Shown here one piece after another: positions 1-63,875 of a DNA stretch of 63,875 nucleotides. Each line of letters opens with the position of its first letter. Within the stretch, counting starts at the first letter, position 1. This stretch comes from Haliotis rubra (lineage: Eukaryota). The stretch is taken from positions 126 through 64,000 of the forward strand of contig NW_025765979.1 of NCBI RefSeq assembly GCF_003918875.1. The letters are read 5' to 3'. The notes under the pieces were generated by a model. It was given only the letters and a program-made list of their open reading frames with translations. It did not search any database and had not been told where the DNA came from. The position numbers and the translations under genes were made by a program.

Positions 1-2665
1 CGTGCATGTGCATTCCTCCTGGTATCATATAGCAGTGTACGTATATACATGCATGCACATTCACCCAGGTTTCATACATTGGTGTGCGTATACGTGCATG
101 CACATCCATCTTGTTTCTAACAGGAGAGTGTGCATATGTGCATGCACATTCCTCCAGGTTTCATACAGCAATATGCGTATACGTGCATGCACATTATACC
201 TGGAGAGCAGAAGGTCGCGGGTTCGATCCCCGACCGTGTCATACCCAAAAACGTTAAAATATGGTAATTTGTTGGTCCCTGCCTGGCGCTCGGCATTAAT
301 GGGTACAACAAGGACTGGTCGGCTCGGAGTCAGTATAATGTGTCTAGTGGGTATTCATGCTTCACTGCGGCATAGTATCTCAGTGGGCTAGCACTATTAA
401 ACCAGCTTCAGTCTGGGCTAGTACAAGCAGCCGCACATACACATACACACGCATGCACATCGTCATATGAGCGAAATATTCTCAAGCACGACGTTAATCC
501 CAATTTCACACCTCACCTCACTTCATCCTGGTTTCAGACGGATGTGTGAGTATACGTGCATGCACATTCATCCTGGTTTCACACAGAAGTGTGTGTATAC
601 GTGCATGGTACATTCATATTGGTTTCCATACAGGAGTGTGTGTATATGTGTATGCACATTCCTCCTGGTTTCATGCAGCTGTGTGTGTATACGTGCATGC
701 ACATTCCTCCTGGTTTCAGACGGATGTGTGAGTGTACGTGCATGCACATTCATCCTGGTGTCATACAGGGGGCTGTATGCGTGCATGCACATTCATCCTT
801 GTTCCATACAGCAGGTGTGTATACGTACATGCACATTCATCCTGGTTTCATACAGAGGAGTGAGTATACGTGCATGCACATTCATCCTGGTTTCCTCTAC
901 ACCAGTATGTGATAGTGTATACGTGCATGCATATTCATCCTGGTTTCATACGGATGTGTGAGTATATTTGCATGCACATTCATATTGGTTTCATACAGCA
1001 TTGTGTGTATATGCGCAGGCACATTCTGCCTGGTTTCATACAGGAGTGTGTGTCTATACGAGCATCCACATTCATGTTGGTTTCCTACACCAGTATGTGT
1101 ATGTGTATACGTGCATGCATATTCATCCTGGTTTCATACGAATGTGTGAGTATATTTGCATGCACATTCATATTGGTTTCATACAGCATTGTGTGTATAC
1201 GTGCAGGCACATTCTTCCTGGTTTCATACAGGAGTGTGTCTATACGAGCATCCACATTCATATTGGTTTCATACAGGAGAGTGTGTTTACGTGCATGCAC
1301 ATTCATATTGGTTTCATACAGCTGTGTGTATATATGTGCATGCACATTCATCCTGGATTCATACACGAGTGTGTGTATACCTGCATACACATTCATCCTG
1401 GTTTAATTCACTTGGGTGTATGCGTGCATACACATTCTTCCTGGTTTCTTACAGAGGAGTGAGTATACATGCATGCACATTCATCCTGGTTTCCTACACC
1501 AGTATGTGTATGTGTATACGTGCATGCACATTCATCTTGGTTTCATACGGATGTGTGAGTATAGTTACATTCATATTTATGTCGTGCAAGGGGTGTGTGT
1601 ATATGTCCACGCACATTCTTCCTGGTTCCATGCAGGGAGTGTGCGTATATGTGCATGCACATTCATTTGTTTCATTCAGGAGTGTGAACACGTGCATGCA
1701 CATTCATCCTGGTTTCAAACGGGAATGTGTGTGTTTTCGTGCATGCACATTCATATTGGTTTCATACAGCTGTTTGTGTATATGTGCATGCACATTTATC
1801 CTGGTTTTCATACTTAGGTGTGAGTATACGAGCATCCCAATTCATCCTGGTTTCATATAGGAATGTGTTTATACGTTCATGCACATTCATCCTGGTTTAA
1901 TACGGATGTGTGCGTATATGTGAATGCACATTCATATTGGTTTCATACAGGAGTGTGTGTATACGTGCATGCATATTCATCCTGGTTTTATGCAGGAGTG
2001 TGTGTATGCGTGCATGCTCATTCATCCTGATTTCATACAGGAGTGTGCCTATACCTGCATGCACATTCATCCTGGTTTCGTACAGGAGTGTGTGTATATG
2101 TGCATGCACATTCATTTTGGTTTCATACAGAAGTGTGTGTATACGTGAATGCACTTTCATAATGGCTCAAATAGTAGTGTGTGTATACGTGCATGCACAT
2201 TCATATTGGTTTCATACAGTAGTGTGTGTATGCATGCACACATTGATATTGGTTTCATACATCGGTGTGTGTATACTTGCATGCACATTCATATTGATTT
2301 CATACAGCGGTGAACGTATACACTCATGCACATTCTTCCTGGTTTCATACAGCGGTGTACAAATACGTGCATGCACATTCATATGATTTCATACAGCGGT
2401 GCCCGTATACATGTATGCACATTCTTCCTGGTTTCATACAGCGGTGTGCGTATACGTGCATTGACATTCATCCTGGTTTCATATATAGGAGTGTGTCTGC
2501 ACGAGCATCCACATTCATATTGGTTTTATACAGGATCGTGTGTATACGTGCATGCACATTCATATTGGTTTCATACAGAGGTGTGTGTATACGTGTATGC
2601 ATGTTCATCCTGATTTCATACAGCGGTGTGCGTATACGTGTATGCACATTCTTCCCGGTTTCTTA
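1..2665. repeat. ~40-bp tandem satellite array 1 (unit ~GTGTGTATACGTGCATGCACATTCATCCTGGTTTCATACAGGA)
   Basis: Dozens of diverged tandem units are directly visible; interrupted by a SINE at ~200-520. Confidence 0.97.
199..521 (+). mobile_element. tRNA-derived SINE, Meta-SINE-like, inserted in the satellite
   Basis: B-box GGTTCGATCCC; central GGACTGGTCGGCTCGGAGTCAGTATAATGTGTC...GGGCTAGCACTAT resembles the mollusc Meta domain (from memory); tail CGACGTTAATCCC then CTCAC repeats. Confidence 0.7.
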
Positions 2666-2698
2666 GTTTTAGTATTAGGTGCCATTCCTTACTGTAAG

Positions 2699-2861
2699 GG
2701 GCGGAGGGGTAGCCTAATGGTTAAAGCGTTGGCTCGTCACGCCGAAGACCGGGTTCGAATCTCCACATGGGTACAATGTGTTAAGCCCATTTCCGGTGTC
2801 CCCGCCGTAATGTTGCTGGAATATTGCCAAAAGCGGCGTAAAACCAAACTCAATCAGTCAG
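2699..2861 (+). mobile_element. tRNA-derived SINE family A (~165 bp)
   Basis: A-box GGTAGCCTAATGG, B-box GGTTCGAATC; 13-bp TSD TCCTTACTGTAAG (2686-2698, 2862-2874); empty site at ~47671-47683 in copy 2. Confidence 0.93.
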
Positions 2862-4020
2862 TCCTTACTGTAAGAATATTATCGTAATCAAAAACATCAT
2901 ACTAATTCTGTGCGAGCTGTTTTCATCCTAATGTCATAAATACAGGACATCAGACAGGGCAACAAATAATACCAACATTCTTCATATGATCAATTAACAC
3001 TCACTAAAATAAACATATTTACAGAAATGTGTTTGATAGCCTGTTCTTGTTGATATTTCAGAATTCCCTAGCTTTGTTTTGGATTTGGCCGATTGTTGAA
3101 TTGGTTGTGTGAACTGTTGAGGAGAAGAGATTCCAGACGGATTTGTTTTCAAGGGAAGCTGCTTCCAGCCAGAGAACAAAGGCTTTAAGAAGCTGCAGCA
3201 CTAACGAAGGACAACAATATATACGTCGTACATAGAGTGAGGGAGTCATGTTATAGCGGGAACTAGGGCTACAATAGCGTGGGGAAGCTTTAGTTAACTA
3301 CACTATGTTTAAGATCAGATTATAATCCGTGAAGCCTGTAGTATAGATACAATGGATTGAGACTGAATGTTGATGAGTTGATGCTTAACACTTGTACATA
3401 TGCCTTTCCATCCTTATTCTGATCATCACTTGCTTGATAACGGGGTTACAACAGAAACGTCGCTGTATTAAAGAAGTTGAACATCCATACATTGTTATCC
3501 TTCCTTAACCATACAACTGGTCGCCATCGGCTCCAAAGAGAAACTGAATGTACAGTATGTTTATTTCATTGTACTGCAGTAGGTGGTTGGCTTTGAATGA
3601 AATAATAAAAAATTAACGCTACGAACGGAACCCAGAGTCCCACGCATTACAATATCTTAAGGGAACTGACAACGTAAGTTCAAAAGTTTACATTATTACA
3701 GTTATGATCAATGTGAGCACAAATCTAATATTTGTCACAGGGAAAATAACCCTTTGTGTATACCAGTGTACCATTATAAGGAGATAGCAGATAATGCAGG
3801 TCTTACAGTGAAACCCAGGGTCAGGACAACCGGGACTCGAACCAACGATAATAGTTTTCTCGCACGCCTGATCATAACATCCTTGAAAATCTGGGTTAGA
3901 ATTGGTCTTTAGCCACTCATACATGTCATGAGATTGATTGGTCAGACTCGCTATCGTTCTTGACACGTCATCGTTTCCAATTATTTTTTTAGATCGATGC
4001 TCATGATGTCGATCACTGGA

Positions 4021-4266
4021 GTGGAGTGAGTGAGTTTAGTTTTACGCCGCACTGAGCACTATTCCAGCAATATGGGGAGTGGTCTGTAAATAATCGAGTC
4101 TGGACGAGACAATCCAGTGATCAACAGCATGAGCACCGATCTGCGCAATTGGGAACCGATGACATGTGTTAACCAAGTCAGCGAGTCTGACCACCCGACC
4201 CCGTTAGTCGCCTCTTACGACCAGCATAGGTTACTGAAGGTTCATTCTAACCCGGACCTTCACGGG
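4021..4266 (-). mobile_element. SINE-like retroposon family B, nested in an older oppositely oriented family B copy (~3880-4330)
   Basis: GTCGTAAGAGGCGACTAA core, (CTCA)n tail, 14-bp TSD TGTCGATCACTGGA (4007-4020, 4267-4280). Confidence 0.9.
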
Positions 4267-6683
4267 TGTCGATCACTGGATCGTCTGTTTACAGACTAGA
4301 GACACATAGTTTGAATATCAAACATCAAACATACAAACCTAAGGGAAACAACTCTGTACAGGAACTTGATTTTTACTGATGAAACGATGGTGATCATTGT
4401 CTTCTTTGTACACGTACAACCGCTCACGAGATTTTCCATTACCTGGTGTCAGTTAAAGCAACTTTACTACATTAATGCTAGACAATACATGGCTGATTCC
4501 TTTTCTCTTCCTTGTTCTGTGGTCCAAGTATAACTGTAGTGACAATTTATTCCCAATCCAGAAACATCCCACTCTTTAAAGCATCACAGATATGGTATCA
4601 ATGCATATTTCTTTATTTAAGTAGAATGAACTCTGTGGGTGAAACTCGGCGTGTACATATATCAGCCTTCAGCCAAAACATTAGTTGTGCCCCAACCGTG
4701 ACCATCTCGTATTATTCCGGCACAAGCCATCAACATGCCATGAACATCAGAACTACGTTAAACAAGAGTGATTGAATTAAGATTTAATGTCACATCGGCA
4801 GAGTTTCATCCATATCGTGAAGAAACAATTTTGACATTGATAAAGAATATGTGTATATGATAAAACATGTCGCCAAAGTACAATAAAACACCTAAACAAT
4901 CACAGGTAAATAAAAACTAGCATGTTAAGCTAAAACAAATAGCATTTTGGACAATACAGTATGAAAACACTGGCTATAGATCGCCAACTGGGGACCATGG
5001 ACGTTAGAGCCCAATGTTGATTTGTTATTAACAGATGTAATATTATTGCTTTGAAACTTGAAGTGAATTATAATTATTATTTTCTAAAAAATGTTTGAAA
5101 AGCGCACGTACAATCTCCAAAGCATGCCCGCAAGATCGTCAGAAATACACACAATTAGAAATCCGTTATAAAACAAACGCACGTGCGTGTTTTTGTATAC
5201 CTGACCGTCCATGGCATTATCCTTATAAATAAAAGTAACCACATGAGGCAAGACAATTCTGTTAGGTATATCCTGTGTACTTTAGACATGACGATACATA
5301 ATTTTGATAGATATTTAAACAATCATACAATGCCCCAAAACGACTTAAGTACTTGCGATTACTTATATCAAAGTACATGCAATCATCACGCGCGTTCTGA
5401 TTGGTTTGTCATATTTTCGCACACAACACAGCGTCGAGAGGGCACGAGTATTCCTGGAGTTTACGGAAAGGGGCGAATGGTGACGAATGGTTGTGCCCAA
5501 ATATACCTCTTTCAACAATATCATTTTCCATGGAAGCTCATTCCAAGCGTGTTAATCTCATTAAACGTAACAGAAACAAGGCTAATATATAGTGAACTAT
5601 TAATCGTTCGACATAAGTGACTTTATCGTTTCATTTATTCAGCCATACATGATTGTCAAACAACGGGTGAACTTCAATATTGATCGTATGAGTCGTATCA
5701 TGAAGCGGTCATAAAATCCAGATTATTGCATCGTCGAGGCACAATAATACTGATGTGACAAAGTGAACAAAATAGAAACATTTAATACTGGTCGTTGCAA
5801 TCGTCACCACTCGCCCCTTTCCCAAACCTCAATAAGAGTTGGTAAAGATAGCTTTCATGGCTTTCTAGGCCATATATACGCTTAAGACGATAATATCTGA
5901 TGCTCAGAGTAGCGTCCCTTCTGCGAAGTCAGGTGAACGACCGGCTGACAACGACCTCGGTCCAAAATAATGTACAACTTGACACAAAACATCAGCAACC
6001 GTGATGACATATCAGGTTTAGTTGCATTTCCTGTCCTACCTGGGATTTCTGTATATACAAGGGCTAAGGTTACCGCGTGTCATCTCGCAAACAAAAACGA
6101 AAATGGCTATAAACTGCCCATATGTTTTCGTTCAGTCTACCGGTGAATTGGTTATACAAATACTAAATAATATAACACACGGAAAGCTGATGGAATGGTC
6201 GGAATAAAATATAAAAGAAACAATTATTATATCAGAAATGAAAATGTTATTTTAGTTGGATTATTTACTGTATATATTTGAAATAAGAATGACCATAATG
6301 TAATTATGTTCACGTAACCATTTATGTAAACAATATTGAACATTTCAATTTAACTAATACAATATGTTAAGAACAAAAGTTGAGATAAACGATGAACTGT
6401 TTTCATAAAAATTAAAAATGTTGCTAGATGCAGATTGATTGCAAAAAAACAAGCATAGTCACGACACTGTGTATTTGGCAACCTTGGCAATTACAATTCA
6501 CTAAATTTTCTGATAAAAGAAGCATTCTATGTAGTATGTATTTCACTTCAAGTAGAAATCGTCGGATAGGCGAGGTTTCCGGATATCCTTGGTCCGGAAA
6601 AGTGTGCGTCCCCTAAATGTGTGTAAAGTTCCATTTCCCGGAAGTTGGTGTCTAACGACTGTATATTCACGCCCACAACGCGA

Positions 6684-9600
6684 TCAGAGGATTATTTGCA
6701 TCTGTTGAATTTGCCGTGTCAAGTTGTCCCTGTAACGTTTCTCTAGTTCACGGATGGCTGCAGTCAGTTTGTGAGAGGTATTCTGCTCATCTGTTGCTCT
6801 TGCACATGCGTACTTTGTATCTTGCCTATTGCCCTAAACAGGTCTTGTATTTGATCATTCGCCATCTTTGATTGTGTCCAAATGTTGACAAGCACGGGAG
6901 GGTTGTAGCAGAACTGGAGAAATTCTTTCAGGAAACTGGGAATGTTCTTGAGATATCCCTTCAAAGTGATATCGTCATCTAGTGTTGTGAACACAAGCAC
7001 TATTTTGTGTGATATTGGCTTCCTAGCAATTGCGCTGGCATGTTTGAAGAGCAGTTCCTCTTCATATGTCATTGGCGATGCCTTGACAACAAGCAAGAAA
7101 GCATCAGTGGAACTTGCCCTGCTCACCAACTCCTCAACAGTAGTCTGAATGTTCTGTCTGTTGTGCAAGGAAAAACCTGGTGTGTCCATTATCTGAAATG
7201 TCCTGTTATCCACGCTTGCCCGTTTCTTTTGACATACTGTTGTAGGTTTGAGTAATCCAGCTTCGAACAGTTTCTCGCCTGCAATTGTATTGGCAAGGAG
7301 ACTTTTCCCTGTCTTAGCGTAGCCCAGGAGCACAACACGCACGGTTTCTGTGGGAACTGAAACACAAATGCGAACATTTATTTCAGTGAGTAGTCATCAG
7401 CGAGCTGCATTTTGCCTTTGAAGAAGGCAACATGCAAATTAATAATATTTTAGCTATAAACTCACAACACTGAAATGAAAAGGCATCAGCCGATAATTTA
7501 CAATACGCGTTATGATACAATTCTTGTTTTCACAGGTATGACATAATCTGTGATACTAACCTTCATCGCGTTCGTAGATCCTCCATATCGGAGTCGGAAT
7601 TGCCTTCAGCTTGTCCTGAATTGTCTCAGTTTGTGAGGTGTGGCGGATACCATGATGTGCTTAAACTGTGTCAAGTCCTGACGAGACTGGCGGAAAGATT
7701 CTATAGTCTCGATTGTCACTTCATCTGGGGCATGGCTGAAAGTAGGCATATTCACACTCCTTATCTCTGACCATCCCATCACACAGAGATTGCGTGTTAG
7801 AATGTTCGTTAGCAATAAGACCCAACACTAGGCTAAGCCACTAAACCTGCTGAATATACAAAGTACCTAGCATGTATGATCACTTAGCCCCAGTCAACAC
7901 ATTCTTGAAGAACGAAGCTATATGCAAAACAACCAGCTCAATATTTCATGCCCTTTACAATAATTCATTTGCTCTGATGGAGCAAATTACCTCTAGTATA
8001 CAAACCTACTTTCTTTTGGTCTTTTCCTCCATGCTGTCACAGATGAGTAGTGTCTTCCCCTGCGTTCCAGTCTTTGGGCAGCTTCGAACGTGAACACAGT
8101 TTTCCCAGGTTGTGATTCAGGCACGTCTAATGGTTGGTGCAGATCAATATTGTCAAGTAACATTGACAACTGTTCTTTCTTCAAAACCCAGAACGCTCCG
8201 ACTTCACTTCCTTTAGATGACATTGGGATCCTTGTTCTTGCAACTGCGGCTGTTAAAGCAGTCTTCAGTCTTTCAAATTTCGAATCGTTCATGTACTTTT
8301 GATTAGGAAAGCACGATTCAATTACCATAGACTTTCTCTTATGAACGGTATTGTGAAAGTTTTTCTTTTTGAGATATAGTTTTTCCTCGGTGGCCAAAAA
8401 GATAAGATTGAACTTTTCTGCTGTGTATTTTCCAAGAATTACCCTCATGCGGCGAGCCAATTCAGCATTATACTGTTCAATGCCATCAAATGCCTCAGAT
8501 GCGAAAGATATATAAAATGGGAAGGCACCTTCGTGTAATGATTATTACGTCACAGTGCAAAATATCAGGAGGTTTGCTACTTGGCAAGTTTAAGGTTGTT
8601 GCAAGCGACGGACCAAATACAGCAAATCCCCTCCATTGTATGTCAACAGTTCAGCAACTCGTTTCACCACATGCGGACGTTCCTTCTTGAGAGTCCCAAC
8701 AAAGTTCAGTGGTAGCATTGCCTGATCTGCGTTAGTAAAGAAGTATGCAGTTAAGAGTATTAGACACATACATGTCAGTCAAGTATTATCAGGTGCTATA
8801 CTGTCTTGACAGTGTCCATACAGAGTCTTTAAATTTGTCGATATGGATTTGACTATCAACACTCCATCCTCTATAACTCCAGCACGATCATTTTGTGAAA
8901 GACCCCTTGTGTAGGTATTCCAACACGTTAGCCCTGGGGTATATAGAGCATGACAACAATTATAACGCGAACTAAAGGTGGCATTAGGGGTCGTTCATAA
9001 CTTATGGTTTGGGTGTGGAGTGTGGGGTGTGTTGATGATGATGATTATTATGGAGAGGCATGTACAATGTGAGTGACCCCACCATCCCCACCACCCTAAA
9101 ATTTATGAACAAAGAGACCCCTGCATGTCATGTACAAAATTGATGACACCCCACCACACACCTCCCTAGAACAATACCCGTGAAGGTTCGGGTTAAAATG
9201 AACCTTCAGTAACCCATGCTTGTCGTAAGAGGCGACTAACGGGATCGGGTGGTCAGGCTCGTTGACACATGAAATCGGTCCCATTTGCGCAGTGCGATGC
9301 TCATGCTGTTGATCACTGGATTGTCTGGTCCATACTCGATTATATATAGACCAATTCCATATAGCTGGAATATTGCTGAGTGCGGCGTAAAACTAAACTC
9401 ACGCACTCACTCACTCACTCACCCCTAGAACAAAATGGGTGACCTCTCCTTACAATCATCATGAACAAGGATGCGGCTGTGCACGGCACGATAAAGAACT
9501 TTTAGACTGTTGAATTCTTAGACTTCTGGACTGTGACGATTTCGGTACATTATGTAGACATGTACAACAAAGCGATAGCCTTTGTCATCAGGGGTCCCTT

Positions 9601-10344
9601 TGTTAGCCTGAATTGTCATGTGTCAGTTTCTCTGCGACTTTTAACTGGTTAAACCTAAACTATCCCTTCTAAATCTTGGAATTACTGATTATGCATGCAT
9701 GAATCATTTAAGTGTATTATGTTTTCATTAGAGATAGAGCGTCGGTGAATATGCGTAAGGAGTCGGTTATTCTATACCTTGTGAAAAATATGCATGAGCA
9801 GCATCGAAGCTGTCACCATAGTAGTAGGTAGTTGGCGGAAATGGATCACTGCATGGTAATGTCAGCCGGTGTATGTCTCTGTCTGTATCTGACCCTGAAG
9901 TTGATATGAACATGCTTATGAAACGAAGTTGCGAGGCTTGAGTATACGTGTTATACAACAATTTGTCTTTCTTTCTGATGGGGAGTTTTGGGTCCAGGGA
10001 AACGTAGGATCCAAATATCCTATGTTTGACTCCAAATGAAGAGTAGCAGTTCTTTAGGGTTTTGACAAACTGACAAACGGATAAAGAAAGATACGTACAA
10101 TTCTCCGAAAGCACTCGGTATCATCGTAATTTCTGCAATGATTCATAAACACATGCTCATGATGCGCGTGGGTATTCGACGTTGATTTTATGAACGATAA
10201 TTTGTGACCTTGGAAGTGTTTTCCACAAGTAACCTTTTTCATGTGCATAAAGAAACAGTTTTGCAAGAACTGGAGTTCAACTGGTGCCAAATGGGGTGGC
10301 TTCTTGTCTAAATGGCTTACCCCAAAATGTAACCTAGACGTCAT
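6684..10344 (-). CDS. Schlafen-like (SWADL domain + degenerate helicase lobe)-AIG1/GIMAP GTPase fusion gene, copy 1, frameshifted; exons ~10344 or ~10069-9778, 8726-8010, 7735-7561, 7356-6684
   Basis: Last exon has GYAKTGKS (G1), DTPG (G3), FLLVV, VFT (G4-like). Upstream exons give GFAVFGPSLATTLNL..HCDVIII..VLKKEQLSML..QPGKT..TLLICDS, colinear with the Schlafen middle/helicase region. GT-AG sites have compatible phases (1,2,1). About five small indels. Confidence 0.78.
6764..7342 (-). CDS. AIG1-type (GIMAP/IAN) GTPase domain ORF, last exon of the fusion gene
   Basis: VVLLGYAKTGKSLLANTIAG, IMDTPGF, AFLLVV, IVLVFT; C-terminal helical tail continues to TGA at 6684-6686 after a 2-bp frameshift at ~6776. 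Confidence 0.92.
   Translation of the reverse strand: MRVVLLGYAKTGKSLLANTIAGEKLFEAGLLKPTTVCQKKRASVDNRTFQIMDTPGFSLHNRQNIQTTVEELVSRASSTDAFLLVVKASPMTYEEELLFKHASAIARKPISHKIVLVFTTLDDDITLKGYLKNIPSFLKEFLQFCYNPPVLVNIWTQSKMANDQIQDLFRAIGKIQSTHVQEQQMSRIPLTN
9175..9422 (+). mobile_element. SINE-like retroposon family B, full length, intronic
   Basis: ACCCGTGAAG 5' end, GTCGTAAGAGGCGACTAA core, CTCA tail, TSD CCCTAGAACAA (9164-9174, 9423-9433). Confidence 0.9.
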
Positions 10345-10700
10345 AAATGAAGAATAACATGTAACAACTTTACTAAGAGTGTTACATATTTGTCAATCTC
10401 ATCTCTAAATAATGTACATAGATATAAAGCTATCAGCGCAGTACATTAACATCACAGGAGATAAATACATTTGCTAACTCTACCAATAATGTTTCTATAA
10501 TAAGGTAAGAAAACTATTTTGAATATATTTCTTATATACAAAAAAGATCTGGTATTCCATATGGTATTCCATTCTGAATTCATAGGTTGCTCTTAACTAA
10601 CTGCTTGTCCATGAGTACATAATTCGGGATGCAGACATGTTATGTCAAAATAATGCACTAAAATGCAGACAACTCCAAACAGTGGCAGCACTTTGGGAAA

Positions 10701-11750
10701 TATACTGAACCACAAAGAAAATGTCGCACCGATGGCGGTTCCTTAAAAACACACACTTTCATTCAGTCTAATAAACAATCAAAACGGAGGATTGAGTTCA
10801 AACGTGACAAATTACGGGTTAACACTAATCTCTTTCGGGAATCACATTTAGAGTTCACACAAACAAAATCACCAAAAATGGTACCATTAAGATACCCCCA
10901 AAGTCAGTATTATGTGTGGCCGGTATGGGCAACGATGAAAGGGTAGTGAATTAGCTGATTGATGAAAGCAATAGGCAACTTTTGGGTCCATACTCTGTGA
11001 AATGCCTGCTCGAATCCAGCAGCAGTTGTCGGCCTTGGTTGGAGGTCATTCAGTCTTCTTTGAATCTCGTCCCAATGGTGTTCTACTGGGCTCAAATCCG
11101 GACTGAGTGCAGCCTTTAGTGTAGGGCTTGGATGCCATGTCGTCTTGGGAAGTCCAATGTCACTCTGGCAGTGTGGGCACGAGCGTTGTCTTGCTGGAAC
11201 GTCCAAAATGTGGTACAAAGTGGGATCTTTATAGCGAGTAGCTGTCACGTCACTTCATCATCCTGACCGAGATTCTGGAACAACTCGGTGCCAGTTATCG
11301 GGTTCAGACCGACTGCACCCTACACTATGATGCTCTTGGACCACACCACGAGTCTCTTTCAACAATACACTCATTGAAAACGGTTCCCCACGCCTTCATC
11401 CAGTCCTCACTCTGTCATCGACAGTCGAAACACAATACCGGCTTTCATGAGAGAAAAGCACAGTTCCCCATTGTCGATAACGCCAATTTCGATGCTGAGC
11501 TGCTCCATTGAAATCTGGGTTTGATGGTGTGGAGCGGTGAGGACACGACTACGATATGATCTGCACAACAGCTGAGCAAAACGTCTACGCACTGTATCGG
11601 CACTGATGTAGTCTGTTGTGAGCCCTGTCCCAAGACTTGGTTCCTCTGGCTCAAGATGTGTGTACCTACAGTTGGCTCAGGAACTGTGAACAGTTGACGT
11701 ATGACGTGCACGAAGTCTTCGCCTTAAAGATCTATGTATCGTCAAGTTTC
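10701..11750 (-). mobile_element. Degenerate Tc1/mariner element (one end)
   Basis: TATACTGAACCACAAAGAAA terminus similar to the TIR at 21413; translation SPDLSPVEHHWDEIQRRL; other TIR not found. Confidence 0.8.
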
Positions 11751-13279
11751 GCTCGAGATCTAGGTCGTAGTATATCATATTCAATAAGACCAGACTATAT
11801 ATACATGTATATGAGGTGGAGTCTCTACATACTCTCGTCTTATTGAATTTACCACGTCCCGGACCAAGACCCGATTCTCGCGGAAGCCGCGGTGGCTGCG
11901 TTGGACGACTGACTTTTTTTGTATGCTGGCGATTAGGTGCCGGCACTGAGGGTGTGGGTTTCGAATCCCGCATGGGGATTCAACCCAACAAAAGTACTAC
12001 AATGTGTACTTTACCGCGAAAGTGCAATCCCAAATATAACATATGTTATGAGACCCGATTCGTTCAGTATTTCGTTTTACATTTCTGACATAAAGTTATA
12101 CCGAGGAATCACTTACAGAAAATCAACACTTTCATGTGATGTCGAATAAGATGAATATAAGGATACTGTAATGCGTCTAATAAATCTAAATTCATAAGAT
12201 TTCTTATTTATTTATCACGGTGGTGGTGGTGGTGGTTATATGAGATAACATTATGTCCTATGATAACTACACTTCATTCTGTGTTCAAACTGATTGCTGC
12301 GGATCGATGATATTTCTGATTGTGCTAGTGTAACCCGATGATGTTGATCATAGCATCTACCGTTGGATTCTCTGTGTTGACTCAAGTCTGATAGATGATT
12401 AGATAAAGCACCGAGGATAGATTACAATGAACCAGCTGATTATGCATGTGTTAACAGTGTATCATATACCCTGTAGAAAGATTCGTGGCAATCAAGAGAT
12501 TTGCACAGGTAATATATATTAAACTAGACGCCAAAACCTGAATATAATAGAAGTGATTTCTGTCTATTCCTACTCATCATTAATCTTCTTGGCAAATTTA
12601 CACAGGAGAAAAGCTCAGACGACATGACTAGGAAAACCCAGGTCTCCCAGTTTCAACTTCAATGCTCCAAATGTGAATAACCCACGAAAGACCTGTGTTC
12701 CGTGAACGGATGTGGGATTTCCTCTGACGTATCCTCTAATAGGAGTCACATTGCGATAAGTCAACATTAGATGCAGTGCTCTCGCTATCCTAACGACACA
12801 TGAGTATGCCCGCTGTTGACTAGGTGTAGAAACGCTGCAGGTGAGAATGTAGTTTGAATTCCACAATTTGAATTCATTTATTCTACATTATAAACTCAAA
12901 CAGAGCCACTGGCGCAGTTGTATTTCTATTAAGAAATCATTTATTTTGTGTGAATGTGAGTGTTAATATGTTTATGAGGTACTGACAAAAATATTAACAA
13001 ATTCAACACCTACAACAAAGTTGATCATTCAACAAAATGGTAACTTCGTGCAGATGACATTTTCATCTATTTTGACAAAACTCTAAGGGCCGTTTGAAGA
13101 CGACATGTCAGTTACAGGTGTTCCGCTTTAGACTTCATCCCCATCAGCCTGCGCTTGTCACACGAATCGACTGATTTGATTGCATGTTTTGCTTGATGAC
13201 TTAGTTGAAACAGTCATGGAATGGCAGCGTCGGTTCTGGACTATTTGTCTATTTGTCTATTTGTCTACTTGGTCGATGT

Positions 13280-13518
13280 TGGTTGGTTGTTGTGTTTCTT
13301 TAACGCCGCAATAACAGAATTAATCCAGCTTCATTGCAGCTGTTTGTAGATAATCGAGTCTGGACCAGACAGTCCAGTGATCAACAGCATGAGCACTGAT
13401 CTTCGCATTTGGGATACGATGACATGTGTCAACCACGTCAGCGAGCCTGACCACCCGATCCCGTTAGTTGCCTCTTATGGGTTGCTGAAGGTCAATTCTA
13501 GTCCGAATCTTCACGGAT
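13280..13518 (-). mobile_element. SINE-like family B copy (diverged)
   Basis: Matches 9175-9422 in reverse; CAAC-repeat tail. Confidence 0.85.
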
Positions 13519-14159
13519 CTATTTGGTAGAGGTTCATTGAGGCATTCAGTAAAGGGCTTTCATGAGTGGGAACAGTTTAGTTTATAAATGAATTACTTCA
13601 ACAGCGTACAATCAGTTGCATGAATCTTTTTGGGAAAGCTTTCAAAAAGTTGTATGCATATGTAGGGGACGTTTCCACTTTCGACACAAAGAGTGACATG
13701 TAAGATGTCCGATGGAAACCATTATTTTGACATGCACCATATGTTAATGTTAATAATAATATTCTTCGGATATGCATTGCATGCGTTTCTGGTAGGTGTT
13801 AACTGTGCAACAGGAAATGCGAACATGTTTCGGGAACACTGGGTGTCATAACTTGATCATTCACAAACACATACTCAACATATAGTGGGGAATCGACTCC
13901 ACTCTGGTCGGACATGTTTTACGATAACAGAACGAATTGTGTCGTTGTAACGTGACAAGAGCAACGCTTCAGACACTACAACACTTCAAGCGACACTTGA
14001 AGTTGTTCGAAGAGATAATTCCCGAGTTTATCTATATTTAGGGCTAACCGGCCAAGCAAAGCTGGCTTGAGGAGGAAGGTCAACTGTTAAATGTCACGAA
14101 TAAGTCAGTTGAAGTCTTCCTTTGTGTACTTATGAAACATACACTCTTCCTTCTGTATG

Positions 14160-14252
14160 TTTGGTACAATAATGTGAAATCCATTCCTGAGTGTCCCCGC
14201 CGTGACACTGCTGGAATATTGCTAACAGCGGCGCAAACTAAACTCACTCACT
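14160..14252 (+). mobile_element. SINE family A, 3' fragment
   Basis: GTGTCCCCGCCGTGA..GCTGGAATATTGCTAA..GCGGCG..CTCACTCAC tail. Confidence 0.75.
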
Positions 14253-14953
14253 CCTTCTGCTTGTAAATCAATGTATTAAGGGGCAATCAGTGCTTCTCAA
14301 AGACATGTATTTTTGTATTCGCTACCAGTATAGATTCTATAGCGTGAAAATCAACCTTTTGTCATCATGGCCCGCCAAAGCCATCATATTTATACCAAAT
14401 CTCGAGTATACCATGGATGTTCGGGCAAGTTCGCTATTTGTGCGTTTGTCATACTTTATAAATAAGTACATAAGCTGCCCGATCACAGGACAAACGGTAC
14501 TGATTCGTTGTATCCGCGCTGCAAGTACGCATGTATACGTCCAATATACGCGGTTCATAGCTCGTGCCTGGAGATCAGCGTATTGCCGTGTATGGAATGA
14601 ACAAACTTACACAAAACGATTGAGATGAATATGCGGTGGGTATTGTGCGTAAGACTGCGTATGAAAGAAATGTCAATGCGCAAGTCATAAGGAATTAGGA
14701 TACGCAGAAGTGTGACAGAGTCCTAAGATCCATGAGGAGACGTTGTGTGGCTGTAAGATACCCTACAGGAGGCCAGAACCCTTACTGAAGACCTTAGTCG
14801 AAATGTTCTCCACGCTGTGAACTTCATTCTGGAGGGTACCTTGATAAATGACATATAAGTATACACCTTCAATAAAAGCTTCGCAGGTTACAAACGAAAC
14901 AATCATAGGACTATTGTGCTAATTTCAGCATTTGTTTCATGATTTCAGATAAG

Positions 14954-17587
14954 ATGTTGCTGTGCGTCCTGTGCTTGCTCCTTGCCTGCCTTTCTCTGAC
15001 TCAAGGGAAACAATTGTACATCTCCTGTAAGCCTTGTGTATGTAGGGTCACACCCAATGGAAAGTTGATCGCCAATTGTAAGGGCAAACATCTATCTAAC
15101 ATCCCCAAACAGATTCCAAATTCAGTATCATACCTGTGTTTGTCTCACAACAGTATTAAGCATCTGCCAGGTGGCTCGTTTCAACGGTTCTCTGCTTTGG
15201 AACGTCTTGATCTGTCTTTCAATCAACTGAAAAGATTGGATGTACACACTTTTGCAGGAGCTACAAATCTGCTACATTTGAACCTCAATGGAAACCATCT
15301 CCAACTTAACGAATCAGCATATCCAGAGGGCATATTTAGAGAGCAGAAAAATTGCTTACGCTGAACATCGCAAACAACAACAAGATCGCAGATTCAGTAT
15401 ACCCAGATAAAGCGCTTGGTGATCTTACTGCTCTTCAGAGACTTTTCATTGACGGTGTTCGGAATGCCTCGTTTGGGACTGGATTTTTGAAACTGAAGAA
15501 TCTTACTACGCTGTCGTTATCAGGCAAAAGGGGCCACTGCTCCGTTCAAACCCTGTTGAATACATCATTTCTCTACACTCCATCTGTCAGGAACCTGGAC
15601 ATAAGCAAATGTAGAATCAACTATATTGAAGCAAGTGCATTCTGGCCATTAAGGCAGATTGATACACTCGATGTATCTGACAATCAATATCTAGGGTTTG
15701 ATCGCATGGGTGAAGCTATATATGGACTTCAAGGAAATTCTTCTCTAAGAGTTTTAAAGATCAACAGAATAGTGAAAACATTTGCCATTGGGGTTCACCT
15801 AAAGAAACACAATACGATATATTTCAGTGATCTTAATTTAAAAGAGATTCATATTGGTGCAAATAGATTGGAACTCATAGACCAGGAATGCATTGGTCAC
15901 ATGAAAACAGTGGAAATAATATCCATGAATCACAATAGAGTGACATTCGGATCCTTTCTCCTGAGTCTCAATACACTGACAAATCTGCGGAAAATGTATG
16001 CTTATAACCAGTATTCATCTAATATCCCCTTCAATCAAGTTGATGCAATTAGAGGCACAATCCTCTCCCCAAACCGCTGCCCTCATCTGAACCACAGCCA
16101 ATGGTTCAATATTCACATAACAGCATCCATGCCTGTGAACAATGTGAGGCACATTGCAGTAATGGCCTTTCGTACCGTAACCATCATAATAGTCCCTATA
16201 ATGATGCAAAAAATGACCAAACCAGTATCTTAGGTCTTGTTTTTCATATACCACTACCTCCAAATGCAACCTATGTAAATGTTAGCAACAGCAAATTGAA
16301 CTATGATATTGTTGAGCTCAACTTTCTAACAAACCAATTTAAAACTATTGACATTTCACACAATGTCTTTCCAAACTGGATAGGTCCAATAAATGAAAGT
16401 CAAACATTTGAATATTTAGATCTCTCAGACAATTACTGTAAATATGTATCTCACAGATTTTTTATGTATGCTGATGGACTAAAAGTCTTAAATATAAGTC
16501 GAAATTACCTATCAGTGTCCCTTCTAGCGGACACAAATGGGCAGATATTTGGCAACCAAACAAACTTGGAAGTCATACGAATCTCACACAATCTTATTCG
16601 GGAACTGCCGTCATTAATATTTAGAAGACTTACCAGACTTGAGGTTATTGATTTAAGCTGGAACATGATGGCCTCCTGGAACATTGAAATTAGGCACATG
16701 CCGCACCTCCATACCTTAGACATCTCCGGAAACAGGTATGAAGGCATTCCAACACACCTGACAAATCAAATTGACTATATCATGAGTAATAGAAACGACA
16801 CTTTTCATCTCAGCATCAAGGGTAACATCTTGAAATGTGATTGTTCGACACTGGAGTCATTAGAATGGATTACAAGGCCGTTTATTTCCATTGAAGATCC
16901 TGGCAGCACAAAATGCACCTTATCAGATGGGGAAACCATTTCATTTATAGATATAGAAAATGTTAAAGCCAAGCTCCAAGTACGTTGCAAAATAGTTATT
17001 CCCCTCCTGTCTTCAGCAGTAGTAGAATACTGCTTTCCATGTTGATATTTGGAGCTGGTATGGTGTACCGATATCGATGGAAGCTACGCTATCTGTACTA
17101 CACCACAAGACGGAAGTACAGGGGGTATCAAAGACTTGGACAAGAAGAAGACCATTTTACTTATGATGCCTTTGTTTCCTATGCTGAGGCAGACAGAGGT
17201 TTCGTCGTTGAAGAAATGCGGGCTGTTCTAGAGAGAACCTACGGCTTGAGGTTGTGCATCCATGACCGTGACTTCATGGTTGGTGAAGCCATCACCGCCA
17301 ACATCATCAATGCTATTCAGTCAAGCAGGAAGACCATTGCTGTTTTGTCACCTAGCTTTGCAAAGAGCTCCTGGTGTGACTATGAAGTTCACATGGCCAA
17401 GTTGGAGAGCATCCACACTGGAAGAGATGTCCTGTGTGTGTTGTGGTATACCGATGTACCGGACACTAGAATCCTCAGTAGAGATATTCGGGACATGATT
17501 GAGTATGATACGTATATTAAGTATCCTACACAAGAAAATGACAAAGAAGAGTTTTGGACGAAAATCAAAGCTGCAATCAGCTTTTAA
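14954..17587 (+). CDS. Toll-like receptor (single cysteine-cluster type), one coding exon, three frameshifts (~15350, ~16070, ~17005-17040)
   Basis: Signal peptide MLLCVLCLLLACLSLTQG; LRRNT CKPCVC..NC; many LxxLxLxxN repeats; LRRCT GNILKCDC; TM then YRYRWKLRY; TIR box1 YDAFVSY, LCIHDRDF, SSWCDYE, FW. Splice acceptor TTTCAG just before the ATG. Confidence 0.95.
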
Positions 17588-18889
17588 GACTGATGCATCT
17601 GACGTTAAATGCTTTTGTATGATGAGATTAAGTGTGATCAGTCCAGCTGGCATCAGTTTCTTGGATATTAAAAGACTTGATCGGATTGTCAGCAATACAG
17701 GCAAACATGTGCAGCTCACATGACATATATACAGTTCTACTCATTGAACTTGAACATGATTCACTCATACTTCCCACGAATGGTGATTGGAAGTGTAGGA
17801 GACATCGAGGATCAAAATGCGTAACATGCTAAATTATAAAAGTGGAAACACTTATTACGAGACACAACTTGTCTGTGGGGAATGGGAACCTGTTTTAAAC
17901 TATGTATAATAATCGAAGGTTGTTAAAGAATTATCCAACAAAGTTACATCCATACCCAAGTGTCCTCAAAGGAGGGAAGTGCGTATGAATACAAATTTGA
18001 AATAATCGTCACGATTGCATACAGCTTGGCGAGCTGCTTGGTGAGGGTCAGGTTGTGATTGTGTTGATGCAGAGTGCTTGCTTATGATAGCAGGAATGAC
18101 ATGTTGGGCCAAACAGGATTATTGCCGGCTTCAGCCGTCTACAAATGACTAATTTCATCTCCGTGGATTAACAAGCGGCGACGTTTAACCAGCACACGTG
18201 ACACTGTAACATAAGAAAGTTTGAGACTCAAATGTTTAGTTAGCTAGTTCAGCCCATCTACCTGACTGGATTTCTTACAAAACTGACCAAATTGTTCAAT
18301 AGGTATTTCAACAGCATCCGCACGTTACTGTCAATCTAGCACACTTTTGTACATATATGCTTTTCACGAATGGAAATATATCCCAGATACGCTCTTTAGA
18401 TAATCTCTTTTCATGCACGTTGTTTTCAGTGAATGAGTGAGTGAGTGAGTTAAAATATAAAGTCACTTTGGCAATATTTCAGCCATATCGTGACTTCAGT
18501 GAATGAACAGGGATAGGGAAACAAGTTGTTACAGTTAATGTCAACACCTCTCCCATGTAACATGTCATATAGTTCGAATTGTAATGTCACTGCATGCTTT
18601 ATATTATTGTGTTAATTAACAATTGTATGTAAAACAGAAACACTCATGTATTGTGTATTTGTATTTTAGTTAAATCTATCAAATGAACACATATGTAAGT
18701 AACTGGTCATGATCAGCTACAAGTTTTTATTTCGGAATAATTCATTGCACTGAGGATAATGTGCAAATTCAAGTTACTTAAGTATTTGAAGCTTTTAAAA
18801 GTTGTGACTTTGTGGTAATATTTTCAGAAGTGTGAATTATCCTTTTTCATTCATAATGCTGTCCATATTATAGCAATAGGAATAATATT

Positions 18890-19741
18890 CAGTTACATTA
18901 AGCTTCTACAAACAGTATCCGTCTAAATTGATTTGTATATATGGGTTTTCTAACGAATGATTTATATCCATTATATGGCCATCCCTTTGCACAAGATGCA
19001 ACAAAATTTTGTGTAAATCTATCTACAACAAGGACATTCAATATTATGAGAAACTGGTAACTGATTATGTATTACTTGTATTATGTGAGTAATTTTGTGT
19101 CAATGAATGTAACTAAGTAATGAAATAATCCATTCTTGATTAACGTTGTAAATAACCGTAGGAATCAATGAAAGGAAGCATTCGAAAGTAATACCGGGAA
19201 GGACAACGGCTGCATATCAGTCAAATGTTCGACACTCGTGTTTCGTGACTGTTTGTTATGTTTCCTGTTTATGTGGTATCACCTGATCAACCCTACCACG
19301 TGACTGATGGCGGGGAAGTATTTGGTTCCTTTAAGTATCACTAATAGATAGTACCATTTTGGTTTGTCGAAAACTTGCATTGAAAGATTTTAAAAGCTGT
19401 TGGTAATATTGTCATATTTTTAGCTGCAGTGAAATACCCATTTATCACTGATAAGAGTTTCCAGATCATCACCATGGGAATATACATACAGTTAAGATAA
19501 GCTTCTACGAACAGTATTCGGTTACATTGATTGTGTACATATGGGTTTTGACGAATGATTTATATCCTTTATTTGGCCATCATTTGCAGAAGATGAAACA
19601 AAATCATCAAAATCTATCTATTAAAAGGACATTCAATATTATGTGAAACCTGTAACTAATCATGTGTGGCTTGTATTATGTGAGCAAAATGCATCAGTTC
19701 TCGATTACCTTTATAAACAACCGTATGAATCAATGAACGGA
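18890..19741 (+). repeat. Local diverged direct duplication (~18890-19175 and ~19490-19741)
   Basis: Both start CAGTTA..TAAGCTTCTAC and share ACGAATGATTTATATCC, AGGACATTCAATATTATG, AACCGTA.GAATCAATGAA. Confidence 0.85.
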
Positions 19742-19964
19742 CACAGTCGGAGTTAATACAAAAAGCAATTCCTTTTGCAAACTTGCCTATTATTTTGTTG
19801 GATTAGTTTTTTATGAATTTCTGATGATCAATGATGCTGAATCATGTCCTGTATGTTAAATGCTTTCATACAGTTCAGTTGATATAGAAGGAATTTTCCA
19901 GTCTCTTACTTCTATCACTACGTTGATATTGTTGGCTGGTTGTATTCACGCCAGCTAAAGCAAC

Positions 19965-20230
19965 CCGGAAATGAGTATGGCGAAACCATACTACGCTTGG
20001 TTTATTGGCCAAGCGGACTTCCTGCTCAGTCCAAATTATATAGCAATGTTTTTACGTGTAACTACCTTATCGGGCCGACACTTTGGTCCGAAATCCGACA
20101 TAATGAGAGTCCGAGATACAAAACATTTTATTATGACAACAAAGAAGGATTACGTCGGGACCGTGAGTTTAGTCCTGTTTATACAGCAATCCGAGAAAGA
20201 CAGGGTCCGAGTTTGACAGAGTGCACTGTA
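19965..20230. mobile_element. Probable MITE fragment (Tc1/pogo-type end)
   Basis: Repeated GTCCGA motifs ending in GTCCGAGTTTGACAGAGTGCACTGTA; the opposite TIR was not found. Confidence 0.45.
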
Positions 20231-21159
20231 GATAATAAGCAAGAAGTGGTTATCCTTTAACAGTGAACCTCTTTAAACTTTAGGCCTTTTTGTACATATT
20301 ACCTAATGCTGCATAGTTACATTCAAACTCACATTTCGCTTCATGATGCAAGTCATTGCTTCTGTTTCAACATGTCTGTTTCAAAATTTGATCTTTTGTA
20401 TATTACACTGTGACACATTTATGAACCTTTTTACTCATAACCATCTCCCTTTCTTTCATCAACTCTTCCAAAAGGAAAGAAATGTCCACTTCTTTAAACA
20501 TCACCTCCATCACTATTGCTCACCCAGTCTCCTGTGTTCATGCATTTAGAATGATAATATCACTAACTGCAAACATTCTGATAATACCGCCACAGTTATA
20601 ACCACTTTATGCAAAGATTTAGTTTTGTAGTTTCATATTACCTTCCATATATTTCTGTAGCTTACTGTTATCATCAACAGTGCATAGTATGCTCTTATAC
20701 TGTCACTATTCAGTGTTTGACTCTTTCTTCTGTAGTTCACCGTATATACGGTTTGTACGGGCGTTTTTATTTAATAAACTTTTCAACTCATGGTTGCATT
20801 GCTTTGCTTGACAATTTTGTATATGAGATTTACTGGGCAAGGACCTTTTGATGCGTTGCATCAATGTACACTTCCATTGTCTGAGTCAGGAAGTAGACTC
20901 TCAAAGTAGGTGACAATATATTGTGATGTGTTTGTAGTAACCGGACTGACCTCTAAAATCAACGTTCATGTTGTTATTTACATGGGCAATCCCTAAGAAC
21001 TAAATACCTAATAATATCTACATCATGTAAGTAAATAATTTGATCCACAAAAATATGTATCATGTTAAAAGGACACCAATTATTATAATAGATACTGATG
21101 GTACTTGTTGCTATTCTTCCGGGTGCTCGGCTATAAGAAAAATAGAAATATTTACTGAT

Positions 21160-21225
21160 CGAGCACGCACGCACTCACGCGGGCACACACGCACGCACGC
21201 GCACGCACGCACGCACGCACACAAT
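21160..21225. repeat. (CACG)n microsatellite
   Basis: GCACGCACGC... run. Confidence 0.85.
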
Positions 21226-21412
21226 CACAATCAAACATGCTTACTTATGGAGGCGACGTTAAACCAAGTTGTACTTCAGCTGCAAACTAGAATGTGGGCG
21301 GTTCCGTTCCTCGCCACTCAACATCAATGACGTTCACAAATGTTACTTGTTGGTTCCCTGCCTAGCATTCGGCATGACGGGATGAGGACCTGTTGGCTAG
21401 GAGACCATACTA

Positions 21413-22928
21413 TACTGAGTCAAAAAAGAAACTTCACAAAATGTAATTTGAAAAATAATGAATAATTTTTTTCCGATGATACATCTATCTATCCGAAATG
21501 GGATCCCTATCTTTCGACTCTAGAAAAAACGTTAGCAAAACCCGCTCAAACCCATCCATTCGTCGTGCAAATGATGTAAGTGTCAAATCAGGTTTTGCAC
21601 ATGCAGTCGATCACGTGATCTTCGCATCGAAGTTTTCTTGATATGCACGTGTTTGCATTGGCCTCAAGAACTGAAAAAAACACTTTTAAACCACAGTTCT
21701 TACGGTACTTGAAATGCCACGATTGTCAAATGTGCAACGTGAACGTGCCGTTGGCATGTTGCAAGCGGGAAGATCAGTTATTGACGTCGCAAGAGCAATG
21801 GGATGCAGCCGTCGTACTGTAAATGACTTGCGAGGCCGTCTACAACAAATTGGCACCACTTCTGATCGCCCAAGGTCGGGTCGTCCACGTGTGACGTCAC
21901 GAGCAGAAGACCGTCAAATCGTCCTACGTCACCTACGTGGTAGATTTCTGCCGGCTACACGAACCAGGGCTGAGATGTTTAGAGGTTGACTGTCCTAACA
22001 GACCATTCGAAATGGGTTGCGCACTGCCAATCTCCATTCTCGACGTCCATATCGTGGGCCAATATTGACGACGTTTCATCAACGTCAACGTCTGCTGTGG
22101 GCCCAACGTCACCTCCGATGGACCCAGAGAGACTGGAATCGAGTCGTCTTTAGCGCTGAATCCAGGTTTACCCTCAAATTCGCGGACGGAGACGACGTCT
22201 TGAACGGTATGCCCAATGTTGTGTACAGGAAGTCGACAGATTCGGGGGCGGAAGTTGCATGGTGTGGGGTGCTTTCTGTGGGAACAACCGTTCCCGACTT
22301 CTGGTCATCCGTGGAAACCTCACAGCTGCTGTTTACCGCGACCAGGTGCTCACCCCTGAACTCGTTCCTTTCATGGCGGCTCATGGCCCAGGTCTACAGT
22401 TCCAGCATGATAATGCTCGGCCGCATACCGCGATGTTGACACGAAATTTCCTTCAAAACGCTGGAATCAACGTCATGGACTGGCCATCGAGGTCCCCTGA
22501 CCTTAATCCAATAGAGCACGTTTGGGATGCACTTGGGACAAGGCTTCGTGGTCTTAGGAACCAACCTCAGAATTTGCAGGAACTTGGCGCTGCCTTGCAA
22601 GAGCAATGGCGCAGAATCCCCAACCACGTGTTCACAAGCATCAGGCCGTCGATGAGTAGACGGTGTTTGGCAGTGGTGAATGCGCGGGCAGCCATACACG
22701 ATATTGAACTGAGAAATTTCGCATTTTTATTCTTGTGACTTGACATTCTGTATACCCATGTTTTGGAACGGCGGTGTAGCCTAATGGAACTGATTATGGC
22801 ACTGTCAGTGTATCGAGTACATCACACAGATCTCAGCAATGAAATAATAACAATTTAACCATCTTACTATCTCTTGTTCTTTTATAGTGCCCTGAAGAAA
22901 GAATGTGAAGTTTCTTTTTGACTCAGTA
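21413..22928 (+). mobile_element. Full-length Tc1 (DD34E-type) transposon, defective transposase 21714-~22720
   Basis: TIRs TACTGAGTCAAAAAAGAAACTTCACA / TGTGAAGTTTCTTTTTGACTCAGTA, TA TSD; HTH region, GRPRVT, FSAESRF (D to A), FQHDNARPH, SPDLNPIEHVW; stop and frameshifts. Confidence 0.95.
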
Positions 22929-23363
22929 TATATCTGAGTGGAGTATTCACGTTAAACTGCGACCTGGTATCTGGCTGGGCTGTTATCATCAAACCGACGT
23001 TAGTAAGGGGGAGGGCAAGCACAATACACAAAACAAACAATCAATTCCGAGTGTCATGTTAGTGTGCGGCCACCAGACGTATCTTAATAAATACGGATCC
23101 CACAGCCTGAGACGTAAAATCAGTTCGACAATGACATGAAACAGCAATGTCCATAACGTTTGATACTGTTCACCCAGGAAACACTCTAATCATTACTCTT
23201 CCTGAAGATCTAACCATCATTACTTGTACAAACCCTCTGGGTGACTTGCTTGTGGGAACTTCATATCAAGGATGAGTAACAAGACTAAGTCCCAAAACAC
23301 AAACGTTAAAGAGCCTTTGTAAATAATTTATTTAAACGTAATAGGAAAATAATGCTGGTTCAG

Positions 23364-26300
23364 TTATCCGATAATGGTACCGTGGCCTTGTGATTGGCAT
23401 GCCGCGATGTTGGCGTCAGGGATGACGATGAAGCCGAAGGAGTTTCCGGGTACTTTCATCGTCCCACTTCCCAAAGATCTTGGCATCATGTGTGGTATTT
23501 GGTTATTGACAAGTTCCAGAGTTTTGCCATTGAGTTGGACTTTTCTGGAAAGAAAATGAAAACTGGCAAATGTCTCTCAAAGTTATCTTCATAATTTGAA
23601 CCAATTATTTATGAACCGACTTACGACACAGTGATAACTGAAACACGGACACAGTCCTTAAGCTCAAGAGTTGAGGGCAGTGGGGTAGCCTAGTGGTTAA
23701 GGCGTCCACTCGTCACGCCGAAGACCCGGGTTCGAATCCCCACATGGGCACAATGTGTGAAGCCCATTTCTGGTGTATCCCGCTGTGGTATTGCTGGAAT
23801 ATTGCTAAATGCGTCGTAAAACGATACTCACTCACTCAAGAGTTGACAGAAAACATATCATGTTATACAAACGTTGACGTTAGGTCTCCTCCCTCCGGAG
23901 TCAGCCAGAATCTGTCCATGCTATTGATGTTCAGATCCGATATAGTTAGGAGTATGGGGTCTTTATTCAAGTTGAGGGCATACACTGTGATGCTTCCAGG
24001 CTTGTAGTTATATACGCTGAAACATCAAAAGTGATGTCATAACATATGTCAATATGTAGGATTATTACTAAACCTACTAGAGTCATTTCATTTTTTTTAA
24101 ATATCATACGATTGACTTGTGAGGACATGATGTCAAGTGATATCATTTGTTTTCAGTAAAACAAACCAAAATGAACCAGTGATGTCAAAACAGATGTCGT
24201 GAAAATTCAATGAATGTGAAAATATCCTCGAATTGCCTTGGCCGACCTGTGAGGACACAATGGCGTCATGATGTTTGATTAATGTCACGTGCGTATAGTT
24301 ACTATGTTGAAATTCAGATGGCGGCCACGGGGCGGCCACATGAAACATTACATTGTAATACATTTTTGTGACCTTTGAACCGTGATATATTCATGACATA
24401 TGCCGATACGGCAACTACAGAAGATTAGTGTACAATAAAAAACTAATCAACATATTCATGTGTAAATGGAAAGATAGCTGTAAAAATAATATGAATGGAT
24501 CAATGAAAAACAGTAAAGACACCGGGTGTTCGCCTGAAAATGGAAGTATACTGGACAAAATAAGTTAGGGATATTGGTATTTTATGATTGATATTTTATC
24601 GGTGTGTCAATGAATAAATGGATCATTATTTATAATTTCAAAATTTAAATGTATCCCTAACTATTTTTGTCTAGTATATATATGTTCTGCCTATATGTTC
24701 TGCACAACAGTACTCCAGCCATGCAACAGAGGCGTGTAAACAGACCAGATAATCAAGTTGTTGATGGAACGCAAATACAGTTAGATAATAATAAGTACAG
24801 AGATTCGAAAGCGTGTAAGTAACGAAAAGTGTTTCGGAATAGATTTGCTTTGCAACACATTAAGGGGGCACGTTAATGTTTTGTAGTTGACTCTGCATAC
24901 TAAAATATGCTATTTATCCCCAATATTCTCGGAACTTCAGTTGAATTAAATATAGGACGTCAGTGCGGAAGAAAAATGCAGTCTAACTATCCTCAGCAAC
25001 AAATTCCGTTTGGTGTAAAGGGAAAAACCGCTGTGAAACGTACAGAGCAGAGCATTCGGCTCAGCAAACATCCTGCACCCTGAGATGATGTTCTGTACTT
25101 CGGCTACAGTATTGGGCGTAATTATGGCAAACATTATTTTTCAAATTCAGTGTTTGCATATTATGACTTTGATATAATGTTCTTACAATATTGGTAATTC
25201 ATATATGTATAGGGGCGGTGGGGTAGCCTAGTGGTTAAAGCGTTGGCTCGTCACGCCGAAGACCCGGGTTCGATTCCCCACATGGGCACAATGTGTTAAG
25301 CCCATTTCTGGTGTCCCCCGCCGTGATATTGCTGGAATATTGCTAAAAGCGGCGTAAAACTAAACTCAGTCAGTCAGTCAGTCATATATGTATAGCATAT
25401 GCAACATTCACACAATTAGATGAAATGTCTAGATGACCAGAACGCTACCTGCAATATTTTGGAATGTTGGGTGTCTTCGTTCGAAACATGTATGGATACG
25501 ATAGAGAATGATAATCCTATTCATTGTTTCATCGTTTCTTGCTCGAAAACCGAATTGCATTTGGATTTATATTAAATTTTTTGTGAGTTGAGTTTTTTTC
25601 GAGCAGCCAAACAACGTTCCATTCATGCCCATTGTGGACGTCGTTCTTTTCATTCTAAAAGATATGTTTAAGTATGATAAATGTGAAGGTTTTCGAGTAT
25701 ACGCTTTACAAGTTTTGTAAAAGTATATGGTTTAACATCCCACTTGTTAAGCTTCGTACAGTGTGCATACAGTCGGATGCTGGTAGATGAAGATGGAACA
25801 TCAAATACTTTGTTGCCAACAAGTCTCTTGTAAAGAAGCGTCAACCAATAGTCCTGTGAAAAGAAATTATGGTGTTCCTCTATAAGAAAAACAGTATTGA
25901 CTTCTGTGTTGTTCTGTGCCTATTCAAGCTGTCCCAACAGGACATTGAAAATATCTGTTAAAGTAGTGATTATTCCATAATAATAAGGTTTTAAAGGTCT
26001 TCAACGATCTTTGTCAAGAGACTTCATATTGCAGTCGGCCAAAACTACATTGTTAATCGTTAATATGACATAGTACATTTTGACATTACTTAAGAATACA
26101 CACAGGAGTAGGGTCGTTATTGCTGTCAGTAAGCGAGTAATGCCCTCCAAAGAGTGACTGGCGGAGGACCCTTTTAAAACCATATTTTGCTGATACACCT
26201 AGTTTATCAAGCCACCTAAAAATAAGAATAACCATCATATATCCGTACATGTACACATCCTTTCTTAAGACACATAGGAAACTGGAATATTATGCTAAGA

Positions 26301-29033
26301 CATCAGCAATGGTACACCATAAACACGTATGCTTGAACATACAATTGATTCCAATTTTCCCAAATGTACCAACTCCCCAATCTCCATCTAGCAAGCATGT
26401 TTTATCAATTGGCATCATCAACGTATACTGGCGCTCCATCGGAAGTGCTCTGGTTGACATTATTCTGCTGTATTCAATGTTTCTTACTGACCCGTCTTAC
26501 AGAAAACTTCAAACCAAAATTCTTTGATAACTAAAATACTCACAGATTGCCTGCCACATATCTATCGCCTATACCAGGAGTGCCGCCCCCATAGCCAGAA
26601 GAAGTCTCCCCTAGCCACGCCACCAGACCATGATAGCTTCGGACTGTATTCATCACTGACTGTAGTTCAGGTATAAGACGGTCCATTATTGTATAGTCAG
26701 AAAAGTCTTCGAGTTTGGCGGTGTGTCCATCAAAGTAGTAACTGAAACAGGAATTTGTAACTGTGTTACTGTATACACAACAATCACTTAAACAAATGGA
26801 GAACCGAGTTCAATTCACCACACGGATACGATGTTTTAAACCAATATCTGGTGTTCCCCTCCGTGATATTACTGGAGTATTGCTACTGACATACTCATTG
26901 TAGGCCCTGATACTTCCCCACCCTGAAGGAAGGTACTCACTGATGGATGGTCAAGACGTCTATGACACTGGCTCCACCCAAGGACAGGAAGCTGGAAGGA
27001 ACGGTCACTTTTCACAGGTAGTAGGGACGAAACGTTTGTGGAAATGGATTCTCTTGTGTGTGAAACTTTTACGCTTTTAAGTGGTTTTAATACGGTTTTG
27101 TACTTTTCACACTTTTGATGTGAATTGATGCAATTTCTATTTTGTACATACTTTTTAATGAACTTGTCTTTATAACCGGCTATGTCAGGTCCAAGGATGA
27201 GACTAGACTTATAGGCCGTTCTTTGGAGGACTTGTTTTAGGTCCTTGAAGTCACTTGCCACCTGAGCATCACTGATTGTAATGTTCCGATGTCGGAAATA
27301 AATATGAAAAATAGGTACAATTAAAATAAATTCAGCAAGCACGATATAAAAATCTGGCAACGGTATCAATTTATCATGGAATAAATAACAATGCGAAGTT
27401 CAAAATGTAATATTAGTGATGAAAATCTGCTCTCGTTCTTCACGATAATGTGAAAAGATCACCCTGTGTGCATGCGGGATGAGAGTATTCACAATCTCCA
27501 GGCGGTTGGAATCCAGTGGTCCGGTAAAAACACAAATTAACCAACCTGACTACCGATCCATTCAGTCACCTCATACAAGTACAGGTTGTTCGGGACCTCC
27601 TCCTCAAGACATCCCCAGCAAGAATAACTATTATGTGTGGTAAATGCCCCTGAAACCTACCATTTCCTAGTTCAATCCCTGCAAAAGGATATCCTTTGTC
27701 AGAGGAATATTTGAGCAGCAGCTTTGCATTTGATGGATTCCACCTCGTTCCGTTGCGGAGCACCAGGTTGAGACCAATCACCAGTTTGAAGCCAATCTTG
27801 TGAACAAACATGTTAAGATCATCCCAGGTGTTTGCTGAAAATAAGTGTTTCTAGATCAGGCATCAAATAATACATTCTTTCAGTTGTATATCTTGAATAT
27901 AGAGTCAAATCACACTTGGAAGCATCTTCAATCATGACAGTTTGCATAAGATTTCGTGAGCTCAGAAATATGGAAATTCTTCAATCAAAACGTACATGTA
28001 GATTCAAGGTCTTTCTGGGGAAGGTTTGTTCTAGAAAGATGCAACAATGTTATTTTGCTGTCACGATCTGACATCAAATAATACATTCTTTCAGTTGTAT
28101 ATCTTGAATATATAACAGTTTAAACAAGATTATGTGAACACAGAAACAAGAAATCTGTCAGTCAAAAGGGAGACTCATAGGGAGACCTTTCGGTGAAGGT
28201 GTTTGCTAGAAGGATGGAACAATGTTTTATAGCTTTCACCTGGGAGCTGGAACTGGTCTCCAGTAGCAATGTTGTGGGTCGGGTCAAACACCATGTAGTC
28301 CAGTGACGAGCCACCGATTCTCAGATACCCTGGAGCTAAAGCTTTTCCCAGAGTCAGCAGTTTGGGAGAACTGTTAAAACAAACACGTTTTGTGTGCTTC
28401 TTGAACCATGGTAATAATCAACCTATATTCCCTGAATAAATGTAGTCCTACAATCGAACAGGCTATTTTTACCAAGATTACAAAGAACGTCAAAAGACTC
28501 TTTATTCACAATGTGTTTTGTCCAGGTTATAAGGCCCCGGTAAAACTGTCAAAACGTCTTATGGTATTCCCTATTTATACTTGCACCATATGTTCACAGA
28601 CGAATAACTGACTTTACTTCGCACCGGTTTTTGACAAGTGCCGCTGATGGACCAGAATGCACCCGACCTGGTATCATCTCTATTTCATAATGTTCATGAT
28701 ACAATCCAGACTTCTACTGTGGAAAGTGTTCATGGCATTTATTTGTGGATATAAATGTATATTTTCATCCGGAACCTCGATTTGCAAACAAATCCGTCAA
28801 CCAAGTAACAAACCAATCAGACATATTTGCCCCGATGTTTTATTACCTGACATTGTGATACTTCAGATTAGACCTCAGTTGACTGCCGGCGATGGTGACG
28901 CCAACAAACATGTCATCTATCACCTGCAACACGTGGTTAGTTTTACCCTGATATGTTCGGTGTGTAGGGACACAGTAAACGGCAGGATCCAAGCCAGTCC
29001 AAATAAACACAAGATCATGATATCCGGGAACAT
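23364..29033 (-). CDS. Heparanase-like GH79 glycoside hydrolase, copy A; exons 29033-28847, 28370-28240, 27834-27661, ~27320-27152, 26991-26941, 26741-26544, 26215-26104, 25853-25744, 24016-23873, 23544-23364
   Basis: Signal peptide; SPKLLTLGKALAPGYLRIGG, ELGN, GPD, IHHYY, WLGETSSGYGGG, WLDKLG, RQSL, PTPDYWLTLLYKRLVG, VQLNG; GT-AG junctions. 1-bp indel in exon 1; exon 4 acceptor is ambiguous. Confidence 0.9.
23675..23834 (+). mobile_element. SINE family A in the last intron of heparanase-like A
   Basis: A/B boxes; TSD CTCAAGAGTTGA (23663-23674, 23835-23846); absent at the paralogous site ~31840. Confidence 0.92.
24549..24676. mobile_element. Tc1-type MITE (~130 bp)
   Basis: TIRs TACTGGACAAAATAAGTTAGGGATA / TATCCCTAACTATTTTTGTCTAGTA with TA flanks. 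Confidence 0.8.
25212..25381 (+). mobile_element. SINE family A
   Basis: GGGGCGGTGGGGTAGCCTAGTGG..GGTTCGATTCC; TSD TCATATATGTATAG. Confidence 0.93.
27860..28230. repeat. ~210-bp imperfect tandem duplication in intron 2 of heparanase-like A
   Basis: CATCAAATAATACATTCTTTCAGTTGTATATCTTGAATATA occurs at ~27861 and ~28072, followed by similar sequence. Confidence 0.75.
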
Positions 29034-31233
29034 TTTCACCGTTACTTCATTTTGAGATATATACCTCCTATGTTCACTTCGGTTTGGGCAAACAGCAGGT
29101 GCCACCAAGACCTGACAATTGATAAGAAGATGGAGCCACATGTATGATTGAGATGATTAAGATTATGCCTAGACTTTTGGTCAAGAACTGGGCTTGTGTG
29201 TATCTGTTTTGGTATCTTATCTTAGTTTTATTACGTAAATGTGAAACTGAGAAAAATCAAGTCCCGATAACATTTGGAAATATGTAGACACACGACCTAT
29301 CCTTAATATGACGAAGATACACTTTACATTTCTGTTGTAGGTGAGTTTAAACACTTTGAAAAGTGATGACGCTGAGTCTAACAGTGCAAAATCTGCAAAT
29401 AAAACTTTCCTGGACGATCGAAAATATTCTCCCATGCAAGCTTGTGTCGAGTCGACAAAGCCCATTGTCGAATATACAGAACACATGAACTCAGCTTGCA
29501 CTGGGTCACAATCGACCACAAGTGGATTCTCCTTTAGCACTATTTAAACGCCTACCAAATATTTCGTCACAGCTTTTAACCAGTTAGTTTGCACATTGCT
29601 TTTGCGTGTTTGTGTTCTGTTGTCTCACTTTAATTTTGTAAAAGTAACATTAATAAGCTTGTGTGTTCTAGATGCCAGTCCTTGCTACAACAGTAGACTG
29701 GAAATGCTGTAAGAACCATATTGCTCCCTCTTCCATAGCTACATGCTGTTTGCAGGCTAGTTTGTAATTAATTTGACTACATACTGACGACACATGCAAA
29801 CGCCAGACAAGTATTATTCAGAAACCTGCGGGCTTCCAACATGCAGTAAATCGTACTTCTACTTTTAGTCAAAGTAACCCTACATGACACCAAAGGTGAT
29901 GTATCGGATGTATGGGATGTATCGTCAATATTGTACACACTGTAGTACCACATTCTCATTCTGTGAGTGCAGTAAGCATGCAACTTATCCAAGCATTTCA
30001 AACTGATTTGTTATTGCGTGTGCTGTTTCTCAGGACGGGATTGATGTATTAAGATTTGTTCATTGTACATCAATAAATAACACACATTTCCAAAGATGTT
30101 TGGAGAAGCGACAATTCACTAATGATATGTATAACCGTCTCTCCTGTCTTCATGTCAGTCTAGCTGACCTAAATTGATGATTACAACATGCAAAGTCTCG
30201 ATTATTCTCCGAAACAAGTTTGCCTATAATGCAAAATCAAGGTGAACATATAAGAACGGATCACTGAAAATCCGTAATGACACCAGGTGTTCGTCCCAAA
30301 AGGAAGCATGTAGTTTCTGTCCCTCACTCAGACCATCTGCGTCGAATGAAAGTCTTTCTTGCCTGACCCATCCCAGCAGTACCGTCATGAGATGGCAGTC
30401 TGTAACAAATCTGGAGATCTAAATATGTTCGTGTTGCAACGCTGTCCATCAGTCAGGGCTATTTTTGTTTTTGTTGTTGTTTTTGTCCAACTTAATGATC
30501 TACAAATGTTACCTGAAGATCACTTAATCACCACACTTTAGCCATGTATTCAATGAGCACCGAACACACAGTAGCGAAGTAAAAGTACGTGGTAATATAC
30601 ATTCAAACGTCAGCCCTTGCCTTCGTTGGGAGTGAATGCGAACAAGGCGTTCAATGTATGAACAAATATTAAATATGTGTTGACGATGTGGAGCTTTACT
30701 GGTGATAAGACGCGTTGGTGCAGGGAGTTGAGTTGAAGAATCATTTAGGCAACAGCTTAACTGTCGCAAAGCCATGATCTTCCTGGTCTAAGGATGCAAA
30801 AGTAACCATATTCCATATATCTTGTAAAGAGGTGATTTTAAAATTAAAACGTGTAACCCTAAGATCGGTTCGTACCATACTACAGTGTGAGAGCATGGGA
30901 AAACCCTCCTTTTGGAGCAGTTTATTCCATATTATATGAACTTAAGAACCTTCTAAACCTTCCAACCATTTATTCAAACACATACTGTTGTATTTGCACA
31001 GTGTGAAGTCGTTTCAGGGATGAATATAACTGTATAATTAAATAACCCTGTGTTGTGTTTCCTGTCATATTTCACTCTGAGAAACATGTAGATTAACTGA
31101 AACTTGTAAATAGAAGTTAGTAATAGAGGATGTTATCACAATTAAGATATTTCAAAGGCCACCTAACACGTCTACATTCCAAAAGACAACCATCATGGCG
31201 GTTTGTAAACATTTTATTAAAATTTTCAGATGG

Positions 31234-34200
31234 CTATCCGACAATGGTACCGTGGCCTTGTGATTGACATGCCGCGATGTTGGCGTCAGGGATGACGATG
31301 AAGCCGAATGAGTTTCCGGGTACTTTCATCGTCCCACTTCCCAAAGATCTTGGCATCACGTGTGGTATTTGGTTATTGACAAGTTCCAGAGTGTTGCCAT
31401 TGAGTTGGACTTTTCTGGAAAGAATATAAAACCTGGTTGGTCTGTTTATTCTTCTTGATCATCTGTGGATCCAACAGATGTCCTGCAACTATAGCATGTG
31501 TGAACAAGTTTGTCGTAGAATGATGATTAATTGTTATGGATATACAACTTCTTTTATTCTGTGAAAGGCGTTGTCGTTGTCATCACTTGCTTGACAACGG
31601 CATCTATGTCGAAACTTCACCCTTCACAGAATAAAAAGTTGTATATCCATAAAAATTGTCATCATTCTTCATCAACTCAACTTCTAAAATGTCCATCAAA
31701 GAAGAAAGTTTGTCGTAGGTCATTTTACAGATTCCTGCGTCAAGAGCTGCTTTTGAGGCAAATGCCTCTCAACTTTATCCTCATTATTTAAACCGATTGT
31801 TTGTTGATGGATTTTGCAACACGGACACAGTCCATAAGCTCTAGAGTTGAAAGAAAACATATGATATACAAACGTTGACGTAAGGTTTCCTCCGTCCGGA
31901 GTCAGCCAGAATCTGTCCATGCTATTGATGTTCAGATCCGATATAGTCAGGAGTACGGGGTCTTTATTCAAGTTGAGGGCATACACTGTGATGCTTCCAG
32001 GCTTGTAGTTGTATACGCTGAACCATGAAAAGTGATGTCATAACATATGTCAATATGTAGGATTATTAGTATTACTTTCCTTGAAACCTAGTCAATTCAT
32101 TCATTTTTTGAAAATATCATATGAATGACTTGTAAGGGCATGACGTCATAATGATTTGAGTGACGTCATTTGTTTTGATGACGTCACACAGTTGCTAGCT
32201 ATGCAAAGATGCAGATGCCACCCACGGGAATCTCACATATAGGCATTACATCTCTGTAACGTCTTAAGTCGAATTCGATATATTCATGATACGTACCAAT
32301 AAGAACAAAACATTCCTTCCTGAAAATCACGGACACTCAGCTGTTGTTCTGCCAGTACCTGGCATAGCTCTAAACTGATTCAAATTGCAATGACTGTGTG
32401 TATATTTTGGACTTTGATAAAATGCTTTTTCAAGGTGATTAATGGTAATCTATGACCAAACTGTTGTGTAGTGTGCATTGTTGGGAAATGTTGACCAAGT
32501 TGTGAATACAGTTTATATTGTGAACTCACTTGTTAAGCTTTCGTACAATGGGCATACAGTCGGATGTTGTCCGATGAGGATGGAACATCAAATACTTTGT
32601 TGCCAACAAGTCTCTTGTAAAGAAGCGTCAACCAATAGTCCTGGTAAATGAAATCATGGTGTCATTACACGCTATTGTTTAGTGCAACCCATGCTTGTCG
32701 TAAGAGGCAAATGATTAGATCGGTTGTGGTCAGCCTCGCTGACTTGGCTGACACATGTAATCGTATTCCAATAGTGCTGATCGATGTTCATCATGTCAGT
32801 CACTGGATAGTCTGGTCCAGATTCGGTAATTTACTACATTTCATACAGCTGGTATATCGCTGGGTGTAGCAACAACATACAGCACAAACAAACAAAACGA
32901 ATGTGGTTGATGTCGCGATGGTCGAAACAGGATGATCCATGAGAGACTACCTCGAAGGCCTTGGTCACTACATACGGCCTATAAGCACAAGGTACTGTTC
33001 ACCTATCATGATATGGAATTCCGACATAATGAGTAAGTGAGTGAGTGAGTATCGTTTTACGCCGCTTTTAGCAATATTCCAGCAATATCACGGTGGGGAA
33101 CACCAGAAATGGGATTCACACATTGTACATTGGGAATCGAACCCGAGTCTTCGGCGTGACGAGCGAACGTTTTAACCACTAGGCTACCTAACCGCCCCTC
33201 CGACATAATGACATTTTGTAGCTGTTAATATGACATGATAATATATTAACGTAACATGCGTTCACGCACAGGAGTAGGGTCGCTGTTGTCATCAAGAAGT
33301 GAGTGATGCCCTCCGAAGAATGACTGGCGCATGACCCTTTTTATACCATATTTTGCTGACACTCCCAGTTTATCAAGCCACCTAAGATTTTGAACAAAAT
33401 CACAGTATTAGATTAATAATCCTTTCTTAACAAACCATGTATAGAAAAGAAGAAAACAGTTGGACGATAATTGTGCCACAGACACCGAAGACGTCATCAT
33501 CAATGGTATATCCTACCCGTGTAAACTTTACAGAACAATGTCTTACAGTTGAATCCCAATATTTTCAAAATAGTCCTGGTGTTTCTGCAGAACTAAACGC
33601 ATCAGTAATCACCATCTAAGAAATATTTATTAGCAATCGAATTCTAAATCAACATATGCTGGCCCTTCATTCAAGGCGTTCTGCTTGACGTTCCTACATT
33701 GCTTTCTACTTTTCTGATTACAGGCTCTTCATATAAAGAAATCTACTCTGAGCATGAAACTGTTTGAAAAGAAAACGTTAAGCAAACACCCTTTGAATAG
33801 CTAAAATACTCACAGATTGCCTGCCACATATCTATTGCCAATGCCAGGAGTGCCGCCCCCATAGCCAGAAGAAGTTTCCCCTAGCCACGCCACCAGGCCA
33901 TGATAGCTTCGCACCATACCCACCACTGTTTGAACTTCGGATATAAGACGGTCCATTATAGAGTGGTATGAAAAGTCTTCGAGTTTCGCTGTGTTTCCAT
34001 TAAAGTAGTAACTGAAAAGAATAAAATCTAACACAAAAAGTCCTAACCGTATTAAGGTACACGCAACAATCAGCCAAACAAACGTTCCTTTCTATTTTTG
34101 TTCCTCTTATTATTTTGTATATATTCCTGTTATTGAAGTGTGTTACACAAAGTGATTGGTGATCTACTCATTTCGTTAAAGTCATCCTCCCACTCGGCGT

Positions 34201-37200
34201 CCACTATAAGCATCAGTTACCATCCCGCTGCTACTATATATCCATTATTCGGCAAATATGTCTTCGCTGTAATCCACGGTTGCTGCTGGAGTGAGTATGG
34301 TTTTGCGCCGCTTTTACCAATATTCCAGCAATATCGCGGCGAGGGACACTAGAAATGGGCTTCACACATTGCATCATGTAGGGAATCAAACCAGGGTCTT
34401 CAGCGGGACGAACGGATGCTTTAATTTGGCTACCCCAAGACCCGATGCTACTGGATCATCCATAATGACATGAATGATTCATTGACGTCCACGTCCCTGA
34501 TGCCCTGATACCCAAGGACGATACTCACTGATGGACGGTCAGGACGTCTATGGCACTGGCTCCGCCATCGGTCAGGAAGCTGGAATTGCATGATCACATT
34601 TGACAAGAGGGTATCGAGGAAGGTATCACTTGCATTTACCACATTCGTGTTTGTGGAAACCGTTTATCTGATGTGTGAAAAGATAAAAGCTACCGAATGG
34701 TTTAACGCCGCTTGGAATAATGAGGAACGACAGATGGGACACAGGTTTCAGGCGTTTGAGCTCGGGCAAGGTAAATCCAAACCTCAAGGATGCAACTAAA
34801 GGGATTGACACACTCGTGCTCCCATGTCAGTTATTGAATGAATGCTTTAGATTTGACACAAAGGGTGAGACTAACATACCAAAGTAAGCACAGAGGTGGT
34901 TCAGTTTGTAAAACAACATTCTAGCACTGGGTCTCTAAGCACCATATTCCCAAGTGTAGCGTATGAAATGTGTATTTAATGCATACTTGTTTAAAAACTT
35001 GTCTTCATAACTGGCCACGTCAGGTCCGAGGATTAGACTAGACTTATAGGCCGTTCCTTGGAGGACTTGTTTCAACTCTTTGAAGTCACTTGCCAGTTGC
35101 GCTTCACTGACAGTTGTATTCCATTGTCGGTAATAAAAGTTTGGTGCTTCATGGACAAAACATACGAAGGTAATTATGCATTACGAATAACAAGGGATCC
35201 TGTCTACACACACAGTATGGTACATCAAGGAGAAGGGAATTAATATACAAATTATATTCATATCATTCTTAATGTTTTAAGGGTGTTGCATTCAATGTTA
35301 GTGTGAAAAGACGCAGATAATTCAGTAATAATACGATGTGACCGTCTATTGTTTAACGCCCAAATAGGATACGTGGCACGTATGAACGAAATTATCCAGC
35401 CTGATTACGTATCTTTTCTTGTTTAGGACCTGTTCTGTGCGGATTCCAAACAACTATATTTCAATTTTTAAATTATCTGTGATAGATGTGACATATATAT
35501 GGCTTCAAACCTACCATTTCCCAGTTCAATCCCGGCAAAAGGATACCCTTTGTCAGAGGAATATTTGAGCAACAGCTTAGCATTTGATGGGTTCCACTTT
35601 GTTCCGTCACGGAGCATTAGGTTAAGACCAATCACCAGTTTGAGTCCAATCTTTGAACAAACATGTTGAGATCATCCCAGGTCGTTGCTGAAAATATATG
35701 TTTCGGATTTGCATCTGTCTAAAACCTATATGGTTTCATATATGTTAAAACAATAAGGCCAACCAAACACTGCATTTTGATGCAGATTTGAATAAAGAAA
35801 TCCGTCGACAAATATCAGGATTATTGAATTTTGGGAACGTAGCCATGTTCCTATCTAGACATATGACAGTCCTCACTAGCAATGGTCGGAAGACGGGGTT
35901 TCCAGACGTTGGCCCAGTTAATGCAACAGCATTGACAGTTTTATGGAATGATACTACATGTATTCCAAACTATTGTCCGATCTGGACTCGTTTGTATCAG
36001 CACAGTAGTCGGTAGTGGTTTGAAGTAAAGTTGTTTATATTTGTATATTGTTGTTCATTTTGGAAGATATAACTATCCTATCCAGCTATCACCTCGGAGC
36101 TGGAACTGCTGTCCAGTAGCAATGTCGTGAGTCGGGTCGAACACCATGTAGTCCCCTGATGTGCCCCCGACTCTCAGATACCCGGGTGCTAAAGCCTTTC
36201 CAAGGGCCTGCAGTTTGGGAGAGCTGTTGATAAAACATATTTTTAGGCTCAACAAAATGCACTGGTAGTCAAATTACAGTCCTCAAGTGATTTGGAGTTT
36301 ACACCCACATAGCAATTACTTGCAGCGTTTTGGAGCAACGAGGGGTGAAACTTGCTATTTGATCATTGAGCGGTCAATGATAAAGCTGGACAGAAAGGCA
36401 ATCAATGAGAAAAAGCATGACTTCACTTAAATATTGTGTACATTTCATTTGTTTTAGCTATTCAGGAAACCTAGACCCAAAAATGAAAGCAAACGTCATG
36501 AATTAAAACCCAATATTTGAAATGACTGGTTCCCTTGTTCATAATATCTATATTGAATTTGGAAGTGGAATTCGTTAGTAAGCAGTGTACTTAGTGTTTT
36601 TCCCTTCTGGCTGATCTGTTTCATTATACACATGAATCGAAATTCTCCTCGTAATTTACCACGTAATTTACCACGTAAATCAACCGCCTAACCCGCTCAG
36701 CTAACGCGACTTCCACAAAAATGGAAGTTGGACAACTGGTAGTCTAGGCTGCGGCCTTTGTGTACCCCTCTGATAAGTGTTAATTGGCACGGCTCCCACG
36801 GATTTACCACTGATTTACCAAAGTGAACTAGAAATCGAGGAGACCAGTTGGACATCCTCATCTCTTTCACTTTTAGATCTTTGCATAAGATTCTTTGTGA
36901 CAAAACACTCTAAAGAAGACTCAAGGTGTGTAAAGAAAGTGATTCTTGTGTATTTGTGTTGTTGTGGATATGTAACCGATCTATTTGGATCTATAACCTG
37001 ATTACCTGGATCTATAACCTATCTATGTGATTCATAACCTATCTATTTCGACCTATAAGCTATTTATCTGGATCCATAACCTATCTATATGGATCCATAA
37101 CCTATCCATGTGGATCCATAACCTATCGATGTAGATCCATAACCTATCTATGTGGATCTATAACTCTATCTATGTGGATCCATAACCTATCTATGTGGAT

Positions 37201-38291
37201 CCATAACATATTTATGTGGGGTGGACCATAACTTATCTATGTGGACCCATAGCCTATCTATGTGGATCAGTAACCTATATATGTGGATCCATAACCTATC
37301 TATATGGATCCATAATCTATCTCATATGGATCCATAACCTATCTATGTGGATCCATAACCTATCTATGTGGATCTATAACCTATCTATATGGATCTATAA
37401 CCTATCTATGTGATCCATAACCCATCTATATAGATCCATAAACCTATCTACATGAATCCATAACCTATCTATGTGGAACAATAACCTATCTATATGAATC
37501 TATAACCGATCCTTGTGTATCCATAGCCTCTCTACGTGGATCTATAACCTATGTATGTGGATCCATAACCTATCTATGGGATCCATAACCTATCTATTTG
37601 GATCTATAACCTATCTATATGGATCCATAACCTATCTATTTGATCCATAACGTATCTATATAGATCCATAACCTATCTATGTGGATCCATAACCTATCAA
37701 TGTGGATCCATAACCTATCGATGTGGATCCATAACCTATTCATGTGGATCTATAACCAGAATGATGACTTCGGGTTTTCCCTTTTTGTCTAGCAACATTT
37801 TAACAGGTCTAACCTTTGGTGTCTAAATTTCACAACTTTAGTGTTCAGTAGAGCAGTCTCTTTCAAAGACCGCCAAAAGTTTTAGGGTAGGCGTGTAGAG
37901 AAGGTCATTAAAGTTCACATATAACTGACAAAATTATGTTAGTCATCGCATTTTGTCGCATTTTGTTAATATGGATTCTATTGACCCTAAAATATATGTT
38001 CAATCATTTCCACCCATCAACAGGACCTGCCCACAACCCCATCTATCAAGTAACGTAATCTATGTAACAGAATGAACAGACATGTTTGCACAGATGTTAT
38101 GCCTACCTTACATTGTGAAACTTCAGATTGTACCTCAGCCGTCCGCTGTCAATGTTAACCCCGACAAACATGTCATCTATCACATGCAACACGTGGTTAG
38201 TTTTTACTCTGATATGTTCGGTGTGCAGGGACACAGTAAACGGCTGTATCCAAGCCAGTCCAAATAAACACAAGAACATATCCATGGTCAT
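31234..38291 (-). CDS. Heparanase-like GH79, copy B; exons 38291-38107, 36223-36093, 35687-35515, 35146-34987, 34579-34529, 34011-33814, 33381-33270, 32640-32530, 32017-31874, 31414-31234
   Basis: Same exon structure and motifs as copy A (YLRVGGTSGDYMVFDP, ELGN, WLGETSSGYGGG, DYWLTLLYKRLVG); AATAAA just after the stop; 1-bp indels at ~35653 and ~32540. Confidence 0.92.
31518..31667. mobile_element. MITE-like inverted repeat
   Basis: ~48-bp arms GAATGATGA..TTATGGATATACAACTT..TTATTCTGTGAA / TTCACAGAATAAAAAGTTGTATATCCATAA..TCATCATTC. Confidence 0.75.
32685..32900 (+). mobile_element. SINE-like family B, 5'-truncated
   Basis: CAACCCATGCTTGTCGTAAGAGGC..CACTGGATAGTCTGGTCCAGA. Confidence 0.8.
33033..33198 (-). 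mobile_element. SINE family A
   Basis: Reverse match to 25212-25381; TSD TCCGACATAATGA (33020-33032, 33199-33211). Confidence 0.92.
34288..34445 (-). mobile_element. SINE family A, diverged
   Basis: Reverse similarity to family A including AATATTCCAGCAATATC. Confidence 0.75.
36965..37757. repeat. 21-bp minisatellite (GGATCCATAACCTATCTATGT)n in intron 1 of heparanase-like B
   Basis: Over 30 tandem units are directly visible. Confidence 0.96.
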
Positions 38292-39329
38292 GTTAACTGT
38301 TTCCCTGTTGTAGGAGGGTAAAGTGCCCTTCTTCTGTGGTGCCGAAAGATAGCAGGTGCTACCAAGCCTTGGCAATAGATAAGGCAGTCCAGACGCGTGT
38401 TTCACAACTTCCATGAATTCTAATGCATATATGTATTTCAATGCCTTCTAGTGTTTTTATTTGCTATCTAACTACCACCTAGATATCATGTTTCTTAGTT
38501 TCAAGGATCGGCTTTATTAATGCTAAGTTTGACTTCCTGCTTGTATTACCATGTCATCTTTAAAATGGAAACCTATTTTCTAAACACATGCCATGCACCT
38601 TTGGATTTTATTTCAAAATACAGCCTGATAGCATGTTGTATATTGGAATAAACAAGCACTTTAAACAGATAAGATCAAGACAAATTTGTGAATAATAGAA
38701 ATGAAAGCTACAAGACCCTTTCAATTCCTATACAGGTAATAAGTTGGGAGGTAATACAATGGTCGGTTAGTGAAAATGGCACCTGCAAAATAACTGTCCT
38801 GGACATGGTCAGATCTGTCTTAAGGGTTGGCAATAAAGACACATGGAAAGATGGTATGTTTCAAAAAGAGACAGTGTTCACGTAGATATGTTTCCTGTCC
38901 ATGTCCCTGAAGTGACTGTTTTCCTCTGTGTAACATGACAAACTATTACACATGGATCTGCAGAATAATATCATATGTGTTCCGCACCTTGACGATATAT
39001 GGGATATGACAGTCTATTAGAAATGTACCTATCCAGACACTTTTGAGGTATCTGTGAATGAGTGCATGGTGTAATTTATTATGAGACCCTGTCCAGCTGT
39101 ACATATTGTACCTATGTGTGAGATATCAATGTATATGTGTCTATAAAATAAAGGACCATTATCCTACATGTGTGCAGACCATAAAGCGTACTCCGCTATC
39201 CGTAGATGGTGGATTTAAAACCCAGTGCAAAAAGCCAGTGACTGATGTAATGAAGACTGATCCACGCCGTCCGATGACAATGCCATTGTTTGCATTTCAT
39301 GCAATTTCAACAACATGTAATGTTCTTTA

Positions 39330-40150
39330 AGTTTCAGAGCAACTGAGAATTATGGACGGCGTGTTGTTCGATATGAGGGAACGCCATGATTGGAATAACT
39401 ATGTCTATGCATAAATTAAATGAGGATTTGACACTTGATATGTTTTTCTTGTTGTTTCTCAGATGTCCAACCTGACGGATTAATCGAAGGGTTTTCTTAA
39501 TATTGACATTGTTTATCAAAATAAATGAGGTCATATGGACATCTCAGTTTTTAACCTTTTGGCAACGTGTCTTTTCTTTGATTAACAAAACGGAGTAAAC
39601 AATTTAATCATATTCATATGCGAAACAGGACACAAATAGTACCCATGGGGATACTGCCTACTTGTCTAGGTATTCTACTCCCAGCTTTGAACAAGACATC
39701 CAGCAATTACCCATCAAGGTATCGGAATATTGAGATATTAATGTTATCAACACACCAATTACATAACATGGTAAAATAAACAAAGGTCCCACAGATTAGA
39801 GATTTTACTTTCTGCTTTAACTTTTGCCTGGACATTACTTTACTGTCATTTACATCCATGGAATTTGTCAATATCAGCATGTGTAATTCGATCTTGTCTT
39901 TATGTTCCCCAAAACTGATTAGACCTAGTATTTGTTTGAAGGTTTTGTTAGTACATTGCTGGAAACTGCAATGTAGGCGTATGTAAGTCCATGCTCATGA
40001 GCTGAGGAATCCATCATGCTAGTTGATGTGTAAATGAATTGTGTGTGATGTATTATGCCAGAATAATGTTCTTTTGCTGAAAGCTGTGTGTATTCCAAAC
40101 TGCTAAATGAACGTCAACCTATTCTTAAAGGGCCTGTACTGTAGGTAATG
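39330..40150 (-). mobile_element. Highly degraded Penelope-like reverse transcriptase relic
   Basis: Broken minus-strand translation includes FKAGSRIPRQVGSIPMGT (cf. PLE FGGxxYxQxxGIPMGT) followed by a decayed YIDD-like region and INN; many stops. Confidence 0.5.
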
Positions 40151-40399
40151 TTACACACACGTTCACCCCAGAATATACGCCCGAAGATTACTGTGACAGT
40201 ATTAAGGTATCCTATCGTTCACTCACACATACAAACTTAGATGTCCCATAATCTCTATTCAGATTGGTCAATGCATTACCCGGCGTTGTCGAACTTCCTG
40301 GTTTAATACTGACGCATATATCACGCTGGCGTTATAAATAACATTCATAGAGATGAATAACAACCTTCCTGCCACTAAGCTATGTCGAGACGAAAGATC

Positions 40400-41290
40400 C
40401 ATGCAAACAGTTATGCATGCGTTCCGAACGAAGGAGTTATAATCACACGCCTTTTCGTCAAATATATGTGATAGTAATTTGATTGTGTTGTAGATTTTGT
40501 GAAGAAATAAGTTTTTTAACCAACGTAAATATTTCATTCGGAGTGCAGAATATTTTGGACAGGAAAATAATATGTGAACTTCATCTTCGAGGTCGGGATC
40601 CATGCAATGTTCACAGCAGATGTTATAGTCGTACTGTTGTTTATCCTTCCTGTATGCATTTACCTTCAGATTGTTCAATGCTATTCTGAATTCACAGAAT
40701 GCACGTACCAAAGACTTGTCTTGGAGACAGGTAATATATGTTTCTGTGTTAAAATCAGTGTTAAATCCAGAGTATAATGACAGATAACTTGAGGTAGAAA
40801 CAGACAAATGCCAATCCTGGATAAAGATATCCTCTAACCTTTGTTTGAAAGTGCTGATAAATAGCTTCTCGTCACCAACTTGTTGTGATAACCAAGTCCA
40901 CGTGAAACCTGCTGAAAAGAGCAGAAATCTAACCTCCGATCACCCAGTTATGTCTTCCATTATCGTCTAAAGATTTGATAAGAATCTAATCTTGGATATC
41001 TAAAGGAGTCCATTCGTAGTAGTTTCAACCAGTATTTGACTACTCTCATTCTGGTATACACAAACACACTGCAGCGACCTGTTTCACCCAATATTGCTTT
41101 GTTTGATGCAAATTTCCCAACAGATATGAATCGTTTAAGGAATGCGGTATGGACCTTTTCAATTGCTTCATTGTATAATGTTCCCCATATCTCGGAGCCA
41201 TAAAGAAGGTTGGTAAAAGTTTACAGTGGAAGATAGGCATTGCTGTAGAGAACGTCATTGCTTGGTTACGTTGAAATAGCTGGTACACTG
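40400..41290 (-). mobile_element. 3' fragment of a LINE ORF2 (RTE-X-like)
   Basis: IFHCKLLP.., CEFRIALNNLKVN..CEHC..LEDEVHILFSCPKY (C-terminal CCHC-type motif of non-LTR ORF2). Confidence 0.8.
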
Positions 41291-41324
41291 GCCTTAATGC
41301 TTAACATATACAGTTGTAGAGTAA

Positions 41325-41521
41325 GGGGCGACTAACGGGATCGGGTGGTCAGACTCGCTGGCTTGGTTGACACTTGTCACCATATCCCAGTTGCGTAGAT
41401 CGATGCTCATGCTGTTGATCACTGGATTGTCTGATTCCGACTCAATTATTAACAGGCGGCCATCATATAGCTGGAATATTGCTGTGTGGCATAAAGTAAT
41501 TAACTCACTCACTCACTCACT
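41325..41521 (+). mobile_element. SINE-like family B, 5'-truncated
   Basis: GGCGACTAACGGGATCGGGTGG..GCTGGAATATTGCT..CTCACTCAC. Confidence 0.87.
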
Positions 41522-42892
41522 ACAGAAGTATAACGGTGGTACATGTGTACACACGTACAAATGTATACACAGCTACCTCGAACATACTTATCCGTATCAC
41601 ATAGATATGCTGTAAACGTTTCCGGTTTGGAACAATATAGACTTGGTGTATTATTCCTATAGATGCAGCTTTACGCTCAGACACATATGAACACAACTAC
41701 CTCTGACACACAGTTTATCTCTATGACGTGGAGGTGCATGGTATCCCCAGTGTGAGAGAAAGCGTGATATCAAAGTAACCTGAGAGCCGGTTCATAAAAA
41801 GAGCTGAAGGAACATTTTACAAAATCAGTCTCTAGCGGTTAAAGACATGTACAGTCTCGTTATATGAACGAACCAGCTTCGTTCCTTTTTTACTTCTACG
41901 CATGTCAAAACGCCCGTATTACTCATGGTCGAACAGCCGAATAATCCACACCCAGTGGGGACAAATTCAATATATTCAAAACTCATTGAGCACTGACAAT
42001 ACCAAGGTGTCTCGAAACGTCCACGCCATCGGGCTTTTTGTGTAGCTGTATATATTAAAACTCTCTGCTTTGGAAACTCTCAATGGATATTTACACATGT
42101 TTGCATGTCTGGTATTAAAAGTAGTACCCGACGTCGCTGAGGGGCAGACTGATCGAAAACTTACCTTCAGTATGAATCCTGTCAACTGTGTGGTGGTTCT
42201 GTGTTGCATTGCAGTGATCACATGTGTGGAGATTCCGTCACGTGCCAAGGGGACGGCGTCCATTATTTACAGCAATAAAGAGAAATAAAAGGTAAGCGAA
42301 CTTAATAACTACTTTCATTCATCTGTTCTAATAATTATGGTTAATCTTATAGCCATTTCAAATATTTGGGATAAGCCTTATTGCAATATTTTATATATCG
42401 ATCATAATATGTATTTCTCAAGAATGATGCAGTTGTATATGTACATGTACCTTGTGGGCTATTACTACTAAGCACGGCATATAGCCGAAGAAACTGGCAT
42501 AGGATGCAAGTGCTCTTTGGTTTAGTGAAACTTTAGAGCTCGTTTATTGTGCCACACAACCAAATACAACAAGTATGGTGATTCGTAATTCTTATCCCTG
42601 ATAAGCAAGTACACGCCTTCAAATGACACGATATTGGTCCTACTGGCGACACATTAACATTTAAGTCATTTCAGTCGAGTATCAGAACAGAAAATAGTCT
42701 CATCTAATGGATGTGTAAAGTCGATCGATATCCTGGTAAAACGACAATGAATATATCACAACCAACTGTCCATTCCTTACATAATCATAGCACGTTTAAA
42801 CAAAGACGTCATATATGCTTATTTACTGTTACAATGTTCGGATGTGCCACATCCAACAACTTAGAAGATTTACAACACGGTTCAAGCACTTC

Positions 42893-43058
42893 GGGAGGCC
42901 TTTGGGTGGCCTACCGGTTAAAGCGTTCGCTCGACACGCCGAAGGTCCTGGTTCCATTCACCGCATGGGTACAATGTGTGAAGCCCATTACTGGTGTCGC
43001 CCACTGTAATATTGCTAAAACATTGCTAAAAGCGGTGTAAAACTAAACTCACTCACTC
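42893..43058 (+). mobile_element. SINE family A, diverged
   Basis: GGTTAAAGCGTTCGCTCGACACGCCGAAG..AAACTAAACTCACTCACTC. Confidence 0.85.
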
Positions 43059-43356
43059 AAGACCATCGAAAACCATCTTGTCATTTGCAACTTCAGCATA
43101 TTTTTACTTAGCACGTGCATTCCTTTGTAATATTATTTTTAACATGTTATAATTAAGTTTAACTACGCTTGCTTGCAAATTATCAAGGCTGAACCTACAC
43201 CATTTTAAACAATTTTGAAACATTTCTTGTAAGGCAAGTTCTTTTGCCATTCTTGAGGAATTTTCCGCAATATATATATATATATACACACACACGCATA
43301 TACATATATATATATTCTCAATATTTCTGGTTGTACTATATATATATATATATATA

Positions 43357-44623
43357 TAGTACAACCAGAAATTATTGAGAATTTATAGATTGTATTTTAT
43401 TTTACTACTAAATGTGAATATTAGCAGAACATAACTCCAGATTCAAAGACAGGTGAACAGTTAGTATATTGTCAAGTCACCATGGGCAGCAATGCAGGCT
43501 TCAATGCGGCGGGGCATACTACTGATCAAAGAAGTTAGAAAGTCGTGGTCCATGCTGTCCCAATATCGGACCACCTCTTCTTTCGTTTCAGCAATATTTG
43601 TCAGATTTTTCCTATTGACACTTTCCTTCATAAGTCCCCAAACATTTTCTATTGGATTTAGGTCAGGGATATAGCTTGGCCAATCTAATAATGTCATATT
43701 TTGGGTCCGAAACCAGACCTGTGAATGCTTTGAACGATGGTTTGGGTCGTTGTTCTGTTCGAAAATCCGAAAACTTTCCATAGAACACATGAGCAGATGA
43801 AAGTAAAGGTCCCTCGAGAATATCTCTGTACCGCTCACTGTTTATATTCCCTTCAAATACACAGAGAGGGCGTTGCCCCTAACACAGATATGCCACCCCA
43901 CACTTCAAATTTAGGACTGTACTTTGGGCGCTGACACAAAGGTTTTTCAGTTTGTTTTGGCCTAGAATTTCAGTGTATTAGGAAACAGCCACACAGAACT
44001 TTCATCTGAGAAAATCAAATTGTCCCAGTTAAAATTTCTATGCTGTAAGCACCAGTTCAACCTTAGCTCCTTTTGTTCAGCCTCGACTTTTCTGCCAACC
44101 CACTTTTTGCATGCAGCTCAGTTCTAATTGTCTCCTTACAGACAGCCACGGTTCCTCAATCAATCATATCCAGCCTTAAGTTTTCTAAACTCCTTCGTTT
44201 GTTTTTAGAAACAAGAATACCAAGCCGCCTCCTGTCACCGACAGTCAATTTTCTCGGCCTACCTGCGCCTCCCTGGTGCCATATCAATGCCATATCCATT
44301 TGCAATACTTTTCAAAACACGATAAACTTTGGACAAAGGAAAGCCTGTTCTACTTGAAATCACTTTAGCTGATCTGATGTCCTTCTTATAATACTCTAAA
44401 ATCAACTTCCTCTTCTCTAAATCATCCATACTGAGGATCACTGAAAATGTCGTCTGCTAGCAAGTAAACAAAGGTGGAAAACGCTTCACAAACTAATGAA
44501 AAGAAGTGACGGAGTTGTCTCTCTTGAATGAAACCAAGCACTTGATAGCTGGTCAAGGTTGTTTTATACTAGAAATCCAATTAAACATATTCCTTAAATT
44601 TTCAATAATTTCAGGCCATACTA
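43357..44623 (-). mobile_element. Tc1-family transposon, degenerate transposase (~44430-43461)
   Basis: Imperfect TIRs (TAGTA....GAAATTATTGA.AATTTA) in (TA)n tracts; NLIFSDESS, FEQNNDPNH, PDLNPIENVWG; frameshifts. Confidence 0.9.
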
Positions 44624-44679
44624 TATATACTATATATATATATATATATATATATACACTGCTATATGATCCTAAGGTA

Positions 44680-47650
44680 TCATATAGCAGGTACGTATAC
44701 GTGTGCATGCACATTCATCCTGGTTTCATACAGTGGTGTACGTATACGTGCATGCACATTCATCCTGGTTTCATACAGTGGTGTGCGTATACGTGCATGC
44801 ACATTCATCCTGGTTTCATACAGAGTGTGTATACGTGCATGCACATTCATCCTGGTTTCATACAGGAGAGTGTGTATGCGTGCATCCAGATTCCTCCTGG
44901 TTTCACACTGGTTTCAATATGCGTACACGTGCATGCACATTCATCCTGGTTTCATACAGCGGTGTGTGTATACGTGCATGCACATTCATATTGGTTTCAT
45001 ACAGGAGTGTGTGTATACATGCATGCACATTCATATTGGTTTCATACATCGGTGTGCGTATACGTGCATGCACATTCCTCCTGGTTTCATACAGCAGTGT
45101 GTGCATATACGTGCACGCACATTCATCCTGGTTTCATACAGGGGTGTGTGTATACTTGCATGCACATTCATCCTGGTTTTCATACAGGACGGATGTGTGT
45201 ATACGTGCATGCACATTCATTGCAAGTGTGTATCCTGGAGTTCATACAGGAGTGTGTATATACGTGCATGCACATTCATCCTGGTTTCATACAGGGTTCT
45301 GTGTATGTGCATGCACATTCATCCTGGTTTCATACACAAGTGTGTGTGTGTATACGTGCATGCACATTCCTCCTGGTTTCATATCCTGGTTTCATAAAGG
45401 GGTGCACGTATACGTGCACGTATACGTGCATGCACATTCATCCTGGTTTCATAAAGGGTGGTGCGTATACGTGCATGCACATTCATCCTGGTTTCATACC
45501 TCCTGGTTTGTGTGTATCCGATGCATGCACATTCCTCATGCACATTCATTCCTCCTGGTTTTCACGTTCATCATTCATCCTGGCGGTGTGTGTATATGTG
45601 TATGCGTCATTCAAAAGCTGTTAAAATATGGTACTTGTTGGTCCTGCCTGGCGCTCGGCATTAATGGGTACAACAAAGGACTGAAAGTCGGCTCGGAGTC
45701 ACTATAATGTGTCTACAGGAGTTGTGTATTCGTGCTTCACTGCGGCATGGTATCTACAGTGAGTATACGTGCACTATACAAAACCAGTTTAAGTCTGGAC
45801 TAGTACAAGCAGCCACATTCATCCTGGTTTCACACACACACATGCATGCACATCGTCATATGAGCGGCATATTTTTACGTGCACGACGTTAATCCCAATT
45901 TCACCTCACCTCACTTCATCCCTAGTTTCAGACGGATGTGTGTGTATACGATGCATGCACATTCATCCTGGTTTCATACAGCGGTGTGTGTATACGTGCA
46001 TGCACATTCATATTGGTTTCATGCAGGGTGTGTGTGTATACGTGCATGCACATTCATCCTTGTTTCATACAGCAGTGTGTGTATGCGTGCATGCACATTC
46101 ATCCTGGTTTCATACAGGGGTGAGTATATGTATTCATATGCATGCACATTCATCCTGGTTTCGTACACACCAGTATGTGTATATGTGAATATGTGTTCTT
46201 ATATGTGTGTATACGTGCATGCACATTCATCCTGGTTTCATACGGATGTGTGAGTATAGGTGCATGCACATTCATATTGGTTTCATACATAGGTGTGTGT
46301 ATACGTGCATGCACATTCATCCTGGTTTCATACAGGTGTGTGTATACGTGCATGCACATTCATATTGGTTTCATATACAGAGATGTGTGTGTATACGTGC
46401 ATGCACATTCATATTGGTTTCATACAGGAGTGTGTGTATACGTGCATGCACATTCATCCTGGTTTCATACAGGTGTGTGTGTATAAGTGCATGCACATTC
46501 ATGGATTTCATACAGCTGTGTGTGTATATGTGCATGCACATTCATCCTGGTTTCATACATGAGTGTGTGTATACGTGCATGCACATTCATATTTATTTCA
46601 TACAGGAGTGTGTGTGTATACGTGCATGCACATTCATCCTGGTTTCATACAGGAGGTGTGTGTATACGTGCATGCACATTCATATTGGTTTCATACAGGA
46701 GTGTGTGTATACGTGCATGCACATTCATCCTGGTTTCATACAGGAGTGTGTGTTTTCGTGCATGCACATTCATATTGGTTTCATACAGTAGTGTGTGTAT
46801 ATGTGCATGCACATTCATCCTGGTTTCATACAGGGGTGTGTATGCATGCATGCACATTTATATTGGTTTCATACAAGATGTGTGTGTATACGTGCATGCA
46901 CATTCATCCTGGTTTCATGCAAGGTGTGCGTATATGTGCATGCACATTCATATTGGTTTCATACAGGAGTGTGTGTATATGTGCATGCACATTCATCCTT
47001 GGTTTCATACAGAAGTTTGTGTATACGTGCATGCACATTCATCCTGGTTCATACAGGAGTGTGTGTATATGTGCATGCACATTCATTGTGGTTTCATACA
47101 GGAGTCTGTGGTTTCATATATGTGAATGCATGCACATTCATCCTGGTTTCATACAGGAGTGTGTGTATATACGTGCATGCACATTCATATTGGTTTCATG
47201 CAGGTGTGTGTATACGTGAATGCACATTCATAATGGTTTCGTACATAGTAGTGTGTGTGTATACGTGCATGCACATTCATATTGGTTTCATACAGTAGTG
47301 TGTGTATACGTGCATGCACATTTATATTGGTTTCATACAGCGGTGTGTATATACTTGCATGCACATTCATATTTGATTTCATACAGCGGTGAACGTACAC
47401 TCATGCACATTCTTCCTGGTTTCATACAGCGGTGTGTGTATACGTGCATTCACATTCATCCTGGTTTCATACAGGAGTGTGTGTCATGTGCATCCACATT
47501 CATATTGGTTTCATACAGGAGCGTGTGTCATACGTGCATGCACATTCATATTGGTTTCATACAGAGGTGTGTGTATACGTGTATGCACGTTCATCCTGAT
47601 TTCATACAGCGGTGTGCGTATATGTGTATGCACATTCTTCCCGGTTTCGT
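44680..47650. repeat. ~40-bp tandem satellite array 2
   Basis: Same unit as array 1, with the same SINE in corrupted form at ~45610-45915 and the same right-hand junction. Confidence 0.97.
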
Positions 47651-49140
47651 AGTTTTAGTATTAGGTGCCATTCCTTACTGTAAGAATATTATCGTAATCA
47701 AAAACATCATACTAATTCTGTATGAGCTGTTTTCATCCTAATGTCATAAATACAGGGACATCAGACAGGGCATCAAATAATACCAACATTCTTCATATGA
47801 TCAATTAATACTCACTAAAATACAGTAAACATATTTACAGAAATGTGTTTGATGGCCTGTTCTTGTTGATATTGCAGAATTCCCCTAGCTTTGTTTTGGA
47901 TTTGGCCGATTGTTGAATTGGTTGTGTGAACTGTTGAGGAGAAGAGATTCCAGACGGATTTGTTTTCAAGGGAAGCTGCTTCCAGCCAGAGAACAAAGGC
48001 TTTAAGAAGCTGCAGCACTAACGAAGGACAACAATATATACGTCGTACATAGAGTGAGGGAGTCATGTTACAGTGGGAACTAGGGCTACAATAGCGTGGA
48101 GAAGCTGAGTTAACTACACTATGTTTAAGATCAGATTATAATCCGTGAAGCCTGTAGTATAGACAATGGATTGAGACTGAATGTTGATGAGTTGATGCTT
48201 AACACTTGTACATATGCCTTTCCATCCTTATTCTGATCATCACTTGCTTGATAACGGCGTTAGAACAGAAAAGTCGCTGTATTAAAGAAGTTGAACATCC
48301 ATACATTGTTATCCTTCCTTAACCATACAACTGGTCGCCATCGGCTCCAAAGAGAAACTGAATGCACAGTATGTTTATTTCCATTGTACTGCAGTAGGTG
48401 GTTGGCTTGAATGAAATAATTAATAATTAACGCTACGAACGCTTTGTAGATCGGAACCCAGAGCCCCACGCATTACACACTATCTTAAGTGAACTGACAA
48501 CGTAAGTTCAAAAGTTTACATTATTACAGTTATGATCAATGTGAGCACAAATCTAATATTTGTCACAGGAAAATAACCCTTTGTGTATACTACCAGTGTA
48601 CCGTATATGTGTGCCAGTCTCTCCACTCCACATATTTGGTCTGTTTTCAGTGATTAATAGCTGCCATAATAGCTACGAATAAAACTTAATCGCCGTTCCC
48701 CATGTTAATTTGTACGTCGCTGTATGCTGATATTGAAATACAATGCTCATTTGAGGTCAGTGTTTGTATTAGTAATACAAATAATAATGACGTATGAGGA
48801 CCGCCAAAACGACTGTTTATCAGACTCATGTCTGCCTGTCTTTTATCTTTTAAAACCTTTTAAAATATTTGTCCAGTTGTATTACGCCGTGTCAGCTTGA
48901 CGTGGGAGGAGATAGCAGATAATGCAGGTCTTTACAGTGAAACCCAGGGGTCAGGACAACCGGGACTCGAACCAACGATAATAGTTTTCGCACGCCTGAT
49001 CATAACACCCTTGAAGATCCGGGTTAGAATTGGTCTTTAGCCACTCATACGTGTCATGAGATTGATTGGTCATCGTCTTTCTTGACACGTCATCGTTTCC
49101 AATTATTTTTAGATCGATGCTCATGATGTCGATCACTGGA

Positions 49141-49385
49141 GTGAGTGAGTGAGTTTAGTTTTACGCCGCACTCAGCACTATTCCAGCGATATGGGGGTGG
49201 TCTGTAAATAATCGAGTCTGGACCAGACAATCCAGTGATCAACAGCATGAGCACCGATCTGCGCAATTGGGAACCGATGACATGTGTTAACCAAGTCAGC
49301 GAGTCTGACCACCCGACCCCGTTAGTCGCCTCTTACGACCAGCATAGGTTACTGAAGGTTCATTCTAACCCGGACATTCACGGGT
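49141..49385 (-). mobile_element. SINE-like family B (counterpart of 4021-4266)
   Basis: Near-identical sequence, same TSD. Confidence 0.9.
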
Positions 49386-51148
49386 GTCGATCACTAGATC
49401 GTCTGTTTACAGACTAGAGACACATAGTTTGAATATCAAACATCAAACATACAAACCTAAGGGAAACAACTCTGTACAGGAACTTGTAGTTCCTGAGATG
49501 ACTGGGTCACCTTTTACACGTCTTGAAACTAATCAACATTGTTGCTGAAGATCAATTCTAACCCGGATCTTGCTGAAGATCAATTCTAACCCGGATCTTC
49601 ACGGTATTTTGCTGATGAAACGATGGTGATCATTGTCTTCTTTGTACACGTACAACCGCTCACGAGATTTTCCATTACCTGGTGTCAGTTAAAGCAACTT
49701 TACTACATTAATGCTAGACAATACATGGCTGATTCCTTTTTCTCTTCCTTGTTCTGTGGTCCAAGTATAACTGTAGTGACAATTTATTCCCAATCCAGAA
49801 ACATCCCACTCTTTAAAGCATCACAGATATGGTATCAATGCATATTTCTTTATTTAAGTAGAATGAACTCTGTGGGTGAAACTCGACGTGTACATATATC
49901 AGCCTTCAGCCAAAACCTTAGTTGTGCCCAAACCGTGACCAACTCGTATTATTCCGGCACAAGCCGAATATCGACGCGTGCCCCTCTGGAAGGACTTCAT
50001 ACTGGCACATGAACATCAGAACTACGTTAAACAAGAGTGAGGGAATTAAGATTTAATGTCACATCGGCAGAGTTTCATCCATATCGTGAAGAAACAATTT
50101 TGACATTGATAAAGAATATGTGTATATGATAAAACATGTCGCCAAAGTACAATAAAACACCTAAACAATCACAGGTAAATAAAAACTAGCATGTTAAGCT
50201 AAAACAAATAGCATTTTTTTGACAATACAGTATGAAAACACTGGCTATAGATCGCCACCAACTGAAGGTAGATCATCGTACTGGGGACCATGGACGTTAG
50301 AGCCCAATGATAAAGATTAAAGTTGATTTGTTATTAACAGATGTAATATTATTGCTTTGAAACTTGAAGTGAATTATAATTATTATTTTCTAAAAAAATG
50401 TTTGAAAAGCGCACGTAAAATCTTCAAAACATACCCGCAAGATCGTCAAGAAATACACACAATTAGAAAGCCGTTATGTAAACAAACGCACGTGCGTGTT
50501 TTTGTATACCTCACCGTCCACAGCATTATCCTTATAAATAAAAGTAACCACATGAGGCAAGACAATTTCTGTTAGGTATATCCTGTGTACTTTAAACATG
50601 ACAATACATAATTTTTGATAGATTTTTAAACAATCATACAATGCCAAAAACGATTTAAGTACTTGAGATTACTTATATCAAAGTACATGCAATCATCATC
50701 GCGTTCTGATTGGTTTGTCATATTTTCGCACACAACACAGCATCAAGAGGGCACGAGTATTCCTGGAGTTTACGGAAAGGGCGAATGGTGACGAATGGTT
50801 GTGCCCAAATATACCTCTTTCAACAATATCATTTTTCATGGAAGCTCAATACAAGCGTGTTAATCTCATTAAACGTAACAGAAACAAGGCTAATATATAG
50901 TGAACTATTAATCGTTCGACATAAGTGACTTTATCGTTTCATTTATTCAGCCATGCACGATTGTAAAAAACGGGTGAACTTCAATATTGATCGTATGAGT
51001 CGTATCATGAAGCGGTCATAAACTCCAGATTATTGCATCGTCGAGGCACAATAATACTGATGTGACAAAGTGAACAAAATAGAAACATTTAACACTGGTC
51101 GTTGCAATCGTCACCACTCGCCCCTTTCCCAAACCTCAATAAGATAGT

Positions 51149-52199
51149 TGGTAGGAATCATATAGACAGAACCATAAAACACTGGTCGAGATATTCCTCT
51201 AACAAGGATGTTTACTTCCAGGTTCTGAAATAACAGAATGATACAATGTAGCAACTTATATTTAGCACTTATTATCATGAAACAACATTTGTGAATATCC
51301 CATTATAATGAAACTACAGCAATAAGTTCACAATACATGACACTGTCATGCAATGACTGCTCCCAAGTTTCACGAAACTTTGAAAAAGTCTAGCAAAACT
51401 ACAGATAGTAAATTCTATGAATTAACACTGAACATGTTGACTTAATATTGATTCTAAAACTACAAACTGACTCTAAAATCCTGACATTATAACAGAAATC
51501 TGCTATATAGTTACAAAACACAATGTATCAGATCGCACCATTACCACGAAAATAGGATACAGTTTTGCACGTTACCAAATAATTGAACATTCCTGTAATT
51601 TAAAAATACTCTGAAAATAGTATAATACAAAGCCACAAAACATGGATATATTATAAGAGTGACATTTGTACCTGAAGAGTGCATCTCGACCGTCTCTGAA
51701 ACTTCAACATTCAATCTATATTTGCTCTCAACAAACTCCTTTTTGACCATCGCGGGTCACTCATGCGCTCGCTCGCAGTAAACTTTTAACAGCCAGGGAG
51801 CATCTATTGTATCAAATGTCAACGACTTAAGCCACTACTACGATGTATCTACAGTCAGAGAACTTAACTACTGGTCAAATAAAGATATTATTCCAAACGA
51901 GTACACAAAATGCAAAATACTGCTGCACATTTCCTGACTAGAAACAATTCTGCAAAATATTATGATTACATCAGGGAAAACCAAACAAATTGTAGTCATG
52001 ACCACACTAAATATACACTATTAGTCTCTAAAACCAAAACAGTTACAACATAATAAGACTGTCTGCATGGTATTTCATAATACCAATGTACATGATAAAA
52101 TGACAAGCTCTTTATACTGACACACAAATAAAACTAACCATAGCAGAATAATTCAGGTGCAACCTAGCCTTAAAACAACATGTAATATTATTCCAAACA
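51149..52199 (-). repeat. 3' LTR of BEL/Pao element
   Basis: TGGTAGGAATC...TTCCAAACA; matches 57790-58827. Confidence 0.95.
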
Positions 52200-52241
52200 A
52201 TCCTCGGGGGGCAACAAAATGAGCATGATAACAAACTGGTC

Positions 52242-55200
52242 TTATGCTTCCAAGATAAGATAACATCTCTGCACAGAACGCTTGTATACCCCATTCTTGG
52301 TGCGAACTTTGACATTTCTGATGATTCCATCCTTACCCGGATACACATCAGTAATAGGAGCAAGGTCCCATTTACCTCTGGGTGCACCATAGTCAACAAG
52401 TAACACAATGTCTCCTTCTTGTAACTGTCGGCCTTTTACTTGCCACTTACTTCTCCTCATTAATGTCGGTAGGTATTCTCTCAGGAACGCTTCCACACTT
52501 GCTGAACAAGCATTTGAACATATTCAAATCTCTTATGAAGGTTCCTAGTTTCCTGAAATGGACCCTGAGGGACCTCAGCTGAAGCTCTTCCAAGAAGAAA
52601 ATGATTTGGGGTGAGAGGTTGAAGGTCATTTGGGTCACACCTTGAATAACCCAGTGGTCTGCTGTTGATCAAACATTTAACTTCAGCAAATGCTGTTGAC
52701 ATTTCATTCCAGGTAAGTACCTGATGTCCAATGGCAACTTTCAAGGCTTGCTTTACTTGTTTAATTAAACTCTCATACAGTCCTCCTTGATGTGGGCTTA
52801 AAGGAGTTATAAACTGCCACTTGACTCTATGAAGCACTGCAAAATCCTGGATTTGCTTTTTTCCCTTCCTCAACCAATGCCCTGAGTCTCTCTCTGCCCC
52901 TACAAATGAGGTACCATTATCAGAGATAATTTTCTGTGGCCATCCATGATTTGCAGCAAAGCGCCGAAGAACTTGGAGAAATGCTTGTGTTGACAGTCCA
53001 TCAACAATTTCTAAGTGAATTGTTCTCACATTTGCACATGCAAATATTGAGCCCCAAGCCTTTGTTGTCTTGTTCCTTCCATATTTCAACAAAACGGTCC
53101 AAACAGATCAACACCCGTTACAGTGAATGGAGGGAAAATGGCATCAGTCTTTCTGGGGGAGGTCTGACATCAAGGTTGTATGACCAGGTTGTCGAAGCTT
53201 TCGACAAATAACACAATTTCTCACTACAGCCTTTGCAAGACTCCTTCCTCGAACAATCCAGTATGTTCTCCGACATTCGCATAATGTCTCTCTGGTCCTG
53301 CATGACCCATTTTCACATGTACATCCTGCATTATCAGTCTGCAAATGTGGTGACCTGCAGGTAACAATATAGGATGGATCTGATCATACTGCAAAGGGAA
53401 TGCCGCAATCTGCCTCCCACTCGGATGACACCATTCGCAACAAATGGAACAAGGTCAATGAAATCCGTTTCCCAGTCAAGCATCCCTGCTTGTACATATT
53501 TCACCCAGAACAATTCAGCTGCAGATGCTTCATGACACTGCAGAGATATTTCAAACTCAGTCTGCTGTTACTCTTTCTTACTTTGTCTCGAAGTCTTTGG
53601 ATGAATCGAAGACAGTAAGGGCTGTAACCCTCAAAAAGATGCTGCCAGCTTGACACATTCTCTGCTTCAATGACTGGTAACACTGGGATACATGAAGCAA
53701 CAAGTTTAGATTTCCTCATCTCTGAACTGTCTTTAACAACTACTTCATCTGTTGGTTGTATAGGCCATTGCTCAGTTGGCAGTTTCAGGAAAGATGGACC
53801 ATGAACCCATCTTCCATTTATCTCCTCGACAGATATGCCACGACTCAAGTCATCAGCTGGGTTCAAGGCTGTTGGTACATACTTCCAGTGACTTGCATCC
53901 CAAACAGATTGAATCTCCGCAATACGAACACCTACAAAGGCCTTGAATGATATTGAATCAGAGTGTATCCAGTGGAGTACAATCCGAGAGTCAGTCCACA
54001 ATGTTACATCTGATGGCTTCTCTTTAAATTCAATACAGATTGTCTTGGCAAGCCTTGTGGCAACTAAGGCAGCCATAAGTTCCCACCTTGGTATGGTTGT
54101 TTGATGCAGTGGAGCCACTCTTGCCTTGGCAAACACCAATTGTACTTCTGTACCTCTCACAGTTGGCCACAGTAGGTATGCTGCCGCTCCATAGGCTCCC
54201 ATACTTGCATCACCAAACACATGTAGCTCGGAAGAACCGACAGAGTCACATGGCTTCAGGCATCTTACAAATTCAACATGTTCAAGCCTTTTCATCTCTG
54301 CAAATAATCCTTGCCATAGTTCACACATCTCGTCAGGTAGGGGGTCATCCCAGTCCAAGGACTTGTGTCTCCAGACATCTTGCATTGCCATCTTGGCTTT
54401 TATAGTGACTGCTGCTGCCAGACCTAGGGGGTCATATAACATTGACATCTTTGACAGCACTATCCTCTTGGTATACTTCTCTGTGCTCACATCTCTGACA
54501 ACAAAGCTCATAGTATCCATCACAGGATTCCATCCTAAACCTAAGGTTTTGACCTCCTCACCATCAAGACTAATATCTGTTTCATTCAGCTTTCCGCGCT
54601 TCTCCAGTGCAAGCTGTTTGCGAACCTCCTCCAGTGAACAATACCATTCCTTTATCTGGAACTGTCCTGTGGCTAGGATTCTGTCAAGATCATGCATTCT
54701 CTTTAAAGCTTCATCAGAAGTTTCACAAGAATGTATTAAGTCATCCATGTATCTGTCTCTTTTCAACACATTTGATGCATCAGGATAATCTTCCTTATGT
54801 TGATCTGCCATAAGGAGGACAACATAACTCGCCATGTCAGGTGATGGTTTGTCACCAAATGTGACTCGGAGAAGTCTGTAAACAGTAGGGCATGTGGCTG
54901 TTTCTATGTCTCTCCAGAGGAATCTATGAACATGTGTATCACTATCTTTGAGTTTTATCTGTAAATACATCTTGGAAATGTCTCCAACTATGGCTACAGG
55001 TTCTTCACGAAACCTAAGAAGAACGCCAAGTAGCTTTCCTATCAACCCTGGACCTTTGTACAAGTAGGAGTTCAGTGACACACCTTGGTACTGACACGCT
55101 GGGTCAAGCACCACACGAAGGGGTGTGCTTGGTTTATCAGGCCGGTAGACTCCGTGATGAGGAAGATAATACACTGGTCCCTGATCACAATGTGATTTAC

Positions 55201-57739
55201 TCATATCAACTTTCTCAGCCCAGGCATTCTGTTCATATTCATGAATGGCGTCATTGTACATCTTCGCCTTTGCGTCGTCTTTCTGGAGACTGCGTTCCAG
55301 AGAACAGAGGCGCTTCTCGGCAAGAAAGTAGTTGTTTGGCAATGATGATGGATCCCTTTCCCATGGAAGACCAATCTCATATCTATCTCCCTGCTTGACA
55401 CAAGATGATTGCATCAATTCAAGTGCCTTACGATCTTCGCCTGACATAACTTCAGTTGGGCAGTCACAATTGGGAGCCTGAATCCCAAGGGTCTCAAAGT
55501 CATAAAACTTCTCAAGATTAACTTTGTCAACAAAGTTAACTGAACAGATGGATGATAGACGTTGTGTTTTGTCTGGTCCCATCGCATACCATCCTAGTTT
55601 CGTCCGCTTCCCAATTGGTTCAAATGGCAGTCCTTGGCGTACCTCTTCTTCCGCATGCAGGTGACTGTAGTGTACTCCCAATATCAGGTCAATCGGTCCA
55701 GCTTTGTGTGGGAAGTCAATATCCTGCAAGTGAGGAAATGAATGTAATCATGGCCTATCCAAGGGCTCCATACTCAAGACTGTCTTGTCAATCTCATAGG
55801 CATCTATCTGGGATTCTTCCCCGCTCTCTAGATTGAACCCCAAAACTTTACTCGTCGGCTATTGATATTTTCCAACCTTTCACATCCTACTAATGACAAA
55901 TGAAGTCTCTCTTGTTTGCCTTGGAGTCCAAGAGCCTTTGCAAAATCCTTTCTTATGACTGTGGTCCCTGCACCACCATCCACTAAGACATTCCCTTCCC
56001 GTGTTCTGCCATTCTGAGCTTTGAACAGTACTCTCACTACTGGCAATATGCTATCACAATCCAGAGGTGTCGTGACTGAGCTTGCTATTGGTGGATCCAT
56101 GTGGAGCAGTTTATGGTGAGTCCTTTTGCAGCCATTTGTAGCACACTGTTTCCTTGACTTGCACTCTCTAGCTAAGTGTCCTCTCACCAGACAACTGAAA
56201 CATAGTCTGAGATCCTTGACCTTCTGCACACGTTCTGATACAGATGAATCAACAAGTGTGGGACACTCAGAAACTCGGTGTTCCTCTTCACACATGTAAC
56301 ACTTTGGTGTTCTCTTTATTTGCTGCTGTGAATATACACCCCTTTTCCTATCCCTAGGGTTTGGAAAATTTGCTTTCCAATCTGTCTTGCCCTTTTCAAT
56401 GTCACCAAAATCAGGATCAAACTCAACTTTGACCCTTTTTCTCACAAGGCACTAATATGAGTCACTGAAGGTACTTCACCCTTCTCTCTAAGATCTGTAG
56501 CAATAAATTTCCACTTCTCTATGAGGTGTGATGGCAGCCGGGTCACAATCTTCCGTAGATTATCATTGGCATTCACATCTGCATAGTAATTTATGCGTTG
56601 GAGGGTTGCAATGCAGTTAATTAGGTCCAGTGAAAAGTCACGCAAGGCTTCTCTATTATTTCCAGGAATCTTTGGCCCCTTTGTCAGCTTGTTAATAAGT
56701 GCACGTGCAATAATGCTTGCCTGACCAAACTGATCTTGTAGAATCTTCACGGCTGTGGCACACATTGTTCCACTTGAACCAAGTCCAGATATAGCCCTCT
56801 CTGCATCACCTGATACATGCATTCTCAGCTGCATCATCCTATCATCTGACAGATGAGGTTTATTATGAATATGAATTTTGAACTTCTCAATAAAGTTCAC
56901 ATACTCCAGAGGGTTTCCATCAAACTTCCCTAAGGTAACAGTTGGAATGTCTTTGCTGGCTTCCAACTTAAATAGAGCCTCAGCAATAGACATATTATTC
57001 AAATTTGAAGGCAACTCTGTCTCTGTAAACTCAACTAGACCTCCTATCCATGTATCAAATGGCTGGTTCTGTTGTAAAAGGTCTGGCTTCTCAACTGCCG
57101 ATGACTGTTGTCCAGTATGTGAGCTTTTGCCACTGGGCAAACTTGATGGGATATCATCTTTCTCACTGGTGTTAGATTGTGACTGATCCGGTGAATCTGT
57201 GGATGTGTCTGTAAGATTTTGTTGATTTGCCCTGTGTCACCAGAATGACCATCAGCTGATGAATTCTGTTCAGCATTGCTCCCTGAACCCGATGGAGTAG
57301 AATGATGAGACTTATTAGCATGATTAGACTTTGTAGTCTTCTGTTTCTGTGATTTACTGTGTGATAGATCTTCCTCTCCATTTTCACTAAGTGACAGTAA
57401 GTAATCTTCAGCCTCTTCCTCAAAGGTGTAGATGTCATTTATTACATCAGCCTCCCACTGGTCTAACCTGGCAACCTGAGTTTCATCAACACAGGTATAA
57501 AGTTCTGCATGTATCTCACAGACCTTAGTATAGTCTGTACGTAACTCCTCAAGTTCTTTCAACAGTCTTCGTCGACTCACATTCTCTTGAGCAATAGCTT
57601 CTTGCACTCTGTGGATAGTTCTAGTTATTTTTCCTCGGATACTCTTTCTCTTATTCTTCACCAACTTGATTCTCCCTTCAATATCTTGGGTATGTAGATC
57701 ATCACCCGTGCCAGTATCATCAGGTGATGGTGAACTCAT
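52242..57739 (-). CDS. BEL/Pao gag-pol polyprotein (several frameshifts)
   Basis: Gag FDGNPLEY; three Cys/His knuckles (CYMCEEEH..C, CFSCLVRGH..C, CATNGCKRTHH); protease LVDGGAG; RT YLPHHGV, YMDD; RNase H HVFGDAS; integrase SDNGTSF, GGLYESLIK. Confidence 0.93.
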
Positions 57740-57789
57740 GATTCTCTCTACCTACCAAGCTGAACACAGTACTTTACTCTTCAGAAAAT

Positions 57790-58827
57790 TGGCAGGAATC
57801 ATATAGACAGAACCATAAAACACTGGTCGAGATATTCCTCTAACAAGGATGTTTACTTCCAGGTTCTGAAATAACAGAATGATACAATGTAGCAACTTAT
57901 ATTTAGCACTTATTATCATGAAACAACATTTGTGAATATCCCATTATAATGAAACTACAGCAATAAGTTCACAATACATGACACTGTCATGCAATGACTG
58001 CTCCCAAGTTTCACGAAACTTTGAAAAAGTCTAGCAAAACTACAGATAGTAAATTCCATGAATTAACACTGAACATGTTGACTTAATATTGATTCTAAAA
58101 CTACAAACTGACTCTAAAATCCTGACATTATAACAGAAATCTGCTATATAGTTACAAAACACAATGTATCAGAGCGCACCATTACCACGAAAATAGGATA
58201 CAGTTTTGCACGTGACCAAATAATTGAACATTCCTGTAATTGCAAAAATACTCTGAAAATAGTATAATACACCGCCACAACATGGATATATTATAAGAGT
58301 GACATTTGTACCTGAAGAGTGCATCTCGACCGTCTCTGAAACTTCAACATTCAATCTATATTTGCTCTCAACAAACTCCTTTTTGACCATCGCGGGTCAC
58401 TCATGCGCTCGCTCGCAGTAAACTTTTAACAGCCAGGGAGCATCTATTGTATCAAATGTCAACGACTTAAGCCACTACTACGATGTATCTACAGTCAGAG
58501 AACTTAACTACTGGTCAAATAAAGATATTATTCCAAACGAGTACACAAAATGCAAAATACTGCTGCACATTTCCTGACTAGAAACAATTCTGCAAAATAT
58601 TATGATTACATCAGGGAAAACCAAACAAATACACTAAATATACACTATTAGTCTCTAAAACCAAAACAGTTACAACATAATAAGACTGTCTGCATGGTAT
58701 TTCATAATACCAATGTACATGATAAAAATGACAAGCTCTTTATACTGACACACAAATAAAACTAACCATAGCAGAATAATTCAGGTGCAACCTAGCCTTA
58801 AAAAAATATGTAATATTATTCCAAACA
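57790..58827 (-). repeat. 5' LTR of BEL/Pao element
   Basis: TGGCAGGAATC...TTCCAAACA. Confidence 0.95.
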
Positions 58828-59675
58828 ATAGTCTTCATGGCTTTCTAGGCCATATACGCTTATGGTGCCAATATCTGATGCTCAGAGTAGCGTCCCTTCT
58901 GCGAAGTCAGGTGAACGACGGGCTGACAACGACCTCGGTCCTTAATAATGTACAACTTGACACAAAACATCAGTTTTAGTCATATCAGATTTAGTTGCAT
59001 TTCCTGTCCTACCTGGGATTTCTGTATATACAAGGACTAAGATTACCGCGTGTCATCTCGCAAACAAAAACGAAAATGGCTATAAACTGCCCATATGTTT
59101 TCGTTCAGTTTACCGGTGAATTGGTTATAGAAATACTAAATAATATTACACACGGAAAGCTGATGGAATGGTTGGAATAATATATAAAAGAAACAATTAT
59201 TATATCAGAAATGAAAATGTTATTTTAGTTGGATTATTTACTGTATATATTTGAAATAAGAATGGCCATAATGTAATTATGTTCACGTGACCATTTATGT
59301 AAACAATATTGAATATTTCAATTAAACTAATACAATATGTTAAGAACAAAAGTCGAGATATACGAAGAACTGTTTTCATAAAAGAAAAAATGTTGCTAGA
59401 TGCAGATTGATGAATTGCAAAACAAGCATAGTCGATGTCTCGTATATGGGTCACGACACAGTGTATTTGGCAACCTTGGCAATTACAATTCACTAAATTT
59501 TCTGATAAATGAAGCATTCTATGTAGTATGTATTTCACTTCAAGTAGAAATCGTCGAATAGGCGAGGTTTCCGGATATCCTGGGTCCGGAAAAGTGTGCG
59601 TCCCCTAAATGAGTGTAAAGTTTCATTTCCCGGAACTTGGTGTCTAACGACTGTATATTCATGCCCACAACGCGA

Positions 59676-62600
59676 TCAGAGGATTATTTGCATCTGTTGA
59701 ATTTGCCGTGTCAAGTTGTCCCTGTAACGTTTCTCTAGTTCACGGATGGCTGCAGTCAGTTTGTGAGGTATTCTGCTCATCTGTTGCTCATGCACATGCG
59801 TACTTTGTATCTTGGCTGTTGCCCTAAACAGGTCTTGTATTTGATCATTCGCCATCTTTGATTGTGTCCCAATGTTGACAAGCACGGGAGGTTGTAGCAG
59901 AACTGGAGAAATTCTTTCAGGAAACTGGGAATGTTCTTGAGATATCCCTTCAAAGTGATATCGTCATCTAGTGTTATGAACACAAGCACTATTTTGTGTG
60001 ATATTGGCTTCCTAGCAATTGCGCTGGCATGTTTGAAGAGCAGTTCCTCTTCATATGTCATTGGCGATGCCTGTACAACAAGCAAGAAAGCATCAGTGGA
60101 ACTTGCCCTGCTCACCAACTCCTCAACTGTAGTCTTAATGTTCTGGCTGTTGTGCAAGGAAAAACCTGGTGTGTCCATTATCTGAAATGTCCTGTTATCC
60201 ACGCTTGCCCGTCTCTCTTGACATACTGTTGTAGGTTTAAGTAATCCAGGTTCTCGCCTGCAATTGTATTGGCAAGGAGACTTTTCCCTGTCTTAGCGTA
60301 GCCCAGGAGCACAACACGCACGGTTTCTTTGGGAACTGAAACACAAATGCGAACATTTATTACAGTGAGTAGTCATCAGCGAGCTGCATTTTGCCTTTGA
60401 AGAAGGCAACATGCAATTGATAATATTTTAGCTATAAACTCACAACACTGAAATGAAAAAGGCATCAGCCGATAATTTAGAAAACGCGTTATGATACAAT
60501 TGTTTTCACAGGTATGACATAATCTGTGATACTAACCTTCATCGCGTTCGTAGATCCTCAATATCGGAGTAGGAATTGCCTTCAGCTTGTCCTGATTGGT
60601 CTCGAGTTTGTGATGTGTGGCGGATACCATGATGTGCTTAAACTGTGTCAAGTCCTGACGAGACTGGTGGAAAGATTCTATAGTCTCGATTGTCACTTCA
60701 TCGTGGGCATGGCTGAAAATAGGCATATTCACACTCCTTATCTCTGACCATCCCATCACACAGAGATTGCGTGTTAGAATGTTCGTTAGCCATAAGACCC
60801 AACACTAGGCTAAGTCAATAAACCTGCTGAATATACAAAGTACCTAGCATGTATGATCGCTTAGCCCCAGTCAACCCATTCTTGAAGAACGAAGCTATAT
60901 GTAAAACAACCAGCTCAATATGTCATGCCCTTTACAATAATTCATTTGCTCTGATGGAGCAAATTACCTCTAGTATACAAACCTACTTTCTTTTAGTCTT
61001 TTCCTCCATGCTGTCACAGATAAGTAGTGTTTTTCCGCTGCGTTCCAGTCGTTGGGCAGCTTCGAACATGAACACTGTTTTCCCAGGTTGTGATTGCAGA
61101 TCAATATTGTCAAGTAACATTGACAACTGTTCTTTCTTCAAAACCCAGAACGCTCCGACTTCACCATTTTTTAGATGACATTGGGATCCTTGTTCTTGCA
61201 ACTGCGGCTGTTAAAGCAGTCTTCAGTCTTTCAAATTTCGAATCGTTCATGTTCTTTTGATTAGGAAAGCACGATTCAATTACCATAGACTTTCTCTTAT
61301 GAACGGTATTGTGAAAGTTTTTCTTTTTGAGATATAGTTTTTCCTCGGTGGCCAAAAAGATAAGATTGAACTTTTCTGCTGTGTATTTTCCAAGAATTAC
61401 CCTCATGCGGCGAGCCACTTCAGCATTATACTGATCAATGCCATCAAATGCCTCAGATGCGAAAGATATAAAAATAGGAAGGCACCTTCGTGTAATGATT
61501 ATTACGTCACAGTGCAAAATATCAGGAGGTTTGCTACTTGGCAAGTTTAAGGTTGTCGCCATATGCGGATGTTCCTTCTCGAGAGTCCCAACAAACTTCA
61601 GTGGTAGTATTGCGGGATCTTCTTTAGTACCTAAAGAAGTATGCAGTTACCAGTATTAGACACATACATGTCAGTCAAGTATTATCAGGTGCTATACTGT
61701 TTTGACAGTTTCCATACAGAGTCTTTAAATTTGTCGATATGGATTAGACTATCGACGCTCCATCATCTATAACTCCAGCACGGTCATTCTATAAACTACC
61801 CTAGTGTAGGTATTGCAACACGTTTGTCCTGGGGTTATAGAGCATGACAACAATTATAACGCGAACTAAAGGTGGCATTAGGGGTCGTTCATAATTTATG
61901 GCCTGGGTGTGGAGTGTGGGAGAGGATGATGATGATGATTGTTATGGAGAGACATGTACAATGTAAATGACCCCACCACTCCCACCACCCTAAAGTTTAT
62001 GTTTAAAGAGACCCCCTGCATGTCATGTACAAAATTGATGACACCCCACCACACACCCCTCCCTAGAACAATACCCGTGACGGTTCGGGTTAAAATGAAC
62101 CTTCAGTAACCAATGCTTGTCGTAAGAGGCGACTAACGGGATCGGGTGGTCAGGCTCGTTGACACATGTAATCGGTCCCATTTGCGCAGTGCGTTGCTCA
62201 TGCTGTTGATCACTGGATTGTCTGGTCCAGAATCGATTATATATAGACCGCTGCCATATAGCTGGAATATTGCTAAGTGCGGCGTAAAAACTAAACTCAC
62301 GCACTCACTCCCTAGAACAAAATGGGTGACCTCTCCTTACAATCATCATGAACAAGGATGTGGCTGTGCACGGCGCGATAAAGAACTTTTAGACTGTTGA
62401 ATTCTTAGACTTCTGGACTGTGACGATTTCGGTACATTATGTAGACATGTACAACATTACGTCATCCAAAGCGATAGCCTTTGTCATCATCGGGGTCCCT
62501 TTGTTAGCCTGAATTGTCATGTGTCAGTTTCTCTGCGACTTTTAACTGGTTCAACCTAAACTATCCCTTCTAAATCTTGGAATTACTGATTATGCATGCA

Positions 62601-63244
62601 TGAATCATTTAAGTGTATTATTTTTGCATTAGAGATAGAGCGTCGGTGAATTTGCGTAAGGAGTCGGTTATTCTATACCTTGTGGAAAATATGCTTGAGC
62701 AGCATCGAAGCTGTCACCATAGTAGTAGGTAGTTGGCGGAAATGGATCACTGCATGGTAATGTCAGCTGGTGTATGTCTCTGTCTGTATCTGACCCTGAA
62801 ATTGACATGAACATGCTTACGAAACGAAGTTGCGAGGCTTGAGGAATACGTGTTATACAAAAATTTGTCTTCTTTCTGATGGGGAGTTTTGGGTCCAGGG
62901 AAACGTAGGAACCAAATATACTATGTTTGACTCAGTTGAAGAGTAGCAGTTCTTTAGGGTTTTGACAAACTGACAAACGGATAAAGAAAGATACGGACAA
63001 CTCTCCGCAAGCACTCGGTGTCATCGTAATTTCTGCAATGATTCATAAACACATGCTCATGATGCGCGTGGGTATTTGACGTTGATTTTATGAACGATAA
63101 TTTGTGACCTTGGAAGTGTTTTCCACAAGTATCCTTCTTCATGTGCATAAAGAAACAGTTTCGCAAGAACGTGAGTTCAACTGGTGCAAAATGGGGTGGC
63201 TTCTTGTCTAAATGGCTTACCCCAAAATGTAACCTAGACGTCAT
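59676..63244 (-). pseudogene. Schlafen-like-GIMAP fusion gene, copy 2; exons ~63244-62679, 61630-60987, 60712-60537, 60335-59676
   Basis: Colinear with copy 1; ~65-nt deletion removing the SWADL-like motif start, 21-nt deletion before PGKT, net 10-nt frameshifting deletion after the GTPase P-loop, further 1-bp indels. Confidence 0.78.
62073..62310 (+). mobile_element. SINE-like family B (counterpart of 9175-9422)
   Basis: Same sequence, TSD CTCCCTAGAACAA. Confidence 0.9.
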
Positions 63245-63875
63245 AAATGAAGAATAACATGTAACAACTTTACTTTAACTCTTCACTTTATTTAATGTAG
63301 CCGGAAAGAAGAAATATTCACGCTCTCGACGTGTGTTTTATTCAATCTATTAAGTTTACTTCGTAATTCTGGCCACATGACCCATGGTACAGTTGTAAGA
63401 TATAACATATGGGTCACGTGTCCAGAGTGTTACATATTTGTCAATCTCATTCTAAATAATGTACATAGATATAAAGCTATCAGCGCAGTACATTAACATC
63501 ACAGGAGATAAATACATTTGCTAACTCTACCAATAATGTTTCTATAATAAGGTAAGAAAACTATTTTGAATATATTTCTTATATACAAAAAAGATCTGGT
63601 ATTCCATATGGTATTCCATTCTGAATTCATAGGTTGCTCTAACTAACCGTTTGTCCATGAGTACATAATTAGGGCTGCAGACGACATATTATGTCAAAAT
63701 AATGCACTAAAATGCAGACAACTCCAAACAGTGGCAACACTTTGGGAAATATACTGAACCACAAAGGAAATGTCGCACCGATGGCGGTTCCTCAAAAACA
63801 CACACTTTTAATTCAGTCTAATTAACAATCAAAACGGAGGATTGAGTTCAAACGTGACAAATTACGGGTTAACAC

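What the first reader, a model, noticed from the sequence alone, without database searches (positions are those of the whole stretch)
6684..10344. Candidate new immune protein: Schlafen middle/helicase module fused to a GIMAP GTPase
Seen: splicing at GT-AG sites (8010 to 7735, phase 2; 7561 to 7356, phase 1) and merging the two copies gives ..LPLNFVGTLKKERPHVVKRVAELL..GFAVFGPSLATTLNLPSSKPPDILHCDVIIITRRCLPIFISF..QYNAELARRMRVILGKYT..FPNQKYMNDSKFERLKTALTAAVARTRIPMSSKGSEVGAFWVLKKEQLSMLLDNI..QPGKTVFTFEAAQRL..TLLICDS..VTIETIESF..QFKHIMVSAT..RDEVPTETVRVVLLGYAKTGKS. Known (from memory): group III Schlafens such as SLFN11 read RGILIFSRSWAVDLNL..CDALLIA..PILYT..YPASY..LLTAQQYEI..GLPGSGKT..ILYVCEN..ETRKTF..QHIVIDEAQ in the same order with similar spacing. 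Inference: the Schlafen C-terminal half was replaced by an AIG1 GTPase, joining two innate-immune families in one chain. I do not know of this architecture being described.
Basis: partly seen in the sequence, partly recalled or inferred. Interest (0 to 1): 0.93.

Follow-up and report, generated by a model that had tools for sequence, protein, structure and literature searches.

The report
Broken abalone Schlafen-SWADL/GIMAP fusion gene copies
The window holds two damaged duplicate copies of a real abalone gene, undescribed in the papers I could search, that joins the middle (SWADL) domain and a dead helicase stub of the Schlafen family to a GIMAP GTPase; the gene is intact in other abalone species but neither copy here can be read through.

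Summary
A second copy, 93-94% identical, lies at 62795-59676.

Intact Haliotis proteins (H. rufescens XP_046342684.2, 558 aa; also H. cracherodii and H. asinina, and an unbroken H. rubra locus) have the same exon junctions. A profile of their roughly 345-aa upstream module matches only Schlafens among solved structures (SLFN5 E=6e-9). An AlphaFold model (pLDDT 86) matches SLFN5, SLFN11, SLFN14 and SLFN12 first (E=1e-13, TM 0.67-0.77). The module is the SWADL domain plus about 100 residues of helicase lobe 1. There is no RNase domain and no lobe 2, and the Walker B acids are lost. The last exon is a clear AIG1/GIMAP GTPase (87 bits).

In this window neither copy is intact. Compared with H. rubra, copy 1 has five 1-2 nt frameshifts. 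Copy 2 has three frameshifts, one a 10-nt deletion in the GTPase, plus two in-frame deletions. They are probably pseudogenes, although assembly error is possible for copy 1.

The fusion is in RefSeq without a functional name, and I found no paper on it. An immune role is inferred only. First readers noted the same fusion on two other pieces of this genome; those notes are unchecked.

The parts
9778..9894 (-). Copy 1, exon 2 (short N-terminal region before the SWADL-like domain; ends in phase 1)
   Evidence: Mapped from the H. rubra exon in the 3-way alignment, with CAG acceptor and GTATAG donor conserved. tblastn of P0001, P0019 and P0023.
8010..8726 (-). Copy 1, exon A: Schlafen SWADL-like domain plus the Walker A (GKT) start of helicase lobe 1. 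Broken by -1 nt near 8632, +1 nt at 8513 and -1 nt near 8060.
   Evidence: Family homology to Schlafens.
7561..7735 (-). Copy 1, exon B: rest of the helicase lobe-1 stub (the Walker B position reads I-M-V-S-A-T, so the acidic pair is lost). Broken by -1 nt near 7628.
6684..7356 (-). Copy 1, exon C: AIG1/GIMAP GTPase (G1 GYAKTGKS, G3 DTPG, G4-like TTLDD) plus a C-terminal helical tail. A +2 nt insertion at 6777 replaces the tail, so the assembled stop is at 6764-6766 instead of 6684-6686.
   Evidence: Pfam AIG1 E=1.4e-24, 87.1 bits against a cutoff of 27..
9176..9412 (.). Interspersed SINE-like repeat inside the intron between exon 2 and exon A. It is not part of the gene product.
   Evidence: Many 72-87% identical copies elsewhere in the window.
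62679..62795 (-). Copy 2, exon 2
60987..61618 (-). Copy 2, exon A: 66-nt in-frame deletion (22 codons of the SWADL-like domain), +1 nt at 61166 (frameshift), and a 21-nt in-frame deletion just before Walker A.
   Evidence: Its longest piece gives a weak PF21026 hit (E=0.083).
60537..60712 (-). Copy 2, exon B (reads through intact)
59676..60335 (-). Copy 2, exon C: AIG1 GTPase broken by a 10-nt deletion after G1 (near 60254) and -1 nt near 59892.
2859..10825 (.). Segmental duplication block 1. Its partner is 47669-63875, 93-98% identical and collinear. The partner is interrupted at 51153-58828 by an insertion carrying a Pao/BEL retrotransposon.
   Evidence: Pao peptidase, RT, integrase and gag pieces.

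Best explanation
The locus is one of two copies, made by a segmental duplication of at least 8 kb, of a gene found so far only in abalones (Haliotis).

In species where it is intact, the gene encodes a protein of about 560 aa with these parts: a short basic N-terminus that looks like a nuclear localisation signal (inferred from sequence only); a Schlafen-type SWADL domain; the first ~100 residues of the Schlafen SF1-helicase lobe 1; an AIG1/GIMAP GTPase; and a short helical tail. The helicase stub keeps a Walker A G-K-T but has lost the Walker B acids and all of lobe 2, so it cannot work as a helicase or ATPase. The Schlafen RNase core is absent.

Shown: the homology, the exon structure, the single ORF in four species, and purifying selection on each segment.

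Inferred: the GIMAP domain is the only working NTPase and acts as a GTP-dependent dimerising or oligomerising switch, as GIMAPs do. The SWADL/pseudo-helicase module serves as a non-catalytic binding or dimerisation platform for nucleic acid or protein. In other abalone proteins the same module is attached to a coiled coil plus a SPRY-like tail, or to NHL repeats, or stands alone, which suggests a portable sensor or adaptor module in lineage-specific defence-type gene families.

In this window both copies carry frame-breaking indels, so neither can make the protein as assembled. Copy 2 is almost certainly a pseudogene and copy 1 probably is.
For: - AIG1 exon: 87 bits against a gathering score of 27.
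- A HMMER search of 1.84 billion representatives with window:7993-8484(-) found intact Haliotis proteins (E=7e-56 and 6e-47) carrying AIG1 at the C-terminus.
- A 13-module profile against PDB matched only Schlafens: SLFN5 residues 398-679 (E=6.4e-9), then SLFN14, SLFN11 and SLFN12. The next hit had E=0.12.
- PF21026 matched 7 of 13 modules, all below the gathering score.
- The AF2 model has pLDDT 85.6 and pTM 0.87. In Foldseek against PDB the top 13 hits are all Schlafens (1e-13 to 3.5e-6), and the next is 2.4e-3.
- AFDB and Atlas top hits are chordate Schlafens, TM by query up to 0.77 over 323 residues.
- SLFN14 domain borders (SWADL 379-570, helicase 571-907) come from PMC12135189.
- The H. 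rubra syntenic locus reads as one unbroken ORF over four exons. H. rufescens has the same exon lengths and phases.
- dN/dS between H. rubra and H. rufescens is 0.32 overall: 0.38 for SWADL, 0.24 for the stub, 0.31 for AIG1.
- The lesions in the window copies are listed base by base.
- Copy 2's own lineage has dN/dS 0.87 (28 N / 9 S).
- On copy 1's lineage, the indel-to-substitution ratio in exons (5/11) equals that in introns (9/23).
Against: - No transcript or protein evidence was available. All orthologue proteins are gene predictions.
- The H. rubra annotation splits the gene into two models (P0023 of 169 aa and P0002 of 388 aa), although the ORF is continuous.
- Copy 1's lesions are all 1-2 nt, three of them in short G runs. 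Its own lineage has few substitutions (6 N / 5 S, dN/dS 0.33).
- A Toll-like-receptor-type gene in the same window is also split by frameshifts. Consensus errors in the assembly therefore cannot be excluded for copy 1.
- PF21026 stays just under Pfam's own threshold (25.6 against 27 bits).
- The functional model (binding platform plus GTPase switch, immune role) has no direct evidence.
- The full-length AF2 model failed (pLDDT 35), so domain packing is unknown.
Confidence: 0.75

Rival explanations
1. Copy 1 is a functional gene. Its five 1-2 nt frameshifts are consensus errors of the assembly, for example mis-polishing between two 94%-identical duplicates, so this species does make the SWADL-GIMAP protein from 9894-6684.
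For: All five lesions are 1-2 nt. Three are contractions of G runs (G5 to G4 twice, GG to G once). There are no nonsense substitutions. Copy 1's own lineage has only 11 exon substitutions, with dN/dS 0.33. All splice sites are intact. Copy 1 has a higher indel-to-substitution ratio (0.41) than copy 2 or the H. rubra lineage (about 0.12-0.13). The TLR-like gene at 14939-17587 is also split into four overlapping frames.
Against: Small indels on copy 1's lineage are not biased towards contraction (5 gains of 1 nt against 4 losses). Two lesions (+A after T4, +CT) are not homopolymer errors. Copy 2 in the same assembly carries lesions that cannot be read errors (deletions of 10, 21 and 66 nt). The exon and intron indel rates on copy 1's lineage are equal, as expected without selection. 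The first coding exon was not found in the window.
Confidence: 0.3
2. There is no fusion. A Schlafen-like gene and a GIMAP gene lie next to each other and were merged by gene prediction and by the first reader.
For: The H. rubra RefSeq annotation has two models over this locus, LOC124291176 (169 aa) and 'GTPase IMAP family member 4-like' (388 aa).
Against: The split falls inside exon A, where the H. rubra ORF is continuous. The 388-aa 'GIMAP' model itself contains 165 residues of the Schlafen-like module joined through both introns. The AIG1 exon starts in phase 1 with no start codon of its own. Single full-length models exist in H. rufescens (two loci), H. cracherodii and H. asinina. Exon lengths and phases are conserved, and all segments have dN/dS of 0.24-0.38.
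Confidence: 0.04
3. The upstream module is not Schlafen-derived. It is a remnant of a generic NERD-like nuclease plus SF1 helicase, as found in many bacteria and invertebrates, and only resembles Schlafen.
For: Language-model look-alikes of a window piece were small bacterial proteins and NERD-domain clusters (recognition score below the reliable range). Bacterial NERD/UvrD and SLFN-g3_helicase proteins appear lower in the AFDB and Atlas lists. Pfam PF21026 remains under threshold.
Confidence: 0.06

Closest known systems
Vertebrate group III Schlafens (SLFN5, SLFN11, SLFN13, SLFN14)
   Same: The SWADL (linker, 'GTPase-like', PF21026) domain is directly followed by SF1-helicase lobe 1 in the same order and spacing. 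The SWADL-motif position reads S-L-A-x-x-L-[ND]-[LF] and a C-D-[VIL]-x-L-I strand follows. Profile match to SLFN5 residues 398-679 (E=6.4e-9). TM by query is 0.67-0.77.
   Different: There is no N-terminal SLFN/AlbA_2 RNase core. The helicase is cut off after the Walker B strand: no lobe 2 and no motifs III-VI. The Walker B acids are replaced (A-A in H. rufescens, S-A in the window). An AIG1 GTPase follows instead. Sequence identity is only 13-18%. The family was found only in Haliotis.
Group II Schlafens (SLFN12 type: RNase + SWADL, no helicase)
   Same: Contains the SWADL domain (SLFN12 E=1e-3 by profile, 2e-6 by Foldseek). Shows that SWADL can exist without a working helicase.
   Different: SLFN12 keeps the RNase domain and has no P-loop stub and no GTPase.
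GIMAP / IAN (AIG1) GTPases, including the expanded mollusc GIMAP families
   Same: The C-terminal exon is a full AIG1 domain with G1, G3 and the conserved box. Best solved relatives are GIMAP5, GIMAP7, GIMAP2 and GIMAP4 (E=2.5e-9 to 4e-6).
   Different: It carries a ~340-aa Schlafen-derived N-terminal module. G4 reads T-T-L-D-D rather than the usual x-K-x-D form. No C-terminal membrane anchor is evident; this is from reading the sequence, not a tested prediction.
Other abalone proteins with the same module (for example H. rufescens LOC124130348 and LOC124118569, H. asinina XP_067656262.1)
   Same: The same ~345-aa SWADL + stub module at 20-30% identity.
   Different: Two tandem modules followed by a coiled coil and a SPRY-like tail (weak, E=0.004), or one module plus NHL repeats (weak), or the module alone. 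The Walker A lysine is lost in these, while some keep a D-E at Walker B.

Membership tests
Schlafen family (as defined in the literature) | N-terminal SLFN core / AlbA_2 RNase domain, present in all groups I-III (PMC12135189) | tested here: not met
   Intact orthologues have only ~70 residues before the SWADL-like domain and no Pfam hit there. Window ORFs upstream of exon A have no family match.
Schlafen family (groups II/III) | SWADL (linker) domain, Pfam PF21026 | tested here: met
   Profile against PDB hits only SLFN5, SLFN14, SLFN11 and SLFN12 (6.4e-9 to 1e-3). Foldseek against SLFN5 gives 1e-13. Atlas TM is 0.77 to chordate SLFN13. Pfam itself stays just under threshold (25.6 against 27 bits; 7 of 13 modules hit).
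Schlafen group III | Complete two-lobe SF1 helicase domain with Walker A and Walker B (PF09848) | tested here: not met
   Only the Walker A to Walker B part of lobe 1 is present (profile positions up to ~330 align to SLFN5 up to 679). The AIG1 exon follows directly. Walker B acids are lost in the GIMAP-fused subfamily, and the Walker A lysine is lost in the other subfamilies.
GIMAP / AIG1 GTPases | AIG1 G domain (PF04548) above the curated threshold, with G1 GxxxxGK[ST] and G3 DxxG | tested here: met
   Copy 1 exon C scores 87.1 bits against a cutoff of 27, E=1.4e-24, with GYAKTGKS and DTPG present. Orthologues score 80-86 bits. Best PDB relatives are GIMAP5, GIMAP7 and GIMAP2.
GIMAP / AIG1 GTPases | GTP binding, hydrolysis and GTP-dependent oligomerisation | not testable with these tools
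   Needs recombinant protein. The G4-like motif is atypical (T-T-L-D-D).
Functional (intact) gene in this window | Uninterrupted reading frame across all coding exons | tested here: not met
   Copy 1 has 5 frameshifting indels. Copy 2 has 3 frameshifting indels plus two in-frame deletions, relative to the intact H. rubra ORF. Exon 1 was not found.

The most novel reading that the evidence does not exclude
Abalones have taken the Schlafen SWADL domain plus a dead helicase stub away from the Schlafen RNase. They reuse it as a portable sensor or adaptor module wired to different outputs: a GIMAP GTPase, a coiled coil with a SPRY-like tail, or NHL repeats. This would be the first described case of a SWADL domain outside vertebrate Schlafens and their poxvirus copies. 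It would also be a new type of GIMAP whose GTPase switch is controlled by a Schlafen-derived ligand-binding domain, in antiviral or antibacterial defence.
Probability: 0.35. Interest if true: 0.7.

Novelty: new variant of a known kind. Interest (0 to 1): 0.5.

Why it matters
The SLFN14 structure paper describes SWADL as a fold unique to Schlafens with no structural homologue, and its job inside Schlafens is still unclear. Here the domain survives under purifying selection without the RNase and without a working helicase, attached to a GIMAP GTPase. That makes it a natural experiment on what SWADL does by itself, such as dimerisation, ligand binding or nucleic-acid binding.

The finding also adds a new architecture to the large and poorly understood mollusc GIMAP expansions. 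It shows that Schlafen-type modules are not confined to vertebrates.

For this particular window the practical result is more modest: two decayed duplicates, useful mainly as a record of birth-and-death turnover in the family.

Tried and rejected
1. Pfam on the window pieces alone gave nothing for the upstream exons except a 13-bit PF21026 hint on the copy-2 piece. Homology became visible only after building a family profile.
2. The language-model atlas search of a window piece gave bacterial NERD-like look-alikes with a recognition score below the reliable range. I treated this as a remote structural hint only.
3. Single-sequence phmmer of P0001 against PDB found SLFN11 only at E=0.36.
4. The full-length AF2 model from a 6-sequence alignment failed (pLDDT 35, pTM 0.22). 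Nothing can be said about how the GTPase packs against the stub.
5. I searched for the first coding exon (the basic N-terminus) with tblastn and blastn using three orthologues. There was no hit in the window.
6. Two hits of the representative search, P0003 and P0004, look like low-complexity or spurious matches and were dropped.
7. Word-indexed searches for the module outside Haliotis, by single sequence and by profile, returned only Haliotis proteins. These searches are limited in length and sensitivity, so absence elsewhere is not shown.
8. Literature searches on Schlafen+GIMAP, Schlafen+mollusc, GIMAP+Haliotis and SWADL+invertebrates found no description of the fusion.
Full report
WHAT IS IN THE SEQUENCE

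The window is eukaryotic and rich in repeats, with no N runs. On the minus strand between 9894 and 6684 lie four exons. Their borders map base for base onto an intact gene of Haliotis rubra: 9894-9778, 8726-8010, 7735-7561 and 7356-6684.

A second copy lies at 62795-59676 in the same orientation, 93-94% identical. The two copies belong to a larger segmental duplication. Block 2859-10825 pairs with 47669-63875. The second block is interrupted at 51153-58828 by an insertion that carries a Pao/BEL retrotransposon.

THE LAST EXON

Copy 1's exon C is an open 192-195 codon stretch. It matches Pfam AIG1 at E=1.4e-24 (87 bits, cutoff 27). G1 reads GYAKTGKS, G3 reads DTPG, and a G4-like motif reads T-T-L-D-D. 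The closest solved relatives of the orthologous protein are GIMAP5, GIMAP7, GIMAP2 and GIMAP4.

THE UPSTREAM EXONS

On their own these exons match no Pfam family. The only hint is 13 bits to PF21026 (Schlafen 'GTPase-like', that is SWADL, domain) on a copy-2 piece.

An exhaustive HMMER search with window:7993-8484(-) found 13 proteins at E<=0.001. Eleven are from abalones; the other two (P0003 and P0004) look like low-complexity or spurious matches and were dropped. The two best are:
- H. rufescens XP_046342684.2 (558 aa, E=7e-56).
- H. rubra XP_046584059.1, 'GTPase IMAP family member 4-like' (388 aa, E=6e-47).

More full-length forms exist in H. rufescens (616 aa), H. cracherodii (559 aa) and H. 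asinina (520 aa).

The same ~345-residue module also occurs in other abalone proteins:
- twice in tandem, followed by a coiled coil and a weakly SPRY-like tail;
- once, followed by weak NHL repeats;
- alone.

IS THE MODULE SCHLAFEN?

I aligned 13 modules (A2) and searched the profile against all PDB sequences. The only hits below E=0.1 were Schlafens:
- SLFN5 (7ppj, E=6.4e-9, profile positions 33-318 on residues 398-679)
- SLFN14 (8e-7)
- SLFN11 (2.8e-5)
- SLFN12 (1e-3)

An AlphaFold2 model of the H. rufescens module was confident (pLDDT 85.6, pTM 0.87). In Foldseek against PDB the first 13 hits were all SLFN5, SLFN11, SLFN14 or SLFN12 (E=1e-13 to 3.5e-6; TM by query 0.67 for SLFN5). The next hit was at 2.4e-3. 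AFDB clusters and the ESM Atlas gave the same picture, with chordate SLFN13, SLFN14 and SLFN12 clusters on top (TM by query up to 0.77 over 323 residues) and bacterial SLFN-g3_helicase and NERD-helicase proteins well below.

According to the SLFN14 structure paper (PMC12135189), SLFN14 consists of an RNase domain (9-350), SWADL (379-570) and helicase (571-907). The paper also states that SWADL had no structural homologue outside Schlafens. The abalone module therefore corresponds to SWADL plus the first ~100 residues of helicase lobe 1, from Walker A to the Walker B strand.

WHAT IS MISSING RELATIVE TO A SCHLAFEN

- No RNase core. Only ~70 residues precede the module and nothing matches there.
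- No lobe 2 and no motifs beyond II.
- In the GIMAP-fused subfamily, Walker A keeps G-K-T but the Walker B acidic pair is replaced (A-A in H. rufescens, S-A in the window).
- In the other subfamilies the Walker A lysine is lost.
- No module has both motifs. This stub cannot be a helicase and is very unlikely to hydrolyse ATP. This agrees with another first-reader note on this window.

IS THE FUSION REAL?

The H. rubra locus (L001) is syntenic with copy 1 on both flanks and 93.5% identical. It reads as one unbroken ORF through all four exons. The RefSeq annotation nevertheless splits it into a 169-aa and a 388-aa model, and the split lies inside the continuous exon A.

H. rufescens has the same exon lengths (117, 721, 176 nt) and phases. 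Nei-Gojobori dN/dS between the H. rubra and H. rufescens genes is 0.32 overall: 0.38 for the SWADL part, 0.24 for the stub and 0.31 for AIG1. All three parts are therefore kept as coding sequence. These two genes may be paralogues rather than strict orthologues, but that does not affect the sign of the result. I had no transcript data.

THE STATE OF THE TWO COPIES IN THIS WINDOW

Relative to the intact H. rubra ORF:
- Copy 1 has -1 nt near 8632, +1 at 8513, -1 near 8060, -1 near 7628 and +2 at 6777. The shifted frames run into stops.
- Copy 2 has a 66-nt in-frame deletion, a 21-nt in-frame deletion, +1 at 61166, a 10-nt deletion just after G1 of the GTPase (near 60254) and -1 near 59892.
- None of the lesions is shared, and there are no nonsense substitutions.

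Copy 2's own lineage shows dN/dS 0.87 (28 N / 9 S), which looks neutral. Copy 1's shows 0.33, but on only 11 changes. On copy 1's lineage the ratio of indels to substitutions is the same in exons (5/11) and introns (9/23). That is what loss of constraint predicts, but it is also what uniform consensus errors would give.

Three of copy 1's five lesions are contractions of short G runs. A Toll-like-receptor-type gene (LRR + TIR) at 14939-17587 is likewise cut into four overlapping frames.

My estimates: copy 2 is a pseudogene (about 0.85). Copy 1 is probably one too (about 0.6-0.7), with assembly error as the live alternative. The first coding exon, which lies 6-8 kb upstream in other species, was not found in the window.

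HOW IT MOST LIKELY WORKS (for the intact family; inferred unless stated otherwise)

Shown: the only NTPase with a complete set of motifs is the GIMAP domain.

From established knowledge of GIMAPs: they are GTP-dependent dimerising or scaffold-forming switches.

From the SLFN structures: SWADL and the helicase contribute to dimer contacts, and in SLFN11 the helicase contributes to ssDNA binding.

My best guess follows from these points. The SWADL/pseudo-helicase module is a non-catalytic binding or dimerisation platform. It recruits or gates the GTPase, possibly in the nucleus, given the basic bipartite-looking N-terminus. The same module sits in front of SPRY-like or NHL outputs in sister families, which fits a portable sensor or adaptor role in lineage-specific defence genes. 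None of this is tested.

COMPARISON AND NOVELTY

The protein is a GIMAP by the family's sequence criteria (met). It is not a Schlafen by the literature definition, because the RNase core is absent and the helicase is incomplete. It does contain a true homologue of the Schlafen SWADL domain.

The architecture exists in RefSeq as unnamed predictions. I found no paper describing it. First readers of this scan noted Schlafen-GIMAP fusions on two other pieces of the same genome; I did not check those notes.

I class it as a new variant of known kinds. It is moderately interesting for Schlafen and GIMAP evolution, but the copies in this window are degenerate.

Noticed in passing
window 14939-17587 (+): A Toll-like-receptor-type gene (LRR_8 repeats followed by a TIR domain, E=7.5e-17) is split into four overlapping ORFs in different frames: 14939-15364, 15352-16233, 16101-17045 and 16985-17587. 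It is either a frameshifted pseudogene or a sign of small-indel errors in the assembly.
   Followed up: partly
window 2859-10825 and 47669-63875: A collinear segmental duplication, 93-98% identical, carries both gene copies. The second block has a ~7.7 kb insertion at 51153-58828.
   Followed up: partly
window 52481-57739 (-): A Pao/BEL-type LTR retrotransposon, with Peptidase_A17 (E=3e-47), RT, integrase, zinc knuckle and DUF1759 gag-like pieces, split over several ORFs. It lies inside the insertion that interrupts duplication block 2.
   Followed up: no
window 2-2665 and 44676-47651: Long tandem satellite-like arrays flank both duplication blocks. They are also present next to the H. rubra orthologous locus (L001 18256-21100). 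Their ORFs give spurious DUF5822 hits.
   Followed up: no
window 9176-9412, 62073-62311, 4019-4267, 49139-49385, 13299-13516, 41321-41521 and others: A SINE-like interspersed repeat of ~240 nt with many copies (72-87% identical). One copy sits in the intron between exon 2 and exon A of each gene copy.
   Followed up: no
window 22017-22738 (+): A Tc1/mariner-type transposase remnant (HTH_Tnp_Tc3_2 and DDE_3) in two overlapping frames.
   Followed up: no
L001 (H. rubra QXJH01000484.1) 8455-11611: RefSeq splits one continuous four-exon ORF into two gene models, LOC124291176 (169 aa, ending through an odd internal splice) and 'GTPase IMAP family member 4-like' (388 aa, starting at an internal Met). 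The full protein would be about 560 aa plus exon 1.
   Followed up: yes
Proteins P0005, P0007, P0008 (H. rufescens, ~1340-1362 aa) and P0013 (H. asinina, 679 aa): The Schlafen SWADL + stub module occurs twice in tandem ahead of a long coiled coil and a SPRY-like C-terminus (Pfam SPRY E=0.004). It also occurs once ahead of NHL-like repeats (E=4e-4). This is a small abalone family of module-plus-output proteins.
   Followed up: partly
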